Assembly (NCBI GenBank): GCA_964512925.1
Contig: CAZEKH010000001.1
Span: 39,445 to 103,444 of the forward strand
Direction of reading: 5' to 3'
DNA from: an uncultured Candidatus Saccharibacteria bacterium
GTDB taxonomy: Bacteria > Patescibacteriota > Doudnabacteria > UBA920
Length of the DNA: 64,000 bases
The notes under the pieces are model-generated. The model saw nothing but the letters and a program-made list of their open reading frames with translations, had not been told where the DNA came from and ran no database searches. This document shows positions 1 to 64,000 of the stretch, in pieces. A program made the translations under genes and the position numbers. How positions within the stretch are numbered: position 1 is the stretch's first letter; each line of letters opens with the position of its first letter.

Positions 1-339
1 AGACTTGATAATCACATTGTCCTTAGTCTGATACATATCTATATTCAACTGTCCTTCATAATCTGACATCCAGCCTTCTTCTTGCTGTTTTTCCTTAACA
101 ATACCAACCTCTTCCACAACCTCAACGTCCTGTTCATCGGCTTCATCTTCAACTGTCAATTCCTCAGCTTCCAATTCAGTCATTTTTTCAGGTTTTTTTG
201 ATTGTGAAACAGCTACAGGCTCTGCTTCATTTTCGTCTGTAATATTTCCGCCCATTATTTTCCCGAAAAAGGATGGTTTTTCTTTCTTTGGCATAGCAAT
301 ATAAATTGTTTAATCTATGTTTCAATCATATATTATTGC

Positions 340-1434
340 CTAAATTTCGTCAAACTGTTTCAAAAGAACCTTAGAAGGGCAAATTTCAGGGTATAAGATG
401 AGTCTTTTTGAAGCATTTAAAGAAAGGCTCTGCTTAAAAGCGCCTGTCTGAAGCTCATCTTTCATTATCTTAATAATGTCGGACGAACTTTCGAGCGCCA
501 AACCCCTTTTGGCTAAAAATTCTAAATTTATCTCCTCCCCGCCTGGCAGACAATGGGTGATAATCATAGGCAAGTCAAACCGCAAGGCCTCGGCAGTGGT
601 TAGGCCTCCTGGCTTGGTTAAAAAAATATCAGCTATGGCGTATAGTTTTTCCATTGGCGAAAAAAAAGCCAACGGCATAATATTTGCGCCGACATATTTC
701 ATTGCTAAAAATTTTCTATTTTCTTCATTTTTTCCGCACAACACCAAAACTTTTGTATTAATCCAATTTTTTAATTCCTCCAATATTTCAGAATTATTTT
801 CTAAGCCCATTGAGCCACTGCCTACTAAAATAACTTTTTCTTCAGGTTTAATGCTTAGATCTTCTCTAACTTTTTGCTTATCAACTAAAATTTGTGGCAT
901 CAGGGTCATACCGCAAATATATATTTTTTCCGGGGCAACTCCCAATTTTAGCATCTCCTGTTTTTGCTCCTCTATATTTGCCAGATAAAAATCCGCTTCT
1001 TTATAAACCCAATACGGGTGAAAATGGTAGTCAGAAAACGCAATGCCAAAAAGTTTTTTGTACTCGCCGCGTTTTTTCATCAACGCGATCAATGCTGATG
1101 CTGTTGCTTGTGTAGTAATGACACAATCCGGTTGATATTTTTCAATTTCCGCTTTTGCTCTCAGATAATTTTTTCCCGCAACTTTATACCTTAAAGGTAA
1201 AGTCAAACGGACAAACATTTTACTGTTATGTAAAAATCTCCAGACAAAAGGTATTTTCGTTAAAATAAAATGGTAAAGGCTTTTCCCAAAAGATACCAAC
1301 TTGCCCTTTTGAACTTCCAGCACATCTTTTAACAGCACCTCAAACCCTGCTTGCTTTAAATCAAAAGCAATATTCTCGGCAATAACCTTATGCCCAAGCC
1401 CAACTGAAGTATAAAATATTAAAACTTTTTTCAT
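340..1434 (-). CDS. Glycosyltransferase, GT28 MGDG-synthase/MurG-like family
   Basis: 364 aa. N-terminal MKKVLIFYTSVGLGHK glycine-rich motif and overall layout resemble the monogalactosyldiacylglycerol synthase / UgtP family. Start overlaps the stop of the upstream gene by 1 nt (TAATG). Confidence 0.55.
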   Translation of the reverse strand: MKKVLIFYTSVGLGHKVIAENIAFDLKQAGFEVLLKDVLEVQKGKLVSFGKSLYHFILTKIPFVWRFLHNSKMFVRLTLPLRYKVAGKNYLRAKAEIEKYQPDCVITTQATASALIALMKKRGEYKKLFGIAFSDYHFHPYWVYKEADFYLANIEEQKQEMLKLGVAPEKIYICGMTLMPQILVDKQKVREDLSIKPEEKVILVGSGSMGLENNSEILEELKNWINTKVLVLCGKNEENRKFLAMKYVGANIMPLAFFSPMEKLYAIADIFLTKPGGLTTAEALRFDLPMIITHCLPGGEEINLEFLAKRGLALESSSDIIKIMKDELQTGAFKQSLSLNASKRLILYPEICPSKVLLKQFDEI

Positions 1435-2081
1435 TAACTTTTTATCAGCGGCTTAATAACTTCAAAAGCTTTTGCAATATGATCATCCTCAAATACTAAA
1501 GACAACTCATTGCCCACTGAAATTACTTCATTGACCGGAACATTTTCCCAAGCTAAGGCTTTCAGTAGATTATAATACACCCCCGGTATTTTAATCGTAT
1601 TTTGGGAGAAACGCAAAATTATTACTGACTGCTGATCCAGCCTAAACAATAAATCGTCTTTTTGGCAATGCTTGTAAACCTCCAAAGCTCCCTCGCTACT
1701 GATAAAAAGCGTGGCCTCATTTTCGCCTTGAGCGGAAACCAAATACAAATCTTTCTTTATGCTCTGCAAAACCTGTTTTTGCAGCTGAAAATAATTTGTA
1801 TTCAGTTTAAAAACAAACTCGGTAATACCGGACTTCAAACTTAAAGAGACTGGCAATAAATTTTTGTTTTTCACGCCCAGATTATGCTTAGCCGGTTTTT
1901 TTAGTCTTTGCAAGGCCATTACAATAGCCCCGGTGCCAATTTTTTTATAGGCCAAAGCTTCAATCTTCGCCCTAATCTTCCTGGCTAAAGCAGTTTGATT
2001 AATAATCCCCAAATCCAAAGCCTCTTCCAGAAAAGGAGTGTCTTTCACTGCTTGTTTTACCAACGATGCTATGGTTTTCAT
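1434..2081 (-). CDS. Hypothetical protein, possible ACT-like regulatory domains
   Basis: 215 aa ORF translationally coupled to the downstream glycosyltransferase. C-terminal VPGVYYNLLKALAWENVPVNEVISVG segment is ACT-like. No confident family assignment. Confidence 0.3.
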   Translation of the reverse strand: MKTIASLVKQAVKDTPFLEEALDLGIINQTALARKIRAKIEALAYKKIGTGAIVMALQRLKKPAKHNLGVKNKNLLPVSLSLKSGITEFVFKLNTNYFQLQKQVLQSIKKDLYLVSAQGENEATLFISSEGALEVYKHCQKDDLLFRLDQQSVIILRFSQNTIKIPGVYYNLLKALAWENVPVNEVISVGNELSLVFEDDHIAKAFEVIKPLIKS

Positions 2082-2186
2082 AATGTTATATATATAACAC
2101 TTTTTGTTATTTTTGTAAAATTATAAAAATAAATTTACATCCCAAATATAATAAATTATCTTATGATGTCAGAAAAGGAGGGCCAA

Positions 2187-2363
2187 ATGAAACGCTCACA
2201 AAAGAAGATCATCTCTTTACGTGCGCTGTGCCAAGAGATGGAGACTCTTATTGGGCTGATAAACGATTATCAGCCCGGGTCATTGCTGTGGCTGGGCGGA
2301 GTAAAAAGACAGTTGGCGGCCATCCGCCGACTGATAAACCCCAACAAAAGACGGCGTCGATAA
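2187..2363 (+). CDS. Small basic hypothetical protein (58 aa from the ATG preceded by AGGAGG)
   Basis: ORF with AGGAGG RBS 7-8 nt upstream of ATG at 2187. Arg/Lys-rich C-terminus. Followed by a perfect 13-bp stem terminator at 2347-2381. Confidence 0.35.
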   Translation: MKRSQKKIISLRALCQEMETLIGLINDYQPGSLLWLGGVKRQLAAIRRLINPNKRRRR

Positions 2364-2387
2364 CGACGCCGTCTTTTCATTTATTCA

Positions 2388-3278
2388 CTAAATCCAATTA
2401 CTCAAAATTTTTGCCAATTCTTTTTCTTTACCCGAAAAACTATGGTCAGCGCCTTTAAGTAAAACATAATCAAGATTGGGTCTTAAAGCTTTGAGTTTTT
2501 CCAAAGCCTCAGCTGGCGGCCCTGAAGTGAATTCGTCGTTCTCCCCATAAACCACTAGACTGGGTTTATGCAGCTTTTTAAAATGTCTAAGCAAAGGCTT
2601 TTTAGAAAGCTTGGCTTTGCCAAAAAGTTCCAAAAAAGGAAATACATTATAATCCCCGTCAGGGTTTGCGATGTCATAAAAACCCTGGTAGGAAAAAACA
2701 AATCCCTGAGACATTTCCCCTATCAACTCTTCGCCTTTGCCTTTTTTAATTTTATTTTTACTTTCTAAAAGAAGCTTCCAAAACTTGTTTTTACCCAGCA
2801 TTTGGCAGTATATACCCACGTCATCTCCCCCGCACAACAACATATATCTGGATATTGGATTTTTTGGGCGATAATAATTATACACGCATATTTTATTTGC
2901 CCCAGTGGAATGTCCTGCTAAATAAAACTTTTTATAGCCTTGGGTTTTTAAAAAACCAATTGCCGCGTCAATGTCAAAAATGCATTCCTTGATTTTTTCA
3001 TACGCCATACCGTACAATTTTTTTTCTATTTTCTTGCCTTTTTTTACTTTGATCTTCTGTATAACTCCGGCTCCGCGGTTGTTAAAAAACAAACTTGTAA
3101 CATCTTTTTTAAAAAGCTCGCCCGCATATATTCCATTTTCTTCCTGTTTGTAAAACACCGAAGAGTTACCGTTGCCGTGAAGCCAAATGCAAACCGCTCC
3201 CTTTTTCTTTGCCTCATACAAAAGCCCAGGCAAGGTTAGCCCGTCTTTGGTTTGAAATTGTACAAATTTTGGATGCAT
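2388..3278 (-). CDS. Alpha/beta hydrolase fold protein
   Basis: 296 aa. GHSTG nucleophile elbow (GXSXG), HGNGNS oxyanion-region motif, C-terminal GADHSF. Confidence 0.6.
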   Translation of the reverse strand: MHPKFVQFQTKDGLTLPGLLYEAKKKGAVCIWLHGNGNSSVFYKQEENGIYAGELFKKDVTSLFFNNRGAGVIQKIKVKKGKKIEKKLYGMAYEKIKECIFDIDAAIGFLKTQGYKKFYLAGHSTGANKICVYNYYRPKNPISRYMLLCGGDDVGIYCQMLGKNKFWKLLLESKNKIKKGKGEELIGEMSQGFVFSYQGFYDIANPDGDYNVFPFLELFGKAKLSKKPLLRHFKKLHKPSLVVYGENDEFTSGPPAEALEKLKALRPNLDYVLLKGADHSFSGKEKELAKILSNWI

Positions 3279-3289
3279 AACTATTAGTT

Positions 3290-4036
3290 TTACGGTTGAT
3301 ATCTGATGCCCAATTCCGGGTAAAATGCCTTATTGCTGATAGCAAAAACTATTAAATTCACAACATCTTTCACGTCCAAAGAATTGCTTAAATCCCGATT
3401 GTTGCCAGCTGTTTTAAACAAGAGGGTTTTTATCATACCCGGGTATATGCCCATAACCTTAACCCCGCTGCCAGCCAATTCTTCCTGCATCCCTTTGGTA
3501 AATCCAGTGATAGCCCATTTGGAAGCCTGATACACAGCTCTTTCCGCTTTGGCATAAATTCCGGCCTGAGAAATTATATTTATAACCAAACCTTGTTTTT
3601 GTTTCTTCATATATGGCAACACGAGTTTTGTTAAAAGGATAGTACCCAAAGTATTTACCTCCAAAACATCGCGGATCTTTTTGGAATCATTATCTTCCAA
3701 CTTCCCTTGGATCCAAAGCCCAGCGTTGTTTATAAGCACATCTATTTTCTTAAACTTTTTCAAAGTTTGGATAATCACTTTTTTTAGCTGCTCTTCTTTA
3801 GTCACATCGCCAGGTAAAATCAAAAACTGTTCTTTCTTAAAGTCTTTCAAAAGTTCTGTTTCCAGGGCTTTGCATTTTTTTATATCCGGCGCAAAACCAC
3901 AAACCAAAAACCCCTGGGATAACAGTTCTTTTAAAGTCTCTTTTCCAATCCCGCTAGTTACCCCGCTGATCAAGACAACTTTGGTTTTTTCTTTTGTTTG
4001 CATAGAATTTAAATGTATTAAAATTAGTTCAATCAA
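3290..4036 (-). CDS. SDR family NAD(P)-dependent oxidoreductase
   Basis: VVLISGVTSGIGKE (TGxxxGxG) cofactor motif and YQASK (YxxxK) catalytic motif. Confidence 0.8.
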   Translation of the reverse strand: MIELILIHLNSMQTKEKTKVVLISGVTSGIGKETLKELLSQGFLVCGFAPDIKKCKALETELLKDFKKEQFLILPGDVTKEEQLKKVIIQTLKKFKKIDVLINNAGLWIQGKLEDNDSKKIRDVLEVNTLGTILLTKLVLPYMKKQKQGLVINIISQAGIYAKAERAVYQASKWAITGFTKGMQEELAGSGVKVMGIYPGMIKTLLFKTAGNNRDLSNSLDVKDVVNLIVFAISNKAFYPELGIRYQP

Positions 4037-4466
4037 CTATTGATTTACTCATCCCTTTGATCTCTAATTTTAACCTTACTAATTTTCCTTTTCTTTTTAC
4101 AATATTTTTATAATCCCACTGGATTTCTTTAGCCTTTTTTAACCATTTTTTAAGCTCACTAATTTTTATTTCGCTCACATCCTTATAAAATATTTCAGCA
4201 GCTTTAAATTTTCCTTCTGGGATCAAATCTTCTTCTTGAAATGTCTGGCCGCTAAAAAACATCAGGGAAACTCTCTCATCTTTTCTGACTGAGTAAGAAA
4301 CCACAGGATTTCCGTCCAAAAACCAAACGGGTGAACCGTGCCATATCTTTGACTCAGACTCTTTAAGCGCATTGCCAATTTCCAATCTTAGCAATTCACA
4401 AATTTTTTTATTATTCTTTGTCTGCGCAGTGTTGTAAGCTTTTATGGTTTCATACAGCTTTTTCAT
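4029..4466 (-). CDS. DUF1801 (YdhG-like) domain protein
   Basis: 145 aa. Pattern WHGSPVWFLDGNPVVSYSVRKDERVSLMFF resembles the DUF1801 family. Overlaps the SDR gene by 8 nt. Confidence 0.4.
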   Translation of the reverse strand: MKKLYETIKAYNTAQTKNNKKICELLRLEIGNALKESESKIWHGSPVWFLDGNPVVSYSVRKDERVSLMFFSGQTFQEEDLIPEGKFKAAEIFYKDVSEIKISELKKWLKKAKEIQWDYKNIVKRKGKLVRLKLEIKGMSKSIVD

Positions 4467-4471
4467 AAAAA

Positions 4472-4909
4472 TTATTTAGTCTGATTATATCTTGGATCAA
4501 AATCTACCATCCATTCAATTCCATATTTGTCTCTAAACATACCAAAGTACGAACCCCAAGGACTGTCGCCTAAAGGAAATTCAACAGACCCGCTGGCTGA
4601 AAGTCCGTTGAACAATCTCTCGGCTTCTTCTTTACTTTCTGCGCTTATAGAAATTTTACTTCTGTTTTCGTTTTCGCTTACTTTTCCCATACTTTCTGGG
4701 ATGTCATTGCCCATTAAGATGTTTTTGCCGATAGGCAAAGCAATGAGCATTATTTTATTTGCCTCGTTTTCTGCCACAGGGAATTCGGAACTGGCAAGGT
4801 CTTTGAGGCGCATAACTTTTACAAACTCCCCACCAAAAACTGATTTGTAAAAGTTAAATGCTTCTTCAGCATTCCCGTTGAAATTTATATGCGGATTGAT
4901 TGTTGCCAT
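4472..4909 (-). CDS. VOC-family / PhnB-like protein (3-demethylubiquinone-9 3-methyltransferase domain fold)
   Basis: N-terminus MATINPHINFNGNAEEAFNFYKSVFGGEF is characteristic of the PhnB-like glyoxalase-fold family. Confidence 0.6.
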   Translation of the reverse strand: MATINPHINFNGNAEEAFNFYKSVFGGEFVKVMRLKDLASSEFPVAENEANKIMLIALPIGKNILMGNDIPESMGKVSENENRSKISISAESKEEAERLFNGLSASGSVEFPLGDSPWGSYFGMFRDKYGIEWMVDFDPRYNQTK

Positions 4910-4953
4910 AGTTTTTATTGTTAATGTTAATAATTTTTACTTCATCTAAATTC

Positions 4954-5044
4954 TGGCGGAGAGGGAGGGATTCGAACCCTCGAGCCCCTTGCGGAGCAAC
5001 CGGTTTTCGAGACCAGCGCACTAGACCACTATGCGACCTCTCCA
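4954..5044 (-). tRNA. tRNA-Ser (anticodon CGA), long variable arm
   Basis: Reverse complement GGAGAGGTCGCATAGTGGTCTAGTGCGCTGGTCTCGAAAACCGG...GGGTTCGAATCCCTCCCTCTCCGCCA. Anticodon loop CTCGAAA. Long extra arm. CCA encoded. Confidence 0.8.
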
Positions 5045-5244
5045 TACTTTTATTTACAAATAGATTCCCGCTTTCGCGGGAATGACAGCAAGTAAATATA
5101 TTATAAACAAAAACCCGATGCTTGTCAGCTGTTTTTCAAAACAAAAATTTAAAAAGATTCCTGTCAACTATGACACAATTGTGTTACGTTTGACAGGAAG
5201 CTTTTTATAAAAAATTATTTAGTCTGCCACATTAAAAACAAAAG

Positions 5245-5277
5245 AAGGGCGCCCTCTCATGCAAGAGGGTGCCCTTT
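5245..5277 (-). terminator. Rho-independent terminator for the murF-alr-ddl operon and the zinc-ribbon gene
   Basis: AAGGGCGCCCTC-loop-GAGGGTGCCCTT hairpin, with a T-run on the minus strand following it. Confidence 0.6.
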
Positions 5278-5293
5278 CTTAATTTAAATTAAG

Positions 5294-5548
5294 TTATTTC
5301 TTTTTCCATCTTGGGGCAAAGCCGGCCATAAACGCAAACAGGTGGGCTTTCAGCTTGCTTTCCCCGCGTGCGACTATGGCATCTACCATAGCTTTTTTAA
5401 AACCTTTCAGGTCATCGCCCTGGTAACAGAGCTCACCTCCAGAATAACAGTACGAACAATATTTTTCATTTTCCCTATTTGCGCCTTTTGGATCTTTTTT
5501 AAAAGGCATAAGGCAACTTTGGCAATTTCCTTCCAATGTATATTGCAT
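5294..5548 (-). CDS. Zinc-ribbon domain small protein
   Basis: 84 aa with CxxC...CxxC pairs (CQSC, CSYC). Last gene of the murF operon. Confidence 0.45.
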   Translation of the reverse strand: MQYTLEGNCQSCLMPFKKDPKGANRENEKYCSYCYSGGELCYQGDDLKGFKKAMVDAIVARGESKLKAHLFAFMAGFAPRWKKK

Positions 5549-5574
5549 GGTTATTGGTTATAAATTATTAGTTA

Positions 5575-6765
5575 TTATTTTTTCAGCTTGCTTCCCTTAC
5601 TTCCTCCCAAATTTTTCAGCACGCTGGATTCAAAGGTGTAGTTTATGCTTCTTTTGAGTTTATATTCTTCTTCCGCAAAAGCTATAAGCTTTTTTAAAAG
5701 CTCTGGCAGCTCAAGGCCCGAAGCTTTCCATAAGTGATGGTAAAGCGTTCCCGGAAGCGGGTTTATTTCGTTGGCAAAAAACTCTTTAGTTACTTTGTTG
5801 TACAAAAAGTCCACGCGCGCTATACCGCTGCATTCAACCGCTTTGTAAACCTCTTTTGCTGCTTCTTGGATTTTTTTTGTTATATCTTCCGGAAGACGCG
5901 CGGGTATGACCAGGCTATTTTGGGCTTTACCGGTTTGCCCTCCCCCGTCAGTAATGTATTTGTCTTCAAAATCAAACAGGTCTTTGGAAAATACCGACTC
6001 TTGCAAAAGCGAAGCAGTCAGCGTTTCGTTACCTATCACGCAGCAAGTTACGTCCATAAGGTTTTCCACCACCTCCTCTACAATAACTTTGTTGTCATAA
6101 AAAAAGGCCACTTCGAGTTTCTGCTCTAGCTCTTTCTCATCCTTGGCTTTTCCAATGCCGATGGACGAGCCAAGATGGACCGGCTTAACCATCGCAGGAA
6201 AATTTACTGATTTACTGATTCTCTGATTTACTGATTCTCTATTCTTCTCCCAATCTGATTTACTGAAAAACACATACTTCGTCGTAGGGATACCGGCTTT
6301 TTCAACCATGATCTTTGTCAGAGCTTTGTCCATAGAAATAGCGGACGCAGGAACGCCGCAACCAACATACGGAATTCCAAACATTTCAAAAAGCCCTTGC
6401 AAAGTGCCGTCTTCCCCATATGTACCGTGCATAGCCGGAAAAGCCAGATCTATAACAGTTTCTTTACCAAATAACCCTTTTTTCTTAAACACCATCTTCC
6501 CCACTGACTCCTGCATATCTAAGTAGTATTCGCAGAATTCATTTTGGGCTCTCTCCCCAAGTTTGGGGAGAGCTGGAGAGAGGTTGTTAGTTAAAAATTT
6601 CAAATCCCCCAACTCCTCGCCCAACATCCATTGGCCTTGCTTGGTTATGTAAACCGGTACAACTTTATGATTTAAAGCTTTCAGCCCGTTGATCACCAAA
6701 TTTCCGGTAATGATGGAAATATCATGCTCCACCGAGCCTGAGCCAAAAAATACTCCGATTGTCAT
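5575..6765 (-). CDS. ddl: D-alanine--D-alanine ligase
   Basis: MTIGVFFGSGSVEHDISIITG N-terminus, ATP-grasp layout, VKPVHLGSSIGIGKA motif. Contains an internal GC-rich palindrome and a period-8 tandem repeat. Confidence 0.9.
   Translation of the reverse strand: MTIGVFFGSGSVEHDISIITGNLVINGLKALNHKVVPVYITKQGQWMLGEELGDLKFLTNNLSPALPKLGERAQNEFCEYYLDMQESVGKMVFKKKGLFGKETVIDLAFPAMHGTYGEDGTLQGLFEMFGIPYVGCGVPASAISMDKALTKIMVEKAGIPTTKYVFFSKSDWEKNRESVNQRISKSVNFPAMVKPVHLGSSIGIGKAKDEKELEQKLEVAFFYDNKVIVEEVVENLMDVTCCVIGNETLTASLLQESVFSKDLFDFEDKYITDGGGQTGKAQNSLVIPARLPEDITKKIQEAAKEVYKAVECSGIARVDFLYNKVTKEFFANEINPLPGTLYHHLWKASGLELPELLKKLIAFAEEEYKLKRSINYTFESSVLKNLGGSKGSKLKK
6203..6262. repeat. Period-8 tandem repeat (TTTACTGA / TTCTCTGA units) inside ddl
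   Basis: tttactgatttactgattctctgatttactgattctct...gatttactga. Encodes SVNQRISKSVN. Confidence 0.6.
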
Positions 6766-6794
6766 AGATAATAAAAGTTTATTATTTAAATTTT

Positions 6795-7952
6795 TTACAA
6801 AACCACACGTTTTAAATATTGCGGAATCCTGATTGGAACACCATACCTGTTTGTCTCACAAATTTTAACAATATTTTCAATTGAGTTTAAATCTTCGTTT
6901 TTTGAACTGATTATCTGCACAGGATCTTCCAGCTCTACTTTTTTCAACATACTAACATCCACTGAACACATATTCATACTCACCTTGCCCACAATCGGAC
7001 AAAAGATTCCGCCGATCTTAAAAAAACCTTTGTTTGAAAGCCTGACATCAAGACCCTCGTTATAACCAACGGGTACAGTTGCCACTGTTGTTTTTTGTAA
7101 CACCTCGTAAGTATTATTGTAACCTATTTTTTCTCCAGGCAAAACTGTTTTAACAGAGGTAATAATTGAATACATTTCCAAAGCTGGTTTTAACTTAAGC
7201 TGGCTGAACTGAGATGTGTTAAAACCATACAGCCCAATCCCCAACCGTCCTACATTTGCATTTATATCGGGAAGAAAAAAAGCGCCAGCAGTATTTGAAG
7301 TATGAAAATATTTTACCTTGCTAAATTTATTTTTTATTTCGGAAACAACTCTGCCCCATTTCTGTATTTGTAATTTTGTGAAGACATCACTCTCCCCGTC
7401 CGCATCGGCAAAGTGACTGCACAAACCTTCTAAGATAAAATTTTTATTACTTTGAATTATTTGAGCCGCTTCAGCAATTTGATTTTCCAAAATTCCCTGC
7501 CTGTGCATCCCAGTATCTACTTTCAAATGAAAATAAATTTTTCTTTTTAAATTTGCATTTAAATTTTGTATTTGTTTCAAATCAATTAAAGCGTAACTAA
7601 CATTTTCCAAATTCGAATTAATTTGCTCCACAGTTGCGTAACCCAAAACCAAAATTTTGGTTTTTGTTCCTTCTCGCCTTAACACCAAGGCTTCGTAAAA
7701 ACTGTCTACGACAAAAAATGGACAACCTTCATCGTCTAAAATTTTTCCTACTTCTTTCAAGCCGTGGCCATAGGCGTTACTTTTTAAAACCGGAGCAAAA
7801 GAAACCTTTGGGTAAGCACTTCTAAAAATTTCCAGGTTGTGCAAAATCGCATCTTTAAAAATCCGTACTTCTATGAGCGGCTGGTAATCATTTCTGAACA
7901 ACTTTGATATTTGATTCGCCGACTGACGAATAAATTTTGATATATAGAGCAT
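6795..7952 (-). CDS. alr: Alanine racemase
   Basis: PLP-binding motif VLKSNAYGHG near the N-terminus. 385 aa. Located between murF and ddl. Confidence 0.9.
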   Translation of the reverse strand: MLYISKFIRQSANQISKLFRNDYQPLIEVRIFKDAILHNLEIFRSAYPKVSFAPVLKSNAYGHGLKEVGKILDDEGCPFFVVDSFYEALVLRREGTKTKILVLGYATVEQINSNLENVSYALIDLKQIQNLNANLKRKIYFHLKVDTGMHRQGILENQIAEAAQIIQSNKNFILEGLCSHFADADGESDVFTKLQIQKWGRVVSEIKNKFSKVKYFHTSNTAGAFFLPDINANVGRLGIGLYGFNTSQFSQLKLKPALEMYSIITSVKTVLPGEKIGYNNTYEVLQKTTVATVPVGYNEGLDVRLSNKGFFKIGGIFCPIVGKVSMNMCSVDVSMLKKVELEDPVQIISSKNEDLNSIENIVKICETNRYGVPIRIPQYLKRVVL

Positions 7953-7969
7953 TCTACCTCTCCCTTAAT

Positions 7970-7991
7970 CCCTCCCCTCTCAAGGGGAGGG
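7970..7991. promoter_or_regulatory. Family-A palindrome CCCTCCCCTCTCAAGGGGAGGG (SD-containing hairpin) upstream of the alr start
   Basis: Perfect pyrimidine/purine hairpin. On the minus strand its purine arm plus AAGGGAGAGG lies 7-17 nt before the alr ATG. Confidence 0.5.
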
Positions 7992-8062
7992 TATGGGTGG
8001 GCTTTAAATCTTTAAATTCTCGCAAAGTGAGATCACGCTCTGCGTGACATTAAATCTTAAAT

Positions 8063-9544
<1,482 letters not shown>

Positions 9545-9554
9545 ATTTTTTTAT

Positions 9555-9595
9555 CCCCTCCTTTCTAAGGAGGGGTGTCCCGATCTGATCGGGAC
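9555..9595. promoter_or_regulatory. Two adjacent palindromes (CCCCTCCTTTCTAAGGAGGGG and GTCCCGATCTGATCGGGAC) in the murF 5' leader
   Basis: On the minus strand, AGGAGGGG lies 10 nt upstream of the murF ATG. Family-A hairpin. Confidence 0.5.
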
Positions 9596-9610
9596 GGGGT
9601 GGTTAAAGCC

Positions 9611-9958
9611 TCACAAATTTTTCTTTATCTCTTGAATCACACCTTCTAGATTAATTATTACATACTGGCTCTTTAACCTTAAAACTTTTATGCCGACTGA
9701 ATGCAAAAACTCATCCTTTTCTCTATCTTTCTTAAATTTGTCCGAACTATTGTGACTTGCCCCATCGAGCTCTACAGCCAACTTTATCTCAGGACAATAA
9801 AAATCCAAAATATAATCCCCAACACTGTGTTGTCTCCTAAATTTTCTTCCCAAATTTTTACTTTTTAAACAATTCCACAAACGGGCTTCGGCTGGTGTTA
9901 GGGATTTTCTTAATTTTTTTCTAATGTCTTTTAATTCCGGCTTATTATTTAAAAGCAT
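9611..9958 (-). CDS. DUF559 endonuclease-domain protein (Vsr-like fold)
   Basis: 115 aa. LTPAEARLWNCLK...FRRQHSVGDYILDFYCPEIKLAVELDG is typical of DUF559. Confidence 0.75.
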   Translation of the reverse strand: MLLNNKPELKDIRKKLRKSLTPAEARLWNCLKSKNLGRKFRRQHSVGDYILDFYCPEIKLAVELDGASHNSSDKFKKDREKDEFLHSVGIKVLRLKSQYVIINLEGVIQEIKKNL

Positions 9959-9994
9959 AAAACAACCACTCCACCCTGTCGGGTCCCCCTCTTC

Positions 9995-10795
9995 TTACAA
10001 AGGAGAGGATAAAAATTCCTTTAAAGTCTTTACAAACTCCTCTGGTTGGTCTAAGAAACTAAAATGCCCTGAGTTCTGAAGAATTTTGAATTTTGAATTT
10101 TGAATTAAGGAATGCATTTTTTCACCAAACTCAACCGGGGTGTCTTTGTCGTTCTCACCCCAAACCAACAGTGTAGGAATTTTTATTTGTTTTAAGTCCT
10201 CGGTTAAATCTTCCTGTGTTACATTTATAAAAGTTTCCCGAAGTTCCGGCGTTGCCAAATAGTCTTCTGCTCCAATCGTCTTATAAATACTCTTCCGTAA
10301 ACCCTGCATAAATTTTGGTTTAAAAACAGGTCTTGCTATTTTTGCAACAAAACCATAAACACTTTTTTTTGATCCACTCACAGCAAATCCCGCTGCATCT
10401 ACCAAAACCAGTTTTGTCAGCCTTCCGCGTAATTCCGCGTTACCTTCTGCATAAGTCCGCGTTGTTTTAATAGCCACTCTCCCCCCAAAACTATGCCCCA
10501 CCAACACAACATTTTTAAGTTCTAACTTTTCTAAAAAACCTTTTACTAATTCTGCATAATCCCCCACTGTCCAAGAAGTCTTTGGCGCAGGCGAACCACC
10601 AAATCCAGGAAGGTCAACAGTGTAACAACTGATTTGCTGATTGACTGATGCACTGATTAACACACTAGCTATCCGAGCCCACACTTCTTTATTGCTCCTC
10701 CAGCCATGCAAAAACACAACAGACACTTCACTATCCCCTGTTCCAAATTGTTTATATGATAATAAATTTTTTTCCACCACAATTTGCTGATTCAT
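9995..10795 (-). CDS. Alpha/beta hydrolase
   Basis: VVLVGHSFGGRVA nucleophile elbow, FLHGW oxyanion region. 266 aa. Contains in-frame period-8 and period-7 DNA repeats. Confidence 0.7.
   Translation of the reverse strand: MNQQIVVEKNLLSYKQFGTGDSEVSVVFLHGWRSNKEVWARIASVLISASVNQQISCYTVDLPGFGGSPAPKTSWTVGDYAELVKGFLEKLELKNVVLVGHSFGGRVAIKTTRTYAEGNAELRGRLTKLVLVDAAGFAVSGSKKSVYGFVAKIARPVFKPKFMQGLRKSIYKTIGAEDYLATPELRETFINVTQEDLTEDLKQIKIPTLLVWGENDKDTPVEFGEKMHSLIQNSKFKILQNSGHFSFLDQPEEFVKTLKEFLSSPL
10629..10658. repeat. Period-8 CTGATT-based repeat inside the alpha/beta hydrolase gene
   Basis: ctgatttgctgattgactgatgcactgatt. Encodes SASVNQQIS. Confidence 0.5.
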
Positions 10796-10832
10796 ACTTA
10801 TATATTAACATTCATTGAGAAATCATTAAACC

Positions 10833-10873
10833 CCAACAAAAACACATAACATTATGTTATGTGTTTTTGTTGG
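10833..10873 (-). terminator. Long perfect hairpin terminator abutting the 3' end of tRNA-Pro
   Basis: CCAACAAAAACACATAAC-ATTAT-GTTATGTGTTTTTGTTGG. Confidence 0.55.
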
Positions 10874-10945
10874 TCGGGATGCTGGGAATTGAACCCAGTC
10901 TACACGCACCCGAAGCGTGCGTACGACCGGCATACTCCATCCCGA
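10874..10945 (-). tRNA. tRNA-Pro (anticodon CGG)
   Basis: Reverse complement CGGGATGGAGTATGCCGGTCGTACGCACGCTTCGGGTGCGTG...GGGTTCAATTCCCAGCATCCCGA. Anticodon loop TTCGGGT. Confidence 0.7.
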
Positions 10946-10984
10946 TAGAGAATATTATAACCAAATTTGCCAAATAAATACAGG

Positions 10985-11212
10985 CTAACTATTTGGATAG
11001 CGCCTAAAATCATTTATAAACCTCTCCATCTGCCGGTTTATATATATTAGCCTTTCCTCTATCCGATACTCCAAAGCCCGCTCCTCCTGTTCGCTTTCCG
11101 GTATGTTGTCATAATAATCATTTACAATATCTGTAAACTCATTACGAATCCCCTGCAGCCTCTCCCGCCGTTCGCGATGCCGACGGGTGGCAGCTTGCTC
11201 GTCAAATGCCAT
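10985..11212 (-). CDS. Hypothetical small charged protein
   Basis: 75 aa ORF, Arg/Glu-rich, no recognisable domain. Confidence 0.3.
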   Translation of the reverse strand: MAFDEQAATRRHRERRERLQGIRNEFTDIVNDYYDNIPESEQEERALEYRIEERLIYINRQMERFINDFRRYPNS

Positions 11213-11245
11213 AAAAAAAATTTAATATTTTAAATATTATACACC

Positions 11246-11281
11246 AAAAACACGCTCCGATGTAAAATCGGAGCGTGTTTT
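11246..11281 (-). terminator. Hairpin terminator immediately 3' of tRNA-Ala(GGC)
   Basis: AAAAACACGCTCCGAT-GTAAAA-ATCGGAGCGTGTTTTT. Confidence 0.55.
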
Positions 11282-11357
11282 TGGTGGACCATACCGGATT
11301 TGAACCGGTCGCCTCTTCCATGCCATGGAAGCGCTCTACCAAATGAGCTAATGGCCC
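11282..11357 (-). tRNA. tRNA-Ala (anticodon GGC)
   Basis: Reverse complement GGGCCATTAGCTCATTTGGTAGAGCGCTTCCATGGCATGGAAG...GGTTCAAATCCGGTATGGTCCACCA. G3:U70 Ala identity pair. CCA encoded. Confidence 0.85.
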
Positions 11358-11396
11358 AGTTTTGTTATTACGATTGTTATTATTTTAGTATTCATT

Positions 11397-11648
11397 CTAC
11401 CTGGCTTTTTTTATTTCGTCTAGTGTTTGCTGCCAGCTTTTTGCCTGCTCCCGAAACGCGGGAATCACGCCAATAGTATTTAAAACCCATCCCAATAATA
11501 TAAGCCCTAAAGCTACACCAACTATGCTTCCAAGCCCTTGCATCATCCCCCGCACAAAAGCCCGCCACCAGCTCTCGGTTTTATGAAAAATTCCAAGTAG
11601 ATGTTGATCTAATTTTTCTAACTGATTTTTTAATTCGGGATCAAGCAT
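11397..11648 (-). CDS. Small membrane protein (hypothetical)
   Basis: 83 aa with one hydrophobic helix (GLGSIVGVALGLILLGWVL). Confidence 0.4.
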   Translation of the reverse strand: MLDPELKNQLEKLDQHLLGIFHKTESWWRAFVRGMMQGLGSIVGVALGLILLGWVLNTIGVIPAFREQAKSWQQTLDEIKKAR

Positions 11649-11808
11649 AAAAATATATTGAAAATGAATTTTTTACATTATATCAAACTTTTAAAACTGT
11701 TTCTAAATTTTTCTTCTTTTTTTCAACAAAAAATCCTACACAGATATTTAATTAAATAACTGTAACCAGTCTTCTGCTTTGAAAAATCACAAGAAATAAC
11801 AAAATTCT

Positions 11809-11883
11809 TGGTGACCTCGGCTGGAATCGAACCAACATCAATAGCTTAGGACGCTACTGCTCTATCCATTGAGCTACGAGGCC
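11809..11883 (-). tRNA. tRNA-Arg (anticodon CCT)
   Basis: Reverse complement GGCCTCGTAGCTCAATGGATAGAGCAGTAGCGTCCTAAGCTAT...GGTTCGATTCCAGCCGAGGTCACCA. Anticodon loop GTCCTAA. Confidence 0.75.
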
Positions 11884-12062
11884 ATAACTAAGATTTGTCT
11901 TATTTGATTTAAATATTTCAAATAAATGCATAAAATCAAGTAGAAAAAGTATATCAGAAAAATCAGTATGTTAAAATGCCTATGATGATACTTTGAATTT
12001 TGTTTTTGAAAGCTTCAACATTTGGCAGTAAACCTAAATGAATATGAAAAGAATTAATATTT

Positions 12063-13415
12063 ATGATTTACAACACATTTATTAAAAAAGTTAAATATCA
12101 GCACATCTTTTTGCAAGCTGGAATTTTTTTATTGATTCTCAGCATATTTTTTTCTGTAAGAAAAGTGTTTGAATTACCAGAATCATACATATTTGGTCAA
12201 TTTTCTGATTTTACGACTATTTCCTTATATTTAAGCGATATTATTGGTATATCTTTAATATGTTTACTTTTTTATCTTAAATATAAGAAAAAAATTGAAT
12301 ATCGGATGTCCGATATTTATATATTATTAATTTTCTGGCTTATTTCAAAGCTTTTATTATTTCCTTTAAAAGCAAGCTACATATCAATCTTTTTCACTAT
12401 AAAGCTAATATTTCTGCTATTTGTTGCATATGGAACAGATATTATCTTTACCCATTTAAGAACAATAAAAGTTAAGATATCCCCTATATTTATAAGGATT
12501 TTTTTAATTCTTACCTCATTCCAAGCATTTTTAGCGATTCTCCAGCACATTCAGCAAAAATCCCTTGGCTTGTACCAATTAGGGGAGTCACATATTGGAC
12601 CAAATATTTTAGGGACGGCAAAAGTAGTTTCAAATGACATATTGACAATTCGGAGTTACGGGACATTTCCACATCCCAATGTTTTGTCAGTTTTTCTCGT
12701 TTTTGGCTTAGGAATTTCTATCTATTTGTTACTTGAAGCCAATTCGCTAAGGTTAAAGATTTTATACTCTTTACTTATCATACTAAACACAATCGGTTTA
12801 ACCTTATCTTTCTCCAGAGCAGGATATTTGGCTTATTTACTATTTATTTCGTTCTTTACAATTGTACTTGTTTATAAAAAATATAAAGTTTCCAAATTTT
12901 TCCTTCTGGTTTTGCCCATAATCCTATTTTCAGTAATTCTTTCATATTCAATTTTTAAAAATGAAATCACTCCTCGCTCTGTTACTAAAGATCCGGCCTT
13001 CAGCGAAAGAGTCTTTTTAAACAAAATCGGCTTAAATATGATTAAAAACAACTGGTTTTTAGGAGTTGGAGCAGGGGAGTCAGTGCTTCATATGGAACAC
13101 TACTCAGATACCCCCCTCAAACTTTGGCAAAAGCAACCAATACATAACTATTTTCTACTTTCTTCATCAGAGCTTGGACTCCCTGGATTGATTCTTTTTC
13201 TTTTTATCTTCGCCAACAGTCTGATTGGATTAATAAAAAAACTATATATTTGTTTTTCATCTTACTACTTACTACTTACTGCTTTGTTACTTGTCATACT
13301 GTTTTTAATGCAATTTGACCATTATTTCTACACTTTAAACCAACCACAGTTACTTTTGTGGATGTTTTTAGGACTAGTTTCATCTGAAACAAAAAAATCC
13401 CCAGTAGGGGATTAG
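12063..13415 (+). CDS. O-antigen ligase family (Wzy_C) polytopic membrane protein
   Basis: 450 aa, about 10 TM segments, LSFSRAGYLAYLLF motif typical of the Wzy_C/WaaL family. Confidence 0.7.
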   Translation: MIYNTFIKKVKYQHIFLQAGIFLLILSIFFSVRKVFELPESYIFGQFSDFTTISLYLSDIIGISLICLLFYLKYKKKIEYRMSDIYILLIFWLISKLLLFPLKASYISIFFTIKLIFLLFVAYGTDIIFTHLRTIKVKISPIFIRIFLILTSFQAFLAILQHIQQKSLGLYQLGESHIGPNILGTAKVVSNDILTIRSYGTFPHPNVLSVFLVFGLGISIYLLLEANSLRLKILYSLLIILNTIGLTLSFSRAGYLAYLLFISFFTIVLVYKKYKVSKFFLLVLPIILFSVILSYSIFKNEITPRSVTKDPAFSERVFLNKIGLNMIKNNWFLGVGAGESVLHMEHYSDTPLKLWQKQPIHNYFLLSSSELGLPGLILFLFIFANSLIGLIKKLYICFSSYYLLLTALLLVILFLMQFDHYFYTLNQPQLLLWMFLGLVSSETKKSPVGD

Positions 13416-13437
13416 GGTTTTAAAAAATATATATTGA

Positions 13438-13908
13438 TTATTTATGGTACTGTTTGCCGGTTAGTATAGTAAATGCTCTGTATATTTGCTCTTCCAAAAT
13501 AACCCTTGCCATATTGTGAGGGAAAGTTAAAGGGGAGAGAGATACTGAGTAATTTGAATATTTTTTTAAACTTTGATGCAAACCCACGCCACTACCTATC
13601 ACAAAAACCATTTCCCTGCCAAAACCGCCAATTCTTTCTAAAAAAACCGCAAACTCTTTTGAGGTTCTAAGCTGACCGGCTTCTTCCAGTAAAATTACCA
13701 CTGCGTCTTTTGGTAAATGAGCGATAATCTTTTCAGCTTCCTGTTCTTTGATTTTTTCAATATCAAAATTTTTTTTATAAGCAACTTCCTGAAGCTCAAC
13801 AATTTTAATTTTTAAGAATGGCAAAAGCCTTTTTAAATATTCTTGTTCCAGGTCTTTATATGCCTGCTCTTTAAATTTTCCTAAAACAATAATTTGAATT
13901 TTCAACAT
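13438..13908 (-). CDS. rlmH: 23S rRNA (pseudouridine1915-N3)-methyltransferase RlmH
   Basis: 156 aa SPOUT family. MLKIQIIVLGKFKE N-terminus and C-terminal PHNMARVILEEQIYRAFTILTG match RlmH. Confidence 0.85.
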   Translation of the reverse strand: MLKIQIIVLGKFKEQAYKDLEQEYLKRLLPFLKIKIVELQEVAYKKNFDIEKIKEQEAEKIIAHLPKDAVVILLEEAGQLRTSKEFAVFLERIGGFGREMVFVIGSGVGLHQSLKKYSNYSVSLSPLTFPHNMARVILEEQIYRAFTILTGKQYHK

Positions 13909-13953
13909 ACATATATTTTAGCAAATCCTGTATAATAAAACTATTAAATAAAA

Positions 13954-14505
13954 ATGAAAAAATCATTAAACACATCTGGCTTTACTTTAATTGAATTACT
14001 GGTTGTCATAGCTATAATCGGAATTTTATCTTCGGTTGTTATGGTAGCTATGAGAAACGCCAGAGAAACTGCAAAAAATTCTAAAACCCTAGCGGATTTA
14101 AAACAGATTCGCACTGCTCTGAGTATGCTTGAAGCCGATACAGGCAAATGGCCAAACGGTTGTCCTGTTGACACAACAGGCAACCCTGAAGTAGCTTTGG
14201 ATTTGCCGGCTGCGGGCATCAAGTCCTTGCCAACAGTCGGTTCGTATGGCGGTTCTTGTATTTGGACAGCCAGCGATATTGCCCTTTGGCGCGGACCTTA
14301 TGCGCCTGTTACAGTGGATGTTTGGCAAAGCAGTTACTATTTTGATCCGGACTTTTACACATGCGAAGAGGGATTAACCGTCAAACATGCTGTGATCCAG
14401 AGTTATGGCGCAAACCGAGAACAAAATTATTTAAGCAGCAACATCAACGCAGGCTCTGCCTGCCTGCTGCAAGAGAGTGACGACATTTATATGCTTTTAA
14501 AATAA
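13954..14505 (+). CDS. Type IV pilin / pseudopilin-like protein (prepilin N-terminal cleavage/methylation domain)
   Basis: GFTLIELLVVIAIIGILSSV class-III signal peptide right after the short leader. 183 aa. Confidence 0.85.
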   Translation: MKKSLNTSGFTLIELLVVIAIIGILSSVVMVAMRNARETAKNSKTLADLKQIRTALSMLEADTGKWPNGCPVDTTGNPEVALDLPAAGIKSLPTVGSYGGSCIWTASDIALWRGPYAPVTVDVWQSSYYFDPDFYTCEEGLTVKHAVIQSYGANREQNYLSSNINAGSACLLQESDDIYMLLK

Positions 14506-14599
14506 ACCTTGATTTATTAACAAAACTAAAATATAATTGGCTCTATAAATAAATTATTATTATGCGGAAACTCGACCCGTCACAAAATTTATAAATTAA

Positions 14600-14656
14600 G
14601 GGCCTATGGTCCAGTGATAAGACACAGCATTCGCATCCTCCTACATTACTTTTGTA
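14600..14656 (+). pseudogene. Degenerate 5' tRNA-like fragment plus hairpin immediately upstream of tRNA-Ala(CGC)
   Basis: GGGCCTATGGTCCAGTGATAAGAC... has an acceptor/D-arm-like start and shares GCATTCGCAT with the downstream tRNA-Ala anticodon loop. It does not fold as a full tRNA. It ends in the hairpin CCTACATTACTTTTGTAGG. Confidence 0.35.
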
Positions 14657-14730
14657 GGGGATATAGTAAAATGGTATTACGCGGCATTCGCATTGCCGAG
14701 GTTCGGGTTCGATTCCCGATATCTCCACCA
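14657..14730 (+). tRNA. tRNA-Ala (anticodon CGC)
   Basis: GGGGATATAGTAAAATGGTATTACGCGGCATTCGCATTGCCGAGGTTCGGGTTCGATTCCCGATATCTCCACCA. G3:U70. Anticodon loop TTCGCAT. Confidence 0.85.
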
Positions 14731-14878
14731 AAAGTAATTTCGGACGGACAAGCTGCCGGGACGAGAGTTCGACTCTTGCTAGACGCAGCAGACAAATTTT
14801 TATTCTGTTTTTAAACTCAAAACTTTTTTTCTGGTTAAATAGAAACTTAGTGTTTAAAAAAATTTATATATTTATATT

Positions 14879-15445
14879 ATGTCAGACTATACACGTAATC
14901 CGGACGAACTTTACGAGCCCCAAGCCCCCGCCAAAACAAAACCAATGGAGCGCAATCCTACTGCGCAAGAGGTCACAGAAGCATTAATCAGCGTCGAAAT
15001 AGCGAGTTTAGCTGATGAATACGACAATCCAAGATCCCAATCTTCAAAAGACTCCTCAGATTTTAAGGAAAAACCAAAACAAGGCGCTTGGTTTGAATAC
15101 ATTTGTAAGCGTGAAGAAATACAACCTGGCATGCTAGCAATCTGTCAAAAAAAAGATAACAGCGTAGGCATATTTGATTTTGGTGGGAAAGAATTCATTT
15201 TTCTTTATACCAATGACCAGGCCAAAATTTCAGATACCCAATTGCATAAATATATGGAAGCCATACAAAAAGCTGGATATACTGAACCTTTAACTGTCGT
15301 CCCAATAAGAGATTTAAAAATTTTTGACGATCTAAAAGCAGATGTGAATATTATGTTAGACGCTCCATTATCCAACAAACAGCAAATTAATATTTCTAAC
15401 TTAGAAGTAACATCAACAGATCTGAATGATAAAAGTCTGGAATGA
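14879..15445 (+). CDS. Hypothetical protein
   Basis: 188 aa, no recognisable motif. Followed by a bidirectional hairpin terminator at 15503-15534. Confidence 0.4.
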   Translation: MSDYTRNPDELYEPQAPAKTKPMERNPTAQEVTEALISVEIASLADEYDNPRSQSSKDSSDFKEKPKQGAWFEYICKREEIQPGMLAICQKKDNSVGIFDFGGKEFIFLYTNDQAKISDTQLHKYMEAIQKAGYTEPLTVVPIRDLKIFDDLKADVNIMLDAPLSNKQQINISNLEVTSTDLNDKSLE

Positions 15446-15502
15446 TTATTTTGCAAATAAATTCTTTTATCTAAGACCATAAATATAATATCAATTCAAA
15501 AC

Positions 15503-15534
15503 CCCGTCCTTTGCAAACAAAGGGCGGAGTTTTG
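15503..15534. terminator. Bidirectional hairpin terminator (CCGTCCTTTG...CAAAGGGCGG)
   Basis: A-run before and T-run after. Lies between convergent genes. Confidence 0.5.
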
Positions 15535-15558
15535 TTTATAAAAACTTAAATGTGATTT

Positions 15559-16146
15559 CTATAACTTTTTAAATTTCTTTGACACGTACAGGCTGAACAA
15601 AAAAAATAAACAGAAAATACCCAGCAAAACCAACTCGCCGTATTTCAAAAAACCCAGCAAGGTTTGATACGATGAGCTAAAAACATAAGCCAAGGTTCCA
15701 AAAATACTCAGCCAAATCACGACAGATAAAAAACCAAATCCAATATATTGTTTCATTGGAAACTTTAACACTCCAAACCGCAACAGCGCAGTACGATGCA
15801 GGCCATAAACAAATTTGGACAACAACATTACTTTAAACGGCTTTTCTAAAAAATGATTGTCAAAACGTCCTACCATTTTATGTAAAAAACCAACAAATTT
15901 TTCAAACCGGTGCAAATGCCTGCCAATATAATACCAGATCTGCTGCTCTAAAAGAGCGCCAAAAACCACGGACAACAGTACTGGCCAAAACCCAAGACTG
16001 CCCTGAGTTACTGCAAAGGCAGCTGCAAAAACTGTAATCATTGCCTCGACTGACATCCCTAAAACAATAGCCAAGTATGCCAAAATAGGGGACAGGGTTA
16101 AAAAAACAAAATCCATAAACAAATAAATAAAAATAACTCCCCACAC
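15559..16146 (-). CDS. DedA / VTT-domain family membrane protein
   Basis: 195 aa, 4-5 TM segments. Conserved glycine/glutamate pattern (GALLEQQIWYYIGRH) as in DedA/TVP38. Confidence 0.55.
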   Translation of the reverse strand: MWGVIFIYLFMDFVFLTLSPILAYLAIVLGMSVEAMITVFAAAFAVTQGSLGFWPVLLSVVFGALLEQQIWYYIGRHLHRFEKFVGFLHKMVGRFDNHFLEKPFKVMLLSKFVYGLHRTALLRFGVLKFPMKQYIGFGFLSVVIWLSIFGTLAYVFSSSYQTLLGFLKYGELVLLGIFCLFFLFSLYVSKKFKKL

Positions 16147-16240
16147 TCACTTTGGTATTATACCACTGACCGGCTATAAAATCTTCTCATGATATAACAA
16201 CAACCATTGCCTAAAAGATTTTAAACTATCTGCAATAAAC

Positions 16241-17755
16241 TTAGGCGCTATGCAACACCTCAATTTTTGCTCCTAAAGTTTTCAAACGACTAACAAGATC
16301 CTCATATCCGCGGTTAATAGAATACACATTACGAAGAACGGAAGTTCCTTTGGCTGCCAGCATACCAATCAAAATAATAGCAGCCGGCCGAAGGGCGGGC
16401 GGACAGATAACTTCAGCCCCTTTAAGCTCACTTACACCTTCTATTTGTACCCGATGAGCGTCCAGCAAAGTCAGATTGGCCCGCAATTTAGAAAGCTCTA
16501 GATAATAAATTGCGCGATTTTCATAAACCCAATCATGGATTAAGGTCCTGCCTTTTGCTAGAGCGGCAAGAGGCACAAAAAATGGCAAATTGTCTATATT
16601 TATCCCGGCATTTGAAGGCAGGGGATGAATTTTTTCTGTAAGAGCTGTTAAATTACCAGTCGCCATGGTTTTGATGTCACACAATTTCGTATAACCATTT
16701 TGGCTGAGATAGTTTTTAATTATTTTATACTTAAAACCCATTTTTTCCATCTTTAACAGCTCCATCCGTAAAAACTCTATGGGACACCTTTCAATTGTTA
16801 TGTTGGAGCTCGTTGCCGCCGCCAAGGACAAAAAAAGCATTGACTCAATAGGATCCTCGCTTACTGCAAATTCTATATTTCTATCTATCTCATCTACACC
16901 CTCAATCTCCAAAGTTGAAGAGCCAATACCGGAAATTTTTACTCCCAATTTTTGCAAAAAGAAGCAGACATCCTGCACCATATAATTAGCCGAGGCCAAG
17001 CGAACAGTGGTTTTTCCAGGACATAACGCAGCCGCCATCACAATATTTTCTGTTACCGTATCACCCATTTCATATAAAGTGATATCAGCGGCTTTCAGAT
17101 TTTTAGCAGATATTTCATAATGATCGTGAATGGTTTTTATTTTTATTCCCAATCTCTCTAAAGCAAACAAGTGCGGAGCAACTGTGCGCTGACCCAGTTT
17201 GCAGCCACCAGCAAATGGTAGAGAAAATTCGGGCAAAAAATGCGCCAAAGGACCCATAAGCATAATCACGGTGCGAGTTTTTATCGCTGCTTGAATATCC
17301 AACTGCTGAATGGCAAATATTTTCGGCGGCTTTATAAGCAAGTCATTATTTTGCCATTTAACGCTGACCCCAATACTGCTTAAAACCTCAATTATTCTAT
17401 ATACTTCTTCAATCTTCGGAACATTTTTTAAGGTTGTCGCTCCCTTGTTTAAAAGCGAAGCGCACATCAAACCCAAAGCGCAATTTTTAGAAGTATTGGT
17501 TCTGACAGCGCCGGAAAGTTCGCGCCCTCCCTCAATCTTAAAATTCAACTGTTCAGAGGCTAACGAAATTATCTTTCTGTTTAACACCCCGGAAATTTTT
17601 GAAAGCATTTCGGTAGAAAAATTCTGCAAACCTTTTTCCATACGCGCAACTGCTGACTGACTAGTTTTTAAACTTTTGGCAAAATCTGCCTGGCTTATAC
17701 CTTGTTTTTGCCTGAGCTTTTGAATAAACTTTCCGATAGTTTTGGCTTCAATCAT
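16241..17755 (-). CDS. murA: UDP-N-acetylglucosamine 1-carboxyvinyltransferase homolog with N-terminal HTH_XRE domain
   Basis: Residues ~1-65, IGKFIQKLRQKQGISQADFAKSLKTSQSAVARMEKG, form an XRE helix-turn-helix. The remainder is an EPT-fold MurA with AGGCKLGQRTVAPH (catalytic Cys loop) and MurA-like N-lobe. Confidence 0.8.
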   Translation of the reverse strand: MIEAKTIGKFIQKLRQKQGISQADFAKSLKTSQSAVARMEKGLQNFSTEMLSKISGVLNRKIISLASEQLNFKIEGGRELSGAVRTNTSKNCALGLMCASLLNKGATTLKNVPKIEEVYRIIEVLSSIGVSVKWQNNDLLIKPPKIFAIQQLDIQAAIKTRTVIMLMGPLAHFLPEFSLPFAGGCKLGQRTVAPHLFALERLGIKIKTIHDHYEISAKNLKAADITLYEMGDTVTENIVMAAALCPGKTTVRLASANYMVQDVCFFLQKLGVKISGIGSSTLEIEGVDEIDRNIEFAVSEDPIESMLFLSLAAATSSNITIERCPIEFLRMELLKMEKMGFKYKIIKNYLSQNGYTKLCDIKTMATGNLTALTEKIHPLPSNAGINIDNLPFFVPLAALAKGRTLIHDWVYENRAIYYLELSKLRANLTLLDAHRVQIEGVSELKGAEVICPPALRPAAIILIGMLAAKGTSVLRNVYSINRGYEDLVSRLKTLGAKIEVLHSA

Positions 17756-17808
17756 ATATTTTAGACTTAAGATTATTATCGCTTACATTATATCATATAT
17801 GATATTAT

Positions 17809-17835
17809 AAAACAACCCGCCTAGGCGGGTTGTTT
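17809..17835 (-). terminator. Hairpin terminator AAACAACCCGCC-TAG-GCGGGTTGTTT
   Basis: Perfect 12-bp stem downstream of the small minus-strand ORF 17848-18087. Confidence 0.5.
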
Positions 17836-17847
17836 GATGTAAATTTG

Positions 17848-18087
17848 TTAAAGCTGGAAAACCTGCTTAAACCAGGCTTCTAAAAAATGCGTTTTTTGGT
17901 TATAAAAATATACCGCCAAAACCACAGTCAAATAAAGCAAATTGAGCAAAACCAACCTCACCAAGTCGTGCTTGATCACAGTATATTCCTCAGCCTCGGA
18001 AAACATCTGGACATTTTGACTGTTATTTTTTTTCAATTTTTGGGACATAAACAAATAATTAATAGTCATTAAAATAAATATTAACAT
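17848..18087 (-). CDS. Small hypothetical membrane protein
   Basis: 79 aa with one hydrophobic segment. Weak support. Confidence 0.25.
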   Translation of the reverse strand: MLIFILMTINYLFMSQKLKKNNSQNVQMFSEAEEYTVIKHDLVRLVLLNLLYLTVVLAVYFYNQKTHFLEAWFKQVFQL

Positions 18088-18134
18088 TTAGGGGATTTGA
18101 AAGCAAATGGTCTTAGTGTTACAATAAGCAAGCT

Positions 18135-18629
18135 ATGCAAACATTTTTTAGCCAAAATCCCAATTTTATTGGGTATATTCTGACTTTATTTGCCCTGACG
18201 CTTTCAGGTTTGGCGCTGTATAAGATCAAAAATCTGAACAGTTTAAAAAAGAAATTTTTCCAAGGGTCCGATGGCGCTGACCTGGAAAATATTCTGAGAG
18301 TTTTGGACAGCAACTTGCAGGATTTGCAAAATCAGCAACTATATTTGGAGCAAAAATTGCTGGATCTGACAGAAGACGGGTCGTACGCAATAAAAAAAAT
18401 CGGGCTGGTGAAATTCAACCCGTATGAAAACAGCGGGGGAAATTTAAGTTTTTGCATTGCCCTCTTAAATGGCAAAAATTCGGGTTTAATACTGACTTCT
18501 ATGCACGGACGAGAGCATAACCGAATCTATACGAAAAAAATAATCGGTGGAAAAAGTGAAATAACACTGACAGAAGAAGAAATCAAAGCTGTCAACCTTG
18601 CTCAAGGACAAAAAGATTTCAACCCTTAA
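18135..18629 (+). CDS. DUF4446 family protein
   Basis: 164 aa. N-terminal TM, coiled-coil. C-terminal VKFNPYENSGGNLSFCIALLNGKNSGLILTSMHGRE matches the DUF4446 signature. Confidence 0.55.
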   Translation: MQTFFSQNPNFIGYILTLFALTLSGLALYKIKNLNSLKKKFFQGSDGADLENILRVLDSNLQDLQNQQLYLEQKLLDLTEDGSYAIKKIGLVKFNPYENSGGNLSFCIALLNGKNSGLILTSMHGREHNRIYTKKIIGGKSEITLTEEEIKAVNLAQGQKDFNP

Positions 18630-18674
18630 ACATTAATTCAGGCTTTTAAACAAGCCTTGGAACAAATCTAAAAT

Positions 18675-19085
18675 ATGAACAAAATTTTTGAAGAAAGCCA
18701 GAGCCAGCAGGCTGACACAGTGGTGGGACCTTCAGTAAAAATTCAAGGTGATTTAAACAGCGAGGGTAACATCCGCATCGAAGGTCAGGTTTCCGGAAAA
18801 GTCAAAACCAGCCAGAGCGTATTTGTCATTCAAGGCGCAAAAATCACCGCCGATGTAGTAGCCGGCAATGCGGTTATTGGCGGTGAAATTCAAGGTAATT
18901 TAAAAATATCCGGGCAGCTAATTTTGCAGCCTACGGCTAAAATTTTGGGCGACATTGCCTGCCAAGTTTTGCGGGTGGAAGACGGTGCGGTTTTTTCCGG
19001 CAAATGTTCTATGAACACCGGGGAAATGGTTTCCACCAATGGAAAAAAGTCGGTTAAGCTTGTTGAGGAAATAGAGCAAGAGTAA
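18675..19085 (+). CDS. Bactofilin (polymer-forming cytoskeletal protein, DUF583)
   Basis: Repetitive beta-helical pattern IQGDLNSEGNIRIEGQVSGKVKTSQSVFVIQGAKITADVVAGNAVIGGEIQGNL. Confidence 0.8.
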   Translation: MNKIFEESQSQQADTVVGPSVKIQGDLNSEGNIRIEGQVSGKVKTSQSVFVIQGAKITADVVAGNAVIGGEIQGNLKISGQLILQPTAKILGDIACQVLRVEDGAVFSGKCSMNTGEMVSTNGKKSVKLVEEIEQE

Positions 19086-19152
19086 TTTTCTAAAAAAATA
19101 ACGATAACAATAACCATTACGATAACAAAAAGGATATTATTTATCGTTAACA

Positions 19153-20031
19153 GTGTTATTGTTATTTTTATTGTTATGGTTTACCGCTATGTACTACTAC
19201 ATCCTTGACCAGGGCAGCCTGCCGATCGACAAATTTGAAAGACTGCAAACCGAAGTCACCGGACTTTTGGCGGAGTTTAAAATTGCCGGAGAAATGGGCA
19301 GGGTAACACCTCTTCGGCACGTTTCCGAACTGGTCAATGTAGCTAGCCAAAGAGCGGTTAAAACCCTAGTCATCTGTGGCTCAGACGACACTTTTAACCA
19401 GGTCGTGGTTGCGCTAAAAGGACGGGACTTTCTTTTGGGCTTCATCCCGCTTGATGAAGAATCGTACTTGGGAAAAATACTCGGTTTAGACAGCGTATTT
19501 ACTGCTGTTAAAACCATTGCGGCTCGCCGGGTGGAAAAAATCGACCTGGCTAAGATTGGCGGCAATTACTTTTTAAGCTATCTGGAATTCGGCGTTACCA
19601 GCCAAAACTTAAAAGGCCTAAGCTGGTTTTCATCCCTGAGACTTTTGTCCATTGAACCCAAAAAATTTAACATCCGCATAGACGACTCGTACAATGTTGA
19701 GATTGAAGCCCTGGGCGGAATGCTGACCAATACCCGCTCCACCTCTTCTAAAAACGCTAGCATCGCCAACCCAACTGACAGCAGTCTTGATCTTTTACTC
19801 CTAGAACCTCTAAATAAAATGCAGATTTTGCAATACAAAAAAGACATCGCTGAAGGCACTTTGGAAAATGTGCCCAAAACCACAGTCATCAAATGCCGAA
19901 AAGCGGAATTCATCGAACCTCGCGGCACCAACCTAACCATGCTCGGCCGCGTTGTAGCCAAATTCCCGGCCGCTGTTGAAATCATCCCTCAAAGACTCAG
20001 GATGATAGTCGGAAAAAACAGAACATTTTAA
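19153..20031 (+). CDS. Diacylglycerol-kinase catalytic-domain (DAGK_cat/YegS-like) protein with degenerate motifs
   Basis: VICGSDDTFNQVVVAL and LGFIPLDEESY align to the GGDGT / GTGND motifs of DAGK_cat, but the key residues are substituted. Confidence 0.5.
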   Translation: MLLLFLLLWFTAMYYYILDQGSLPIDKFERLQTEVTGLLAEFKIAGEMGRVTPLRHVSELVNVASQRAVKTLVICGSDDTFNQVVVALKGRDFLLGFIPLDEESYLGKILGLDSVFTAVKTIAARRVEKIDLAKIGGNYFLSYLEFGVTSQNLKGLSWFSSLRLLSIEPKKFNIRIDDSYNVEIEALGGMLTNTRSTSSKNASIANPTDSSLDLLLLEPLNKMQILQYKKDIAEGTLENVPKTTVIKCRKAEFIEPRGTNLTMLGRVVAKFPAAVEIIPQRLRMIVGKNRTF

Positions 20032-20090
20032 TTCACGGATGCGCAGATAGGGACAAATAACACTAATTTTAAATTCTAATAAAAATATAA

Positions 20091-20122
20091 ACCGGCAGAA
20101 CGCTTACGCGCCTGCCGGTTTT
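20091..20122. terminator. Bidirectional terminator CCGGCAGAACGCTTACGCGCCTGCCGG plus T-run
   Basis: GC-rich stem flanked by A-run and T-run. Confidence 0.55.
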
Positions 20123-20149
20123 TGTATGCGTGGCAAGGATACCCGTCCA

Positions 20150-20413
20150 CTAAGGCTTCTTGCGTTCACGAAAGCTCACCAGCCACTTTTCCAAATCCGG
20201 CTCGTCTTCGGTATACAAAACGACTCGCAGACCATCTATGCGGACTATTCGATACCAAGCTTCACCGGTACCCCAATAAACCCGAACCTTGCTCTCAACC
20301 AGCGTGACAAGCTGATTCCCCGAAAGCAAAGCAGAGTCTTCTTTCATCTCTTGCCATCCCTGGTCATATATCCACACTGACTCATCTAATGGTTTGTTGC
20401 CAAAATATCTCAT
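20150..20413 (-). CDS. Hypothetical protein in a GC-rich islet
   Basis: 87 aa ORF. Local GC about 50% versus about 36% for the window. Confidence 0.35.
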   Translation of the reverse strand: MRYFGNKPLDESVWIYDQGWQEMKEDSALLSGNQLVTLVESKVRVYWGTGEAWYRIVRIDGLRVVLYTEDEPDLEKWLVSFRERKKP

Positions 20414-20540
20414 ACCCGCCTCCTGTTAACTTATTTGAAGTGTCATTTTTTTGGTTATAAATGACTTTAAAGAATATTGTATTGCTAAAACAATGTAAAT
20501 ATTGTATTATACAAGTGTCAGAAAATATTACACTTTTTAT

Positions 20541-21275
20541 ATGAATAAGGAATTATTAGAAAATTTGGGCTTAACTAAAATAGAAAGCCAAATTTATTTA
20601 GCTTCCATAGAACTAGGGGAGTCGCTCCATAAACAGTTGGCTGAAAAAGCCGGGATTAAACGTCCCACACTCTATGAAAATCTGCCAACACTTTTTAAAA
20701 AAGGTTTAATCTCTAAAACCGTTAAGGGGAAAAGAATTCTCTTAGTTGCCGAAGACCCTCAAAAATTTTATGAAGCCAAAAAATCCCAATTAGAAATATT
20801 TCAAAATCAAATTCCGCTGCTACAAGCTTTAATGCTTACAGCAAAATCTAAACCAAAAATTTCAATTTATGAAGGCATAGAAGGAATAAAAAAAATTTAT
20901 AAAGATCACATTGAGCAAGCTCAATCCATATTAGAAATAGTGGGTATAGAAAAAATCCATCCCGAAATTGCCAAATACATTAAAAAAGATTATGTCTGGG
21001 CTAGGGTAAGAAAAAAGATAAGTTTAAAAATGTTAATCAGCGGGCCCACAGTAGCTGGAATATTTAAAATGGAATCTGACCCCTTTGAGCTGCGCGAAGT
21101 TAAAAATATTGACGGCAAAAACTTCCCCATCCCTTTAGGTTTAAACATTTATGGCAATAACATCTCATTTGCGGTCTATCGCGAAGACAGCGAGCCGATT
21201 GGTTTGATCGTCCGAAGCAAAGAAATAGCCACCACCCTTAAGTCGCTGTTTAATTTCATTTGGGACAACGTCTAA
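20541..21275 (+). CDS. TrmB-family transcriptional regulator
   Basis: N-terminal wHTH LGLTKIESQIYLASIELGESLHKQLAEKAGIKRPTLYENLPTLFKKGLI. Upstream ATTGTATT direct/inverted repeats. Confidence 0.75.
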   Translation: MNKELLENLGLTKIESQIYLASIELGESLHKQLAEKAGIKRPTLYENLPTLFKKGLISKTVKGKRILLVAEDPQKFYEAKKSQLEIFQNQIPLLQALMLTAKSKPKISIYEGIEGIKKIYKDHIEQAQSILEIVGIEKIHPEIAKYIKKDYVWARVRKKISLKMLISGPTVAGIFKMESDPFELREVKNIDGKNFPIPLGLNIYGNNISFAVYREDSEPIGLIVRSKEIATTLKSLFNFIWDNV

Positions 21276-21350
21276 ACAAAATACTCGTCACAATACTGTA
21301 AAAGATTTTGGATCATATGCAATAGATGTAGAGTAAGATTTCTCATTTGC

Positions 21351-21507
21351 TGTCATCCCGGAATTTTTAAGGGCAGTTAAAAATATCCAGCCTGCCTGAA
21401 TGATTCAGTCAGGCGGGGATCCAGGGGTTAATCTTATATTCTATGTTTAAATATATAATCCTGGATCCCGGCTCTCTCCGCCTGCTGGCGGATCGGCCGG
21501 GATGACA
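21351..21507. repeat. Family-B composite palindromic element (MITE-like) with 11-bp terminal inverted repeats TGTCATCCCGG / CCGGGATGACA
   Basis: Nested inverted repeats: GGGGATCCAGGGG versus CCTGGATCCCGG, and GCCTGCCTGAATGATTCAGTCAGGCGG. Related copies at 31635-31712, 35257-35318, 44169-44198. Confidence 0.55.
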
Positions 21508-21667
21508 TAAAAACAGATAAACCTGTATTAAATTTTTTGCTCTCATTAAATTGAGCATAATCCAGATTTTTATGATCCATATTTTTTGCCTTGATTTTAT
21601 TGCAAAAATATAGTAAAGTTAATTGGTTAATTCAATTTATTTAATAATTTCTCCCACCTCCCCCTTA

Positions 21668-21688
21668 CCCCTCCTCGGGCAGGAGGGG
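21668..21688 (+). promoter_or_regulatory. Family-A SD-containing hairpin CCCCTCCTCGGGCAGGAGGGG in the infB leader
   Basis: The 3' arm AGGAGGGGAGG ends about 10 nt before the infB ATG at 21700. The 5' arm CCUCC is identical to the 16S anti-SD core. Confidence 0.55.
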
Positions 21689-21699
21689 AGGTGTCAAAA

Positions 21700-23628
21700 A
21701 TGGATTTATCTTCTTTGTCTTCCCAACTGAATATCTCCATCCAGGACTTGCGCTTAAAAGCTAAAGCGAAAGGTTTTGTCATATCCCCAAGAGCCAACAA
21801 GATAGACAACAGTTTGGCAAAACAGATTGCCGAAGCTTTGGCCCCGAAACCCATATCCCAGCCTGACGCTCCTAAAATCCCAAAGCTGGTTAAACTTCCT
21901 TCTTTCATAAAAGTCCGCGACTTTGCCGTAGCTTTAAACCTGCCGGTTGTAGAAGTAATAAAAACCCTGATCAAAAACGGCGTGATGGCAACTATCAACG
22001 AAGAAGTAGATTTTGAAACCGCCAGCATTGTGGCTTCTGACTTAGGTTTTGAAGTGGAAACCAAAGCCGACCAAACCCTGGCGGATTTTGGCGCGGGTTT
22101 TTTGCACGAAGTGGTTAAAGCGGAAAAAGAAGAAAATTTAAAACTAAGAGCTCCGATAGTCGCCATTATGGGACACGTTGACCACGGAAAGACCACACTC
22201 TTAGATACAATCCGCAAAACCAAGGTGGCAGAAGGGGAATCTGGCGGCATCACCCAGCATATCGGCGCCTACCGCGTAAAAAAAGACGGAAAATTCATCA
22301 CTTTTTTAGACACCCCGGGACACGAAGCATTTTCTGAAATGCGCGCCAGGGGAGCGAATGTGACTGACATTATTGTTTTAGTCGTCGCCGCAGACGACGG
22401 TGTAAAACCGCAAACTTTGGAAGTTATCAAGCGCGCGCAATTTGCAGGCACGCCGATGATAGTGGCTATAAACAAAATAGACAAACCGGAAGCCAATATA
22501 ATCCGCATCAAACAAGAGCTGGCCGGACAAAATGTTTTAACCGAAGAATGGGGCGGTAAAACCATTGCCTGTGAAATTTCCGCCAAACAAGGAACCGGTA
22601 TAGACAATTTGTTAGAAATGATTTTACTGACAGCTGAGGTGGAAAATTTGCGCTCAAACCCCCAGGGTAAAACTGTCGGGACTATCATTGAAGGACGGAT
22701 GAGTCACGGTAAGGGTCCAACTGCAACTGTCATAATTCAAAATGGAACTTTAAAAATAGGCGATGTTGTTGTGGCAGGCGCGGCTTTTGGCCGGGTCCGT
22801 TCTTTGGAAGACGAACACGGGAAAAAACTCAAAGAAGCCGGCCCGTCTGTGGCAGCGCAAATCTCCGGACTTTCCGACGTTCCGCAGGCCGGAGATATTT
22901 TGCAGGCGCCGCAAACTTTGGACGAAGCCAAACAAATTGCTTTAAACGCATTAAGAAAACTCAAGAGCCACAAACTTTCAGCCAAAAGCTCGCTCATCGG
23001 GGATACTTCCACCAAAACTCTTAATCTGGTTATCAAAGCGGATGTTGCGGGGTCTTTGGAAGCGATCAACGGCTCCATTGCCAAGCTAAAAAATGACGAA
23101 GTTAAAATCAATATTATTTCCGACGGCATCGGCGAGGTCAATGAAACAGATGTTTTGTCTGCAGCCAATGCCAAAGCCGCTGTCATAGCTTTCCGCGTCA
23201 AAGTAAACTCCAAAGCCGAAAGCCTGGCTAAACAAAAACAAGTTGTAGTGGACTTTTACGACGTGATATACGAACTGGTGGAAAATATTACTTCTGCGGT
23301 TATCAAACTCTTTACTCCGGAAACAGAAAAAATTTCCCACGGTAAGGCCAAAATCCTGGCAGTATTTTTGACGGAAAAAAACAATATGATCGTGGGCGGC
23401 AGAGTAGAAGAAGGGGAGTTAAAAAAGATCGGACACATCGCCATTTGGAGGGATGGGGTGGAAATAGGCAAAGCTGACATAACTGAGCTGCAGCAAAACA
23501 AACAAACCACCAAAGCCGTCCTGGCTGGCAGCGAGTTTGGCGTCAAACTCAAAACCCAAACCAAAATCAAAGAAGGCGATGTACTGGAAAGTTATGAAGA
23601 AAAGATTAAGATTAAAACATTAAATTAG
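21700..23628 (+). CDS. infB: Translation initiation factor IF-2
   Basis: G-domain [27 protein letters not shown]. Start could alternatively be GTG at 21691. Confidence 0.95.
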
Positions 23629-23686
23629 CGCTTAGGGATTAGCTTTTAGCTGTTAGGTTATATTTAAAATTTAAAATATATTACCC

Positions 23687-23727
23687 AAAACCCGCCCCGA
23701 TGTCTATCGGGGCGGGTTTTGTTTTTT
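23687..23727 (+). terminator. Rho-independent terminator after infB
   Basis: AAAACCCGCCCCGAT-GTCT-ATCGGGGCGGGTTTTGTTTTTT. Confidence 0.65.
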
Positions 23728-23830
23728 GACATTTTAAAAACTTTGCTTAAACTCTTGCCAAGATGCTAAAATATGTATAGAATATTTAGCTAAACTAAAT
23801 CAGTTGAATTATTAATAACCTCTCCCCATT

Positions 23831-23853
23831 CCCTCTCCAAGTATTGGAGAGGG
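23831..23853 (+). promoter_or_regulatory. Family-A hairpin CCCTCTCCAAGTATTGGAGAGGG in the rbfA leader
   Basis: The 3' arm GGAGAGGGAG lies about 15 nt upstream of the rbfA ATG. Confidence 0.45.
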
Positions 23854-23870
23854 AGCCTATATGGAAAGCT

Positions 23871-24227
23871 ATGAAAAAAGTTATAAAAAAAGACACAAAC
23901 AGGATTGCTAAAGTAAATTCGCTGATAGAACACGCGCTTGGTCCGGTTTTACGCGAGTTTTTGGAAAACCACAAAGGCCTGGTTACCATCAGTAAAGTGG
24001 AAACCTCGCGAGATATGAAATGGACAAAAGTTTGGATTTCTATTTTTGGGGGCGATGACCAAAAAATCCTGGACTACCTGACAAGAAATATTTATGAGCT
24101 CCAAGGCGAACTTAATAAAAATTTTGCCACCAAAGTTATCCCGCGTTTACAATTTTTTCTGGACACTAGTCCCAGATATGCCGAGCATATAGACGAGGTG
24201 CTTAGGGAAATACACAAAGAAGCTTAG
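23871..24227 (+). CDS. rbfA: Ribosome-binding factor A
   Basis: KH-like RbfA pattern RIAKVNSLIEHALGPVLRE...ISKVETSRDMKWTKVWISIFG...IPRLQFFLD. The ORF-track start at 23844 is a TTG, and the in-frame ATG at 23871 is preferred. Confidence 0.85.
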   Translation: MKKVIKKDTNRIAKVNSLIEHALGPVLREFLENHKGLVTISKVETSRDMKWTKVWISIFGGDDQKILDYLTRNIYELQGELNKNFATKVIPRLQFFLDTSPRYAEHIDEVLREIHKEA

Positions 24228-24291
24228 TATTTTGTATAAAGTATTTAGTATAAAGCTTAATACATAATACCAACTACTTAATACTTTAAAG

Positions 24292-25257
24292 ATGAACGAC
24301 ATATTTTTACAAGCTCAAAGACTAATCAACAACTCTCAAAATATCCTCCTAACTATGCATGAACGGATGGATGGGGATGACGGAGGCAGTCTTTTGGCTA
24401 TGGCTATACAGCTGAAAAAACTTGGAAAAAACATCGCCTGCTCCATAAAAAAAGGCGTGCCACCCTCTTTGGCTTTTTTGCCGGAAAGCCGGCTGATTAT
24501 GGACGACATTGAAACTGACAGTTTTGATCTGCTCATAACTTTTGGTTGCTCCAGTTTAAAAAGAACTGGCAGTACCAACATCCAAAATCTAAAAACCACA
24601 AACCCAAAACTAAAGACTCTCAATATTGACCACCATCCTGACAACGAAAACTTTGGCGATGTCAATGTGGTTGACTCGGAGAAATCCTCAGTGGCGGAAC
24701 TGGTTTATGAACTGTTCAAATTCTACAAATGGCCTGTAGATAAAAATATCGCCACCTGCCTGTTAACCGGCATCATCACTGACACGGGGCGGTTTATGCA
24801 CTCAAACACCCAAGGTTCAACTTTAAAAACCGCCGCGGAACTGATGGAAAAAGGCGCGCTCACTAACCAAATCATCAAACATGCCTACAAAAACAAACAA
24901 ACCTCAGGTTTTAAAGCCTGGGCTAAAGCGCTCAAAAACGCTCGCTTTGATAAAAAAAATAAAATGGTAATTTCAGTTATTTCGGAAGAAGACCAAAAAG
25001 AACTGGGTAATCTGCCGGGCGGAGTTTTTGACGGTGTGGTTGAAACTTTAAACACCATACCTGAAGCAAAATTTTCGCTTTTCATCCGGCAAGACGGCGA
25101 AGTGATCAAAGGCAGCCTGAGAAGCGACACATATAAAAATACGGACGTACAAAAAATCGCCAAACTTTTTGGCGGCGGGGGGCACAAACTGGCTTCTGCC
25201 TTTACCATCCCTGGGAAACTTGTGAAAGACAAAACAGGGGAGTGGAAAATAGTTTAA
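24292..25257 (+). CDS. nrnA: DHH-family phosphoesterase (NrnA-like bifunctional oligoribonuclease/pAp phosphatase)
   Basis: MHERMDGDDGGSLLAMA (DHH motif I region), NIDHHPDNENFGDV (DHH), C-terminal DHHA1 GGGGHKLASAF. Confidence 0.8.
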   Translation: MNDIFLQAQRLINNSQNILLTMHERMDGDDGGSLLAMAIQLKKLGKNIACSIKKGVPPSLAFLPESRLIMDDIETDSFDLLITFGCSSLKRTGSTNIQNLKTTNPKLKTLNIDHHPDNENFGDVNVVDSEKSSVAELVYELFKFYKWPVDKNIATCLLTGIITDTGRFMHSNTQGSTLKTAAELMEKGALTNQIIKHAYKNKQTSGFKAWAKALKNARFDKKNKMVISVISEEDQKELGNLPGGVFDGVVETLNTIPEAKFSLFIRQDGEVIKGSLRSDTYKNTDVQKIAKLFGGGGHKLASAFTIPGKLVKDKTGEWKIV

Positions 25258-25357
25258 ATTCCTAATTTACCTAATTATTCTAATTGTTCTAAATAAAACC
25301 CAAACTTTAATTTAAAAATTAGAGATTAGAGATTATTTAGGGCACTTAAGTTAATTA

Positions 25358-25376
25358 GTCCGCCGGTTGGCGGAAG
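25358..25376. terminator. Family-C palindrome GTCCGCCGGTTGGCGGAAG between convergent genes
   Basis: Perfect GC-rich stem between the nrnA 3' end and the FMN reductase 3' end. Confidence 0.4.
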
Positions 25377-25377
25377 G

Positions 25378-25950
25378 TTAATTGGTGTTCCTAGCTTTAG
25401 ATAAGGCTTCTGCCCACCAGACTAGATTTTTCAAAAGGCCGTCGGCCTTTTTTTCGTAAGATTCGTCCGTCAAATTCCCAGTTTCGTCAAAAGCATTTTG
25501 TACTGGACCAAAAGGCACTGTCTCACGGATTGCCACCGCTCCAAAATTTTCTATCACTGGTCTTATCTGTTCCATAGCTCTCAGCCCGCCAAACTTCCCG
25601 TCAGAAACCCCGCACAGACCAAAAGGTTTTTGTGTAAATTCGTTGTACAGCCAATCAAGCGCGTTTTTTAAAACTCCGGTATAACCGTGGTTATATTCTG
25701 AAACTATTAAAACAAAAGCGTCTGCATTTTTTGCTATCTCGCTCCATTTCTGCACATTTTCGTAAGGGTAAATACCTTTCAGTCCCACCGGTACCATTGG
25801 TGAGTCAAAAAACGGCAAAGGCATTTCCACAAAATCAACAACCTGGGACATATGTCCCAGGGCTTTTATTTTATTTTCCAAATATTTGGCCGGATAAAGG
25901 CTCCTGCGTTCTTTTCTCACCGACCCGAGCACTACGGGAATATTGAGCAT
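25378..25950 (-). CDS. NAD(P)H-dependent FMN reductase / flavodoxin-like oxidoreductase
   Basis: 190 aa. MLNIPVVLGSVRKERRSLY N-terminus is typical of the NADPH-dependent FMN reductase family. Confidence 0.7.
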   Translation of the reverse strand: MLNIPVVLGSVRKERRSLYPAKYLENKIKALGHMSQVVDFVEMPLPFFDSPMVPVGLKGIYPYENVQKWSEIAKNADAFVLIVSEYNHGYTGVLKNALDWLYNEFTQKPFGLCGVSDGKFGGLRAMEQIRPVIENFGAVAIRETVPFGPVQNAFDETGNLTDESYEKKADGLLKNLVWWAEALSKARNTN

Positions 25951-25965
25951 ATAAAAAAATAGAAA

Positions 25966-26745
25966 TTATTCTTCCTCGGACTCGGATTGTAAAACAGCTT
26001 CCTCTAAATATTTTTTAGTGAGATTAAATTTCTTTATAAGTTTAATAAGCGTAGAAAAACCAATAAGGCCTTCAAGTTCGATATGTGGCTCCAATCTTGC
26101 GCCAAGCTGTTTTATGCTTGTATATAGAACGGTTGGAGCGCTTCTTTCTTTGGCTAATTCTCCTTTTGGGTGAACATTTTGCAAGTCAATAAGTTGTAAC
26201 CGTTTTAGTTCTTCTGTAATACCAGAAATAACAGCGATCAGGTATTCTACGTTCTGCCTAATATCGTCTGATTTGTCCTTTACTCTTTGTGCATAAAGGT
26301 TGTATTCCTGCAGGTATGCCAGAGCCTTTCCAGCAAGTCCAGAAAATTGTTCGCGCACACGTTCAACACTACCTACTTTTGCACCAGCTACGACACCACT
26401 TCGTTCCAAAGCTTCCACAAAACGAATGACGATCTCGTCTTGTCTGACTATTGCAACACCTTCGTTTTGTTGATCAAGCGTACTAATCTCAGCCTCAAGG
26501 GCTTCAAGTTCTAGCGAGATAGCTTTTTGTTCGTTTTTCGGCAGTCTTTCAAAAGCGCCCTTGAAAGACTGCTCTACTTTTGCGGACGGTAACTCTCGGT
26601 ATTGCCACCCAGCTCGTTTAACGAATAAAAGCTGTATTGATATTTCAGGAGTTTTTACTTCTCCTCTCTTTTCTTGAGGAGAGATACCACTTTCAAATTT
26701 TTCTTGCATAATTTTGTTATTAGGTAATAATGTTAAATATAGCAA
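25966..26745 (-). CDS. Hypothetical protein
   Basis: 259 aa, coiled-coil rich, moderately elevated GC. No family recognised. Confidence 0.35.
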   Translation of the reverse strand: MLYLTLLPNNKIMQEKFESGISPQEKRGEVKTPEISIQLLFVKRAGWQYRELPSAKVEQSFKGAFERLPKNEQKAISLELEALEAEISTLDQQNEGVAIVRQDEIVIRFVEALERSGVVAGAKVGSVERVREQFSGLAGKALAYLQEYNLYAQRVKDKSDDIRQNVEYLIAVISGITEELKRLQLIDLQNVHPKGELAKERSAPTVLYTSIKQLGARLEPHIELEGLIGFSTLIKLIKKFNLTKKYLEEAVLQSESEEE

Positions 26746-26870
26746 TTTTAGGATAAAAAATTTTCTTCCCTCAAAATGCGAAATTGTTAATTCTTTTTTA
26801 CCCCCAAAATTGAATACAAATTAGTCGCCGAGCGAGGCGAGACGAACCAAAACTCTTTGACTTTTCCTTT

Positions 26871-26956
26871 CTGGTGCCCGGGGAGGGACTCGAACCCTCA
26901 AGCCTTACGGCACACGCACCTCAAGCGTGCCTGTATACCAGTTCCAGCACCCGGGC
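26871..26956 (-). tRNA. tRNA-Leu (anticodon GAG)
   Basis: Reverse complement GCCCGGGTGCTGGAACTGGTATACAGGCACGCTTGAGGTGCGTG + long variable arm + GAGGGTTCGAGTCCCTCCCCGGGCACCA. Confidence 0.85.
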
Positions 26957-27125
26957 AAATCTAAAACGACTTGCTAATTATATCTAATGCGCGTTTTATT
27001 TTCAAGCGCTTTGTACAGTACCTTGCTCTAAAACTCTCTCTCTGTTAAAATTTGGCTACACAAAAGGAGGAATAATTCGCAAATCTGCGGTGTTTCTCCT
27101 TTTACTTTCGCGAAAGTGAGATTAT

Positions 27126-27924
27126 ATGGATCAGTTTGAAGCAAGATCAAAGGTGATCGTGGCGCTTGATGTAGCTTCTGTTAGCGAAGCAATCAAGCTC
27201 GTGCAAATGTGGATGGTTCATGTGGGCGGATTCAAGGTGGGTCTTGAACTCATCTATAGTACCATCATGTCGCTCATTACGCTCACACCCAGTGTGGCGG
27301 AAAACCTGCTCAGCGAACTACGTAGGCTGTTTCACCTGCTCGGCAACAGCGAATTTTTGGACGTCAAGCTCGGCGATATCGGCAATACTGTAGGTGGCGC
27401 GTCAAACGCCATCTGCCGGCTATACCCGGCAATGTTCAACGTCCACGTTTCGGCCGGCTCGCCCGCTCAGGGCAGCGCGTCAAAGCATCGACACAATGAC
27501 GAAAACATTCAACTTACAACGGAAACCCCTACTTCTGGGGGTCACATTGCTCACAAGCCTTGGGGAAAGTGAGCTTGTTGAACTGGGTTTGAAAAACCAG
27601 GAAGACACAGAGCCCAGGCGTCTTGAGATCGTTGTACGATGGGCAAAGTTTGCACAGCAGAACGGCTGCGACGGCGTGATTGCGTCTCCTCTTGAAGTTG
27701 TCGCTATCCGCCAAGCCTGCGGGCCAGACTTCTTGATATTTACGCCCGGCGTTAGGCTACCTGGCTCACAAATCCATGACCAGAAAAATGTTGCGACCCC
27801 CGGGCAAGCAATTCTATGGGGAGCAAGCGGAGTTGTGGTTGGCCGGGACATCACCGGCGCCAAAGACCCGGTCGCGGCAGCAAAGCTGGTCGTTCAAAAT
27901 ATTCTGGAAATACACGGAAGGTAA
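27126..27924 (+). pseudogene. pyrF: Orotidine-5'-phosphate decarboxylase split by an apparent frameshift near 27450-27470
   Basis: Frame A (27126-27572) gives KVIVALDV...DVKLGDIGNTV...NVHVSAGS. Frame B (27394-27924) continues PLRAARQSI...LLLGVTLLTS...LIFTPGVR...VVVGRDIT. Both are needed for a complete OMP decarboxylase. Local GC about 55%. Confidence 0.7.
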
Positions 27925-27926
27925 AA

Positions 27927-28628
27927 ATGCAAGTCCCATCAGGAAGAATTTTCACCGCTGATGATTTGATCATCTTGCGGGCAATGGTGTCGATTGGGTT
28001 CGTTCAACACAGAGAACAACCATTCACGCTCAAATCTGGTATCCAGTCTAACGTCTACGTCTTCGGAAGGGAAGAGATGACCGACAATCCCGTCATGGAG
28101 GTGATGGTGGGGGAAAAGATTGGCAGGCTCATCAGTCAGGTGGCAGTTCCTGAAGATCGAGAGATCTGTTTGATCGGTATTCCAACCGCCGGCACGCCGT
28201 TCGCCCAGGCAACAGCCATGGCCTGCTGTAACAAACTCTTCGTGAATGACAGGCCAATCGTTCACCGCCAGATGAAAGAGGTTACAAAACAGCACGGTGC
28301 ACACCCCGGATGGATTGTTGGTCGCCCGCGTGAAGACCAGAGCTATTGGCTGGTAGACAATGTCGCCACCAACGGCGCATCCAAACCAGAGGCTCGGGAA
28401 AAAATGCGCGCTGACCACTACCCGGATCCGGCCGGAGTAATTATCTGGATTGACCGCCAGCAAGGGGCAGTCGAACTTCTCAAGCGTGAAGGATTTGATC
28501 GAGTTTTGGTTGCATATAACCTGCTCGACATCACCTACGCGTTCGGGGAAATGCAGCTGTGGCCAAAAACGGCCGTCGACGCCGTGCAAAAAGAAATCGA
28601 AGATCACTCGTTTTTACCAAACGCGTGA
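27927..28628 (+). CDS. pyrE: Orotate phosphoribosyltransferase-like type I PRTase
   Basis: FTLKSGIQSNVYVF, LIGIPTAGTPFAQATA and the PRPP-binding loop YWLVDNVATNGASK. GGAAGG RBS, start 2 nt after the pyrF stop. The track ORF starts earlier at 27816, inside pyrF. Confidence 0.6.
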   Translation: MQVPSGRIFTADDLIILRAMVSIGFVQHREQPFTLKSGIQSNVYVFGREEMTDNPVMEVMVGEKIGRLISQVAVPEDREICLIGIPTAGTPFAQATAMACCNKLFVNDRPIVHRQMKEVTKQHGAHPGWIVGRPREDQSYWLVDNVATNGASKPEAREKMRADHYPDPAGVIIWIDRQQGAVELLKREGFDRVLVAYNLLDITYAFGEMQLWPKTAVDAVQKEIEDHSFLPNA

Positions 28629-28644
28629 CCCAATGCCAGAGAAA

Positions 28645-28687
28645 AGCGCGGGACCGCTCATAAACGGACCCGCGCTGAATTTTTTTG
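28645..28687 (+). terminator. GC-rich rho-independent terminator after pyrE
   Basis: AGCGCGGGACCG-CTCATAAA-CGGACCCGCGCT followed by GAATTTTTTT. Confidence 0.65.
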
Positions 28688-28713
28688 ATATAATGTTTAG
28701 GCAACAAGATTCC

Positions 28714-28743
28714 CTCCGCCTCCACCAGTTGGCGGATGGCGGA
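28714..28743. repeat. Family-C related palindrome CTCCGCCTCCACCAGTTGGCGGATGGCGGA
   Basis: Overlapping inverted repeats built on CCGCC...GGCGG. Confidence 0.35.
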
Positions 28744-28812
28744 TTAAATGTAATAAAAAATACTACAAATATTCACCCCTCCCCATTCGGCGAGCTCAGG
28801 GCAGGCTCTAAC

Positions 28813-28832
28813 CCTCCCCCTCAAGGGGAGGG
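28813..28832. repeat. Family-A palindrome CCCTCCCCCTCAAGGGGAGGG (near-identical to the copy at 7970)
   Basis: Perfect hairpin, not adjacent to a start codon. Confidence 0.45.
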
Positions 28833-28879
28833 AAAATATAAGGAATGACAGATAAAATTTTACAAATAACTCACCCCAT

Positions 28880-28903
28880 CCCTCTCTTTGAAAAAGAGAG
28901 GGG
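28880..28903 (+). promoter_or_regulatory. Family-A hairpin CCCTCTCTTTGAAAAAGAGAGGG in the leader of the RNHCP gene
   Basis: The 3' arm GAGAGGGGG ends 7 nt before the ATG at 28910. Confidence 0.5.
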
Positions 28904-28909
28904 GTTAAT

Positions 28910-29221
28910 ATGACATTCACTAAAAAAACTGAAAATTTCACTTGTAAACACTGCGGACACAAAGTAAAAGGCAACGGCTTTACTAACCATTGTCCAAAAT
29001 GTTTGTATTCCCGCCACGTGGATGTTTGGCCCGGGGATAGGAAAGAAGAATGTGGGGGACTGATGGAGCCTGTGGGGATGGAGCTAAAAAACGAAAAATA
29101 TATTTTAACTCACAGGTGCCTGGTTTGCGGCAAAGAAACCCACTGCAAAGCCAGCAACAATGACAGCATTGACGCCCTGACAAAGCTCTCAGAGAAGCTT
29201 GTCAAAAAAACATTTTTTTGA
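28910..29221 (+). CDS. RNHCP-domain zinc-ribbon protein
   Basis: FTCKHCGHKV...GFTNHCPKCLYSRHVD...CLVCGKETHC. The RNHCP motif is present as TNHCP. Confidence 0.55.
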   Translation: MTFTKKTENFTCKHCGHKVKGNGFTNHCPKCLYSRHVDVWPGDRKEECGGLMEPVGMELKNEKYILTHRCLVCGKETHCKASNNDSIDALTKLSEKLVKKTFF

Positions 29222-29282
29222 TATATTATGCATTAGTCCCTATATAAATTCGTGTGAATAAATCACGAAGAATACTTCATAA

Positions 29283-29339
29283 GGGCGATTAGCTCAGCTG
29301 GTTAGAGCGTCCCGATGCACATCGGGAAGGCCAAAGGTT
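29283..29339 (+). pseudogene. 5' tRNA fragment: first 27 nt identical to tRNA-Val, Cys-type anticodon arm (GCA), truncated in the T-stem
   Basis: GGGCGATTAGCTCAGCTGGTTAGAGCG-TCCCGATGCACATCGGGA-AGGCCAAAGGTT, then TATATATG (no T-loop or acceptor 3' strand). Confidence 0.5.
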
Positions 29340-29344
29340 TATAT

Positions 29345-29617
29345 ATGTTTTACGTATATATATTACAAAGCTTAAAAAATAACCGCTATTATATCGGATC
29401 AACTAATAATGCAGAAAGGAGATTAGCTGAACACAACGCTGGAATAAACATTTCTACAAAACCATACAGACCGTGGAAGATAGTTTTTTGTCAGTCTTTC
29501 GAAAGTAAAGATACAGCCCATAAAGCTGAATTAAAGTTAAAAAAATATAAAAGCAAATTAATTTTAGAACAAGTAATTAGGGATAAATATATAAGGGCGA
29601 TTAGCTCAGCTGGTTAG
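29345..29617 (+). CDS. GIY-YIG nuclease family protein (YhbQ/UPF0213-like)
   Basis: MFYVYILQSLKNNRYYIGSTNNAERRLAEHNAG is a canonical GIY-YIG core. AAAGG RBS. The 3' end with its stop codon lies inside the first 25 nt of tRNA-Val. The track ORF starts at 29315, within the tRNA fragment. Confidence 0.75.
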   Translation: MFYVYILQSLKNNRYYIGSTNNAERRLAEHNAGINISTKPYRPWKIVFCQSFESKDTAHKAELKLKKYKSKLILEQVIRDKYIRAISSAG

Positions 29618-29671
29618 AGCGACTCGTTTACACCGAGTAGGCCAAAGGTTCGAATCCTTTATCGCCCACCA
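29595..29671 (+). tRNA. tRNA-Val (anticodon TAC)
   Basis: GGGCGATTAGCTCAGCTGGTTAGAGCGACTCGTTTACACCGAGTAGGCCAAAGGTTCGAATCCTTTATCGCCCACCA. Confidence 0.85.
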
Positions 29672-29718
29672 CGCTTAGCGTGGTGAATGGTACGCTCAGC
29701 GTACCCACCATATACCAC
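29669..29718 (+). repeat. Conserved tRNA 3' trailer with two hairpins (CACCACGC-TTA-GCGTGGTG; GGTACGC-TCA-GCGTACC)
   Basis: A near-identical approximately 50-nt copy sits in opposite orientation 3' of tRNA-Ile at 40105-40154. The first hairpin incorporates the tRNA ACCA end. Confidence 0.6.
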
Positions 29719-29828
29719 TCGATGACTCTGGTATATGGCACAGCCAATAAAAGTAGAAAGTGGTAAAGTTATCAAGTTTTTCCTTTCAACATTACGAACT
29801 TGATAAACTTTAAACTAAAATGTTATGC

Positions 29829-29903
29829 GCCTCGGTAGCTCAGTGGTAGAGCAGACGCCTGAAGAGCGTCGTGTCGTCAGTTCGATTCTGACCCGAGGCA
29901 CCA
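29829..29903 (+). tRNA. tRNA-Phe (anticodon GAA)
   Basis: GCCTCGGTAGCTCAGTGGTAGAGCAGACGCCTGAAGAGCGTCGTGTCGTCAGTTCGATTCTGACCCGAGGCACCA. Confidence 0.85.
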
Positions 29904-29946
29904 GACATATTGAATATTTTATAGTTTTTGATAAACTATAAAATAC

Positions 29947-30020
29947 GCGGCTATGGTTCAATGGTAGAACAATACCTTGCCAAGGTATGGACAGGGGTTC
30001 GATTCCCCTTAGCCGCTCCA
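29947..30020 (+). tRNA. tRNA-Gly (anticodon GCC)
   Basis: GCGGCTATGGTTCAATGGTAGAACAATACCTTGCCAAGGTATGGACAGGGGTTCGATTCCCCTTAGCCGCTCCA. Confidence 0.85.
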
Positions 30021-30355
30021 AAGAAAAATGCTTCACCCCTATGGTGGAGCTTTTTTCTTTGGTAAGGATATAGGAGAACCGTAAGTTCAACCACGCCCAC
30101 AATAGCCTATAAAAAACAACTACAAGTTATAAATAATGGGTCATGTCCCCATTGTCCCACCTGGTGGATAGTTTTGTTTCTAATCCCACTAGTAAATATT
30201 GTAGTTGCGGTAATGGTCTGGATGGCTTTGGCAGAAAGAATGCACAAACCTTCCTGGTTAGGAATTTTGATCATAATTCCGATCATAAACATAGCCATAC
30301 CAGGTTACCTGGCTTTTTCTGAACAAACAACCACACCTATAAATTAAAGTCATAT

Positions 30356-30380
30356 AAAACCCCTATTTTATAGGGGTTTT
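30356..30380 (+). terminator. Perfect hairpin terminator AAAACCCCTAT-TTTA-ATAGGGGTTTT
   Basis: Follows a possible small membrane-protein ORF (about 30178-30351) not in the ORF track. Confidence 0.55.
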
Positions 30381-30710
30381 ATATTGTATTACAGAAAAAA
30401 CTGCATTTGACACCTATTTTTATTGGCTTTTTTTATGCTGTTTTTTTTCTAGCTTAAATAAAAGACTTTTTTAATCATTTTTTAAGCTGTTATTTTGCCG
30501 GAAAAAAGCTTTTCTCTCATATATAAAGCAAAAAGAGTCATTTTAGTCTTGATTTTTTACCTCAAAATAGGGTATAATATCTTTACAGTGCTGTGAAAGC
30601 GCTTTTTTATTTGCCTTTGCAAAGCACTGGACTTTCGCATCTAGCGAAACGATTGCGTTCTTAATCGAACGGTCAGCAATCGTTCTTTAATACCTATATC
30701 AGAAAGGAGT

Positions 30711-31451
30711 TTGATTCTAAGAATGAAAGCTCTTTTTGCCATCAGGTCTGTCCTGGCTAAAATTGATTTAGTCAGCGCAATTGCCCTGCTGATAGTTGTT
30801 CCGACCATTTACCCGGAACTGGCTTTCGCAGCTGAATTGTCAAAGACCGCTCAGGCTGAAACCGCCATAATTTTTGAAATCAAAAACCCCTCAGTTCTTT
30901 TACAAAAAAAGCCAACATCAAATTCCCCGATAGAACAGATTGCGGAAACTGTTGAACTTGCAAGCATTGAAGATATACAAAATTCAGATCCGTTAGTTGT
31001 AAAACTAACCGATTATTTAAACAAACATAATTCCCCGCTTGCAGAATACGCGCCGGAAATCGTCAAACAACCCCAATGGCAGAGATCTCTAGCTATTTCC
31101 TGGGTTGAGAGCAATTTCGGCAAACGTTGTTATACCAACAACTGTAGCGGCATCGGCGTAGCTCCCGGTCATCCTTTATGGAGATCTTACGCGACTAAAT
31201 TGGACTGGTTTAAAGATATGTGCCAGCTGATGGAAAAACCGATGTACAAAGTAAAATACACCACCTTTGAACAAATGCGCGGCATTTATGTTTACCCTGG
31301 AAGCAGCTCTTGGGTAAACGGAGCAAAGAAGAAGTATGCTGAGCTGATGGAAATAACTACTCAGGCTGAACAAGAAAAGCTTGCGGCTGTTGAAGTTAAA
31401 ACCCACAACGACAATCTGCACACCTTTCCGGAGCTGGCTATAGCCAGATAA
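30711..31451 (+). CDS. Hypothetical secreted protein (signal peptide, Cys-containing C-terminal domain)
   Basis: N-terminal hydrophobic signal-like segment LAKIDLVSAIALLIVVPTIYPELAFA. No confident family. True start may be the internal ATG (MKALFAI). Confidence 0.45.
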   Translation: MILRMKALFAIRSVLAKIDLVSAIALLIVVPTIYPELAFAAELSKTAQAETAIIFEIKNPSVLLQKKPTSNSPIEQIAETVELASIEDIQNSDPLVVKLTDYLNKHNSPLAEYAPEIVKQPQWQRSLAISWVESNFGKRCYTNNCSGIGVAPGHPLWRSYATKLDWFKDMCQLMEKPMYKVKYTTFEQMRGIYVYPGSSSWVNGAKKKYAELMEITTQAEQEKLAAVEVKTHNDNLHTFPELAIAR

Positions 31452-31457
31452 AACTTT

Positions 31458-31481
31458 AAACCCCCGCCAAAGCGGGGGTTT
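31458..31481 (+). terminator. Terminator AAACCCCCGCC-AA-AGCGGGGGTTT
   Basis: Perfect 10-bp GC stem right after the stop codon. Confidence 0.6.
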
Positions 31482-31526
31482 AAAGTTGCCAAACACCGAA
31501 ATTTTGTTTAAAATTATATGGTTATT

Positions 31527-31601
31527 GGCGCGATGGTGAAGCAGTAACACTGCGGTCTGCAAAACCGCCACGCGTGGGTGCAAATCCCACTCGCGCCTCC
31601 A
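31527..31601 (+). tRNA. tRNA-Cys (anticodon GCA)
   Basis: GGCGCGATGGTGAAGCAGTAACACTGCGGTCTGCAAAACCGCCACGCGTGGGTGCAAATCCCACTCGCGCCTCCA. Discriminator U73. Confidence 0.85.
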
Positions 31602-31628
31602 ATAAATAAGAGTCTCAACGAGGTTTAA

Positions 31629-31732
31629 GGTCTGTCATCCCTTCGGGAGATCCCCCGTAAGGGGGACAAAACCGCCACGCGTGGGTGCCATCCCTCCGGG
31701 AGATGTAAACACAAATCCCACTCGCGCCTCCA
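31629..31732 (+). pseudogene. Partial tRNA-Cys 3' duplicate interrupted by two family-B-related hairpin insertions
   Basis: GGTCTG [TCATCCCTTCGGGAGATCCCCCGTAAGGGGGAC] AAAACCGCCACGCGTGGGTGC [CATCCCTCCGGGAGATGTAAACAC] AAATCCCACTCGCGCCTCCA. Outside the brackets it is identical to nt 33-75 of the intact tRNA-Cys. Confidence 0.55.
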
Positions 31733-31807
31733 CTGCTTCGTCCGCCTAGGGCGGACTACGCAGTGCAAGCAAAAAAATCTTTAACATTATAAAAACATTA
31801 CATACCT

Positions 31808-31894
31808 GCCCGGGTGGCGGAACTGGCATACGCTACTGACTTAAGATCAGTCGCCCTTACGGGATTGAGGGTTCAACTCCCTCCCCGGGCACCA
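31808..31894 (+). tRNA. tRNA-Leu (anticodon TAA)
   Basis: GCCCGGGTGGCGGAACTGGCATACGCTACTGACTTAAGATCAGT + long variable arm + GAGGGTTCAACTCCCTCCCCGGGCACCA. Confidence 0.85.
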
Positions 31895-32164
31895 TTTAGT
31901 TATCAACATTTGACAGGGAAATTATTGGGTGGTAAATTATTTTTACTGATTAAATTTTTGAATTGAAACAAAGTCACAGATTTTCAATTTCTTACAATTC
32001 TAAAAAGTCAACCCAATGGCTTAGTTTGTTGTAAACGGATTCAGATTTGAATTACGTTTTTTTTATTACCTAAAGCCTTGACAAAAATATAAAAAAATAG
32101 TATAGTATGCGGTTACAACTTTTTTAAGCATATTACTTTAATTCTTCAACTTTTGTTGTAAACT

Positions 32165-33550
32165 ATGACAACCAAATCCGCTTCCAAACATAAAAACGGT
32201 TTTAAAAAATTCTGGCGCCTTGGACTGGAAGACTTTAACACAGGCAATTTTACCATTGGCCCGGATGGGGAACTGATTGTAAGGGAAGGCAACTTCCAAT
32301 ACAACATTTTTGATATTGTAAAAAAATACGGCACATCCACGGAAATTGTGTTTCCTACCATCATAGAAAACCGTGTGAGGGATTTGATTGAAACGTTCAA
32401 TGCTTATATCAAAGTTTTAAGCTACAAAGGAAAGTTTTTTTACCACTACGCGATGAAAGTCAACCAGAACAAGGAGTTTGTTCTGCCGGCCGTGGCAGAG
32501 GGGGCAAATCTGGATGTGGCTTCAGCCAATGAATTGTATTTGGTAAAAAAAATGATTGAGCAGGACAAGTTTAACGCTAAAATCCGCGTCATTTGCAACG
32601 GACCCAAAACTCCCAAATATATGGAGCTGATTGAAGAACTAAAAAGCAAAGGACTGATAGTAATCCCAATCATAGAAGACCACGTGGAGCTGGAACGGAT
32701 GCTTAAGTTTAAAGGCGAAGTCGGCATACGAGTTAACTTAAATGTCAAAGTAGACAGTCATTGGGACAAACGCTATAACCGCTACGGTTTTACCGAGTCA
32801 GAACTTTTGTCTTTGGGAAAAATCCGAAATCTGTCCGTCCTGCATTACCACATCTCCAGCCAAATAGAAAAAACCGAAGGCTTTGTTGCTCCTTTAAAAC
32901 GAGCTTTAGACCTGTACGCCAAACTCAGAGAAAAAAATCCGGGGCTTGATACTTTAGACTTAGGCGGGGGAGCGGCGGTGCCTTATGAAAAAAAGAAGCC
33001 GATATATTCGGGAAAAAATTTAATTCAAAACATAGTTAAAACCGCCAAAAACCACTGCGACAAACTTGGAGTAAAACATCCTGATCTGATAGTGGAATGG
33101 GGCAGATACGTGGCAGCCCCGGCCCAGATCACCATCTATAAAATTTTGGCGGAAAAAACCGTAGACAACAAAGGCAAAAACAAATGGTATGTCATAGACG
33201 GGAGTTTTATGAACGACCTGATAGACACTTGGGCGATCCACCAAAAATGGCACGTTACTCCAGTAAACTATATGAATGCCAAAAAGCTGGAAAAAGTCTG
33301 GCTGGCCGGCTCCTCCTGCGACTCTGACGACAAATACACTGCCGGCGGCAGCTATATCCTTTTACCCAAGCTCTCAGACTGCGACGAACTCTATATCGCG
33401 CTTTACGACACAGGCGCATACCAGGATTCCCTGGCTTCCCACCACTGCCTGCTCTCGAGCCCAGCAAAACTCATAGCGCAAAATGGAGAAATCAAAGTAG
33501 CCAGAAGAAGAGAGCAACCGGAAGAAGTTGGCAAACAATTTGGTTGGTGA
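32165..33550 (+). CDS. PLP-dependent decarboxylase, Orn/DAP/Arg decarboxylase family 2 (SpeA-like arginine decarboxylase)
   Basis: The N-terminal YNIFDIVKKYGTSTEIVFPTIIENRVRDL resembles SpeA. The PLP lysine lies in the context HYAMKVNQN. GGGAAVPY glycine-rich loop. Confidence 0.7.
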   Translation: MTTKSASKHKNGFKKFWRLGLEDFNTGNFTIGPDGELIVREGNFQYNIFDIVKKYGTSTEIVFPTIIENRVRDLIETFNAYIKVLSYKGKFFYHYAMKVNQNKEFVLPAVAEGANLDVASANELYLVKKMIEQDKFNAKIRVICNGPKTPKYMELIEELKSKGLIVIPIIEDHVELERMLKFKGEVGIRVNLNVKVDSHWDKRYNRYGFTESELLSLGKIRNLSVLHYHISSQIEKTEGFVAPLKRALDLYAKLREKNPGLDTLDLGGGAAVPYEKKKPIYSGKNLIQNIVKTAKNHCDKLGVKHPDLIVEWGRYVAAPAQITIYKILAEKTVDNKGKNKWYVIDGSFMNDLIDTWAIHQKWHVTPVNYMNAKKLEKVWLAGSSCDSDDKYTAGGSYILLPKLSDCDELYIALYDTGAYQDSLASHHCLLSSPAKLIAQNGEIKVARRREQPEEVGKQFGW

Positions 33551-33696
33551 TTGACATTGAACAAAAGAGCTTGTATCTACAAGCTCTTTTTATTTTTTTC
33601 AAAACAAATCAACCCTAAAAACCTCATTTTGTCCATTTTATGGTATAATACTTATGGAAGCGTAAATTGCTAAAATAAAAACTTCCAAAAAGAAAG

Positions 33697-33933
33697 GTGG
33701 TGAGTTTCTTGAAAATTCTTCACACTGTCACTTTTATCCTCGTTGTCGTCGGCGCCCTTAACTGGGGACTGGTCGGCGCGTTTGATTTCAATTTGGTGGC
33801 TAAAATCCTAGGCACAGGTATGGCCGCCAATGTAGTTTATATTTTAGTCGGCCTGGCTGCTGTATATGAGGTTGCCACCCATAAATCCAGCTGCAAAGCT
33901 TGCGATTCCGGAATGGCTAAGCCTACAATGTAA
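33697..33933 (+). CDS. DUF378 small membrane protein
   Basis: VGALNWGLVGAFDFNLVAKILG matches the DUF378 signature. Confidence 0.7.
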   Translation: MVSFLKILHTVTFILVVVGALNWGLVGAFDFNLVAKILGTGMAANVVYILVGLAAVYEVATHKSSCKACDSGMAKPTM

Positions 33934-33952
33934 ACTGGTTGTGCACAAATTT

Positions 33953-33986
33953 AAACCCCGCCCTTTCTTAAGAAAAGGCGGGGTTT
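33953..33986. terminator. Bidirectional terminator AAACCCCGCCCTTTC-TTAAG-AAAAGGCGGGGTTT
   Basis: Lies between convergent DUF378 and rpsA. Confidence 0.6.
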
Positions 33987-34006
33987 GTAATTCACAGTTT
34001 GAAGAT

Positions 34007-35215
34007 TTATTTTGCTTCTTCAACTTCAGTCTTCTCTTCAGATTTTTCTTCTTTTTTTGGAGCCTCGGTCATCGCTTTAAGTGAAAGACCCAAACGGTGT
34101 TCTGAAGGTTCTATAGATATAATTTTAAATTCTTTTTCTTCGCCGATTTTTACAACCTCTTCAGCGTTCTTAATCGAGGAATGGGACAGTTCCATAGTAT
34201 GGCAAAGCCCTTGAATGTCTTTGTCCAGTTCTACAAAAACGCCATACGGCATAATTTTAGAAATTTTTCCTGAAACTGACTGACCGATTTGATATTTTTT
34301 TACAGCAGAAAGCCACGGATCGTCCTGCAACTGCTTGATAGACAAAGACACGCGTCCTTTGTCTATGGAAATAACTTTGGCCTTTACCTTGTCGCCAACT
34401 TTCAAGATATCTTTCGGATTTTCTATGCGCTGCCAAGCCAGCTCGGAAATATGCACCAAACCTTCCAGCTCGCCAAACTTCACAAAAGCGCCGAAATCAA
34501 CCACCCCGGTAACATTGCCATCCACAACCTGGCCGATTTTCAAAGTGGAAAGCTTATTTTCCATTTCTTTTTCAAACACAGCCTTTTCTGACACAATCAG
34601 CTTTTCTTCCTCGCTGTCTGCGGTGATAACCTGAACGTCAAACAGCTGGCCGATAAAGCTTCTTAAAATCTCTAAAATTCTGGACTTGTCGCCATCTTCC
34701 ACGCGAGGATAGTGTTCCAAAGACAGCTGGGAAACAGGCAAGAAGCCTGTTACGCCGTTGACTTCCACCATCAGCCCGCCTTTGTTGGCATCCAAAATTT
34801 TGGTGCGCAAAACTTCCTTTTTATCCATTTTATCCCGCAAAGTCTGCCAAACTCTTTCCTGACCGGCCTGGCGCATAGACAACTCCACTATGCCGTCTTT
34901 GTTTTCCGACTCCACAACTGAAACAAATACGCTGTCGCCGGCTTTAAGGTTTGCCAGAGTGGTCTGGTCGTCATACAGCTCGCGGCCTCTGACTACACCA
35001 ATGCCGTAGCCTTCTAAATCTACATACACTTCATTTTTACCAACAGAGATTAGTTTGCCTTCCACCATATCTCCTGGCTTTAAAACTTTTATATCAATAC
35101 CTGCAGAAACCAAATCCTGCATCGTTTGCGCAGACTTGGCTTTTTCCGGAAAAGTGGCCGGCTGAATTGTGGTGGCTACTACTGGTTGGGCTGGGGTTTG
35201 AATATTGTCTTCCAT
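34007..35215 (-). CDS. rpsA: 30S ribosomal protein S1
   Basis: Four tandem S1 domains (GDMVEGKLISVGKNEVYVDLEG..., GDSVFVSVVESEN..., GQVVDGNVTGVVDFGAFVKF..., GQSVSGKISKIMPYGVFVEL). Start chosen at the ATG (MEDNIQ). The ORF track extends to a TTG at 35248. Confidence 0.85.
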   Translation of the reverse strand: MEDNIQTPAQPVVATTIQPATFPEKAKSAQTMQDLVSAGIDIKVLKPGDMVEGKLISVGKNEVYVDLEGYGIGVVRGRELYDDQTTLANLKAGDSVFVSVVESENKDGIVELSMRQAGQERVWQTLRDKMDKKEVLRTKILDANKGGLMVEVNGVTGFLPVSQLSLEHYPRVEDGDKSRILEILRSFIGQLFDVQVITADSEEEKLIVSEKAVFEKEMENKLSTLKIGQVVDGNVTGVVDFGAFVKFGELEGLVHISELAWQRIENPKDILKVGDKVKAKVISIDKGRVSLSIKQLQDDPWLSAVKKYQIGQSVSGKISKIMPYGVFVELDKDIQGLCHTMELSHSSIKNAEEVVKIGEEKEFKIISIEPSEHRLGLSLKAMTEAPKKEEKSEEKTEVEEAK

Positions 35216-35256
35216 AAAATAATTTAATTCTACAAAATACTTTAACAATTTGATTT

Positions 35257-35318
35257 TGTCATCCCGGCCTTGCTTGCCCGCCGTAGCCTTGGCGAAGGTG
35301 GAAGCCGGGATCCGGGGT
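35257..35318. repeat. Family-B element (TGTCATCCCGGCC ... GGAAGCCGGGATCCGGGG) in the rpsA 5' leader
   Basis: Shares the GTCATCCCGG / CCGGGATCC arms with 21351-21507. Confidence 0.5.
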
Positions 35319-35580
35319 AAATAAAAACAACGAATAATTTAATTATCGTTGAATGTTAGTTAAAATCTTTTGCATTGGGGTTAATGATTAAAAGCGCCTG
35401 TCTTTAGCTTATTTGTGGTTAATTGTTAAAAAGTTATTATCTCGGCGCTAGTTCAAATAAGCCTATATATTATACTTAATTTTTATAAAAATGCAAGCCC
35501 CAAAACCCCTTTCTTTTTTCCCTAAAAAGCCTTATAATTACTACAGAACTTTTATAAATTTAGCTACCGATAACTACTGA

Positions 35581-35598
35581 TTCTGTAGGCATCTGTAG
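35581..35598. repeat. Family-D repeat TTCTGTAGGCATCTGTAG (second copy at 40970-40987), with upstream inverted partner CTACAGAAC at 35541
   Basis: 17 of 18 nt identical between the two copies. Confidence 0.4.
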
Positions 35599-35626
35599 TG
35601 TACTTTTAAGCTAATTTCTCGTAGTT

Positions 35627-36253
35627 ATGCAAATACAATATTTCGGACTGTCTTCGTTTAAAATCACCACAAAAGAAGCAACCATCATCACTGATCCTTT
35701 TCATAAAGACTCAGGCCTTACTCCTCCCAGGGGAGCCGCAGACATCCTAATGCTGTCTGAAAAAAACAGTAAAAAATACTCCGCTGTTTCTGGCGTATCT
35801 GGCGAGCCTTTTTTAGTTTCAGATCCAGGCGAATACGATATAAAAGGAGTGTCCATTGCCGGCATCCCGCTCAAACAAGAAAACGGTTATGTAACTGTCT
35901 TTCTTATAGAGAGCGAAGACATCCGCATTTTAAATCTTACGCATATCAAAGACTGGAACATCAAAGAAGACGAACTGGAAAGTTTGGGGGAGATAGACAT
36001 CCTTTTGTTGCCAGTCGGGGGCAATACGGTTTTTTCCGCGTCCCAGGCTGCCAAAGTAGTAAATGAAATAGAACCAAAGATAGTGATCCCATCAGAATAC
36101 AAAATGCCAGATTTGATATTTGATTTGGACGGAGTGGAAAAATTTGTAAAAGAAATGGGCGGCAAAAAAGAAGAAATGGAAAAGCTGACTGTGAAAAAGA
36201 AAGAGCTGACCGAAGAAGGAACCAAATTAGTAATACTCAGCCCACTAAGATAA
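35627..36253 (+). CDS. MBL-fold (UPF0173-like) protein with degenerate metal-binding motif
   Basis: MQIQYFGLSSFKITTKEATIITDPF has the UPF0173/beta-lactamase-fold layout. The expected HxHxDH is replaced by LSEKNS. Confidence 0.45.
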   Translation: MQIQYFGLSSFKITTKEATIITDPFHKDSGLTPPRGAADILMLSEKNSKKYSAVSGVSGEPFLVSDPGEYDIKGVSIAGIPLKQENGYVTVFLIESEDIRILNLTHIKDWNIKEDELESLGEIDILLLPVGGNTVFSASQAAKVVNEIEPKIVIPSEYKMPDLIFDLDGVEKFVKEMGGKKEEMEKLTVKKKELTEEGTKLVILSPLR

Positions 36254-36273
36254 ACTGGCTGTAAATTTCTAAT

Positions 36274-36290
36274 TTCCGCCAGCTGGCGGA
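36274..36290. terminator. Family-C perfect palindrome TTCCGCCAGCTGGCGGA
   Basis: 16-bp palindrome 20 nt after the stop codon of the MBL-like gene. Confidence 0.4.
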
Positions 36291-36365
36291 CTAATTGACC
36301 TAATTTATAACCAAAAACGATATTCGTATCATTCGCGTGAATTCGTATATTAGTGTCGCTACCAA

Positions 36366-36569
36366 ATGTCTTTTTTATCCAAAATCCAAAACTCTTCCCG
36401 CAGCGCCAAGGTCCGATTTATTGTTATGGTAATAGTTATCGTCGCGATTCTGCTTACTGTCCTCTGGATATTTACTTCCCGCATCGGCAAAACCGGCCCC
36501 AAAGAAACCGGCATCTTCCAAACCCTGGGCAGGGGAGTAAAAGATGTGCAAGATAATTATAAAAAATAG
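36366..36569 (+). CDS. Small membrane protein (hypothetical)
   Basis: 67 aa, single TM (FIVMVIVIVAILLTVLWIF). Confidence 0.3.
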   Translation: MSFLSKIQNSSRSAKVRFIVMVIVIVAILLTVLWIFTSRIGKTGPKETGIFQTLGRGVKDVQDNYKK

Positions 36570-36582
36570 ATATTTAAAATAA

Positions 36583-37131
36583 ATGATTGAAAAATATCAG
36601 CCATCGCCAGAAAAAATTGTTGAAATTGAAAATCCGCTTCCGTTAGTAAATACTCTCTTAGCTCTTTGTAAGTCCGAGCAATATCCCATTATCTTTCAAC
36701 ATAAAAAACAAATTGCTCGTCTTCAAGTAAAAAAAGAACCATCAAGTTTAGTTCTTGAAAATTTTGATGCTCCACACTTAAAGTTAATTCAATCTGGCGG
36801 CGAAACTACATTGACCGAACTTTCAAAAAAATGTGCCGAAAAATTTAAAAAGATAAACCCAAAAATTGTCGATAAATTTTTTCTTCCCGAACATCAGGGC
36901 ACAGTCAGGGCATTTTTTAAGGACCTTGCAAATCAAGAAACCGCGCATCAACTTTTTTTAAATCCAAGCAGACTAATTGATATATTATTACAAATAAAAT
37001 TTTATTACGAATCTTGTTTACAGCAAAAAAATCAACTGGGAGAAAACCCTTCGCCCCAAATTTCAACAAGAAACAGACGGTTAGCCCAGCGGCTTAGAAA
37101 GCGCATAAGAGAACCGACCGATGAAAAATAA
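36583..37131 (+). CDS. Hypothetical protein
   Basis: 182 aa. Basic C-terminus (RNRRLAQRLRKRIR). No family recognised. Confidence 0.4.
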   Translation: MIEKYQPSPEKIVEIENPLPLVNTLLALCKSEQYPIIFQHKKQIARLQVKKEPSSLVLENFDAPHLKLIQSGGETTLTELSKKCAEKFKKINPKIVDKFFLPEHQGTVRAFFKDLANQETAHQLFLNPSRLIDILLQIKFYYESCLQQKNQLGENPSPQISTRNRRLAQRLRKRIREPTDEK

Positions 37132-37163
37132 AAAATTAATATTCAGATTAAATAACACTTACT

Positions 37164-39629
37164 ATGCCTAAAGATTCATCACAAGAACTGTCCAGCGACA
37201 TTGGAGAGATCAAGCCCCGCACCATAGAAAGCGAAATGCAGGAGTCATACCTTGACTACGCTATGTCTGTTATAGTTTCGCGCGCCCTGCCTGACGTGCG
37301 CGACGGGCTTAAGCCAGTACACAGGCGTATTTTGTATGTAATGCACGAGCTAGGCCTGAGGCACAATGTCAAATTTAGAAAATCCGCAGCTGTAGTTGGA
37401 GATGTGCTTGGTAAATACCACCCGCACGGCGACACCGCGGTTTACGACTCTATGGTGCATATGGCGCAGGAATTCGCAATGCGCTACCCGCTGGTGGACG
37501 GCCAGGGAAACTTTGGCTCAATGGACGGCGACCGTGCTGCGGCTATGCGTTATACCGAAGCCCGTATGTCTGCCTTAGCCGAGGAACTGCTTTTTGACTT
37601 GGATAAAGAAACCGTTGCCTGGCGGGATAACTACGATGCCACCAGAAAAGAACCGGTGGTACTGCCAGGAAAGCTTCCCAACCTGCTTTTAAACGGCACT
37701 TTGGGCATTGCCGTTGGTATGGCAACTGACATCCCGCCGCACAACCTTTGCGAAGTGGCGGACGCCATAGTCAAGCTTATAGACGAGCCTGAAGCAACAG
37801 TTGAAGATTTATTGGAGTTCATCAAAGGTCCGGACTTCCCTACGGGGGGCATCATCTACGATGTAGCAGCGATAAAAAATGCCTATGCCACCGGCAAGGG
37901 CAGTATAGTAATGCGCGCTAAAACCGAAATTCACGAAACCAAATCCGGCGCTTTCCAGATACTCATTCACGAAATTCCTTATAGGATAAACAAAGCGACC
38001 CTTCTGGAAAAAATCGCCGATCTTGTAAATGAGAAAAAAATCGAAGGGATTAAAGACGTGCGCGACGAGTCGGACAAAGACGGAGTTAGAATTGTAGTTG
38101 ACCTGAAAAAAGACGCCCTGGCTAACAAAATCTTAAACCAGCTTTTTTCCTTTACTCAGCTACAGGAAACTTTCCATATGAATATGCTGTCTTTGGTGGA
38201 CGGCATTGAACCCCACGTGCTTAACCTTAAAACTGTTTTAGAAAAATACCTAGAGCACCGGCAGATTGTCGTGCGAAAACGCACAGAGTTTGAACTCAAA
38301 AAAGCCAAAGAACGCGAACACATCCTGGAAGGCCTAAAAAAAGCTTTAGACCATATAGATGAAGTTATAAACACCATCAAAAAGTCGCCGACCAAGGAAG
38401 AGGCTAAGGCAAACTTGATGAAAAAGTTTAAGCTATCCGACCTGCAGGCAGACGCTATTTTGGAAATGCGCCTTCAGACTCTAGCTGGCCTGGAAAGAAA
38501 AAAAGTTGATGACGAGCTAAAAGAAAAACGCGCGCTCATAGCCGAACTGGAAAGTATTTTAAAATCCATAAAACGGATCCTCGGAATCATCAAACAAGAA
38601 GTGTTGGAAATGAAAGAAAAATACGGAGATGAAAGAAGAACCCAGGTGATGAAAAACGCAGTTGGAACTTTTTCAGCCGAAGATCTGATCCCGGAAGAAA
38701 ATGTGATTATTACCATCACTAAATCAGGCTACGTAAAAAGGCTGGCTCCAGATACTTACAAGAGCCAGGCGCGGGGCGGCAAGGGAGTCATCGGCCAGAG
38801 TCTGAAAGAAGAAGACGTGGTGGAAAAACTCATTTCTTCTCATACTCACGACGACATCCTGTTCTTTACCAACAAAGGCAGAGTGTTCCAAACTAAAGTT
38901 TATGAACTCCCGGAAGGCTCCAGAACTTCCAAAGGCCAGGCTTTGGTCAACTTCCTTCAGCTGGGCGCTGGGGAAACTGGACAAGCTGTTTTAACTCTTT
39001 CTAAAAAAGACGACGCTAAATTTTTGGTGATGGCCACGAAAAACGGCCTTGTCAAAAAAACCGCGCGCGAAGAGTTTGCCAAAGTCAGAAGAAGCGGAAT
39101 GATTGCTTTGGGCCTTAAAGACGGCGACGAGCTCAAGTGGGTGGACACCACCTCCGGCGAAGACCAAATAATGCTTTCTACAAAAGAAGGTAAAGCTATA
39201 CGTTTTAAAGAAAAAGATGTAAGACAAATGGGCAGAGGAGCTTCGGGCGTAACCGGTATGCGCTGCAAGAAAGGCGACGAGATTATCTCTATGGATGTCA
39301 TAAGAAAAGAAGTAAGCGCTAAAGATTTGGAAGTTTTGATAGTTACAGAAAACGGCTTGGGCAAAAAGACGGAACTCGAGTACTACAAAATCCAAAACCG
39401 CGGCGGGTCAGGAGTAAAAACCCTCAAAGTGACCCCGAAGACCGGCAAGATAGTTGCGATGTATATCTTAAACGCCAAAGAAGAGCACGACCTGGTTATC
39501 ATCTCGGAAAAAGGTCAAACCATAAGAACGCCTTTAAATGCTGTTTCTACCTTAGGCCGCGCCACCCAAGGCGTAAGAGTTATGAGGCTGGATGAAGGGG
39601 ATAAAGTTGCAAGCGCTACGGTGATATAG
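37164..39629 (+). CDS. gyrA: DNA gyrase subunit A
   Basis: [26 protein letters not shown] (active-site Tyr region), GyrA box and C-terminal beta-pinwheel repeats. Confidence 0.95.
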
Positions 39630-39785
39630 GTTGTAGGTTTTAGGAATTAGTAAATACAAAAGCCAAATTATAAAATTAAAAAACATCCAAATTTGATTTG
39701 GATGTTTTTTAATATATTTTATTGCCAAACAAAGTAACAAGAAGTCCGTTTATTAAAATACTTAGATGATTATGCTTTTTGTCGC

Positions 39786-40064
39786 TCAAGCCGCAATAAT
39801 GAACAATGTTGGTAATATTATTTTTTTTAATCGCTTAACGAAAATAGCCACGTCTGAGTAGTTTCCCACCACATCTATATCATGCTCCGTATAGCCTCTT
39901 CCGGCCAATCCGCCAACAATCTCTAAATCCAGTCCTTCTAAAGAAGGTTTGACTTTTTCAATCTGAATCTTTGGCCATTGTTTCCCCAAAATTTTAGTCA
40001 GCCTGTGTCCAAATATTTTAGACCCGAACGAACATAAACTACATTTGATTTTATATGAATCCAT
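39786..40064 (-). CDS. Minimal nucleotidyltransferase (Pol-beta superfamily) domain protein
   Basis: GGLAGRGYTEHDIDVV fits the hG[GS]x9-13DxD NTase motif. Confidence 0.4.
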   Translation of the reverse strand: MDSYKIKCSLCSFGSKIFGHRLTKILGKQWPKIQIEKVKPSLEGLDLEIVGGLAGRGYTEHDIDVVGNYSDVAIFVKRLKKIILPTLFIIAA

Positions 40065-40104
40065 AAATATTAAGGACAGATATACTTACTACCCATAGCG
40101 CTAC

Positions 40105-40154
40105 ATAAAAATATGGCGGGTACGCTGAGCGTACCATTCACCACGCTAAGCGTG
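40105..40154 (-). repeat. Second copy of the two-hairpin tRNA trailer (3' of tRNA-Ile)
   Basis: Reverse complement of ACCACGCTTAGCGTGGTGAATGGTACGCTCAGCGTACCCGCCATAT. Confidence 0.6.
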
Positions 40155-40228
40155 GTGGGCGTGCCTGGACTCGAACCAGGGACCCCGAAGGTATAAGCTT
40201 CGTGCTCTAACCAGCTGAGCTACACGCC
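40152..40228 (-). tRNA. tRNA-Ile (anticodon TAT, AUA-reading)
   Basis: Reverse complement GGGCGTGTAGCTCAGCTGGTTAGAGCACGAAGCTTATACCTTCGGGGTCCCTGGTTCGAGTCCAGGCACGCCCACCA. Anticodon loop CTTATAC. Confidence 0.75.
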
Positions 40229-40348
40229 CGTGTAACTAAGGAGTATTATAGAAAAAATTCACCAATGAAGCAATAGGTCTATTTTGCAAAAAATTTAAAA
40301 GGGTGTATATTTTAGGAAAGTTCTTGTCTTTCCTTTTAGGAGGCTTCG

Positions 40349-40885
40349 ATGAAACTCACGGCCGGATACGACTTGCCGCTCGCGGCACAATTTTTTCGCC
40401 GATCGTTTACGGATATTATTGTGGGTGGAGGTGTGCCTGGTGTCCACTTTCTACCGATAGAGGTTGACTGGATGTCAGAGAGACTTGGTCAGACAACCAC
40501 CATCAATCTGGATCGCAAATTTGGAGGAGTGTGGTTTAAGGGAGATGCCAAATCCCTTGCGGCAGCCACTAGGACATACAACCGCAATAGAGTCATGCTC
40601 CAAGCCGCAGAAATCGCCGCTGTGTCATTAATGGCTTACAAGGGTCTGATCCAGCAGGGTGGATTGATTCCACAAAAAGATGATACTCATCAAATCTGTT
40701 CAGCCCTGTTCCTAAATGCATCAAAGTGGCCATATCACACAGAACAAACCAAGTTTGTTTTGGCCAGACTTTCGCTTCATACCGTACCCTGGCTGAAACT
40801 ACTGAGTCTGGTTCCTAGAAACGACTTGATTGAGATGATCTGGAACAGACCATCTTCAATTCTTGTTCTGCCAGGCGACGAATAG
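40349..40885 (+). CDS. Hypothetical protein in a GC-rich islet next to tRNA-Ile
   Basis: 178 aa. Local GC about 50%. Followed by a GC-rich terminator. Confidence 0.4.
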   Translation: MKLTAGYDLPLAAQFFRRSFTDIIVGGGVPGVHFLPIEVDWMSERLGQTTTINLDRKFGGVWFKGDAKSLAAATRTYNRNRVMLQAAEIAAVSLMAYKGLIQQGGLIPQKDDTHQICSALFLNASKWPYHTEQTKFVLARLSLHTVPWLKLLSLVPRNDLIEMIWNRPSSILVLPGDE

Positions 40886-40926
40886 CCAGAGTTTGTAAAT
40901 TGATGATACGAGATTCCCCCGGCACG

Positions 40927-40967
40927 CTGTAAATATGCGTGCCGGGGATCATTTTTTAAAAAATATT
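40927..40967 (+). terminator. Terminator CCCCGGCACGC-TGTAAATAT-GCGTGCCGGGG plus T-run
   Basis: 11-bp GC stem, then ATCATTTTTT. Confidence 0.65.
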
Positions 40968-41238
40968 TTTTCTGTAGGCATTTGTAGCGCATCTTTGCAG
41001 TTTCTGTAACCCCTAGACAAAACCTAAAATATTTGCTATTCTATATGTAGAAAAGCTATTTCTTCTTCCGCCAACTGGCGGAGAGAACGAAACAAAAACT
41101 ATCGCTTGGCCAAAATTAGCCAGGCAACATAAAAAAATTTAAAACCGCCAAAATTAGCGGTTTCTCAACTCCCTTCATTTCAGGGGGTTCGGCTAAAAGG
41201 TTTGCTTTTAGTCACAATCTCTTCTTTAGGCTTTTTCT

Positions 41239-41274
41239 AAAAAACCTCTCCCCAAGTAAGGGGATAGGTTTTTT
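41239..41274. repeat. Family-A hairpin AAAAAACCTCTCCCCAAGTAAGGGGATAGGTTTTTT
   Basis: Palindrome flanked by complementary A-run and T-run. Could act as a bidirectional terminator. Confidence 0.45.
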
Positions 41275-41375
41275 CAATTATTCCACAATACACAAACCAA
41301 ACCCATAGATTCGATCTAGTTTATCTTTTTTTCATTTTAAGTTAAAATATAAAAACATTAACCACAAATATCCAT

Positions 41376-41648
41376 ATGGACGAAGAAGAACTAAAAATTT
41401 GGTACGAAGAAAAATATCATAAACTTTTAGGCATAACTTTTGAAGAATGGCTGGAATCCAGCCCTAAAAGTGAAGACCAGGCTTACGCGCGTATGGAAGA
41501 TATTGACCGCGAACTGAAGGCAACCGAGGACGAATATCACGACTCCACTGGCGATGAAAAATGGCAGTTGGAAGAGTATAGGGAAAAAATGCGCAACGAA
41601 TACCAGATGCTTGAAGAAATGTTCGGTCTTCAAAGTCATGATGAGTAA
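41376..41648 (+). CDS. Acidic hypothetical protein
   Basis: 90 aa, Glu/Asp-rich. Confidence 0.35.
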   Translation: MDEEELKIWYEEKYHKLLGITFEEWLESSPKSEDQAYARMEDIDRELKATEDEYHDSTGDEKWQLEEYREKMRNEYQMLEEMFGLQSHDE

Positions 41649-41756
41649 AATTTTCATTTATCAATTTTCCCAACAAAGCGGAACTCCAAAGAACATTGGG
41701 ACAATTTTATATCAACCAAAAAAGTAAACAATCAAACCTTAAGTTACATTATTTAA

Positions 41757-43901
41757 ATGTTTCAAATTGTTGTATTTTACATTATTTTTTCCTTGTTTGG
41801 ATTTTTAGGCCTGCCCCTGGTCAGAAGGGCGGGTCTTTCAGAAAAAGCACCTGTGCTTTGGGTGGCGGGAAAAATAGCCGGGCTTTTAACATTTGGTTAC
41901 TTAGTTTGGTTCTTAGCTTCCCTAAATCTTTTAGACTATCAAAACAAACTTGTAATCAGCCTAGGATTTTTGACTTTTGGCATCTACGGAATTTTTGATA
42001 CCTATAAACATTTAAGCGGTAAAACCAGACCTGAAAAAAAATCCTGGCTGCTGTCACTTGTAAAAACCGAGGCAATTTCTTCAGTGTTATTTTTAGCCTA
42101 TCTATACATCAGGTCATACCATCCGGATATCTATGACACTGAAAGATTTATGGATATGGCGTGGCTGACCTCTTCTGGGAAAACCAGCACATTCCCTTTT
42201 TTAGATCCCTGGTATCAGGGTAAAACCGTCAACTACTATTACTACGGCTCATATCTAATGAGCCTTATAGCCAACTTAGGACGGGTGCCATATGTTTACG
42301 CTTATACAGCGGCTTTGGGAGTTTTGTATTCCGGCGCCTGTATGCTGGCCGGAGTATTAACTTATGAGATCACCGCAAAAAAATCCTATGCCGCTTTATC
42401 AGCTTTTTTAGTCACCACGGCTGGCACGCTTTTTTACTCGGGTTGTGTTTTAAAAGGGTTTTTTCAAACCCCGGAAACGGTTTGTTCGTGGACGTCTTCA
42501 ACGCGCCTGTTTACTCCTTCATACATCATCAACGAAATTCCATCATATAGTTTTACAGTCGGGGATTTACACGCTCATTTTTTAGCCCTGCTCCCATTTT
42601 TGTTTAATTTGATCCTGGTCTATGGATTTGTTAAAACTGAAAAACCGAACAAATTATTAACTGTACTTTTATCTTTTGGTTTTGCAACTTCTTTCTTATC
42701 CAATTCCTGGGATGCCATAACTCTCAGTGTTTTATTGGCTTTGGCCGTGTTATATAAGTTTTACGAAACTCATGAACAACAAGGAAGACATTATATAGCT
42801 AGGATAAAAAGTATCAGTCCTTTTATTGTTTCCGCGGGGCTTGCGGGTTTGTTGTCTGGACTGATGATTCTTCCATACATCCTCAAATTCCATCTGCCGG
42901 TTTTGGGTTTCAAATTTGTGCCACAATATGTGTGGACCAACAAACTTATAAATTCCCAGTGGCCAACGCCTTTTTCCGCCTTTTTTGGAATGTGGGGTGT
43001 ATTTCTGATTGGAATTTTCTGGCCTTTATGGCATTTAAGAAAAAAACTTGTAGAACTAAAGTTTCCGCTGCTTTTAACCGCGACTTCGTTATTTTTTCTC
43101 GTTTTTGTAGAGTTATTTTTTGTGGCAGATATTTATTCAGTGGCCAATCCGCCCTATTTTAGAGCCAACACAGTGTTTAAGTTTGGCTATCATATTTGGA
43201 TTATGCTGTCTGTTGCGTTTAGCGTTATGCTTTGGGCGATTTTAAACCCCCAGAGCTTTTCTCTCAACTCTAAGAAAAAAGCAGTTTTTCAAAACAAATA
43301 TTCAGGTTGGATAAAATTTGGCGTATGCGTGTTTATATTTTTCAGCCTATACTACCCGTACCAGGCATTAAAGCAATATTACGGATTGTTTGGTGGCAGT
43401 TTCAAATCAGCGTTCGGTCGATCCTTAGACGGCTCGGAGTTTATGAAAAATACTGGCATTGGCGACTATGAAGCGGTTAAATTTATCAACCAACATATCC
43501 AAGGCAGGAAAGTCTTGATGGAAGCCGTGGGTGACAGCTATAAATACAACGGCAGGATTTCGGTTTTTACCGGAATGATCAACCCCATCAATTGGCTGTC
43601 TCACGAATGGACTTGGAGGCTGGATGCTGAAGCGGCAAAAAAAGCCAAGCCCGGAGAGCAGGTAGAGACCGGTTACGGCAAAGTTTCTGCCATTGGTCAG
43701 GATGTAAAAACAATTTACGAGACGCCGGATGTAAATATGGCCAAAAGCTTGCTTGGAAAATATCAGGTTAAATATGTTTATATCGGCTCTTTAGAGTGGA
43801 GCACATACCCGGCTTTGCAAGAAAATAAATTTGCATCTTTGGGAAAAATTATCTACGACGCAAACGGAGTTAAAATATACCAAGTAGTAGGTAGTAGATA
43901 G
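41757..43901 (+). CDS. YYY-motif (DUF2298 / chlor_Arch_YYY) large polytopic membrane protein, putative glycosyltransferase
   Basis: 714 aa, more than 12 TM segments, conserved TVNYYYYGSY motif. Confidence 0.7.
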   Translation: MFQIVVFYIIFSLFGFLGLPLVRRAGLSEKAPVLWVAGKIAGLLTFGYLVWFLASLNLLDYQNKLVISLGFLTFGIYGIFDTYKHLSGKTRPEKKSWLLSLVKTEAISSVLFLAYLYIRSYHPDIYDTERFMDMAWLTSSGKTSTFPFLDPWYQGKTVNYYYYGSYLMSLIANLGRVPYVYAYTAALGVLYSGACMLAGVLTYEITAKKSYAALSAFLVTTAGTLFYSGCVLKGFFQTPETVCSWTSSTRLFTPSYIINEIPSYSFTVGDLHAHFLALLPFLFNLILVYGFVKTEKPNKLLTVLLSFGFATSFLSNSWDAITLSVLLALAVLYKFYETHEQQGRHYIARIKSISPFIVSAGLAGLLSGLMILPYILKFHLPVLGFKFVPQYVWTNKLINSQWPTPFSAFFGMWGVFLIGIFWPLWHLRKKLVELKFPLLLTATSLFFLVFVELFFVADIYSVANPPYFRANTVFKFGYHIWIMLSVAFSVMLWAILNPQSFSLNSKKKAVFQNKYSGWIKFGVCVFIFFSLYYPYQALKQYYGLFGGSFKSAFGRSLDGSEFMKNTGIGDYEAVKFINQHIQGRKVLMEAVGDSYKYNGRISVFTGMINPINWLSHEWTWRLDAEAAKKAKPGEQVETGYGKVSAIGQDVKTIYETPDVNMAKSLLGKYQVKYVYIGSLEWSTYPALQENKFASLGKIIYDANGVKIYQVVGSR

Positions 43902-43982
43902 CCTGCCCGAATGCAAAGCAAACAAATAAGTAGTAAAATTTTGGCAATCCTTCGCAATTATATAATATTGGGCAATTAATTT

Positions 43983-44735
43983 ATGCTTTACGTTGTTGCA
44001 ACACCAATTGGAAATTTGGGGGATATAACCCTCCGCGCAATCGAGGTTTTAAAGTCTTGCGATTTTGTGATTGCGGAAAACCCAGGGTACTCACGGAGGC
44101 TTTTAGAATATATAGATGGGTTACCATTAAATTCCAATATTATAAAAACGCTGACTGAGGATATTTACCCTGGATCCCGGATCGAGTCCGGGATGACAGC
44201 TAAAATTAGCCGCAAAGAAGTTTGTCAATTTGCGGAACATAACGAACAACAGGTAGTCAAAGAACTTTCCAGAAGGCTGATAAAAGAAACCGCCTGCCTT
44301 ATAACTGACGCCGGGACTCCGGGCGTTTCTGACCCAGGCTTTAGGCTGGTAAGAGAGTGCGTTGCGCAAGGTGTTGAAGTATTACCTATCCCAGGAGCCA
44401 ATGCCGCCGTTGCCGCGCTTTCTGCAAGTGGACTTCCAACTGACAAATTTATGTTTTTAGGTTTCCTTCAAAAAACAGCGGCTAAAACCGTGTCCGCCCT
44501 ACAGTCTGCAGAAAGCGCGGAAGCCACGGCGATTTTCTATGAATCCCCGGAAAGAATTATAAAAACCCTAAGCTACATCTCCAACGCTTTTCCAAACAGC
44601 CGGGTGGTTGTGGCCAGGGAACTTACCAAGCTCCACGAAGAATTTTTACGCGGAAACCCGGACGAGGTCATCCAGATGCTTAAAGAAAAGCCTTCAATAA
44701 AAGGCGAGCTGACCGTATTAATTTCATTTAAATAA
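43983..44735 (+). CDS. rsmI: 16S rRNA (cytidine1402-2'-O)-methyltransferase RsmI with an internal approximately 30-aa insertion
   Basis: MLYVVATPIGNLGDITLRAIEVL and ITDAGTPGVSDPG match RsmI. The insertion spans the family-B palindrome at 44169-44198. Confidence 0.85.
   Translation: MLYVVATPIGNLGDITLRAIEVLKSCDFVIAENPGYSRRLLEYIDGLPLNSNIIKTLTEDIYPGSRIESGMTAKISRKEVCQFAEHNEQQVVKELSRRLIKETACLITDAGTPGVSDPGFRLVRECVAQGVEVLPIPGANAAVAALSASGLPTDKFMFLGFLQKTAAKTVSALQSAESAEATAIFYESPERIIKTLSYISNAFPNSRVVVARELTKLHEEFLRGNPDEVIQMLKEKPSIKGELTVLISFK
44169..44198. repeat. Family-B palindrome CCTGGATCCCGGATCGAGTCCGGGATGACA inside the rsmI coding sequence, in frame
   Basis: Encodes PGSRIESGMT. Arms are identical to the terminal repeats of the 21351-21507 element. 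Confidence 0.55.
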
Positions 44736-44778
44736 AATTGTTTGACAACAGTATTACAGATGTAATACAATTATAAAT

Positions 44779-45009
44779 ATGAGAACAATACTTAACCTTT
44801 CAATCCCCCCCCAAACTGCCACAGTAATAAAAAAGCGCGCTAAAATGCGTGGCTTTACTAGCACAAGCAGCTACATCCGCTTTCTTATTGATTCAGATAA
44901 TGACAACTTAATAACAGAAAAACAACTTTTACAAATAGCAAAAAAAGCTGACGCTGACTACAACACCGGAAAGTTGATTAAAGCTAAATCACTAACGGAG
45001 TTGCTATAG
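44779..45009 (+). CDS. Putative antitoxin (RelB/ParD-like small protein)
   Basis: 76 aa ORF directly upstream (3-nt gap) of a RelE/ParE toxin. Confidence 0.45.
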   Translation: MRTILNLSIPPQTATVIKKRAKMRGFTSTSSYIRFLIDSDNDNLITEKQLLQIAKKADADYNTGKLIKAKSLTELL

Positions 45010-45012
45010 CAT

Positions 45013-45285
45013 ATGGTAGTAACCGACATATTTTATGGCCAGGATTTTGTAAAGCAATTTAAAAAACTGCCGAAAGAAATTCAGGTTTTTTCGATATCCA
45101 AAGAAAAATTATTTAAAGAAAACCCCCTACACCCCTCACTAAGGCTACACGGTTTGAAAGGAAAACTGGATGGCCTTTTTTCTATTTCAATAAACTTAAG
45201 CTATAGAATCATTTTTAAAAGAAAAGAGAATGGAAATATTATTTTTATCTCTATAGGCAAACATAATATATATAAAAATCTATGA
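45013..45285 (+). CDS. RelE/ParE-family type II toxin (YafQ-like mRNA interferase)
   Basis: LHPSLRLHGLKGKLDGLFSISINLSYRIIFKRKENGNIIFISIGKH is the canonical RelE/ParE C-terminal motif. Confidence 0.75.
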   Translation: MVVTDIFYGQDFVKQFKKLPKEIQVFSISKEKLFKENPLHPSLRLHGLKGKLDGLFSISINLSYRIIFKRKENGNIIFISIGKHNIYKNL

Positions 45286-46001
45286 GCGGACACTCTAAAT
45301 GGAGCCAAATAAAAAGAACAAAGGGCGCGCTCGACCAAAAGCGCGGGCTTTTATTTTCCAAACTTTCCAAAAAAATTTCCATTGCGGTCAAAGAAGGCAG
45401 GGGCAGCGGGGATCCAAACGCAAACTTTAAACTGAAAGGCGCCATAGAATACGCCAAAGGCTTGGGTATGCCCAATGACAACATAGACAGGGCTATAAAG
45501 GCGGCAACAGGCGCAGGAGCCCAAACTATCCACGAAGCTGTATACGAAGGCTATGGGCCCTTTGGCACGGCCTTTTTAGTTGAATGCGCCACAGACAATA
45601 CTAACCGCACCTTTCAAAACATAAGACATATATTTTCTGAGCATAACGGATCCATTGGCGCCCAAGGCTCGGTTGCCTGGCAATTTGAAACCAAAGGACA
45701 AATACTCGTAGAGCGTGACCAAAATATTGCAAACCTGGAACTTATAGCCATTGACGCGGGAGCAAAAGACGTAAGGGAAAGCCAGGAAGGGCTTGAGGTT
45801 TACACGGATATACACAATTTAAACGAAATTAAAACTGTTCTGGCAGCAGCGGGCGCTAAAATTGCCAAAGCGGAAATAATAAAAGAGTCTTCCCAAGGCG
45901 TTGATCTTACCGAAGACCAAAAACCAAAAGTTGACGCACTATTTGCAGCCTTAGAAAATGATGAAGACGTTATTTCTGTTCATACCTCCGCTAATCTATA
46001 A
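45282..46001 (+). CDS. yebC: YebC/PmpR-family DNA-binding regulator
   Basis: MSGHSKWSQIKRTKGALDQKRG N-terminus. Overlaps the toxin stop (ATGA). Confidence 0.9.
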   Translation: MSGHSKWSQIKRTKGALDQKRGLLFSKLSKKISIAVKEGRGSGDPNANFKLKGAIEYAKGLGMPNDNIDRAIKAATGAGAQTIHEAVYEGYGPFGTAFLVECATDNTNRTFQNIRHIFSEHNGSIGAQGSVAWQFETKGQILVERDQNIANLELIAIDAGAKDVRESQEGLEVYTDIHNLNEIKTVLAAAGAKIAKAEIIKESSQGVDLTEDQKPKVDALFAALENDEDVISVHTSANL

Positions 46002-46036
46002 GTCTTCCATAATACATAATACTTAATTCAATATAC

Positions 46037-46525
46037 ATGATAGTTCTCGGTATTGATCCCGGAACAGCCACCACCGGTTATGGCATAATCCAAACTCAAA
46101 AAAACCAGCTTCAGCTGGTGGATTTTGGCATTATTTCCACTGATAAAAAACTGTCAGACTCGGAACGTTTGGAAATTCTTGGCAGCGATGTGGAAGAGTT
46201 GATAAAAAAATACAAACCAAAATGCGTTGGGGTAGAGAAACTATTTTTTACCACCAACCAAAAAACTGTAATGACAGTATCGCAAGCCAGGGGAGTTGTG
46301 TTGTATGTTTGCAAAAAAGCCGGCATTCCGATACTGGAATACACACCGCTTCAGGTAAAAAGTTTTATCTGCGGTTATGGCAAAGCGGACAAAAAACAAG
46401 TGCAGTTTATGGTACAAAAAACCTTTGCCTTAAAAAAACCGCCCAAACCAGATGACGCGGCAGACGCCATAGCCATCGCCCTATGTGCCGGACATTTTTT
46501 TAAACAAATAAACAGGCTTAAATAA
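46037..46525 (+). CDS. ruvC: Crossover junction endodeoxyribonuclease RuvC
   Basis: MIVLGIDPGTATTGYGII. Confidence 0.9.
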   Translation: MIVLGIDPGTATTGYGIIQTQKNQLQLVDFGIISTDKKLSDSERLEILGSDVEELIKKYKPKCVGVEKLFFTTNQKTVMTVSQARGVVLYVCKKAGIPILEYTPLQVKSFICGYGKADKKQVQFMVQKTFALKKPPKPDDAADAIAIALCAGHFFKQINRLK

Positions 46526-46774
46526 CAACTGGACATAATTTTTTTTAAACAGTATAATTTTTCTACAATTCTTTTGAATTGAAACTAATCATTCGTTTTG
46601 CTAAACAAAACGAAAAGAAAGGTAAAAACAATGTATTTATTTGAAGACAAACCCATAGCTGATGATATGACTGACGCGGGCTCTGCTGACGACACTGCGG
46701 CGGATGAAACAACAGAAGAAAAAAAAGATGAAGAAACTTCAGAAATGTAATTTTTGATCTAATCATAAATTACA

Positions 46775-46804
46775 AAAATCTCCCCGATATATTGGGGAGA
46801 TTTT
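46775..46804. terminator. Family-A palindrome AAAATCTCCCC-GATATATT-GGGGAGATTTT, bidirectional terminator after tyrS
   Basis: Perfect stem with flanking A-run and T-run. Confidence 0.55.
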
Positions 46805-46812
46805 AAATTTCA

Positions 46813-47976
46813 CTATTTCAACTTTACAAATTTTCTTTTTCCGACCTGAATCAGTATCTCATTTTTGCCATCAATTTCAATTAGCCTGTCTTCTGCTGTC
46901 TCTTGGTTTATTTTAACCCCTTTTTGTTCAATAAGTCTGCGGCTTTCGGTTTTACTGGAAGACATACCCACAGAAACCAATAGCTCTGACAATTTATAAT
47001 TTCCGGGTTTTAGTTGTTTGGTTTCTATATCTTCCGGCAAATCGCCTTTAGAGAATTGGCTAATAAATCCATCTTTGGCTAAAACCGCTTCCTTGTCTCC
47101 GTGGTACAGCCTGGTTACCTCTTCGGCCAGTTTTAATTTTTGATCTCTAGGATTTGGCAATTTTAAAATCTGATCAACCTCTTCTAAAGATACGCGGGTT
47201 GCCAAAGTAAAATATTTTTTTATCAGGCTATCCGGGATAGACATTATTTTTCCAAACATCTCTTTGGGACTATCGGTGAGATTCACCGTATTGCCCCAGG
47301 AAGAAGACATTTTGCGCCCATCCGTGCCTTCCATCAGTTCGGTCATCAGGATGTTTTGCGGTCGCTGTTTATAGGCTGGCTGGATAGCACGGCCAGCCAG
47401 CAAGTTAAACCTCTGGTCAGTGCCGCCAAGTTCCACATCCGCCTTTACTGCCACTGAATCATACCCCTGCATCAGGGGATACATAAGCTCTCTAAAAGAA
47501 ACCCGTTTTCCAGCTGAAAGTCTTTTAGCAATATTTTCCCTGGCGCAAAACTCATGCACGGAAAACAAGTCGGCTATTTTAGCAATCTCCATAAACCCAA
47601 GTTTTTTCAGCCATTTGGAGTTATAATGCATCTCGGCTTTTTTTGGGTCTATAATCTTTGAAGCCTGGGCAAAATAGCTTTTCAAATTGGCTTTAATGGT
47701 TTTCTCGTCAAGCATCGGACGTTCTGAGTCTTTATCTGAAGTGTCGCCCACAAGCCCGGTAAAGTCGCCAACTATAAAAACCACTTTGTGTCCCAGCTCC
47801 TGAAAAGCCCGAAGCTTCCACAACACCACGGCTCTGCCAATATGCAAATTGGGGGAAGTGGGGTCAATGCCCAATTTTACACGAAGTTTCTTTTTTGAAT
47901 TTAGTAAATTTTCTAAATCCTGCCTATCTATAACCTCACTTACCCCCCGAGTTAAAAGTTCTTGAATTTGGTTCAT
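46813..47976 (-). CDS. tyrS: Tyrosine--tRNA ligase
   Basis: HIGH motif (PNLHIGR), KMSSS, C-terminal S4-like domain. Confidence 0.9.
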   Translation of the reverse strand: MNQIQELLTRGVSEVIDRQDLENLLNSKKKLRVKLGIDPTSPNLHIGRAVVLWKLRAFQELGHKVVFIVGDFTGLVGDTSDKDSERPMLDEKTIKANLKSYFAQASKIIDPKKAEMHYNSKWLKKLGFMEIAKIADLFSVHEFCARENIAKRLSAGKRVSFRELMYPLMQGYDSVAVKADVELGGTDQRFNLLAGRAIQPAYKQRPQNILMTELMEGTDGRKMSSSWGNTVNLTDSPKEMFGKIMSIPDSLIKKYFTLATRVSLEEVDQILKLPNPRDQKLKLAEEVTRLYHGDKEAVLAKDGFISQFSKGDLPEDIETKQLKPGNYKLSELLVSVGMSSSKTESRRLIEQKGVKINQETAEDRLIEIDGKNEILIQVGKRKFVKLK

Positions 47977-48000
47977 AAAAATTGCTAAAAAATCAATAAT

Positions 48001-50967
48001 ATGTGGAATTATAACATCTTTTCAGCATTTATAAAAACAGTTATAATAAGCTATATGCGCGTATATAACTTCAAAGATTCGCCAAAAACAACAGCAAAAA
48101 AAAATAAGCGGTCTTTTTTATCTGCCCAAATCTGCTCTAAAATAGCCTGGCCAAAAAAATTCAAATTTGGCTTTTTTAAATTTAAAAAAAGAAATTTTTT
48201 CTCCTGGGTGCTCCGCCTAACAGCTTTTGGCATAGTAGCTTTAGCTGCATTGTTTTTGTATTATTCCAAAGACTTGCCCAACCCAAACCGCCTAGTAGAC
48301 AGACAGGTGGCTGAAAGCACAAAAATATTTGACCGGAACGGCGAACTTTTATACGAAATTCACGGAGAAGCCAAACGAACCCTGATTAAGCTGGATCAAA
48401 TTCCTACCCTTGCCCAAAAGGCTGTCATCGCCATAGAAGACAAGGATTTTTACAAACATAGCGGCATTTCCTATACCGGAATATTGCGCGCAGTTTATCA
48501 GGATATTTTGCAGCTGAAAAAATCCCAAGGCGGCAGCACTATCACCCAACAATTCGTAAAAAATGCCATTTTAACCAGAACAAAAAGTTTTGACAGAAAG
48601 CTACGGGAAATTATTTTAAGCATTGAATTGGAAACCAGGTTTTCAAAAGACCAAATTTTAGAATTTTATTTAAATGAAATGCCTTACGGCAGGAACGCTT
48701 ACGGTATAGAAGCGGCCAGTAAAACCTACTTTGGCAAAAACGCTAAAGATATAAATTTGGCGCAAAGCGCTTACCTTGCCGCTATCCTGCAGGCGCCAAG
48801 TTTTTACAACCCGCTTGGCCCCAACAGAGACAATCTGGATAATAGAAAAAATACAGTTCTCAGGCTTATGCGAGAACAAGGATACATCACAGATGAAGAA
48901 GAAAAAACGGCTAAAGCTGAAGTTGTAGAATTCACCAAAATAAAAACTGGACTTTTAGCCCCGCATTTTTCCCTGATGGTGCAAAGTTATCTGGCAGGCA
49001 AATACGGCGAAAAAAGCCTGGAAGAAGGGGGTTTAAAAGTTTATACATCTCTGGATTTGGGTTTGCAAAAAATTGCTGAAACAGCGGTCAAAAAAGGCGC
49101 TGACAATAATGTAAAAAAGTATAGCGCTTACAATGCCGCCTTGGTGGCGATAGATCCTAAAACCGGACAGGTGTTGGCAATGGTAGGAAGCAAAGACTAT
49201 TTTGGCGAAAGCGAACCTGAGGGTTGCAAACCAGGTGTGAATTGCAAATTTGAACCCAATGTCAATGTGGCTTTGTCGCAAAGACAGCCGGGTTCCAGCT
49301 TTAAGCCTTATGTGTATGTAACAGCGTTTAAAAAAGAATTTGGCTATGCGCCGGCCAGTATGCTAATGGATGTGGTAACAAATTTTGGCAGCTTCGCAGG
49401 AAAATCTTATATCCCGCATAACTACGACGGCGCGGAGCATGGGCCGGTTTCTATGCGCACGGCATTGGCAGGCAGCTTAAATATTCCGGCGGTAAAAACT
49501 TTGGCTTTGGTCGGGGTTGAAAATGCCGTGCAAACCGCGCGCGACCTTGGCATAACCAGCCCAATGTCTGACTGCGGACTGTCTTTGGTTTTAGGCGGAT
49601 GTGAGGTAAGGCTTCTGGACCATACGGCAGCTTATTCTGCTCTTGCAAATGGCGGAACAAAAAATCCAATGACTTTTATTTTAAAAATTGAGGAGCCGGG
49701 CGGAAAAATTTTAGAAGAATACAAACAAAATGCCCAAGAAATTTTAGACAAACAGGCCGTGTATCAACTAACAAGCATTATGACCGACAACAACGCGCGG
49801 AGTTTTGTCTTTGGCTCAAATTCGCCCTTGACACTCCCAGACAGGCAAGTGGCGGCTAAAACCGGCACCACCAACCTCTGGGGCAACGGCTGGACAATGG
49901 GATTTACACCATCCTTAGCAGCGGGGGTCTGGGTAGGAAACAATTGTGGCAGTGATGAAAAACACCCGGATTGTTTAATGAAAAAAAACGCGGATGGGGT
50001 ATTGGTAGCAGCCCCGATTTGGCGGGATTTTATGTTAAACGCCTTAAAAGGCACTCCGCCTGAAACCTTCCAAAGGCCGGCCGGCATACAAGACATCGCT
50101 GTTGATTCAGTATCTGGAAAACTCCCAACCGGCAGCACTCCGTCTACAAAAACCGAAGTGTTTGCGGACTACAATATCCCTACTGCTTACGACGATGTGC
50201 ATTTAAACGCGCCTTTTGATTCTCAAACCGGCCTGCCTGCCAATGCCGATACTCCCATTGAAAAAATTACCTACAAAACCTTAACGGTTTTTCGCAGTGA
50301 AAAACCCACCAACCCGAACTGGGAAGAGCCGGTAAAAATCTGGGCAGAGAGTCATGGTTTTGGTTATAACCAAAACGGGTTTTCCGACCAAAATGCTCAA
50401 CCACAAAATCCAGATGCTTCGCAGATAAAAATCACTGAACCTGCTTTAAATATACCTATAAAAACAAATAATTTTAAATTTTCTGCTACTGTAACCGGGA
50501 AAAATCCGATTATAAAAGTGGAATTCTACCTAAACGGACTACTACTGAGCACTTTAAACCAAACTCCTTACGAGATAATGGTTGATAAAAATTTAACTGA
50601 CGGCCAGCATACATTGGCAGTAAAAGCGACAGATACCGCCGGTGTTTCCGGCGCCGATTTCAGCCAGATCATCATAGCGCGCAGTCAGGGACTTAAACTT
50701 GTAAATCCCGCCAATAACAGCTTGATAGTCTTTCCTTTAAATCTGAAAGCGGAGTCTTCAGAAGAATATACAGATGTTGAATTTTTCTATCAGAAAACCG
50801 GGTCTGACAAAATATCCATCGGGAAAACTTCTCCCGGCTCAAACGTCGCCGGCAAATACCAATATTTACTTGACTGGCAAATTTCTCCGGGAACAGGAAC
50901 TTTTGAAGTTTTTGCTGAAACAGGTAGCGGAATTTCTAGCAAAAAAACAATTATTGAAATTCCATAA
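48001..50967 (+). CDS. Class A penicillin-binding protein (PBP1A-type) with extended C-terminal Ig-like region
   Basis: GT51 motif AVIAIEDKDFYKHSGIS. Transpeptidase motifs PGSSFKP, SLN, KTGT. About 250 extra C-terminal residues. Start may be the internal Met (MRVYNF). Confidence 0.85.
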   Translation: MWNYNIFSAFIKTVIISYMRVYNFKDSPKTTAKKNKRSFLSAQICSKIAWPKKFKFGFFKFKKRNFFSWVLRLTAFGIVALAALFLYYSKDLPNPNRLVDRQVAESTKIFDRNGELLYEIHGEAKRTLIKLDQIPTLAQKAVIAIEDKDFYKHSGISYTGILRAVYQDILQLKKSQGGSTITQQFVKNAILTRTKSFDRKLREIILSIELETRFSKDQILEFYLNEMPYGRNAYGIEAASKTYFGKNAKDINLAQSAYLAAILQAPSFYNPLGPNRDNLDNRKNTVLRLMREQGYITDEEEKTAKAEVVEFTKIKTGLLAPHFSLMVQSYLAGKYGEKSLEEGGLKVYTSLDLGLQKIAETAVKKGADNNVKKYSAYNAALVAIDPKTGQVLAMVGSKDYFGESEPEGCKPGVNCKFEPNVNVALSQRQPGSSFKPYVYVTAFKKEFGYAPASMLMDVVTNFGSFAGKSYIPHNYDGAEHGPVSMRTALAGSLNIPAVKTLALVGVENAVQTARDLGITSPMSDCGLSLVLGGCEVRLLDHTAAYSALANGGTKNPMTFILKIEEPGGKILEEYKQNAQEILDKQAVYQLTSIMTDNNARSFVFGSNSPLTLPDRQVAAKTGTTNLWGNGWTMGFTPSLAAGVWVGNNCGSDEKHPDCLMKKNADGVLVAAPIWRDFMLNALKGTPPETFQRPAGIQDIAVDSVSGKLPTGSTPSTKTEVFADYNIPTAYDDVHLNAPFDSQTGLPANADTPIEKITYKTLTVFRSEKPTNPNWEEPVKIWAESHGFGYNQNGFSDQNAQPQNPDASQIKITEPALNIPIKTNNFKFSATVTGKNPIIKVEFYLNGLLLSTLNQTPYEIMVDKNLTDGQHTLAVKATDTAGVSGADFSQIIIARSQGLKLVNPANNSLIVFPLNLKAESSEEYTDVEFFYQKTGSDKISIGKTSPGSNVAGKYQYLLDWQISPGTGTFEVFAETGSGISSKKTIIEIP

Positions 50968-50969
50968 AT

Positions 50970-52154
50970 ATGTTTTCTTGGATATTTATCATTTCTGCGG
51001 CTATCTCTCCAACCTATATAATAAAATTGAATTTTTTTCACATTCCCTCAAACTTGCTTATGTTGTGGATAGCTTTAGTCTGGGTATTTTTTGCTCTTTG
51101 GATAATTCACAAGCGATTATTTTTTGACTTTGTTTTATACCTAAAACAGATCAACAAAAAATTAGCATTAAGCGTTTTTCTATTCTTTTGCGCTTCAGTT
51201 TTCAGCTTGTTATACCCCAACTTTTCCATAAAAAAAATGGCTCAGTTCACAGTTTGGTTTTTACAGCCATTAAGCCTGTTTTTAATCGGCAATTATTATT
51301 TTTTCAAATACCCAAAGTCTAAAAGTTTTTTACTTAATTCATTTTATGCGCTTGTGGCGGCTATGGGCTTTTATGCCGTTTTACAGTATACAAGTCTGTG
51401 GGGCTTGCCTGAAATGTACTGGGGCAATAACATTGAACCCAAGAGGTCTTTAAGTTTTTTCGCGCACCCAAATTTCTACGCTCTGTTTTCCGCCCCGCTT
51501 CTCTCTTTTTTAATCCCAGATCTATTTTTCAAAATAAAAAATCAAAGCTATAAAAACAAACTTTGGCTGATATGTTGGGGAGTTGGTGTTTTAGGCCTTC
51601 TATTTTCTATGTCTAGGGCCGGCTGGCTTGGACTCGCCGCAGCCGGACTTTTATATTTGGTCACAGCCGCGGATAAGATTCTAATAAAAAAAATTATAGT
51701 TACGTTTATGGTTTTGGTTTTGGTATTACTATGCATCCCAAATTTCCGCTACAGGCTTATCCTGCCTTTTTATAAAGAAAAGTCTTCAATTTCCAGACTT
51801 TCCTTATGGCATACGGGTATAAAAGGCATAAAAGAATCTCCATTTTTCGGTCTCGGGCTTACAGGATTTGCCCAAAAATGGCCGCAGCTAAACACTGACC
51901 CAAACCTGGAATCGCATAATTTCCCGCATAATATTTTTTTAAACTTTTGGCTTGAAACCGGTCTTATGGGTCTTGTGTCAATAATTTCAATTTTTATATA
52001 TGGCATAGCAACTGGTTTAAAAACCAGGCAAGATATTTATAAATTCGGCGTTGCGCTATTTTTAGTGTGCCTTATAACCCAGGGTTTGATTGATAATCCG
52101 TATTTTAAAAATGACCTAGCTTTGATGTTCTGGCTGATTTTCAGCCTATTATAA
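50970..52154 (+). CDS. O-antigen ligase family (Wzy_C) membrane protein, second paralog
   Basis: FSMSRAGWLGLAAAGLLYL motif. About 10 TM segments. Confidence 0.7.
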   Translation: MFSWIFIISAAISPTYIIKLNFFHIPSNLLMLWIALVWVFFALWIIHKRLFFDFVLYLKQINKKLALSVFLFFCASVFSLLYPNFSIKKMAQFTVWFLQPLSLFLIGNYYFFKYPKSKSFLLNSFYALVAAMGFYAVLQYTSLWGLPEMYWGNNIEPKRSLSFFAHPNFYALFSAPLLSFLIPDLFFKIKNQSYKNKLWLICWGVGVLGLLFSMSRAGWLGLAAAGLLYLVTAADKILIKKIIVTFMVLVLVLLCIPNFRYRLILPFYKEKSSISRLSLWHTGIKGIKESPFFGLGLTGFAQKWPQLNTDPNLESHNFPHNIFLNFWLETGLMGLVSIISIFIYGIATGLKTRQDIYKFGVALFLVCLITQGLIDNPYFKNDLALMFWLIFSLL

Positions 52155-52186
52155 AACCCTTCAGCTGCTGAAGGGTTTTTTTATAA
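52154..52186. terminator. Bidirectional terminator AAACCCTTCAGC-TGC-TGAAGGGTTT
   Basis: Perfect 11-bp stem between convergent genes. Confidence 0.6.
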
Positions 52187-52654
52187 CCTTGATTTGATAA
52201 CAATTTGCCTATAAGGCTCCTCACCCCAACTTTCACTGGACAGTTCGGGAAAATTTTCCTGGATGTAGGAATGCACAAATCTCCTGTCAAAAGCCGGCAT
52301 TGTTTCAAGTCTGACTGCGCGACCGGTCTTTTTGATATGCAGAGCGGCTTCTTTGACTGTTTCTTTTAAGAACCATTCCCGCTTAATATTATAATCATCA
52401 ACATCCAAAGAAAATCTGGGCGTCTGGGCAAATCCCAATTTCTTAAACGCAAGACTCTGGATGATGCTTTGGAGAGCTTTTAAAACCACTCCGTGTTGCC
52501 CGATAAGTAAAAAAGAATCAGGGGTGGAAATATTGAAAACCAATCCCCGGTTTATGCTTTCCTCAAACTCTACCTTTGGCGCAGAGATTTTCATTTTTTC
52601 TAAAACCTCAAGTACCAAATTCTTTATCTGTTCAATTTTGTCGTAATCAGTCAT
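52181..52654 (-). CDS. Jag/KhpB RNA-binding protein (KH + R3H)
   Basis: 157 aa. Position downstream of yidC. R3H-like C-terminus (RRFVHSYIQE). Confidence 0.75.
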   Translation of the reverse strand: MTDYDKIEQIKNLVLEVLEKMKISAPKVEFEESINRGLVFNISTPDSFLLIGQHGVVLKALQSIIQSLAFKKLGFAQTPRFSLDVDDYNIKREWFLKETVKEAALHIKKTGRAVRLETMPAFDRRFVHSYIQENFPELSSESWGEEPYRQIVIKSRL

Positions 52655-52667
52655 AAAATTTAAACTG

Positions 52668-53369
52668 CTATTTTTTTAAAACATAATATTGCTGACCTAT
52701 GGAGAAAACCGTGGTGGCAACCCAATACAATAAAAGTCCGCTGGGAATTTTAAACTGCCAAGCCGCAAAAATTGTCATCAAGGGCATCATATACAACATA
52801 TTTTTATTTAGGGAGGCGCTGAAATCTTCCCCGGAAGGAGAGGGGGCCTGGTTTTTGGGCATCATCATTTTTGATTGCACAAACTGCAAGCCGGCAGCCA
52901 ATAAAGCCAAGACAATGCTGGTTTCCGCCAAATTTAAAAAGCCAAATGAAATTTGATGAACATTTTCCGGCCTGTGGACAAAACTGTAAAGTCCAGATAA
53001 ATTGCTTTGCAATCCGTTGCTAAAAACCTGGTATAGCCCTATAAAGACGGGTAATTGTATAAACAAAGGCAGACAAGAAGACAGGGGATTCACTCCGTGT
53101 TCTTTATATAAATCCATCATTGCCTTGGCTTGCTGCTCTTTGTTATTTTTATGCTTTTCCCTCAATTCAGTCAGTTTTGGCTGTAGGTTAGCCATCGCCT
53201 TTTGGCTTTTGAGCGATTTTTGGAAACTGGGAGCCATAGCAAGCCGGATTAAAAAAGTAATCACAATAATTGCCAGGCCCAGATCCTGTCCTGGAATCCA
53301 GTTGTAGAAAAAAATTAAAACATTTAAAAGCGGCCTGTAAACTATTTCGTTGTAAATTGTCGAAAACAT
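52668..53369 (-). CDS. yidC: Membrane protein insertase YidC (short Oxa1-like form)
   Basis: 233 aa, five TM segments. Conserved LAIIVITFLIRLAMAP and C-terminal basic tail. Confidence 0.85.
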   Translation of the reverse strand: MFSTIYNEIVYRPLLNVLIFFYNWIPGQDLGLAIIVITFLIRLAMAPSFQKSLKSQKAMANLQPKLTELREKHKNNKEQQAKAMMDLYKEHGVNPLSSCLPLFIQLPVFIGLYQVFSNGLQSNLSGLYSFVHRPENVHQISFGFLNLAETSIVLALLAAGLQFVQSKMMMPKNQAPSPSGEDFSASLNKNMLYMMPLMTIFAAWQFKIPSGLLLYWVATTVFSIGQQYYVLKK

Positions 53370-53382
53370 ATTTTATATAAGA

Positions 53383-53613
53383 TTAAATTTTGTCTACTCG
53401 CGGGGTGGAAAAAGGGTTGCACCTAAGAATGCGCTTAACTGCCATATAAAGACCCTTCACGGCCCCGTATTTCTCTATTGCCTGTTTTGAATATTCGCTG
53501 CAGCTGGGATAAAAACGGCAAAAACCAGATGGGTACAATGCCCGAAAAAAACCATGGTCGGGCGAAAGAAATTTCTGATATAACTTAATAAAAAATATTA
53601 ACAAATTTCTCAT
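53383..53613 (-). CDS. yidD: Membrane protein insertion efficiency factor YidD
   Basis: FLSPDHGFFRALYPSGFCRFYPSCSEY signature. Confidence 0.85.
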   Translation of the reverse strand: MRNLLIFFIKLYQKFLSPDHGFFRALYPSGFCRFYPSCSEYSKQAIEKYGAVKGLYMAVKRILRCNPFSTPRVDKI

Positions 53614-53614
53614 A

Positions 53615-53953
53615 TTAGTCCTTAATCATGCGGTTTTTTCTTAAAAGGGAATCCAGAGAGGCTAACAAAAGTTTTTCGTCCAGGTTTCTTTTGGGTTTAA
53701 TAAAAACCATATAATTGCCAGGAAAAATTTTGGTCAATCTTTTTTTTAAATATTCGCGCAAGATTCTTTTTAAGCGATTTCTTTTTGTTGCCAGCTTACT
53801 TACTTTTGTGGACACAACTATGGTAAAAGAAGGATAATCTTTAGAATCTTTATGGTATTTCACGCTAAAATCCGGGTTAAAAAAATTCCGCCCGGCTCGC
53901 AAAACAAGCTGAATATTCTTGCTTCCTGCCAAACGGTTTTTTTTATTGAACAT
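53615..53953 (-). CDS. rnpA: Ribonuclease P protein component
   Basis: RNR motif region KRNRLKRILRE. 112 aa. Downstream of rpmH. Confidence 0.85.
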   Translation of the reverse strand: MFNKKNRLAGSKNIQLVLRAGRNFFNPDFSVKYHKDSKDYPSFTIVVSTKVSKLATKRNRLKRILREYLKKRLTKIFPGNYMVFIKPKRNLDEKLLLASLDSLLRKNRMIKD

Positions 53954-53962
53954 AGAATGTAT

Positions 53963-54097
53963 TTAGATGGCGAGTTTTTTTCTTCCCTTAGCTCTCCGCT
54001 TGGCCAAAACAGCGCGTCCGCTTTTTGTTGACATACGGTTTAAAAACCCGTGCCTAACTTTTCTTCTTTTTTTCTTTGGCTGATATGTCCGTTTCAT
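53963..54097 (-). CDS. rpmH: 50S ribosomal protein L34
   Basis: [44 protein letters not shown] (44 aa). Not in the ORF track because it is under 60 aa. Confidence 0.9.
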
Positions 54098-54099
54098 AT

Positions 54100-54356
54100 T
54101 TTTTTAATATTTTGCTAATTAACAATTATTTATCTGCCTGCTAATTATACTCAAGTTATATCTTTTAGTCAATGTTTAGGTATTTTAAACCCGCATAACA
54201 ATCTTGTCAGCCTGACTTCACAGCCTATCCACAGCATATCAACAAGACCAATAAATTTTCTCATTATTATGCGAAAAAATTTTATTTTACATGTTGATAA
54301 CCCCCAGCTAAAATATTTAAAGTATTTAATGTATAAAAATAAAATCAAAAAGATTT
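54100..54356. promoter_or_regulatory. Candidate oriC / dnaA promoter region (DnaA-box-like CTATCCACA)
   Basis: AT-rich spacer between divergent rpmH and dnaA containing CCTATCCACAGC. A further AT-rich region with TTTTCCACT / TTATCAACA lies between dnaA and dnaN (55701-55873). Confidence 0.4.
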
Positions 54357-55700
54357 ATGACAAACCAGCAACTGTGGCAAGCAATTTTGGGAAGCCTGGA
54401 AATTTCCTTAAGCAAAGCAAATTTTAATACCTGGTTTAAAAATACTTCAATTATTGAAAAATTGAGCGATACGATAGTAATAGGCGTGCCAAGCACCTTT
54501 AACAGGGATTGGATAGCTGCCAAATACCACGCTGAAATGCTGAAAAGCTTAAAAAGCATTGCCCCGGAAATAAAAGAGATAAAATATCAATTAAATTCCC
54601 AAACCGCCAGAATCCAAAACACGCCGCAAAAAACAGCTGATGCGAACTCTTTACAAAAAAGGCCTTTAGAACAGCAGATTTTTTTCAACCTTAACCCCAA
54701 ATACACGTTTGAGACTTTCATTTTGGGGAAAAACAGCGAATTGGCTTATGCCGCCAGCCAAGCTGTGGCAAAAAATCCAGGCGGGCAATACAATCCGCTT
54801 TTCATTTATGGGGGAGTGGGTTTGGGCAAAACCCATTTGATGCACGCGGTTGGTCATAGCCTTTTAAGCTTGAAGCCGAATGCTAAGATTATATATGTAA
54901 CCTCGGAAAAATTTACCAACGACTACATCAATTCCATCGGGCAGAAAAAAATTGAGGATTTTAAAAAAAATTATCGCAGCGCAGACTGTTTAATGGTAGA
55001 CGATATTCAGTTTTTGGCTGGTAAAGAAGGTACCCAGGAAGAATTTTTTCACACCTTTAACGAGCTGAGGGATAACGGCAAACAAATTATCATCACCTCT
55101 GACAGACCTCCAAAAGAAATTCCCGCCATTGAGGAGCGGTTGGTTTCGCGTTTTGAGTGGGGAATGCTGGCTGATATTCAAGCTCCCGACTTGGAGACAA
55201 GGATGGCCATCCTAAGAATGAAAATGCAAAAACGCAACATCTCAATTTCAGAAGATGTCCTTTTTTACATAGCGGAAAACGTTCAAAACAATGTCAGGGA
55301 ACTGGAAGGCGCTTTAAACCGCCTGGCGGTCTATCAACAAATGGAAAACCGAGGGCTGATTTTAGAGCAAGCAAAAAGCATCTTGGCTAGCGTTATTGGG
55401 GCAAAGAAAAAAATCACCTCGCCCAAAAGAATAGCTGAAATTGTCGCTGATTTTTATAACATCACAACCGAAGACCTGATAAAACAATCCAGAAAAAAAG
55501 AATTTGTCAAACCAAGACAAATTGCAATGTATCTGATCCGTAAAGAACTAGATAGTTCATTTCCTTCAATTGGGGCGTTTTTTGGGGGACGGGATCATAC
55601 AACAGTTATGCATGGGGTAGAAAAAATCACCGGTCAAATTAAAGCGAAGGTTGAGTTTAAACAAGAGGTGGATTTAATTGAGGATAAACTGTTTAACTAA
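54357..55700 (+). CDS. dnaA: Chromosomal replication initiator DnaA
   Basis: Walker A GGVGLGKTHLMHAVGH. Box VII. C-terminal DNA-binding helix. Confidence 0.95.
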   Translation: MTNQQLWQAILGSLEISLSKANFNTWFKNTSIIEKLSDTIVIGVPSTFNRDWIAAKYHAEMLKSLKSIAPEIKEIKYQLNSQTARIQNTPQKTADANSLQKRPLEQQIFFNLNPKYTFETFILGKNSELAYAASQAVAKNPGGQYNPLFIYGGVGLGKTHLMHAVGHSLLSLKPNAKIIYVTSEKFTNDYINSIGQKKIEDFKKNYRSADCLMVDDIQFLAGKEGTQEEFFHTFNELRDNGKQIIITSDRPPKEIPAIEERLVSRFEWGMLADIQAPDLETRMAILRMKMQKRNISISEDVLFYIAENVQNNVRELEGALNRLAVYQQMENRGLILEQAKSILASVIGAKKKITSPKRIAEIVADFYNITTEDLIKQSRKKEFVKPRQIAMYLIRKELDSSFPSIGAFFGGRDHTTVMHGVEKITGQIKAKVEFKQEVDLIEDKLFN

Positions 55701-55873
55701 TGTGTGTAACTCTTTTAAATTTCTTGGGCGGTGTTTATTGGAACGGATAAAAAAATCTTTTCCTTTTTTAATCCACCAAAAAAATATTTGTTTTTATTTC
55801 ATCGCCCAATAAAAATCAGGTTAAAAAATCTTTTCCACTTATCAACAATACTTATTATTATTAATTAATATTT

Positions 55874-56974
55874 ATGCATATAATCTGTACACAAGAAAAT
55901 TTAAAACTCGGATTATTAGCAGTAGGAAAAATAACTACACTAAGTAACACACTGCCGGTGCTGGGAACAGTTTTATTAAAAGCCGAAAATGGAATGCTCC
56001 AACTTTCTGCGACAAATCTTGAAATTGCCGTTCAAACCCAAGTGCGGTGTAAGGTGGAAGAGGTCGGAGCTTTTTCCGTTAACTGTAAAACTTTTACGGA
56101 TTTGGTTAATAATTTTCCAAATAAAAATATTTCTTTAAAACTTAAAGATTCGGCTGTTGAGGTAGATAGTGAAAATTATCATACAAAAATAAAAACCTTT
56201 TCCGCTGAGGAATTCCCCTTGATTCCACCGACGGAAAATTTAAAAACAGTAAACGTTAAGGCTCAAGAGTTTAAAAAAGCGGCGGGAAAAGTTGTTTTTT
56301 CCGCGTCAACAAACCAAACCCAGCCAGAAATTTCCGGTATATTGTTTGGTTTTCGCCAAAACCAATTAAAACTTGCTGCCACAGACCGCTATCGTCTGGC
56401 AGAGAAAAAAATCTTTATTTCGGAAGAAGTAACTCAGCCGGGCGAGGTGATTGTGCCGGCAAAAGCGGTTTTAGAGGCGGTTAGGATAGCTTCTGCTTTT
56501 GATGGGGATATGAGTGTTGGTTGGAGTTTGGGTCAGGCGGTTTTTGTCATTGGGGGTACGACAATTTTCAGCCGGCTGGTTGACGGGCAATACCCGCCTT
56601 ACGAGCAGATCATCCCCGCGAGTTTTCAAGCTGAGGCGGTTGTGAAAAAACAAGACTTGGTGGGCGCGCTTAAAGCGGTTGGGGTTTTTAGTCAAAATAA
56701 CAGTAGTATGGTTTTGGATTACAATAACGAGAGCCAAAAATTTAACTTGTCCAGCGAGGCTGGGGATTTGGGTACTGGCAGTGTGGAGTTGGAGGCGGAA
56801 ATTAGCGGCGGGTCTGGCAGTTTGGTGGTTAACTTTCACTACCTTTTGGATGCTTTACAAAATATGGATTCGGACAAAATCAAGTTTCGTTTTAACGACG
56901 ATTCTTCTGCGATTTTAGTGGTTCCTATAGAAGAAAAGGACTACCTATATTTAGTGATGCCTATAAAAACATAG
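55874..56974 (+). CDS. dnaN: DNA polymerase III beta sliding clamp
   Basis: 366 aa, three-domain clamp pattern, position after dnaA. Confidence 0.9.
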   Translation: MHIICTQENLKLGLLAVGKITTLSNTLPVLGTVLLKAENGMLQLSATNLEIAVQTQVRCKVEEVGAFSVNCKTFTDLVNNFPNKNISLKLKDSAVEVDSENYHTKIKTFSAEEFPLIPPTENLKTVNVKAQEFKKAAGKVVFSASTNQTQPEISGILFGFRQNQLKLAATDRYRLAEKKIFISEEVTQPGEVIVPAKAVLEAVRIASAFDGDMSVGWSLGQAVFVIGGTTIFSRLVDGQYPPYEQIIPASFQAEAVVKKQDLVGALKAVGVFSQNNSSMVLDYNNESQKFNLSSEAGDLGTGSVELEAEISGGSGSLVVNFHYLLDALQNMDSDKIKFRFNDDSSAILVVPIEEKDYLYLVMPIKT

Positions 56975-57017
56975 TTTGGAGGTGTGTATTCAATTTACTA
57001 AAAAAGAAAATTTACAT

Positions 57018-58103
57018 ATGAAAGTAAAAAATCTAACCATCAAAAACTTCCGGAATTATCCGGAATTAAATATTGAAATAAGTCACGATATGATTGTTTT
57101 AAGCGGTCCAAATGCCGTGGGAAAAACCAATCTTTTGGAATCGGTTTATTTCGCTTCTTTGTTTAAATCTTTCCGCGATGATAATGAGTTTATTTTTTTA
57201 AAAAATACTGATAGCGCTGAAATAAAAGTTGTGGTGGAAAAAGCTGGGAGCCAAAATGTTTTGGAAATTTATTTGGCAAAAAAAGATAAAATCTTAGCTA
57301 ATTTTTTCATTGACGGGGTGAGAAAAAAACGCAAAGAAGCCCAGGGTTTTTTGCGTGTTGTGATATTTGATCCGACTGATGTGGATATGTTCACAAAGAA
57401 TCCGGAAGCCAGAAGAAAATATTTAAATATGGTTTTGTCGCAAAAAGACCCGGAGTATTTGGATATTTTAAGCGCTTATAAAAAAATTGTTTACCATAAA
57501 ACTAGGTTGTTAAGCGATCTTAAGCATGGAATGTCGTCTGCTTCGGATTTGTCAGATTGGAACGAGCAGTTGGCGGAATGGGGAAAAAAGATAATATTTG
57601 TCAGGAAAAAATTTATTGATTTTTTAAATCGTGATTTGTCGGATATCTACACTTCAATCTCCGGTTTTCATCGGCCTGTGGAAGTTGTTTATGAAACCTT
57701 GAACGGGCAAACTGAAGAGGAAATAAAAGAGTCTTTTTTAGCCAAGTTAAAATTATATGAGAAAAAAGAAAAACTAAGCGGTTCTTGTCTGGTTGGTCCG
57801 CATCGGGATGATTTTTTCTTGAAGAGTGAGGGTTTGTTTTTACCCCCATTTTCTTCCCGCGGCGAGCTAAGAAGCCAGGTTTTGGCGTTAAAAATAATGG
57901 AGCTTGAATATTTAAGCCGGGATGGAGAAAAGCCCATACTTTTGTTGGACGACGTGTTGTCCGAGCTGGACGAAAGCCGCAGGAATTTTTTGCTTAAATA
58001 CCTGCAGGGCAGGTTTCAGACTTTTATAACCACGACCCACCCGCTTGAAATGCCTGCTCAGCACATAACGTTAAGCCCAGCCCCTGAAGAAATAAAAATA
58101 TAA
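57018..58103 (+). CDS. recF: DNA replication/repair protein RecF
   Basis: MKVKNLTIKNFRNY...GPNAVGKTNLLESVYF. ATG at 57018 preferred over the TTG at 56976 that abuts the dnaN stop. Confidence 0.9.
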   Translation: MKVKNLTIKNFRNYPELNIEISHDMIVLSGPNAVGKTNLLESVYFASLFKSFRDDNEFIFLKNTDSAEIKVVVEKAGSQNVLEIYLAKKDKILANFFIDGVRKKRKEAQGFLRVVIFDPTDVDMFTKNPEARRKYLNMVLSQKDPEYLDILSAYKKIVYHKTRLLSDLKHGMSSASDLSDWNEQLAEWGKKIIFVRKKFIDFLNRDLSDIYTSISGFHRPVEVVYETLNGQTEEEIKESFLAKLKLYEKKEKLSGSCLVGPHRDDFFLKSEGLFLPPFSSRGELRSQVLALKIMELEYLSRDGEKPILLLDDVLSELDESRRNFLLKYLQGRFQTFITTTHPLEMPAQHITLSPAPEEIKI

Positions 58104-58107
58104 AAAT

Positions 58108-58413
58108 ATGTCTTACAAAACACAATTTACAAAAATCGGAAAAGTTATAAAAAACGAAATAAACAACCAAAAAATTAATGAAGCCTTTTTACGCCACCAA
58201 GTTCTCAAAGCTTGGGAAAGGACAGCTGTCTCTTTCTTCAAAGAAGCTGAAAAGCTAACCAAGGCTCTGGATTTTAAAAAAGGAGTTTTGACCGTAGCTT
58301 GCCTGGATGAAAAATTGGCGTATCAGTTGAAAATTTTAGCATCCCGGATCATTTACGCGGTCAATAATTTTTTAGGTAAAATATTGGTTTATAGCCTGCG
58401 CGTGGAGAGTTAA
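58108..58413 (+). CDS. DUF721 domain protein (DciA-like)
   Basis: 101 aa in the canonical post-recF position. Confidence 0.55.
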   Translation: MSYKTQFTKIGKVIKNEINNQKINEAFLRHQVLKAWERTAVSFFKEAEKLTKALDFKKGVLTVACLDEKLAYQLKILASRIIYAVNNFLGKILVYSLRVES

Positions 58414-58415
58414 AT

Positions 58416-59144
58416 ATGTCATATTTTTTAACCAAACAACAAATTCAAATAGGTGTTTTAGATACTTTGTCAGGGGATGAAGCGGCGCATATTTTAAAAT
58501 CCAGACGGATGAACAAAGGCGATGTGTTAGAAATTCAGGATACTTTGGGGGGAAGATATAAAGCGGAAATAAAAGAAATAGATAGAAAGAGTTTGAAATT
58601 CATTGCGGTTAAAGAGCTGGTGGTACCTTTGGAGCCTGATGTTAAGGTGTCTTTATTTATTTCTTTTATCAATGAAAAGTCTTTGGATTTTGTTTTGCAA
58701 AAAGCCACGGAACTAGGCGCTTATGAAATTGTTATATTTAACTCCCACAACACAGCCTACAAGTTATCAGTGGATCAGTTTGTCAGTAAATCAGTCAGGT
58801 GGCAGAAAATTTTATGGGAAGCGGCCAAGCAGTCGGGGCGTTCCTTGGTCCCAAAACTAAGTTTTTTAAATGATCTAGATATAGCTATTTCAGAACTGAA
58901 AAAAACAGAGAAAATATTTTTATGCGACTCTGAAGGGGTTGGTTTAAAAAATCTTGGCATTTATGATCAATCTTTTAAATCCTGCGCAATCGTCATTGGT
59001 CCCGAAGGCGGATTTACCGCGGATGAGATTAAGCAAATGAATTCTTTAGCTAATGTTGAGGCCATAAAGCTTTCCAACTTTACTCTCAGGGCAGAAACCG
59101 CAGCCTTAGCCGCCCTGTCAGCGGTTTTAAATTCAGCCCGCTGA
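58416..59144 (+). CDS. rsmE: 16S rRNA (uracil1498-N3)-methyltransferase RsmE family
   Basis: VIGPEGGFTADEI motif, PUA-like N-terminus. Confidence 0.8.
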   Translation: MSYFLTKQQIQIGVLDTLSGDEAAHILKSRRMNKGDVLEIQDTLGGRYKAEIKEIDRKSLKFIAVKELVVPLEPDVKVSLFISFINEKSLDFVLQKATELGAYEIVIFNSHNTAYKLSVDQFVSKSVRWQKILWEAAKQSGRSLVPKLSFLNDLDIAISELKKTEKIFLCDSEGVGLKNLGIYDQSFKSCAIVIGPEGGFTADEIKQMNSLANVEAIKLSNFTLRAETAALAALSAVLNSAR

Positions 59145-59165
59145 ATTTTGTAAAAAAACTTAAAA

Positions 59166-59190
59166 AATAACCCCGCTAAGTGGGGTTATT
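59166..59190. terminator. Bidirectional terminator ATAACCCC-GCTAAGT-GGGGTTAT
   Basis: Lies between convergent rsmE and the cytidylyltransferase gene. Confidence 0.5.
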
Positions 59191-59656
59191 TAATAGGATT
59201 ATTTTCTTTTGCTTTTTGTATCAGCCAGCTGGAGCTTTGGATTTTGCCGGAGCGGCCGACATTGTAAACCATTTTTATATTTAAGCGTTCACAGGTTTTA
59301 ATATCGTAATATAGAGAAGAGTTAGGGTCGTTAGCATTTGCTTCGTTTCGGTCACCTCCGTTGGCAAAAATATCAGGCTTTATTTTTTCCAACTCTTTAG
59401 AAACACCCATTGCCAGAGCTCCTTCAGGGTTTTCGGGGTGAGAAGTGAGAGTAACCTCATCTACATACCGGATAGCTTCGATGATAGCTTTTCTTTCAGC
59501 TTCTGGCATAAACTCCACGCCTTTTTTTTTTCTTAGCCAGTTGTCGTTGTTAACTATGACTATAAGTTTATCTCCCAGTTCTTTGGCTTCTTTAAACATT
59601 TCCACGTGGCCGATATGGAGCGGGTCAAACCCGCCGGAAACCGCTACTACTTTCAT
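59186..59656 (-). CDS. Cytidylyltransferase-like nucleotidyltransferase (TagD/RfaE-domain-II-like)
   Basis: VAVSGGFDPLHIGHVEM (HxGH) motif. 156 aa. Confidence 0.7.
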   Translation of the reverse strand: MKVVAVSGGFDPLHIGHVEMFKEAKELGDKLIVIVNNDNWLRKKKGVEFMPEAERKAIIEAIRYVDEVTLTSHPENPEGALAMGVSKELEKIKPDIFANGGDRNEANANDPNSSLYYDIKTCERLNIKMVYNVGRSGKIQSSSWLIQKAKENNPIK

Positions 59657-59666
59657 AGGTTTATCA

Positions 59667-60206
59667 TTAATTGTGAAATTTCAAGCTATGATTGGTATTT
59701 TTTTCGTATAAATCCAAGATTATTTTTTCTATGGCAGAAGGGTTGGGCACGTTGGTAAACTCAAATTTTTCCACTGCCGCGGCTGTCTGCACATATACAT
59801 CTCCGTAGTTGAAGATCGTGCCGAAAACCCCAGAAATTTCCGAAGTTACATCCTCTATTTTATCTATATGCAGTTCTGAAACCACGTGGTGAAAAAGCCC
59901 GACCTGGTCCACATCTACAATCCTAAGGTCGGTGATGATCTGGATATTTAGATAATAAAACACAAAAATTAAAAATATTGTCAGCATAATCAGCATCATA
60001 AACAGCCTGGTAAATAAAAGTGTGATAACCCCGATTTCTCCATCAAAGAGTCCGGGCGCCCAGGTTTGTCCGTATATCTGAAATAGCACCAGGGTAACGA
60101 TGAAAAAAATAGGAATGAGCATTTTTAAAAACAAGTGAAACCAGTGTTCCCTGACTACTAAATAAACAGTTTCATTGTCCAGCTGGCTGGGAAAAAGTTT
60201 GTGCAT
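59667..60206 (-). CDS. Bacterial PH-domain (bPH_2/YdbT-like) membrane protein
   Basis: Two N-terminal TM helices followed by a PH-like domain. Confidence 0.45.
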   Translation of the reverse strand: MHKLFPSQLDNETVYLVVREHWFHLFLKMLIPIFFIVTLVLFQIYGQTWAPGLFDGEIGVITLLFTRLFMMLIMLTIFLIFVFYYLNIQIITDLRIVDVDQVGLFHHVVSELHIDKIEDVTSEISGVFGTIFNYGDVYVQTAAAVEKFEFTNVPNPSAIEKIILDLYEKNTNHSLKFHN

Positions 60207-60210
60207 AGTT

Positions 60211-60423
60211 TTAGTTTAAAATCTGAGACAGCAGTGTTTGAGAAGAAGTTAAAAAACTCAAAAAAATCAAAGCATAACAAAGGCTTACTACAAAAGCAAA
60301 AGTTCTGGATTTGCCGTAGCGGAGTAAAATATAGATGCCAAAAACAGAAAAAAAACCGATTAGCCCCAAAGCTATATAGTAGACTGCGGCGATTAAAATT
60401 TTTGGGTTGAAAAAAATATCCAT
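60211..60423 (-). CDS. Small membrane protein (hypothetical)
   Basis: 70 aa with two hydrophobic segments. Weak support. Confidence 0.25.
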   Translation of the reverse strand: MDIFFNPKILIAAVYYIALGLIGFFSVFGIYILLRYGKSRTFAFVVSLCYALIFLSFLTSSQTLLSQILN

Positions 60424-61460
60424 TAGATTAAAGTTTGTTGATTTAAGCTCTCCGGAAGGGGTATTTGCAGGTGCTGAAAAGCCGCTTTGGTTGCCTGTCT
60501 GCCTTTCGGATTTTTGGTTAAAAGTCCCAAGCGCAAAAGAAAAGGTTCGTGGACATCGGTAATGGTATCTTCCTCTTCCCCGGTTGCGGCAGCCAGGGTT
60601 GCAAGGCCGACTGGCAGGCCCTTAAATTTCTGCGTCAGAGCTTCCAGGATGCGGCGGTCGTTTTTATCCAAACCAAGCTGGTCAACTTCCAGCATTAAAA
60701 GAGCTTCTTTTACCGAATTTAGGTTAATCTTATCATACCCGCGGACTTGGGCAAAATCCCTAACGCGTTTTAAAAGACGGTTGCCTATGCGCGGAGTAAG
60801 GCGGCTACGTTGGGCCAGTTCCCAGGCGGCTTCATTTTCCAAAACGCTGTTTAAAATCCGCGAGCTTCTTAAAAGTATTTGCTGCAAATGTTCAGGCTCA
60901 TAATACTCCAGGCGAAAAATCCCGCCAAAGCGGTCGCGTAAGGGGGCCGACAAAAGTCCGATTCTGGTAGTGGCGCCGACAAGGGTAAATTTGGGGAGTT
61001 CCATCCGGATGCTTCTAGCTCCTGGCCCTTTGCCGATGACTATATCTAGCACCCCGTCTTCCATTGCAGGGTATAAGATTTCTTCAACAGCCCGATTCAG
61101 TCTGTGTATTTCGTCAATGAACAAAAAGTCGCCTTTTGATAAATTGGTTAAAAGCGCGGCCAAATCGCCAGCTTTCTCAATAGCCGGACCAGAAGTGATC
61201 TTTATTTGAGCGCCCATTTCTTTGGCAACGATATGGGCAAGCGTGGTTTTTCCCAAACCAGGCGGTCCGTAAAACAATAAGTGTTCCAAGGTTTCTGCGC
61301 GCTGGCGGGCAGCTTGCATTGTGATCAGTAGATTTTTTTTCAAGATTTCCTGGCCGATATATTCGTCCAAAGCTTGGGGGCGCAGAGTGAGCTCTGTAAC
61401 TATCTCTTCAGGGTCTAAAATTTCCTCGGAGGAAATATTTTCGCTGGTTGATTCAATCAT
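60423..61460 (-). CDS. ruvB: Holliday junction branch-migration helicase RuvB
   Basis: [26 protein letters not shown]+ sensor motifs. Confidence 0.95.
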
Positions 61461-61464
61461 ATTG

Positions 61465-62814
61465 TTAGTTAATAACCGGGCTTGTTAGGTTTGTAGTCGG
61501 GCTTGTGCTTGGAATAAATTGTTCAGTTTTGTGAAAAAGCGCCGGGGATTGGTAGGTGGAATTAAAAATATCTTTTTTGGTTTCCCCATTTTTGGTTACT
61601 TCGCGGGTCCAGGTAGCTTTCATTGAACCATCGCTTTTTTTATCATAAATTACCGGCTGATACAAAGTTACTTGCCTGCTGTCTTTGGAGCCGTAAAAGT
61701 CAAACACCAGATGGTCTTTGTCTTTAAAATACGGCCAAACCAGTATGGAGCCCGGCGTGTCGTTGATGAATTTTAAATCAATAACTCCTGGGTAAATAGT
61801 GGCATCTGTTCCTTGGGGGCTGTAGTATTGAACCGCGTAAGAATGATTTCTTCTTTGGGTGATCGGCAGGCCGGCTTTCATCGCGGCTCTAAAAGTTGTG
61901 GACGATACTTGGCATAAGCCGCCTCCAAGTTCGGGCTGTGTTCCGTCTTTTTTGATGACGAGTTCGGGCAGAAAACCTTCCGACGCTTCTACCGGCCCCA
62001 GGTTTTGGTTAAAGCTGAAAATTCCGCCTTCGGGGATAATGACGCCTTTGATTTTGTTGGTACCGATTTCAATATTATGCCTGCGGTTTTTTGGGCTGCC
62101 GGAAAAAGTGGATTCTCCCCTGGCGATCAGTTCGTTAATTCCCAGGTCATTGGTTTCAGATAAATTTTTGGTTGGCTTGCTGGTTATGGCTATCAGGTCA
62201 GCTGTGTTTAGAGACTTGGCCAAAGACTGTAAAATTTCCTTAGTGGTGGCTAAAACATTTAAGATAGAACCGTCAGCCGGCGCTGTAAACTTTTCAGCCC
62301 GACCATTTACAATAACCAATTCAGGCTCAACAGGCTTGCGGTTGAATTCATTTAAGGCAAGGTTTTGGATATATGAATAAACCAGTCGGGGATTGTGTGT
62401 ATATAAAGTTTTTGTTTTAGCCGCTGAAATTGGTTCAAGTCCCGCAGCTTGCTTTAGCGCATCGCGCAAGTCCAGTTTTTGCCTGAAAAAAAGGCTTTGG
62501 TCAAAAACTGTTACCGAATCCTGCCATTCAGCGAGAGTTTGTTCAGGGATTAGGTATTCTTGCTCATTATGCTTTAAAGTCATCCCCTGACTGTCAGCCG
62601 CCTGAGCATAATGTATAGCAAAATAATTCAGCAGAATTATCAAAGATAATCCAAGAAGTATTTTCAAGTATTTATCCGCTGTCTCTCTACTATATTTCGG
62701 GTTTTGTTTTACGGGTAAACCAGTATGAAAAGAGTTATATCCAATCGACCCAATTTCAGGCAGGAAGGCGCGGAATTTATTTTGAGTTGTGTGTTTCATT
62801 CGAAAAAAATCCAC
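61465..62814 (-). CDS. VanW-family protein
   Basis: [12 protein letters not shown]...[12 protein letters not shown]...[11 protein letters not shown]...[17 protein letters not shown] match the VanW domain. N-terminal TM. Confidence 0.7.
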
Positions 62815-63209
62815 AATGTTTTTTTTGGAAAATATTTTTTTATTTTATCCGCCCATTCTATTACAGTTATATTTTTTGGGTTTTCCCATATCTCCTTAAG
62901 CCCTAAAGCCTGCGCTTGGCGAAAATTTTTTAGCCTGTACAGGTCAAAATGGTATAGGTTTGCATCAGGGCATTTTGGCAAATTGATAGGGATAATATTT
63001 AAAAGGGTGAAAGTGGGGCTTTTAATTTTGAGTTTTGCCCCCAGCTCTTTGGCTAAAAATTTGGTAAAAGTAGTTTTTCCGGCGCCTAAATTGCCCACCA
63101 GAGCCAGAACTTCTCCGCCTTTCAGCTTTTTGGATATTTGCTTGGCTAATAGCTTGGTTTTTGCCAAAGGGAATGGGTGTTTAAGCCGTATCATTTTTAT
63201 ATTGTACAA
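62796..63209 (-). CDS. tsaE: tRNA threonylcarbamoyladenosine biosynthesis protein TsaE
   Basis: GEVLALVGNLGAGKTTFTK P-loop. About 137 aa. Confidence 0.8.
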   Translation of the reverse strand: MYNIKMIRLKHPFPLAKTKLLAKQISKKLKGGEVLALVGNLGAGKTTFTKFLAKELGAKLKIKSPTFTLLNIIPINLPKCPDANLYHFDLYRLKNFRQAQALGLKEIWENPKNITVIEWADKIKKYFPKKTLWIFFE

Positions 63210-63311
63210 TGGATTGACGCTTTGGGCAAAATCTTTTATACTTTACTATTCTGTGCGTTTATCTATGTAAATACAAGGGTAAAGCCCAGACTTCTTAAAG
63301 AGTTAGTTTTT

Positions 63312-64000
63312 ATGGAAATAGGACTCCACCAACAAATTTTCAATCTGATAAAAAAATCCAATCGAACGGTTATTGTTTTGCCAAAAAATCCGACCATTGA
63401 CGGTTTTTCCGCGGCTTTGGCTTTGCGGCTGTTTTTACTTAAGCTGAATAAAGAATCCGAAGTGGTGAGTTTAAGCAAGGCGCCTGAAGCTTTGAGTTTT
63501 TTGCCCGGCATTTCTGAGATCAAACAAGATATCAGTAGTTATGATGGCTTGGTGATCGAGCTTAACACCGCAAGCAGGGGTTTGGATGAGCTGAGTTATC
63601 AGACCGAAGATGGGAAGCTAAAGATATTTATCAAAGCCAAATCTGGTAAATTTTCTTCCAGCGATGTTTCTTTTACCTCTTCAAAACTACCGATTGACTG
63701 TTTGATTTTTTTGGAATGCCAAAGCTTGGAAGATGCTGGCAGTCTTTTGGAGAAACACGCAGAACTTTTTCACCAAACTCCAAAAATCAACATAGACCAT
63801 TCGGCCTCCAACGAACAATTCGGAGCTGTCAATTTAGTTGATCTGTCTGCCACGTCAGTGTCAGAAGTTTTGTCTGGCTTGTTTAAAGAATATGAAGAAC
63901 AAATGGTTGATGAAGATATTGCCACTTGTTTGCTTTCCGGCATTATCCATAAAACCGACAGCTTCCAGCATTCTAAAACCACCCCGAACTCTTTTATCCA
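63312..64000 (+). CDS. DHH-family phosphoesterase paralog (NrnA-like), 3' end outside the window
   Basis: Open frame from ATG at 63312 to the window end. TVIVLPKNPTIDGFSAALAL and NIDHSASNEQFGAVNLVD parallel the DHH motifs of the 24292-25257 protein, but with DHS instead of DHH. Confidence 0.5.
   Translation, partial: MEIGLHQQIFNLIKKSNRTVIVLPKNPTIDGFSAALALRLFLLKLNKESEVVSLSKAPEALSFLPGISEIKQDISSYDGLVIELNTASRGLDELSYQTEDGKLKIFIKAKSGKFSSSDVSFTSSKLPIDCLIFLECQSLEDAGSLLEKHAELFHQTPKINIDHSASNEQFGAVNLVDLSATSVSEVLSGLFKEYEEQMVDEDIATCLLSGIIHKTDSFQHSKTTPNSFI

Follow-up and report, generated by a model that had tools for sequence, protein, structure and literature searches.

Tandem arrays of 7- and 8-nucleotide units inside cell-wall genes of Doudnabacteria

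The region described here, referred to as the window, is a 64-kb stretch of a 274-kb contig from the genome, of about 38-40% GC, of an uncultured Doudnabacteria (CPR) bacterium. It carries a co-oriented gene cluster encoding a D-alanine--D-alanine ligase (Ddl), a MurF-type Mur ligase and an alpha/beta hydrolase. Each of these genes contains a tandem octamer array, (CTGATTNN)n on the plus strand and AATCAGNN on the coding strand, and all three arrays lie within 4.5 kb. Ddl and MurF-type ligases are essential peptidoglycan-precursor enzymes. The 120 Ddl orthologs belong to Candidatus Doudnabacteria wherever they are named, the Mur ligase orthologs are named UDP-MurNAc-tripeptide--D-Ala-D-Ala ligase in the sources, and the hydrolase gene is syntenic with the Mur ligase gene in those relatives whose recovered sequence includes that side of the locus. 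Where relatives have to be told apart they are given by L numbers. Heptamer arrays accompany the octamers, and the features are listed here in window coordinates.

5575..6765, minus strand: ddl, D-alanine--D-alanine ligase (Pfam Dala_Dala_lig_N/C), host of array 1
6202..6240, minus strand: array 1, coding strand GAATCAGTAAATCAGA GAATCAGTAAATCAGT AAAT, encoding E177-N188 (ESVNQRISKSVN)
6253..6267, minus strand: isolated extra octamer unit CAGTAAATCAGA, encoding FSKSD; on the coding strand it precedes array 1 by 17 nt
8063..9544, minus strand: MurF-type Mur ligase with a transmembrane N-terminal extension (Pfam Mur_ligase_M/C, AF2), host of array 2 and four heptamer arrays
8170..8208, minus strand: array 2, TCAGTAAATCAGAAAA x2.3 on the coding strand, encoding Q446-Q458 (QSVNQKISKSENQ)
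9053..9084, minus strand: heptamer quasi-array GTGCTCA/GTACTCA in the Mur ligase gene, encoding VLSTKYSVLS directly after the P-loop
9144..9174, minus strand: perfect heptamer array (CTTCAAT)x4.4 on the coding strand of the Mur ligase gene, encoding KSSIFNLQSS
9237..9268, minus strand: perfect heptamer array (CTTTATA)x4.6 on the coding strand of the Mur ligase gene, encoding LYTLYFILYT, a predicted membrane helix
9288..9317, minus strand: heptamer array (GTATTAA)x4.3 on the coding strand of the Mur ligase gene, encoding SVLSIKYLVLS
9995..10795, minus strand: alpha/beta hydrolase (Pfam; synteny), host of array 3
10081..10106, minus strand: perfect heptamer array (AATTCAA)x3.7 on the coding strand of the hydrolase gene, over a conserved IxNSKFxIL strand
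10628..10658, minus strand: array 3, AATCAGTG CATCAGTC AATCAGCA AATCAGTT on the coding strand, encoding LISASVNQQIS
13261..13284, plus strand: heptamer array (CTTACTA)x3.4 in a Wzy_C (O-antigen-ligase-like) gene, encoding SYYLLLTA

The presence of the same in-frame repeat in the ddl, murF-type and hydrolase genes, reported in an initial annotation of this DNA, was confirmed from the sequence, by Tandem Repeats Finder and by Pfam, and several particulars were revised. The second array, placed earlier at 8161-8200, lies at 8170-8208, and the constant part is the hexamer CTGATT followed by two variable bases (NN) rather than CTGATTT with a single variable base. Tandem Repeats Finder reported array 1 as 6202-6236 with period 8 (4.4 copies) and as 6207-6240 with period 16 (2.1 copies, 100% match), array 2 as 8170-8208 with period 8 (4.9 copies) and as 8171-8208 with period 16 (2.4 copies, 100% match), and array 3 as 10628-10658 with period 8 (3.9 copies, 73% match). 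The copy number thus ranges from 3.9 to 4.9 units and never reaches the upper value of the 4-7 copies originally claimed, while the period-8 identity is 73-90%. The isolated extra unit is at 6255-6265.

The sequence CTGATTNNCTGATT, allowing at most one mismatch, has 10 matches in the 64-kb window, all confined to the three arrays, against 0.37 expected, and 0 of 100 shuffles reached this number; two adjacent octamer units were found nowhere else in the window. For strict arrays the observed and expected numbers are 4 vs 0.05 for period 7 and 1 vs 0.025 for period 8. With an AT-rich genome and encoded peptides in which N, K, I and S abound, one might suspect chance or low-complexity drift, but the observed arrays were not matched in any dinucleotide shuffle, third-order Markov simulation or per-gene codon shuffle, and we consider the probability of such an origin negligible. 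The codon shuffles singled out the genes for Ddl, the Mur ligase, the hydrolase and Wzy. A scan of 185,579 genomes with the generic pattern AATCAGNNAATCAGNNAATCAG yielded at least 120 loci in many phyla, mostly perfect octamer microsatellites, with AATCAGCG, AATCAGCC and others among the matches listed; none of the 80 titled matches listed was from Doudnabacteria, the pattern being too generic. An oriented word of the DNA-uptake, Chi or KOPS type was rejected because CTGATT occurs 18 times outside the arrays, with about 20 expected.

Several observations demonstrate that the DNA repeat precedes the peptide, the evidence being codon choice and codon identity. Read in all three frames the octamer yields an 8-residue periodic peptide, N-Q-x-I-S-x-S-x, and the probability of obtaining periodic DNA by random choice of synonymous codons for the array peptide is about 1e-4. 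Minor codons are retained in the arrays (usage TCA 18%, GTA 22%, CAG 39%, ATC 26%). Moreover, amino acids that are identical between orthologs have identical codons at 23 of 29 positions inside the Ddl array, compared with 466 of 1021 in the rest of the gene (Fisher p=4.5e-4). A view of the peptides as by-products of a period-8 repeat at the DNA level is supported. Selection at the protein level could conceivably have produced a shared surface motif, SVNQxISKS, in Ddl, MurF and the hydrolase, for example for assembly of the D-Ala-D-Ala branch, with the likeness of the DNA being secondary. Matching peptides do lie on a surface helix or loop of three proteins in the window and in L134, and of two in L138, and the peptide read from the octamer is amphipathic in pattern, V and I being spaced by four residues. 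Such selection is nevertheless very improbable, since it leaves the codon identity and the perfect 16-nt periodicity, synonymous sites included, unaccounted for, and in most relatives examined the peptides of Ddl, the Mur ligase and the hydrolase do not match one another.

Stop codons are avoided in the arrays. Among the octamer units in the phase AAT-CAG-NNA, 0 of 7 have an NN starting with T, compared with 9 of 13 in the other phases (hypergeometric p=0.004). Arrays of ATTGAAA read IEN[C/W/F]KLK, with TGA changed to TGT/TGC, TGG or TTC, and in GTATTAA arrays, including the (GTATTAA)n that orthologs carry at the site of the quasi-array 9053..9084, TAA is changed to AAA/AAG.

The Ddl peptide, which had been described as lying in a loop, is predicted with confidence to form the alpha-helix 176-186 of the ATP-grasp central domain (AF2, pLDDT about 93). 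It aligns without gaps to 29 orthologs and to Staphylococcus aureus Ddl (2I87) and adds no length, so the Ddl array is not an insertion and the initial proposal of an inserted module is not supported for this gene. At the isolated extra unit near array 1 the orthologs use other codons. The helix site itself carries AATCAGNN in the window and in L134, L003, L139 and L140, AATTAGAG in L135, ATTGAAA x4.4 in L136, GTGACAA in L137, AAGAATC x3.9 in L138 and CTCGTCA x4.3 in L133. The 120 Ddl orthologs sort into matching peptide types, and in a Ddl tree built by neighbour joining and lacking support values these types are scattered. This scatter could also reflect recombination between lineages.

What holds for the Ddl helix holds more widely. 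In twelve related genomes the same sites are occupied by differing 7- or 8-nt tandem arrays, drawn from a repertoire that includes AATCAGNN, AATTAGAG, ATTGAAA, GTGACAA, AAGAATC and CTCGTCA, and the arrays stay in frame across orthologs that are 55-75% identical. The octamer is therefore one of many 7/8-nt arrays, a clade-wide set that the initial annotation had missed. Individual units are reused: AATCAGNN at the three window sites and in L003, L132, L134, L139 and L140, with the octamer recurring at three sites in both the window and L134; GTATTAA, ACTACTT, GTGACAA and AAGAATC each more than once, the last in both the Mur ligase and Ddl of L138; and CTTACTA, the unit of the window Wzy_C gene, in the Mur ligase of L003 and L135, where it encodes TTYYLLLTT. 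Arrays of AATCAG have decayed in L133 and L134.

The suggestion that the repeats form a contingency locus, at which gain or loss of a single 8-nt unit would switch genes on and off by slippage, rested on a unit that is not a multiple of three within tracts inside open reading frames. The hosts, however, are core peptidoglycan-precursor enzymes (families assigned by Pfam), and the tracts have only 4-5 units, interrupted by the variable NN. At the consensus level two further, independent assemblies from Logan, L001 and L002 (SRR14271336 and SRR14271332), are base-for-base identical to the window, with 100% identity over the arrays, and the 90% protein clusters of Ddl, the Mur ligase and the hydrolase have one member each, with no near-identical variants. 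With arrays persisting in frame between orthologs as distant as those above, phase variation appears extremely unlikely.

In the Mur ligase, array 2 covers the end of helix 438-449 and the 8-residue loop 450-457 of the AF2 model. Among orthologs this loop varies from 5 to about 50 aa, and in the window it exceeds the shortest by 8 aa, corresponding to 24 nt or three units, which the repeat accounts for. Alignment of orthologs, proposed earlier as a check for an extra peptide, thus supports one for the Mur ligase and not for Ddl. The loop is equally long in the window, L132, L133 and L134, and its sequence differs: TCAGTAAATCAGAAAA x2 in the window and TCAGCAAATCAGAGAA x2 in L132. The four differences between the window and L132 form two identical pairs spaced 16 nt apart, two of them being synonymous, and the probability of such pairing by chance is about 4e-4 to 3e-3. 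The window and a 59%-identical ortholog each have a perfect 16-mer duplication, differing at the same two positions. Arrays therefore change in concert without a change of length.

Length steps of three units also occur. The array 3 peptide lies between the HGW motif and DLPGFG of the hydrolase, in a segment of 14-40 aa among 120 homologs, of which many have 21 aa while P0312 and P0348 have 29 aa; in L139 this segment holds about eight octamer units, matching the step from 21 to 29 aa. The window hydrolase carries a 21-nt (7-aa) insertion. No length differences among orthologs were found at the heptamer array 10081..10106. An apparent length polymorphism between the L131 (220 aa) and L132 (261 aa) hydrolases was discarded, as the two share the same DNA and the discrepancy lies in the called start alone.

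The resemblance between arrays in different genes raises the question of whether one of them was pasted into the other two as a short module, either through ectopic gene conversion or with the help of a small mobile element. Between Ddl and the Mur ligase, 30 of 31 array nucleotides agree and the codon phase is the same, the arrays within the window are more alike than the orthologous arrays of the window and L134, and in L138 the same heptamer occupies both Mur ligase and Ddl, with the Mur ligase loop showing the net gain of 8 aa. Homogenisation within each array towards the same unit would, however, yield equal similarity with no transfer. Moreover, there is no net insertion in Ddl, and terminal repeats, target duplications and hairpins are lacking: the octamer arrays grade into their flanks, with no defined ends, inverted repeat or stable fold. 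The 22-mer AATCAGTAAATCAGARAATCAG gave 5 exact matches in the JGI metagenomes, one of them relevant (L128, an orthologous ddl of the P0025 lineage), and 0 in IMG/VR, and there is thus no sign of a phage-borne or widely dispersed module. Within the 64-kb window the search for further copies, which the initial annotation had called for, produced the three sites, and a dispersed mobile element is not supported. Overall a copied module is unlikely. The first interpretation is partly supported, by the period-8 DNA behind the peptides, the extra residues of the Mur ligase and the length step of the hydrolase; a contingency locus and an inserted module in Ddl are not supported.

The cluster encoding Wzy, hydrolase, MurF, Alr and Ddl is a hot spot for these arrays. 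At nine loci it holds 36 arrays in 62.6 kb, compared with 4 in 138 kb of flanking DNA (p=1.3e-14), a density about 20 times that of the flanks, and in the window alone the numbers are 7 in the 7.8-kb cluster and 1 in 56 kb (p=3e-6). Nearly all period 7-8 arrays in the 200 kb are within long open reading frames, and intergenic arrays exist at 24226-24286 and 46008-46042. Other envelope genes of the window, namely MurA (16241-17755), the class A PBP (48001-50967) and a MurG-like gene (340-1434), contain none. Proximity to the replication origin was rejected as a cause, since dnaA-dnaN-recF is located at 54.4-58.1 kb, 41-49 kb from the cluster; in relatives the cluster neighbours FtsK, RecA and HSP20 genes, and no link was found. 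A diversity-generating retroelement, for which a PF05635 gene in L135 provided the lead, was also rejected: neither a reverse transcriptase nor a template/variable repeat pair was seen, and such an element would not produce 7/8-nt tandem units.

Three arrays in a single co-oriented cluster within 4.5 kb, a hexamer that stays constant while NN varies across five lineages, and array codons that are conserved above the gene average despite being minor would also suit a functional nucleic-acid element, in which spaced hexamers (AAUCAG in mRNA, CTGATT/AATCAG in DNA) would be bound by a protein or RNA and selected besides coding. A putative binder of (AAUCAGNN)n or (CTGATTNN)n would then act on the hydrolase-murF-alr-ddl transcript or locus. 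The relatives, however, hold unrelated ATTGAAA, GTGACAA or CTCGTCA units, or a hairpin insert, at the same sites, and no common motif is thus conserved at the locus; the decay of the AATCAG arrays in L133 and L134 points the same way. The tracts are unstructured, with predicted RNA folds no better than those of shuffles (z +1.7, +1.2 and -0.2), the Rfam search of the window found tRNAs only and no family matching the tracts, and by our own reasoning the 8-nt spacing is out of step with helical phasing. We regard such an element as improbable.

The explanation that we favour, and consider probable, is that the arrays are translated microsatellites, generated as templated copying misaligns, with selection then retaining those that keep the frame open and encode peptides compatible with a helix. 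Units of this size exceed the roughly 4-nt loop limit of mismatch repair, and replication slippage is the usual explanation for repeats of this kind. Judging from the patterns alone, neighbouring units would be copied in a misaligned, templated manner such that arrays are both created and kept homogeneous, either by slip-copy-realign events at replication or by short-patch conversion between misaligned sister copies. Such copying would mostly overwrite adjacent sequence without altering the length and, now and then, three units (21 or 24 nt) would be gained or lost, this being the sole in-frame step. Selection would purge frameshifts and stop codons, so that a unit that would read TAA, TAG or TGA carries a variant, and the units that persist would be only those giving helix- or loop-compatible, amphipathic peptides. 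No intermediate or polymorphic array state was seen in the assemblies compared.

Some features sit less comfortably with translated microsatellites. A purely mutational model leaves the concentration in one cluster unaccounted for. The constancy of AATCAG across lineages, with only NN drifting, could equally mean selection on a nucleic-acid motif, and where one genome has the same unit in several of its genes, either the loci would have to exchange sequence or the range of units that are acceptable would have to be narrow.

A bolder proposal, to which we assign a low probability, is that Doudnabacteria possess a locus-targeted repeat-overwriting process, either an activity of templated copying or a regime of recombination, aimed at the Wzy / hydrolase / MurF / Alr / Ddl cluster. 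Time and again, new peptides encoded by 7/8-nt units would take the place of surface helices and loops in enzymes of the D-Ala-D-Ala branch, and the membrane helices at the unusual N-terminus of MurF may have arisen in this way too. If this is correct, the process would serve to diversify cytoplasmic cell-wall enzymes, one conceivable setting being an arms race with inhibitors such as phage lysis proteins. Otherwise the arrays would simply be left behind by slippage, as a passive by-product.

A tandem repeat with a unit length not divisible by three would be expected to be kept out of essential genes, or else to serve as an on/off switch. The 7/8-nt arrays in Ddl and MurF fit neither expectation, being translated through three frames with their stops repaired, and across this CPR clade one array is replaced by another at the same site, often with the protein length unchanged. 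If this were true genome-wide, it would constitute a distinct route to protein novelty, in which the peptide is dictated by the dynamics of a DNA repeat, and Patescibacteria would stand out for an unusual regime of mutation or recombination. On a practical level, care is called for when these genes are aligned, used for phylogeny or tested for selection. The 20-fold enrichment of arrays in a single cluster of cell-wall genes presents a concrete and testable puzzle.

Within the body of literature searched, no relevant account of such repeats turned up for CPR, Patescibacteria or Doudnabacteria; comparisons are drawn here with better known systems. Rickettsia palindromic elements are 100-150 bp long, palindromic and always add length. 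The arrays resemble them, and other in-frame mini-insertions, as repeated DNA in frame within unrelated conserved genes, at tolerant surface positions, but the tracts are 30-40 nt, tandem and non-palindromic, and add no length in Ddl. Contingency loci of Haemophilus influenzae are based on tetra- to heptanucleotide simple sequence repeats (SSRs) (PMC2651432) and share with the arrays a unit that is not a multiple of three within a reading frame, but those are long, uninterrupted and polymorphic tracts in dispensable surface or restriction genes, whereas the tracts described here are short and interrupted, lie in core enzymes and showed no polymorphism at the consensus level. In Borg elements amino-acid tandem repeats are made by DNA tandem repeats (PMC9879509); as there, repeats internal to reading frames are translated into new peptide segments, are young and of independent origins, occur at similar places in homologous proteins and are flanked by partial repeats. 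Unlike the Borg units, which are divisible by three, those of Doudnabacteria have a length of 7 or 8 nt and are translated in three frames with stop-codon repair, often into ordered helices.

A further likeness is to short-unit repeats. Prokaryotic long SSRs have 5-11-nt units, with a heptamer excess described by Mrazek et al. 2007, as cited in PMC4692102, and they are mostly intergenic and under-represented in coding regions (PMC4692102). The arrays agree with them in their head-to-tail 7-8-nt units, in about four copies and far above chance; they differ in lying almost entirely inside open reading frames, where they are translated, in several cases within essential housekeeping enzymes, and in recurring at orthologous sites across the clade and changing without a change of length. 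The STRR heptanucleotide families of Calothrix/Nostoc and the GGGNATC repeats of Xanthomonas and Nostoc, to the extent that they are described where cited in PMC4692102, likewise show a limited 7-nt vocabulary, reused within a genome and shared among relatives, with about four units preferred; as characterised there they are intergenic, G-rich and proposed to form G-quadruplexes, whereas the present arrays are AT-rich, coding and unstructured and include 8-nt units. While they depart from the predominantly intergenic location of the STRR type, the arrays resemble these short-unit tandem repeats in having units within the 5-11 nt range that occur beyond chance and are reused at several loci and in related genomes.

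The hexamer CTGATT occurs on the plus strand with an 8-nt spacing at 6207-6236, 8171-8208 and 10629-10658, with one more unit at 6255 beyond the first run. Tandem Repeats Finder yielded period 8 at all three sites and, moreover, perfect period-16 duplications at 6207-6240 (2.1 copies, 100% match) and 8171-8208 (2.4 copies, 100% match). Thus the repeat described in the initial annotation within three genes is real by both pattern search and Tandem Repeats Finder, although its coordinates and copy number required small corrections. Ten matches to CTGATTNNCTGATT with at most one mismatch were found in the window, all within the three array sites, against 0.37 expected, and this number was reached by 0 of 100 dinucleotide shuffles; chance is therefore excluded. 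Outside the arrays the hexamer showed no excess over its expected frequency in the window. Orthologs of the three host genes derive from Candidatus Doudnabacteria or Patescibacteria wherever the source is named, and the window is accordingly assigned to a CPR bacterium.

Host genes of the octamer arrays and genes between them (Pfam assignments)
5575-6765, minus strand: D-Ala-D-Ala ligase (Ddl)
8063-9544, minus strand: Mur ligase (MurF-type)
9995-10795, minus strand: alpha/beta hydrolase
Between the three array-bearing genes: alanine racemase (Alr) and a DUF559 gene

A weak AATCA-type remnant in the Alr N-terminus, RQSANQISK (cagtcggcgaatcaaatatcaaag, 7902-7928), may belong to the octamer family as its fourth member, in decayed form.

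Read on the coding strand, the unit AATCAGNN is translated in all three frames, such that three units (24 nt) produce eight codons, AAT CAG NNA ATC AGN NAA TCA GNN, and the peptide N-Q-x-I-S-x-S-x, which accounts for the peptide SVNQ(K/R/Q)ISKS common to the three sites. In the phase AAT-CAG-NNA the most frequent unit, AATCAGTA, would give TAA; NN starts with T in 9 of 13 units of the other phases but in 0 of 7 units of this one (p=0.004; units from the window and the related loci L132 and L003). Array codons are minor ones (TCA 18%, GTA 22%, CAG 39% and ATC 26%) and, were the peptide chosen first, the probability of encoding it with periodic DNA would be about 1e-4. The repeat thus originated as DNA and the peptide is its translation. 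Convergence at the peptide level cannot explain the periodicity at synonymous sites.

Orthologous loci of eleven relatives were fetched and codon alignments were made; overall, the analysis covered about 150 kb of DNA from relatives in addition to the 64 kb of this genome. The gene order hydrolase-MurF-Alr-Ddl is conserved wherever the stretch was recovered, and most relatives carry tandem arrays at the corresponding sites, often with different units.

Array units at corresponding sites in the window and orthologous loci (L numbers), and further heptamer arrays of the window
Ddl helix: AATCAGNN in the window, L003, L139 and L140, decayed copy in L134
Ddl helix: AATTAGAG in L135
Ddl helix: ATTGAAA x4.4 in L136
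Ddl helix: GTGACAA, decayed, in L137
Ddl helix: AAGAATC x3.9 in L138
Ddl helix: CTCGTCA x4.3 in L133
Ddl helix: no array in L132 (codon alignment)
Mur ligase loop: AATCAGNN in the window and L132, decayed copies in L133 and L134
Mur ligase loop: heptamers in L003 and L139
Mur ligase loop: hairpin-type inserts in L135 and L136
Hydrolase segment: AATCAGNN in the window, L134 (about 6 decayed units) and L139 (about 8 units)
Hydrolase segment: GTGACAA-like units in L133 and L136
Hydrolase segment: ATCAAGTT x3.9 in L138
Hydrolase segment: GC-rich hairpin in L132
Window 9054-9317, coding, Mur ligase N-terminal membrane region: CTTCAAT x4.4, CTTTATA x4.6 and GTATTAA x4.3, perfect or near-perfect
Window 13261-13284, in the Wzy coding sequence: CTTACTA x3.4, perfect or near-perfect

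For Ddl, alignment of the array peptide ESVNQRISKSVN (E177-N188) to 29 orthologs and to S. aureus Ddl 2I87 (matching segment HNILKLVNDKLN) needs no gaps, and the earlier proposal of an extra peptide does not hold for this enzyme. Nor does the peptide lie in a loop, as had been assumed: the AlphaFold model places it in helix 176-186 (pLDDT about 93), with strand 191-195 following, and predicts an ordinary structural helix. Arrays of differing units occupy this same helix with a length difference of at most one codon, and the peptide types present in 120 orthologs are translations of arrays found in relatives, scattered over the tree of the remaining protein (simple neighbour-joining). The stop-containing unit ATTGAAA appears as IEN[C/W/F]KLKIEN, with TGA changed to TGY, TGG or TTY, as judged from peptides of the 120 orthologs and, for the DNA, from codon alignments of relatives. 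Codons at identical residues are themselves identical in 23 of 29 cases in the array against 466 of 1021 elsewhere in the gene (p=4.5e-4, from four phylogenetically non-independent comparisons). A functional DNA or RNA motif would be consistent with a hexamer that stays constant while NN drifts and with the retention of minor codons, but unrelated units occur at corresponding sites in other relatives and some AATCAG arrays have decayed.

The Mur ligase array covers the last part of helix 438-449 together with the loop of 8 residues at 450-457. This loop varies from 5 to about 50 residues among orthologs and, in the window, exceeds the shortest by 8 residues (24 nt, 3 units), and here the peptide is indeed extra. 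Such net added length favours the module insertion suggested initially, whether mobile or ectopically copied, and so do the sharing of units within genomes (window, L134 and L138) and the fact that the Ddl and Mur ligase arrays are nearly identical. Against this reading, the Ddl array adds no net length, the arrays show neither visible ends nor hairpins, and copies are few. Loop length is equal in the window, L132, L133 and L134, with TCAGTAAATCAGAAAA present twice in the window and TCAGCAAATCAGAGAA twice in L132. The four differences between the latter two sequences constitute two identical pairs exactly 16 nt apart, two being synonymous, a pattern whose probability under four independent substitutions is about 4e-4 to 3e-3; this implies copying of a tract among adjacent units once the lineages had diverged, with length unchanged. 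The aligned sequences point to array change being length-neutral and concerted.

The MurF-type ligase lacks the usual N-terminal domain, which is replaced by about 130 residues (1-130) that are conserved clade-wide and are predicted in the AF2 model as long helices, probably membrane-spanning. Peptides YFILYT and SVLSIKY of the heptamer arrays are conserved in orthologs, and thus parts of this membrane extension were possibly built by arrays.

Other inserts also occur in this enzyme. At 8945-8983 there are 13 extra residues (LNHSANASGTGQD; pLDDT below 50), absent from L133 and L134, and the same loop carries SALRASSPLKGEGNM in L003 and SPSPQPSPARGEGG in the ortholog proteins P0124 and P0195, both of which look like translated GC-rich hairpin repeats. 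A second type of in-frame insert in the C-terminal loop (L135, L136, P0124, P0140, P0156, P0169, P0181 and P0213) encodes peptides such as VIARSAADKAIS, VIASEAKQSN...SGLAMT and PRSSDALGARNDK (DNA example gtcattgcgaggagtgcggccgacaaagcaatctc) and resembles a dispersed palindromic repeat translated in frame.

The hydrolase array falls between the HGW motif and DLPGFG, a position that, given the usual alpha/beta-hydrolase topology, would place it where helix A ends and in the turn leading into strand 4. The segment is variable in length, with 14-40 residues in 120 homologs. A perfect or near-perfect heptamer array, (AATTCAA)x3.7 at 10081-10106, overlays the conserved C-terminal IxNSKFxIL strand, which does not vary in length among the eight orthologs; every one of them is quasi-periodic there. 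Seven orthologs lack a 21-nt insertion present in the window hydrolase (7 aa, EGNAELR; about 10427-10447), and the surrounding GC-rich stretch (10421-10463) contains three copies of ACGCGGA.

A census of 200.7 kb of Doudnabacteria DNA (the window and eight loci; at least 3 copies, at least 80% identity) yielded about 35 period-7 and 5 period-8 arrays, a handful of period 5-6 and none of period 9-11. Thirty-six of the period-7/8 arrays lie in the 62.6 kb from Wzy to Ddl and 4 in 138 kb of flanks (0.57 versus 0.029 per kb, binomial p=1.3e-14), and the window alone shows 7 in the cluster against 1 outside (p=3e-6). In per-gene codon shuffles for the window, the strongest lag-7/8 signals were from Ddl, Mur ligase, hydrolase and Wzy and a weaker one from a DHH gene (24292-25257), with none for the further envelope genes MurA-HTH, class A PBP and the MurG-like glycosyltransferase. 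Outside the cell-wall cluster, no lag-7 signal is stronger than that of the DHH gene (p<0.005).

This DHH-family gene contains a decayed, in-frame CCAAAAT-like array (24575-24609) encoding TNIQNLKTTNPKLKT, and upstream of it are two short runs in inverted orientation, AAGTATT... then ...AATACTT. These runs are intergenic heptamers of the GTATTAA family (24226-24286), and another intergenic site of this family (46008-46042) has a TATTATG/TATTAAG run between 46001 and 46037. The MurA-type enolpyruvyl transferase (EPSP_synthase domain) is fused to an N-terminal HTH_3 (16241-17755), as in L131, L135 and L137. Small inserted genes at junctions between core genes of the cluster differ by genome (window 9611-9958 and equivalents in L133-L139), including DUF559 (Vsr-like endonuclease) in the window, a methyltransferase in L133, PF05635 (23S rRNA IVS protein) in L135, GIY-YIG in L139 and unknown ORFs in L134, L136 and L139, such that the cluster looks recombinationally active. 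dnaA, dnaN and recF lie at 54357-58103, with a cumulative GC-skew minimum near 54-56 kb, and the repeat-rich stretch 54058-54395, upstream of and overlapping the dnaA start, is probably oriC; the octamer arrays are 41-49 kb from this region and their host genes are co-oriented with the leftward fork.

The best explanation, we infer, is misaligned templated copying between adjacent short units, by slip-copy-realign at the replication fork or short-patch conversion between misaligned sisters. A seed unit would crystallise over tolerant sequence and arrays would be kept homogeneous, with in-frame indels of three units as rarer events; three-unit steps are seen in the Mur ligase loop (+8 aa), the hydrolase segment (21 to 29 aa) and the 21-nt hydrolase insertion. 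Selection would purge frameshifts and stops and admit only units whose three-frame translation fits local structure. In the octamer peptide, V and I fall at a four-residue interval, and the ATTGAAA peptide shows a heptad-like I..C/W.L pattern; both would suit an amphipathic helix. Loops of 7-8 nt exceed the roughly 4-nt range of MutS-type mismatch repair, which may be why 7-8-nt units dominate. A phase-variation switch, the contingency locus proposed earlier, is unlikely because the arrays sit in core enzymes, consist of short tracts with interruptions, and do not differ among three assemblies.

A genome-collection scan with a generic pattern matched at least 120 loci (L006-L125). Among the matches listed, AATCAG-core octamer microsatellites are common in Chloroflexota, Kiritimatiellota, Bacteroidota and others, often as long perfect arrays (for instance 36 units in L063) beside other short-unit arrays, and so are neighbouring 7/8-nt repeats such as CCCAATAC and AATGGCG.

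With contingency loci (PMC2651432) the Doudnabacteria arrays have only the non-triplet unit in common. Borg elements also carry translated tandem repeats, which have independent origins at comparable positions of homologous proteins, but every unit within their ORFs has a length divisible by three (PMC9879509), in contrast to the 7/8-nt units here. Our literature search found no description of such arrays in CPR bacteria. They come closest to the long prokaryotic simple-sequence repeats, which show a heptamer excess, include the cyanobacterial STRR and GGGNATC repeats and have been little studied; these are reported to be mainly intergenic and under-represented in coding regions (PMC4692102), whereas nearly all of the Doudnabacteria arrays lie inside coding sequence.

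Follow-up and report, generated by a model that had tools for sequence, protein, structure and literature searches.

The HTH-MurA gene and its product

The locus is occupied by a single minus-strand gene whose product combines an XRE-type helix-turn-helix (HTH) domain with a MurA domain, and by a short upstream region that carries a palindrome and putative promoter elements. The features discussed here, numbered along the window (the whole stretch of 64 kb that was analysed), are the following.

16241-17755, minus strand: HTH-MurA gene, 504 aa (ATG at 17753-17755, stop codon at 16241-16243)
17570-17725, minus strand: XRE-type HTH domain, residues 11-62 (Pfam HTH_3)
17546-17569, minus strand: linker, residues 63-70, conserved in sequence in the alignment, of low model confidence
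16256-17545, minus strand: MurA (UDP-GlcNAc enolpyruvyl transferase) domain, residues 71-500 (NF006873, PDB matches, Foldseek)
17186-17212, minus strand: catalytic loop AGGCKLGQR, residues 182-190 (C185 corresponds to E. coli C115, R190 to R120)
16243-16260, minus strand: terminator-like hairpin at the stop codon (consensus scan only)
17787-17795, minus strand: putative extended -10 element of the murA promoter, TGATATAAT, read from the sequence and overlapping the right half of the operator
17790-17805, no strand assigned: perfect 16-bp palindrome ATATCATATATGATAT, the proposed operator, kept in position and sequence in homologous loci
17810-17835, minus strand: G+C-rich hairpin of 26 nt, AAACAACCCGCCTAGGCGGGTTGTTT, a 13-bp inverted repeat
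17848-18087: small ORF upstream of murA

The fusion, originally proposed from the sequence alone, is genuine: Pfam recognizes both domains in one continuous ORF, and the same architecture is found in all of the 120 best database matches, at 64-73% identity. The reading frame is uninterrupted, the junction LAD.SVNFKIEGG is kept across the 120 homologues, and no internal Met at the junction is conserved in their alignment, which together rule out a frameshift or an assembly artefact, as does the recurrence of this continuous ORF in hundreds of independent assemblies. The alternative of an internal start or a frameshift, raised along with the fusion, is thus dismissed. Relatives are encoded in at least 592 species-representative genomes, mostly of the ultra-small Patescibacteria/CPR, and also by cultured Nonomuraea actinomycetes (RefSeq WP_ entries, WP_214634277.1 among them), and so the architecture, initially taken to be undescribed, is both common and annotated in databases. 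What survives of that claim concerns function: in the full-text literature searched, we found no functional account of the fusion, the sole trace being a table of Pfam co-occurrences in which HTH_3 figures as a 'promiscuous' partner of PF00275, ascribed to EPSPS (PMC9394408).

The N-terminal domain is an HTH of the XRE (Cro/C1) type, matching HTH_3 at residues 11-62 with 46.4 bits (E 4e-12; gathering cut-off 23) and forming, in the AF2 model, a four-helix bundle (helices 2-17, 22-28, 33-40 and 48-58) whose recognition helix, at approximately residues 31-42 (TSQSAVARMEKG), is nearly invariant across the family. Residues 63-68 of the linker are modelled with pLDDT below 50, and the model contains no fixed interface between the HTH and the MurA domain.

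As to the remainder of the protein, EPSP_synthase (PF00275) is matched at residues 75-490 (E 1e-45), and the MurA subfamily model NF006873 is cleared (324.6 bits versus a cut-off of 297) while the TIGR01072 equivalog is missed (317.9 versus 392.7), marking the protein as a divergent MurA; NF009470 is likewise missed (227 versus 552). The closest solved structure is the Campylobacter MurA (5ujs, E 1e-59), and the AF2 model (pLDDT 87.7, pTM 0.82) has a TM score of 0.93 to 1uae in Foldseek, with the top 43 matches all being MurA; Pfam, AF2 and Foldseek agree on the two-domain inside-out alpha/beta barrel of the EPSP_synthase fold. The equivalents of E. coli K22, N23, R91, C115, R120, H125, D305, R331, R371 and R397 are invariant in 23 of 23 fused proteins (the E. 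coli reference for this alignment was verified to be 1uae), with K90, N91, R161, C185, R190, D388, R456 and R482 of the window protein corresponding to K22, N23, R91, C115, R120, D305, R371 and R397. The claim of a complete MurA part with its catalytic-loop cysteine therefore holds. The protein has the fold and the catalytic residues, including the fosfomycin-target Cys, in common with canonical MurA (E. coli 1uae, Campylobacter 5ujs, Gram-positive MurAA), from which it differs in sequence (approximately 30% identity), in the added N-terminal HTH, in two small insertions and in an Ala where E. coli has Asp369. E. coli carrying D369N is viable (PMC4790336). The window protein is apparently a working MurA, responsible for the first committed step of peptidoglycan synthesis.

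We have considered the opposite possibility, that the protein is a regulatory pseudo-enzyme, or that the fusion is artefactual and an internal start yields a normal MurA, and regard it as very improbable. The missed TIGR01072 cut-off and the replaced Asp369 do speak against a plain MurA, and true pseudo-enzymes exist among the relatives; however, the catalytic and substrate-binding residues checked are all invariant, NF006873 is cleared by a protein with the full MurA fold, the artefact is excluded by the recurrence of the ORF and by the lack of a conserved internal Met, and the known pseudo-enzyme copies adjoin a stand-alone murA. The window has none: as had been noted previously, it holds no second murA, in tblastn searches with both the fusion protein and E. 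coli MurA as queries. It does hold further peptidoglycan genes, for Alr, Ddl, a Mur ligase and a class A PBP, and judging from its gene content the organism is a peptidoglycan producer.

A palindrome at the promoter of the fused gene

The palindrome in the window has the form ATATCA-N4-TGATAT, with the centres of the half-sites one helical turn (10 bp) apart, and a motif search finds one perfect match in the 64 kb, versus 0.12 expected by chance. The promoter on which it appears to lie was missed by a consensus scan because its -35 element is weak (TTGTTT), and the assignment of the -10 element is thus based on reading of the sequence and on conservation. The hairpin AAACAACCCGCCTAGGCGGGTTGTTT probably terminates transcription of the small ORF upstream and so isolates the murA promoter, and the terminator-like hairpin at the stop codon suggests that murA is monocistronic in the window. 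A wider regulon inside the window was considered and rejected, the sole strong site in the 64 kb being that of murA itself, with no strong site upstream of alr, ddl, the Mur ligase gene or the PBP gene.

Across the homologous loci, a 16-bp palindrome ATAxCA-N4-TGx'TAT is found just upstream of the fused gene in approximately 70 of 74 evaluable cases (counted after resolving loci L011, L024, L044 and L049), starting between -25 and -29 relative to the ATG in 43 of 67; the fused loci L019, L038 and L087 have no site. In most loci it is overlapped by an extended -10 element, TGnTATAAT or TGnTATACT, and since the right half of the operator is the extended -10 box, part of its conservation is promoter conservation. 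The comparison with the rest of the loci (864 kb, with roughly ten other promoters per locus) gives 57 sites scoring at least 10 of 11 in the 11.1 kb upstream of fused genes versus 26 elsewhere, a 167-fold enrichment, and 32 perfect sites versus 6, a 383-fold enrichment, on which ground a generic CPR promoter motif was rejected. The operator model was built from the 80 loci first scored, a circularity that is in part offset by the hold-out loci: L084, L085 and L086 have one perfect site each, 27-60 bp upstream, and Nonomuraea locus L088, at 69% GC, has a perfect palindrome, ATCTCATATGTGAGAT, at -29. The Nonomuraea fused gene and its palindrome adjoin an integrase gene.

The two half-sites co-vary, G at position 4 occurring with C at position 13 (Fisher p = 6e-10, a value that ignores phylogenetic non-independence), and they vary with the protein. 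Of 18 cases with the recognition helix TSQSAVAR, 17 have a T/A operator, and of 17 with TTQS, 15 have a G/C operator, while TSQSSVPR is accompanied by TCTCA/TGAGA half-sites, both of them in L031 and one in L021. The rule has exceptions (L085, L025 and L026), and a strict one-residue code, in which Ser or Thr at residue 32 would specify T or G at operator position 4, was rejected in favour of a strong trend. Five relatives lack the HTH; they nest within the fused clade, and none of their five loci has the operator.

One could argue that the palindrome belongs to the promoter as such, or is bound by a separately encoded regulator, and that the fused HTH has some other target or role. The identity of the right half-site with the extended -10 box (TGnTATAAT) is in line with this, as is the presence of further XRE proteins in CPR genomes. 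We nonetheless consider this unlikely: the density of the motif upstream of the fused gene is 167 to 383 times that of the 864 kb elsewhere, the left half-site, which is no promoter element, mirrors the changes in the right half, and the motif is missing in the HTH-less relatives (5/5), is kept beside the catalytically dead paralogues described below, and still accompanies the gene in an actinomycete of 69% GC, a host in which no CPR-specific trans-factor is to be expected.

Yet another interpretation is an RNA hairpin in the 5' leader, acting on translation or stability, in which the co-variation of the half-sites would reflect base pairing. Substitution of positions 4 and 13 together would indeed keep a base pair, and folding at -7 kcal/mol is possible, but the sequence folds no better than shuffled versions (z = -0.86; an equally good fold was reached by 40 of 200 shuffles), all Rfam families score far below their gathering thresholds, 10 of 12 half-site positions are kept in sequence, beyond what pairing alone would demand, and the presence of the site follows the presence of the HTH. 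Moreover, the site holds the -10 box and ends about 12 nt before the ATG in most loci, and so the palindrome would be mostly untranscribed and the transcripts nearly leaderless. All this leaves the hairpin scarcely credible.

Enzyme, putative autorepressor and catalytically dead relatives

We favour, with a probability of roughly 0.7, the interpretation that HTH-MurA is bifunctional, at once enzyme and autorepressor in the manner of BirA and PutA, with the operator placed on its own -10 box. As in an enzyme-repressor, the catalytic and the DNA-binding domain lie on one chain and the operator lies at the gene's own promoter. The C-terminal 430 residues would act as a working MurA, while the N-terminal XRE-type HTH would bind the 16-bp palindrome, probably as a dimer, and since the palindrome overlaps the gene's own extended -10 box, the enzyme would repress its own synthesis, occupancy of the site turning the promoter off in a loop of negative autoregulation. 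The earlier suggestion that enzyme abundance may be coupled to transcription is supported in this comparative sense, by the conserved operator on the gene's own -10 box. Gene, operator and regulator would form a self-contained module, apparently inherited across much of CPR, with HTH and operator lost together in a few lineages, and apparently moved as a unit into actinomycetes. One point against a dimer on the palindrome is that MurA enzymes are generally monomeric.

Proteins of this general design are well established. BirA, the biotin protein ligase and bio-operon repressor, has an N-terminal HTH-type domain and a C-terminal enzyme and sits as a dimer on a palindromic operator; like the proposed HTH-MurA, it joins DNA-binding domain and enzyme in one chain and represses the pathway that it serves. 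It differs in its winged HTH, as opposed to XRE-type, in its unrelated enzyme fold, in the triggering of dimerization and DNA binding by biotinyl-AMP, while ligand control of HTH-MurA is only hypothesized, and in its target, the bio operon, the main target of HTH-MurA being apparently its own gene. PutA and NadR belong to the class of 'trigger enzymes', with a built-in DNA-binding domain through which they autoregulate their own genes or pathway. Their DNA-binding domains (ribbon-helix-helix in PutA, a different HTH in NadR), enzyme folds and signals (redox and membrane state, NAD) are other ones, and neither, unlike HTH-MurA, functions in peptidoglycan synthesis.

The control of MurA is an active research topic, the enzyme being both the committed cell-wall step and the fosfomycin target. 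It involves proteolysis by ClpCP/ReoM/PrkA in Firmicutes (PMC8959180) and activation by CwlM in mycobacteria (PMC4946905), and feedback complexes with UDP-MurNAc are on record, according to the titles of PDB entries. Known control of canonical MurA is thus post-translational, while a DNA-binding domain on the enzyme is a feature of the window protein; a built-in repressor domain would differ from proteolysis, kinase signalling and feedback inhibition alike, and would be very compact. If the proposal is correct, this compact control would be in use across the large and poorly understood CPR, with their reduced genomes and few regulators.

The notion of a regulatory pseudo-enzyme, put forward on the sequence-only reading, does not fit the window protein, whose catalytic residues are invariant in the family, but it does fit a small sister clade (P0129, P0130, P0141, P0271 and P0274), in which the HTH is intact and the MurA-like domain is devoid of catalytic residues. 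C115 is lost in these proteins, along with most or all of the equivalents of R91, R120, R371 and R397, while the whole fold is retained, and the equivalents of K22/N23 and D305 are kept in several. Their genes stand head-to-head with a stand-alone murA-murB operon, and their operator lies in the control region of the divergent mur operon: in L081, the sole perfect operator in 21.5 kb falls in the 71-bp gap to a divergent murD...murA-murB operon, and in L082 and L083 a palindromic variant of the operator lies in the equivalent 29-bp gap. By its sequence and setting, the sister-clade protein looks like a stand-alone regulator beside the mur operon; none of 81 loci has a pseudo-enzyme paralogue adjoining an active fused gene.

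Inactive enzyme folds attached to an HTH and serving as ligand sensors are familiar from MocR/GabR, from the ROK repressors NagC and Mlc, and from RpiR-SIS proteins, whose sensors derive from aminotransferase, sugar-kinase and isomerase folds, respectively. The sister clade resembles these, while the window protein differs from them in that its enzyme domain appears intact. No sensor domain derived from MurA or EPSP synthase was found in the literature searched, and the dead paralogues, if they do sense ligands, would be the first MurA-derived UDP-sugar-sensing regulators. Because the sister clade kept the whole fold after the loss of catalysis, the MurA fold would probably also provide the HTH with a dimerization function, with a sensor of the UDP-sugar state, or with both. 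A more specific version, in which the fold is at once catalyst and ligand-sensing or dimerization module, and occupancy by UDP-GlcNAc, PEP or UDP-MurNAc (open versus closed state) sets the affinity for the operator, is tentative and rather doubtful, with the retained fold and the pattern of kept and lost residues in the dead paralogues as an indirect hint; if true, precursor flux would be read out at the murA promoter, joined in some lineages by mreB or mur-operon promoters, across much of CPR. In any case, the family provides a concrete cis-element, a prediction of the residues that read the operator bases, and natural 'experiments' (loss of the HTH in some lineages, loss of catalysis in others, and transfer into cultured Nonomuraea) that make the hypothesis testable, and it outlines a possible route from an essential enzyme to a dedicated regulator.

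Gene neighbourhood and the possible link to MreB

The fused gene has no universal neighbour or operon, the links to mreB, glyA, priA and murB being lineage-specific. The commonest neighbour is the gene for MreB, found divergently upstream in approximately 17-21 of 80 loci and adjoining the fused gene in all four hold-out loci, in one of them immediately downstream and in the same orientation. In Saccharimonadia-type loci glyA is found in its place, and in the window DUF4446, with a bactofilin gene 0.9 kb from the HTH-MurA gene.

This linkage recalls RodZ, in which an XRE-type cytoplasmic HTH, followed by a transmembrane segment, binds MreB and not DNA. As in RodZ, the HTH of HTH-MurA is an XRE-type domain in a cell-wall or morphogenesis protein with mreB linkage, and it could accordingly be a protein-protein module that tethers MurA to MreB or the elongasome and so localizes precursor synthesis, a scenario to which the frequent mreB neighbour and the nearby bactofilin gene lend some appeal. 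Unlike RodZ, however, the window protein has no transmembrane segment, the MurA domain following directly after the HTH, and the RodZ-type Pfam model HTH_25 is absent among its matches at E <= 0.01. The lineage-specific nature of the mreB linkage also weighs against tethering, and tethering leaves unexplained a palindrome that is conserved, fixed in position, co-varying with the recognition helix, lost along with the HTH and carried into actinomycetes. We accordingly give this scenario little credence as the explanation of the fusion, and prefer the enzyme-autorepressor. MreB tethering and operator binding by the HTH are not mutually exclusive.

Identity and distribution of the fused protein

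The protein under study, a MurA with an N-terminal XRE-type helix-turn-helix (HTH), is laid out in the window as follows.

16241-17755, minus strand: HTH-MurA gene, an ORF of 504 codons with an ATG start
Residues 11-62, minus strand: HTH_3 domain (Pfam XRE-type HTH, E 4e-12, over the gathering score)
Residues 75-490, minus strand: EPSP_synthase domain (Pfam, E 1e-45)
Residues 182-190, minus strand: AGGCKLGQR motif, already pointed out in the sequence-only reading

The fusion claimed in that reading is borne out by the ORF, by Pfam and NCBIfam models and by structure matches. The C-terminal part is assigned to MurA by the NCBIfam subfamily model NF006873 (324.6 bits versus a cut-off of 297), while under TIGR01072, a strict equivalog model, the protein reaches 317.9 of the required 392.7, and it is thus a divergent MurA. 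The closest solved structures are all MurA (5ujs, E 1e-59; Escherichia coli 1uae, E 7e-45). The claim that the window holds no second murA also stands, as tblastn searches of the 64 kb with the window protein and E. coli MurA as queries detected nothing else resembling murA.

Judged by conserved residues and the predicted fold, the MurA part seems to be active. In an alignment of 23 fused proteins to E. coli MurA (a reference identical to PDB 1uae over 419 residues), the equivalents of K22, N23, R91, C115, R120, H125, D305, R331, R371, and R397 are invariant. The AlphaFold2 model of the window protein (120 sequences; pLDDT 87.7, pTM 0.82) is of low confidence only in the linker (63-68) and in the catalytic loop (184-190), which in MurA is mobile, and Foldseek places it at TM 0.93 to 1uae, with all of the top 43 matches being MurA. 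E. coli Asp369 is not kept, ATD-LRA being replaced by CPPALRP in the fused family; as D369N variants are viable E. coli isolates with reduced fosfomycin susceptibility (PMC4790336), this replacement is no argument against catalysis. The CPPALRP motif (residues 451-457, nt about 16385-16405) is family-invariant, with Ala at the Asp369 position, and PEP or fosfomycin binding of these enzymes might differ from that of E. coli MurA. Alr, Ddl, a Mur ligase, a class A PBP, and bactofilin are also encoded in the window, so the organism builds peptidoglycan.

The fusion is neither an artefact nor a rarity. All of the 120 best database matches (64-73% identity, 499-535 aa), from Patescibacteria/CPR metagenome-assembled genomes (Doudnabacteria, Liptonbacteria, Parcubacteria, and others), possess the HTH plus EPSP_synthase architecture, under the plain name "UDP-N-acetylglucosamine 1-carboxyvinyltransferase." This, together with an HTH/MurA junction that is conserved in alignments of the homologues and lacks a conserved internal Met, speaks against an internal start, a frameshift or an assembly error. 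A search for relatives, with each species represented by one genome, gave at least 592 coding stretches; 80 of these were retained as loci, with titles of Doudna-, Lipton-, Taylor-, Uhr-, Kerfeld-, Nomura-, and Kaiserbacteria, Paceibacterota, and Saccharimonadales, and 75 of the 80 carry the fused form. In an exhaustive search of 1.84 billion representatives, the identity of fused proteins goes as low as 32-36%, and that of HTH-less relatives as high as 59%. Cultured Nonomuraea actinomycetes are the source of one fused cluster (representative P0122, 246 members, 51% identity), whose RefSeq names are MurA or "helix-turn-helix domain-containing protein."

The architecture had been called undescribed, and this holds in part. 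It is present in databases, and a Pfam-derived table lists HTH_3 as a "promiscuous" partner of PF00275, ascribed to EPSPS (PMC9394408); a full-text literature search found no functional account of HTH-MurA. The known modes of MurA regulation are post-translational (PMC8959180, PMC4946905).

A conserved palindrome upstream of the fused genes

Although the proteins are only about 65% identical overall, their recognition helix (TSQSAVARMEKG.QN) hardly varies, implying that the HTH has a conserved partner. Across the upstream DNA of 80 homologues (L001-L080), most fused genes have a palindrome, ATAxCA-N4-TGx'TAT, near their start codon. In the window, the palindrome and the overlapping -10 element lie as follows.

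17790-17805: perfect 16-mer palindrome ATATCATATATGATAT, the proposed operator, sole match in 64 kb (0.12 expected by chance)
17787-17795, minus strand: extended -10 box TGATATAAT, which includes the right half of the palindrome

Under a fixed model (10 fixed bases plus x/x' complementarity, maximum 11), the upstream regions of fused genes (11.1 kb) contain 57 sites scoring at least 10/11 and the other 864 kb of the loci contain 26, a 167-fold higher density upstream, and for perfect sites (32 versus 6) the difference is 383-fold. Of 67 operator starts, 43 fall between -25 and -29 relative to the ATG. Missing operators are explained by contig truncation in L017 and L022; the site lies slightly farther upstream in L011 and L024 and ahead of a co-oriented upstream ORF in L044, it is found once the start codon is re-assigned in L049, and it is a variant in L062, so that of 74 evaluable loci about three truly lack the operator. 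Three of four hold-out loci, none used in building the model, possess one perfect site 27-60 bp upstream, the sole perfect site in 7.5 kb each. The palindrome could instead be read as an RNA hairpin, a weak alternative given a folding z of -0.86 and no Rfam family close to threshold.

Site arrangement varies among lineages. The window gene has one operator at -50 and a leader of about 25 nt; its closest relatives (L001, L003, L004, L005, L006) have two operator-like sites, at about -72 to -80 and -16 to -23. Most other lineages have only about 10 nt between the -10 box and the ATG, implying near-leaderless mRNAs. Saccharimonadia-type genes (L032, L039, L042, L046, L057, L058, L079) carry an operator-like AATATCAGCCTTGA(T/G)ATG at +142 from the start codon, within the HTH coding region, where it codes for N-I-S-L-E/D-M; this is probably a coding coincidence, and it could be a second, internal site. 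Another near-match, ATATCAAC(A/G/T)ATCATAT, recurs (L014 3329, L026 1051, L055 981, L085 2424, L087 2188) inside a long upstream ORF, annotated MreB in L085 and L087, and is most likely also a coding coincidence, a conserved MreB motif as judged by eye.

Joint loss, variation and apparent transfer of HTH and operator

Several observations, the hold-out sites among them, point to the fused HTH as the probable binder of the palindrome. The presence of the palindrome follows that of the HTH. None of the five HTH-less relatives (L059, L065, L073, L075, L076) carries a site with a score of 9 or above. These relatives nest within the fused clade at no fewer than three points of a rough neighbour-joining tree, which means that HTH and operator disappeared jointly. 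In L059, L065, and L075, murA begins directly after an upstream gene whose C-terminus looks similar to thioredoxin reductase by eye, an operon fusion having replaced the HTH and the promoter/operator.

The half-sites vary jointly (ATATCA/TGATAT, ATAGCA/TGCTAT, ATCTCA/TGAGAT), G at position 4 going with C at position 13 (Fisher p = 6e-10, loci counted irrespective of kinship). They also vary with the recognition helix: TSQSAVAR goes with the T/A variant in 17 of 18 cases, TTQS with the G/C variant in 15 of 17, and TSQSSVPR with TCTCA/TGAGA half-sites (both halves in L031, one in L021), the exceptions being L025, L026, and L085.

Actinomycetota carry fused genes in L088 (8001-9530), L062, and L077. 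In L088 (Nonomuraea sp. NEAU-A123, JAHFZZ010000002.1, a locus of 69% GC), the fused gene has a perfect palindrome, ATCTCATATGTGAGAT, at -29 and is followed by genes for a phage-type integrase and a small XRE protein, and in the rough tree the actinomycete copies adjoin Saccharimonadia-type sequences. Gene and operator thus seem to have moved together. The tree placement and the neighbouring genes suggest that CPR epibionts passed the fused gene to their actinomycete hosts by horizontal transfer.

There is also a small sister clade (about eight close members), whose nearest relatives are the active-type fused enzymes. The HTH is kept and the Cys loop and R91 are lost in P0129, P0130, P0141, P0271, and P0274, and in the more remote P0144, P0146, P0172, and P0216; most have also lost R371 and R397 (the R371 equivalent is kept in P0146, that of R397 in P0144), and several retain the K22/N23 and D305 equivalents. 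P0127 is the reverse case, with a degenerate HTH and intact catalytic residues. The sister-clade genes studied (proteins P0274, P0271) are:

L081, 10001-11518
L082, 10001-11536
L083, 1605-3140

The L081 gene is divergent from an operon encoding Mur ligases, MurB, and a stand-alone enzyme of the EPSP_synthase family whose PGGCxLGxR loop is intact, and the 71-bp gap separating gene and operon contains the sole perfect operator in 21.5 kb. L082 and L083 have the same head-to-head layout, with a palindromic variant, ATAACTTATATGTTAT, in a 29-bp gap. These proteins look like MurA-derived dedicated regulators, and the clade like a case of subfunctionalisation into enzyme and regulator; its keeping of the MurA fold argues that the fold is needed for regulation, through dimerisation, ligand sensing or both.

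Proposed autorepression and gene neighbours

We propose that HTH-MurA is a bifunctional enzyme-repressor, a member of an established class. Two molecules would bind the palindrome, whose half-sites, spaced 10 bp centre to centre, lie on one helix face, and the bound, presumably dimeric protein would block the -10 element, repressing its own MurA synthesis. The comparisons show the architecture, the conserved residues, and an operator that is conserved, enriched upstream of fused genes, co-varying, and lost and apparently transferred together with the HTH; binding, dimerisation, repression, and catalysis are inferred from these, and UDP-GlcNAc, PEP or UDP-MurNAc might modulate the protein. The logic would be that of BirA, PutA, and NadR, enzymes that also repress through their own DNA-binding domain. 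If true, this would be surprising for the cell-wall field and phylogenetically broad, and it is testable right away, with cultured Nonomuraea as carriers.

The main rival has the HTH as a RodZ-like MreB-binding module. While the fused gene has mreB next to it more often than any other gene (about 17-21 of 80 loci and all four hold-outs), this reading leaves the operator unexplained and we regard it as improbable; DNA-binding and MreB roles may coexist. The mreB neighbours (L084-L087 and about 21 of L001-L080, e.g., L025, L026, L028, L035, L048) are mostly divergent from the fused murA across a short operator-holding gap, and in L086 mreB is directly downstream. The two genes may be co-regulated, or MurA and MreB may be functionally linked, and where the divergent gap is short, the operator could influence mreB, glyA or murB as well.

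Upstream of the window murA, at 18135-19085, are divergent genes for DUF4446 and bactofilin, the DUF4446 gene adjoining the fused gene in six related loci also. A gene for a VTT/DedA-like membrane protein (15559-16146; a weak match, under the Pfam cut-off) lies 94 bp downstream, DedA-family proteins being linked to undecaprenyl-phosphate recycling. Elsewhere in the window, dnaA, dnaN, and a recF-like gene are consecutive (54357-58103), and the chromosomal replication origin is probably just upstream, at about 53.4-54.3 kb.

Follow-up and report, generated by a model that had tools for sequence, protein, structure and literature searches.

A 157-bp palindrome in a Patescibacteria chromosome as a probable head-to-head dimer of CGTC-superfamily REP hairpins

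Between a gene for a TrmB-family regulator (20541-21275) and infB (ATG at 21700), both on the + strand, there is a 157-bp palindrome in the 64,000-nucleotide stretch of Patescibacteria (Doudnabacteria-like) chromosome that we analysed and refer to as the window. The question that it raises is what kind of element this is, and whether it belongs to this locus or came to it from elsewhere. A sequence-only reading of the DNA had called it a MITE-like element with 11-bp terminal inverted repeats. In our view it is very probably a head-to-head dimer (HH, tags outward) of two REP hairpins that have TGTC tags and belong to the CGTC-tagged superfamily; the kind of element is known, and the host is new.

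The window is ordinary core chromosome, with mur/ddl, gyrA, rpsA, ruvABC, tyrS and the yidC-dnaA-dnaN-recF origin region, and the closest homologues of its RsmI and TrmB-like proteins carry the source labels Candidatus Doudnabacteria or Patescibacteria.

The units that make up the palindrome

The ends of the element are perfect reverse complements (TGTCATCCCGG at 21351-21361 and CCGGGATGACA at 21497-21507), as had been described, and the terminal inverted repeat is prolonged imperfectly to 21 nt with 81% complementarity. The nested inner repeats of the same description are also real, and pair GCGGGGATCCAGG with CCTGGATCCCGGC (13 nt, 92%) and CCAGCCTGCCTGAAT with ATTCAGTCAGGCGGG (15 nt, 87%). 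With up to one mismatch allowed, TGTCATCCCGG occurs four times in the window (21351+, 21497-, 35257+ and 44188-); the expectation from dinucleotide shuffles is 0.45 +/- 0.59, and none of 100 shuffles reached four.

It had been suggested that the element be folded as RNA, and it does fold far better than shuffled sequence on both strands: for a 165-nt stretch, comparison with dinucleotide shuffles gave z = -7.2 for RNA of the + strand, z = -9.3 for RNA of the - strand and z = -7.6 for DNA. The similar stability on the two strands points to a palindrome at the level of DNA, and in the predicted structure the 11-bp outer stem can close a single multibranched hairpin that takes in the whole element.

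The basic unit is a single tagged hairpin, and the 157-bp composite is a pair of such units (Table 1). In a unit the unpaired TGTC tag is followed by an 8-bp stem that starts with AT (ATCCCGGN), and after the loop and the return stem comes a CCA(G) tail; with all copies in the same orientation the consensus is TGTC, ATCCCGGN, loop, N'CCGGGAT, then CC(A/G)G. What had been taken for 11-bp terminal inverted repeats is the tag plus the outer stem arm of two independent hairpins.

Table 1. The composite element, its parts, and the other tagged hairpins of the window
Feature	Position	Strand	Description
Composite element, HH dimer	21351-21507	.	76 nt after the TrmB-like stop codon; 193 nt before the infB ATG (21700)
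Left unit U1	21351-21427	+	TGTC, arm ATCCCGG, inner hairpin GGAATTTTTAA-GGGCAG-TTAAAAATATCC, return arm (C)GGGGAT, tail CCAGGGG
Nested 27-nt hairpin	21389-21415	+	AGCCTGCCTGAATGATTCAGTCAGGCG; inside U1, between ...ATATCC and GGGATCC
AT-rich spacer, 32 nt	21428-21459	.	Between U1 and U2; apical part of the central stem
Right unit U2	21460-21507	-	TGTC, 8-bp stem ATCCCGGC, 23-nt loop, return stem GCCGGGAT, tail CCAGG
Single unit U3	35257-35317	+	TGTC ATCCCGGC, 35-nt structured loop, GCCGGGAT, then CCGGGG
Single unit U4	44169-44198	-	TGTC ATCCCGGA CTCGA TCCGGGAT CCAGG; in frame within rsmI (ORF 43983-44735)
Single unit, 4-nt-loop type	5061-5087	-	TGTC ATTCCCGC GAAA GCGGGAAT; z = -3.6
Diverged TGTC-tagged hairpin	31633-31655	+	TGTC ATCCC TTCG GGAGAT CCCC; 5' edge of partial tRNA-Cys duplicate

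The inner stem of U1 (GGAATTTTTAA...TTAAAAATATCC) is long and AT-rich, and the stem is interrupted by the nested hairpin, with ATCCC/GGGAT as the contiguous remainder. In the case of U2 the loop contains a CCGCC-AGCA-GGCGG hairpin, and the unit folds with z = -4.8 against shuffles. The units also occur singly. The relatives that had been reported in the rpsA leader and in rsmI, our U3 and U4, have both arms exact (TGTCATCCCGG ... CCGGGATCC). U3 lies 42 nt upstream of the rpsA ATG (35215, - strand), and U4, in which the stem is of 8 bp and the loop of 5 nt, is the minimal or canonical form and encodes PGSRIESGMT in RsmI. The unit at 5061-5087, which is 18 nt upstream of a tRNA-Ser gene (4954-5043, - strand), is a sister type that the first reading had overlooked. 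The remaining relative of that reading, a copy at tRNA-Cys, is a diverged one, as all that it has in common with the units is TGTCATCCC and GATCC around a TTCG loop, and its hairpin (z = -1.1) is by itself not significant. The partial tRNA-Cys duplicate adjoins TGTC hairpins at 31615-31732.

By a strict scan there are five units in the window, which is a low density for 64 kb, four of them with TGTC, ATCCCGG.. and CC(A/G) and one of the ATTCCCGC-GAAA type. These five and the hairpin at 31633 all have TGTC before the stem. The tail has CCAG in U1, U2 and U4, CCGG in U3 and CTAT in the 5061 unit. These data bear out the earlier statement that the palindrome is non-coding and repeated and has relatives at other places in the window.

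Comparison with known repeat families

The REPs of prokaryotes have been grouped by their tags in two superfamilies, GTAG and CGTC (Di Nocera, De Gregorio & Rocco 2013, BMC Genomics 14:522; PMC3733652). In the case of the CGTC REPs, which comprise families CGTC-1 to CGTC-4, the tag is often TGTC or CCTC, the stems are of 8-9 bp and almost always start with AT, the loops are of 4-5 nt with exceptions, and the tail is CCA; dimers are mostly HH with spacers mostly of 20-100 bp, heterodimers are frequent, and intragenic in-frame copies are known (PMC3733652). The superfamily includes Neisseria dRS3 and Rickettsia RPE-4 and RPE-6, and its hosts are Proteobacteria, Chlorobi, Bacteroidetes, Spirochaetes and Thermotogae; no tyrosine transposase gene was found flanked by CGTC units, and the means of mobilisation was left open (PMC3733652).

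The element under discussion shares with these REPs the TGTC tag, the 8-bp stem starting with AT, the CCA tail and the HH dimer, here with a 32-nt spacer, and also the in-frame intragenic copies, the heterodimers and the lack of a transposase gene flanked by units. With regard to dimensions, only U4 (loop CTCGA) and the 5061 unit (loop GAAA) strictly fit the published loop of 4-5 nt, whereas the loops of U1, U2 and U3 are of 23-56 nt with hairpins of their own, and there is the nested 27-nt hairpin in addition. The low copy density is a further difference, as is the host phylum, Patescibacteria, which is outside the published list. A 2025 survey of REPs does not mention Patescibacteria, and no REPs are described for this group in the literature that we searched.

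The RPEs are known for in-frame insertions within protein genes, and in this they resemble U4 in rsmI. The RPE stem is ATTGCGAGG (Rickettsia) and the dRS3 stem is ATTCCCGC (Neisseria), and in stem sequence RPE-4/RPE-6 and dRS3 would thus differ from the window element; they are also high-copy, genus-specific families.

In the case of REPINs and GTAG REPs the mobilising enzymes are the RAYTs, tyrosine transposases of the HUH type (Bertels & Rainey 2011, PMC3116915; Nunvar et al. 2010, PMC2817692). The window element resembles them in being an inverted doublet of REP hairpins that forms one foldable unit, in having a tetranucleotide tag beside the hairpin and no target-site duplication, and in its patchy presence among relatives, but the tag is TGTC/CGTC, the stems are not adjoined by GTAG, which is the tag that a RAYT recognises and cleaves, and no RAYT gene flanked by the same REPs was found within the 64-kb window.

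Target-site duplications are a mark of MITEs, which are commonly regarded as derivatives of insertion sequences. The bacterial MITEs such as the Correia elements and Coxiella QMITE1/2 (PMC5896051) are like the window element in being small, non-coding, terminally inverted, repeated and sometimes overlapping ORFs; however the window element has no target-site duplication and no parent IS, and is modular, with independent hairpin units. In its architecture it is closer to the REP/REPIN type of element than to transposase-derived MITEs. A classical MITE, that is a deletion derivative of an IS that ends in 11-bp inverted repeats and is moved, with target duplication, by a DDE transposase, seems to us very improbable, for all that the perfect ends, the length of 157 bp, the non-coding content and the related copies would suit it. 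The window copy is flanked by ...CATTTGC and TAAAAAC..., with no target-site duplication, and among 75 dimers there was no duplication of 5 nt or more, with those of 2-4 nt near chance. The supposed terminal repeat is part of a hairpin unit that is also found singly (U3, U4 and 5061-5087), and dimer partners often have different stems, so there is no fixed terminal repeat. No IS with the same ends was present among 207 loci examined, no transposase was found in the window or beside units, and there is no recurrent neighbour gene in 120 loci.

We suggest that the palindrome be filed under a known REP family, which is thereby extended to the candidate phyla radiation. This has a use in annotation, as the units explain some odd peptides of Patescibacteria proteins, namely VIPxxxPES..., GSRIxSGMT and VIARxxSDEAI...IASxALAMT.

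Copies in other genomes, in phages and in relatives

Species-representative genomes were scanned with the exact pattern TGTCATCCCGG-N7-37-CCGGGATCC, and at least 120 loci were found. The hosts among the matches listed include Alpha-, Beta- and Gammaproteobacteria, Rickettsia, Coxiellaceae, Saccharibacteria, Daviesbacteria, Uhrbacteria and other Patescibacteria, Chloroflexota, Chlorobium, Omnitrophota, Nitrospira and others, and a Rickettsia endosymbiont and Rickettsiaceae MAGs (L023 and L045) also match. Since the pattern was exact, identity within it is there by construction and is not evidence, and it is the features outside the pattern that are informative. Among the matches listed, the CCA tail is completed in 126 of 132 units by an A after GGATCC, a base that is outside the pattern, and an inverted partner is present on the tail side (HH) for 54 of the 132 and on the tag side (TT) for nine, the median spacer of the 54 HH dimers being 33 nt. 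The partners in a dimer often have different stems, for example ATTGCGGG, ATGCCGGG, ATTCCGGC and ATACCGGGG. Where the interior is of 7 nt the first and last bases are complementary (A..T, G..C or C..G) in nearly all of the 66 listed units, as judged by eye and not counted.

Some copies are close to those of the window. A Saccharibacteria-labelled MAG (L048) has two dimers with a left unit 97% identical to the interior of U1 over 38 nt (3276-3313), U3 has 88% identity over 58 nt with an alphaproteobacterial copy (L091, 5065-5120), and the 5061-5087 unit has an exact match of 29 nt in a Spirochaetota MAG (L093). A pattern of the U1 type with 26 fixed bases was found in 43 metagenome contigs of 33-70% GC, and the copies that were aligned, from contigs of 36-70% GC, share a single composite of left and right units: the left unit is TGTCATCCCGGAATTTT...AAAATATCCGGGA(T/C)CCAG, the spacer is variable, and the right unit is C(T/C)GG(A/G)TCCCGGCTCTC...TCGGCCGGGATGACA. 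The AT-rich inner stem is retained in the aligned copies of 67-70% GC, and the apical stems of the U1 type covary, with 32 of 37 distinct sequences pairing as against 17% of shuffles. The nested 27-nt hairpin is unique to the window copy and is a gap in all other aligned composites, and no second copy of it (21389-21415) or of the spacer was found in the window or in the loci compared with it. A change of inner arm, GGGACCCAG/CTGGGTCCC in high-GC and GGGATCCAG/CTGGATCCC in low-GC copies, was considered as proof of pairing between units and set aside, as the same variant in both halves explains it equally well.

The general unit is also present on 37 IMG/VR contigs, and in one of these units bracket a phage capsid gene. 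A blastn search of a plasmid collection with the 157 bp gave no match.

Six syntenic relatives were recovered, those with the TrmB-like gene by way of homologous proteins and the contigs that encode them; a search of metagenomes for related loci with the TrmB-like protein gave no relatives. In L125, in which the TrmB-like protein is 88% identical, the spacer between that gene and infB is 334 bp and lacks the element, and in L126 and L127 a purF gene lies between the two genes instead. L123, which corresponds to about 33-54 kb of the window, has no unit by the strict scan in its whole 20.7-kb locus: there is none upstream of rpsA, where the spacer is shorter than that of the window and the alignment is poor, and rsmI is empty. 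By that scan L123, L125, L126 and L127 (about 80 kb) have no unit and L208 and L209 have one each, as against five in the window. Looser matches show that relatives have copies of their own at other sites, for example in L126 at 14528-14594 between infB and rbfA. The non-coding flanks of the relatives have about 70% column identity and are too diverged to give exact empty sites, and the differences in presence could reflect precise deletion of a palindrome instead of insertion.

These data also bear on the possibility that the element is a structured RNA specific to its locus, as a leader, attenuator or small RNA that controls infB, or as an RNA that terminates or stabilises the TrmB-like mRNA. 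A very stable structure is predicted, the element sits between genes of the same strand just past a stop codon, and infB has its only promoter-like site (21586-21614) downstream of the element, all of which would be in keeping with such a role. However the two strands fold equally well, as expected of a DNA-level palindrome, the spacer of L125 does without the element and in L126 and L127 the place is taken by purF, and the element is found in unrelated contexts, in coding sequence and in phages. Nor was a T-run terminator found after it. Rfam at the gathering threshold matched only tRNAs, and a permissive search of 21250-21720 (E up to 10) gave at best 21.6 bits against a threshold of 71 bits, outside the element. 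We think a locus-specific RNA improbable.

The most informative site is that in rsmI. Among the 120 best RsmI homologues, 71 have an insert and 49 do not, and all inserts are at one site: they are of 18-100 residues, and the empty proteins have a 3-residue linker (AWP, IRG or VRD) at exactly that point. For 19 of the proteins the nearest neighbour, with 84-95% identity outside the insert, is in the opposite state, as in the pair P0003 (filled) and P0056 (empty) with 94% identity. In L208, L209 and L121 the insert, read as DNA, is a complete in-frame tags-outward dimer, and the stem types differ: ATTCCGGC with ATCCCGGA, ATTCCCGC-GAAA with ATCCCCGA, and ATTGC... with ATCGC.... In the window insert the right half (U4) is perfect and the left half looks decayed, while other genomes retain both halves.

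The tags-outward dimer is thus a composite that is conserved across unrelated hosts and patchy among close relatives, and its units can nest and can sit in frame within a putative protein loop. The mobile interpretation stands, with sites empty in syntenic relatives and a family that is very widespread, far beyond the four loci first noted, and the element is probably mobile.

The main alternative way to look at such data is that the CGTC-type REPs are ancient and immobile residents, with hairpins that are under selection, perhaps for protection of mRNA 3' ends or as a protein binding site, or are slowly decaying, the differences between relatives being precise deletions. The CGTC families have indeed been suggested to be "going toward extinction", lacking a transposase (PMC3733652), and we too found no enzyme in the window ORFs, the 120 loci or the unit pairs. 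The decayed look of the left half of the window rsmI insert, both halves of which are kept elsewhere, would fit, and structural selection would fit the stable tetraloops (GAAA, GTAA, TTCG and GTGA) and the covarying apical stems. However near-identical composites with an AT-rich inner stem in hosts of 67-70% GC are hard to account for by ancient vertical descent. There are copies on phage contigs, the sites of units differ from relative to relative, the one rsmI site holds different stem types in near relatives, and one copy has a nested insertion. We therefore regard the relic explanation as rather unlikely, given the conservation of the composite across very different GC contents, the phage copies and the turnover in rsmI.

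Mobility and the search for an enzyme

If the element moves, the earlier statement that mobilisation must be in trans is sound. In a Pfam search of 49 window ORFs none of 150 aa or more matched a transposase family, and ten had no match to any family. When 2,728 ORFs from 120 loci with units were clustered all against all, no neighbour gene family recurred, and ORFs bracketed by unit pairs were by Pfam housekeeping or capsid genes, with no mobilising enzyme among them. To our knowledge the CGTC type is the only large REP superfamily that has no known mobilising enzyme.

We infer that the element is a non-autonomous selfish DNA, the spread of which, present or recent, would be by way of a single-stranded hairpin. 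The hairpin and its TGTC tag would be read together by an enzyme acting in trans, much as HUH/Y1 enzymes (RAYT, IS200/IS605-type) do with GTAG REPs and REPINs. The RAYT and IS200/IS605-type HUH transposases likewise make no target duplication. As no mobilising enzyme was found in the window, the 120 loci or the unit pairs, this candidate mechanism is argued by analogy. Hairpin loops may be favoured landing sites, which would account for the nesting, and phages or other means of transfer may carry the element from host to host. At the present locus it would probably be carried as a passenger within the TrmB-like 3' untranslated region, with the likely promoter of infB lying downstream. It may have some effect on the RNA as a stabiliser or insulator, and any role at the RNA level, such as protection of the 3' end, would be at most secondary.

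It has also to be considered that the hairpins are insertion or integration sites, for IS110/IS1111-type elements or for phages, and are spread in that way. REPs and IS targeting are linked in the title of one paper (PMC1525189), and a GTAG REP within QMITE2 is a reported target of IS1111. A partial tRNA-Cys duplicate, of the sort typical of integrase activity, abuts TGTC hairpins in the window. Neisseria dRS3 is a phage integration site. However no IS or prophage adjoins any of the copies in the window, and the multiplication of identical units would be left unexplained. We consider that there is little chance of this being the explanation.

With regard to the extent of the spread, we put forward tentatively, as a suggestion that may well prove wrong, that the TGTC/CGTC-type REP dimers are a hairpin element that is active at present and spreads horizontally, even between phyla. 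The basis for this is the occurrence of the same composite of about 100-150 bp, its AT-rich inner stem unbroken, in hosts of 33-70% GC, in phage contigs and in streamlined Patescibacteria, and insertion in frame, again and again, into a putative surface loop of RsmI may be part of the same process. If it is true, there should be a conserved mobilising enzyme or a phage-borne vehicle, which could be found by co-occurrence across genomes. The composite in hosts of differing base composition, the phage-borne copies and the RsmI hot spot (71 filled, 49 empty) provide a basis for such a search, and the same datasets allow one to ask whether hairpins inside proteins are tolerated or used.

A minor observation concerns the loop of the unit, the reverse complement of which, GGATCGAGTCC, may resemble the tRNA T-arm sequence, GGTTCGAGTCC.

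The insertion site in RsmI

A single surface position of RsmI is an insertion hot spot in this Patescibacteria clade. Among the best 120 homologues (P0001-P0120), 71 carry 18-100 additional residues there and the other 49 have a 3-residue linker in place of the insert, and the state of the site, filled or empty, differs between near-identical proteins. At the DNA level the inserts are REP dimers with several kinds of stem, giving peptides such as VIPxxxPES...GSRIxSGMT, VIARxxSDEAI...IASxALAMT and TIPAKAGIQ...

TGTC units on phage and within one another

On an IMG/VR contig (L173, 3300012942_000394) two inverted TGTC units, REP hairpins with a TGTC tag, flank on both sides the gene for a phage's major capsid protein (Pfam Phage_capsid, E = 1e-91), and genuine phage genomes therefore carry these hairpins. 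In L013, from another genome, a complete reverse-orientation unit (TCCCGGATCAAGTACGGGATGA) lies within the loop that belongs to a second unit, TGTCATCCCGG...CCGGGATCC, and thus nesting of hairpin within hairpin is not confined to the window copy.

The interval before infB

In two syntenic relatives, L126 and L127, the TrmB-like gene is separated from infB by purF (amidophosphoribosyltransferase), which is not in this interval in the window or in a third relative, L125, and has been lost from both. The purF gene of L126 looks frameshifted or truncated, with 316 aa called and coding sequence running on beyond, and its leader, which has a structured region with a terminator-like hairpin at its end, might be a riboswitch. 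Directly 5' of the infB start in the window is the hairpin CCCCTCC-TCGGGCA-GGAGGGG, whose 3' arm includes the likely Shine-Dalgarno of infB (GGAGG), and which may serve to control translation of that gene.

Other features of the window

Coordinates of the features discussed
Feature	Sequence	Positions
TrmB-infB interval	window	21276-21699
Hairpin before infB	window	21648-21700
Pyrimidine region	window	27394-28628
ORF matching OMP decarboxylase	window	27394-27924
tRNA-Cys	window	31527-31601
Partial tRNA-Cys copy and hairpins	window	31615-31770
tRNA-Ile, anticodon UAU (tat; ARAGORN call)	window	40153-40229
RsmI insertion site	window	44119-44212
Replication origin region	window	52181-58103
dnaA	window	54357-55700
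TrmB-infB interval with purF	L126	10736-12433
purF leader	L126	10760-10870
TrmB-infB interval with purF	L127	10736-12443
Partial tRNA copy and hairpins	L125	20456-20680
Capsid gene and bracketing TGTC units	L173	2550-5350
Nested TGTC unit	L013	2567-2609

An exact second copy of the 3' 41 nt of tRNA-Cys lies 30 nt past that tRNA. Its T-loop holds an inserted 24-nt hairpin (CATCCCTCCGGGAGATG...), a TGTC-tagged hairpin and a CCCCC-GTAA-GGGGG hairpin stand in place of the 5' half, and another GC hairpin (CACTGCTTCG...CTACGCAGTG) follows next. L125 has a comparable arrangement. It could be a leftover of integrase activity, or the hairpins could have landed in a pseudo-tRNA.

The pyrimidine region may be a decayed gene cluster: only the C-terminal part of OMP decarboxylase (profile positions 95-219) is matched by its ORF, which other unassigned ORFs overlap, and the corresponding region of L125 has pyrF and pyrD intact plus a LAGLIDADG ORF. 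Reading of AUA codons with a UAU-anticodon tRNA-Ile, as called here, is uncommon in bacteria. The replication origin region is marked by the gene run R3H/jag, yidC, dnaA, dnaN and recF, and the minimum of cumulative GC skew is at 54-56 kb.
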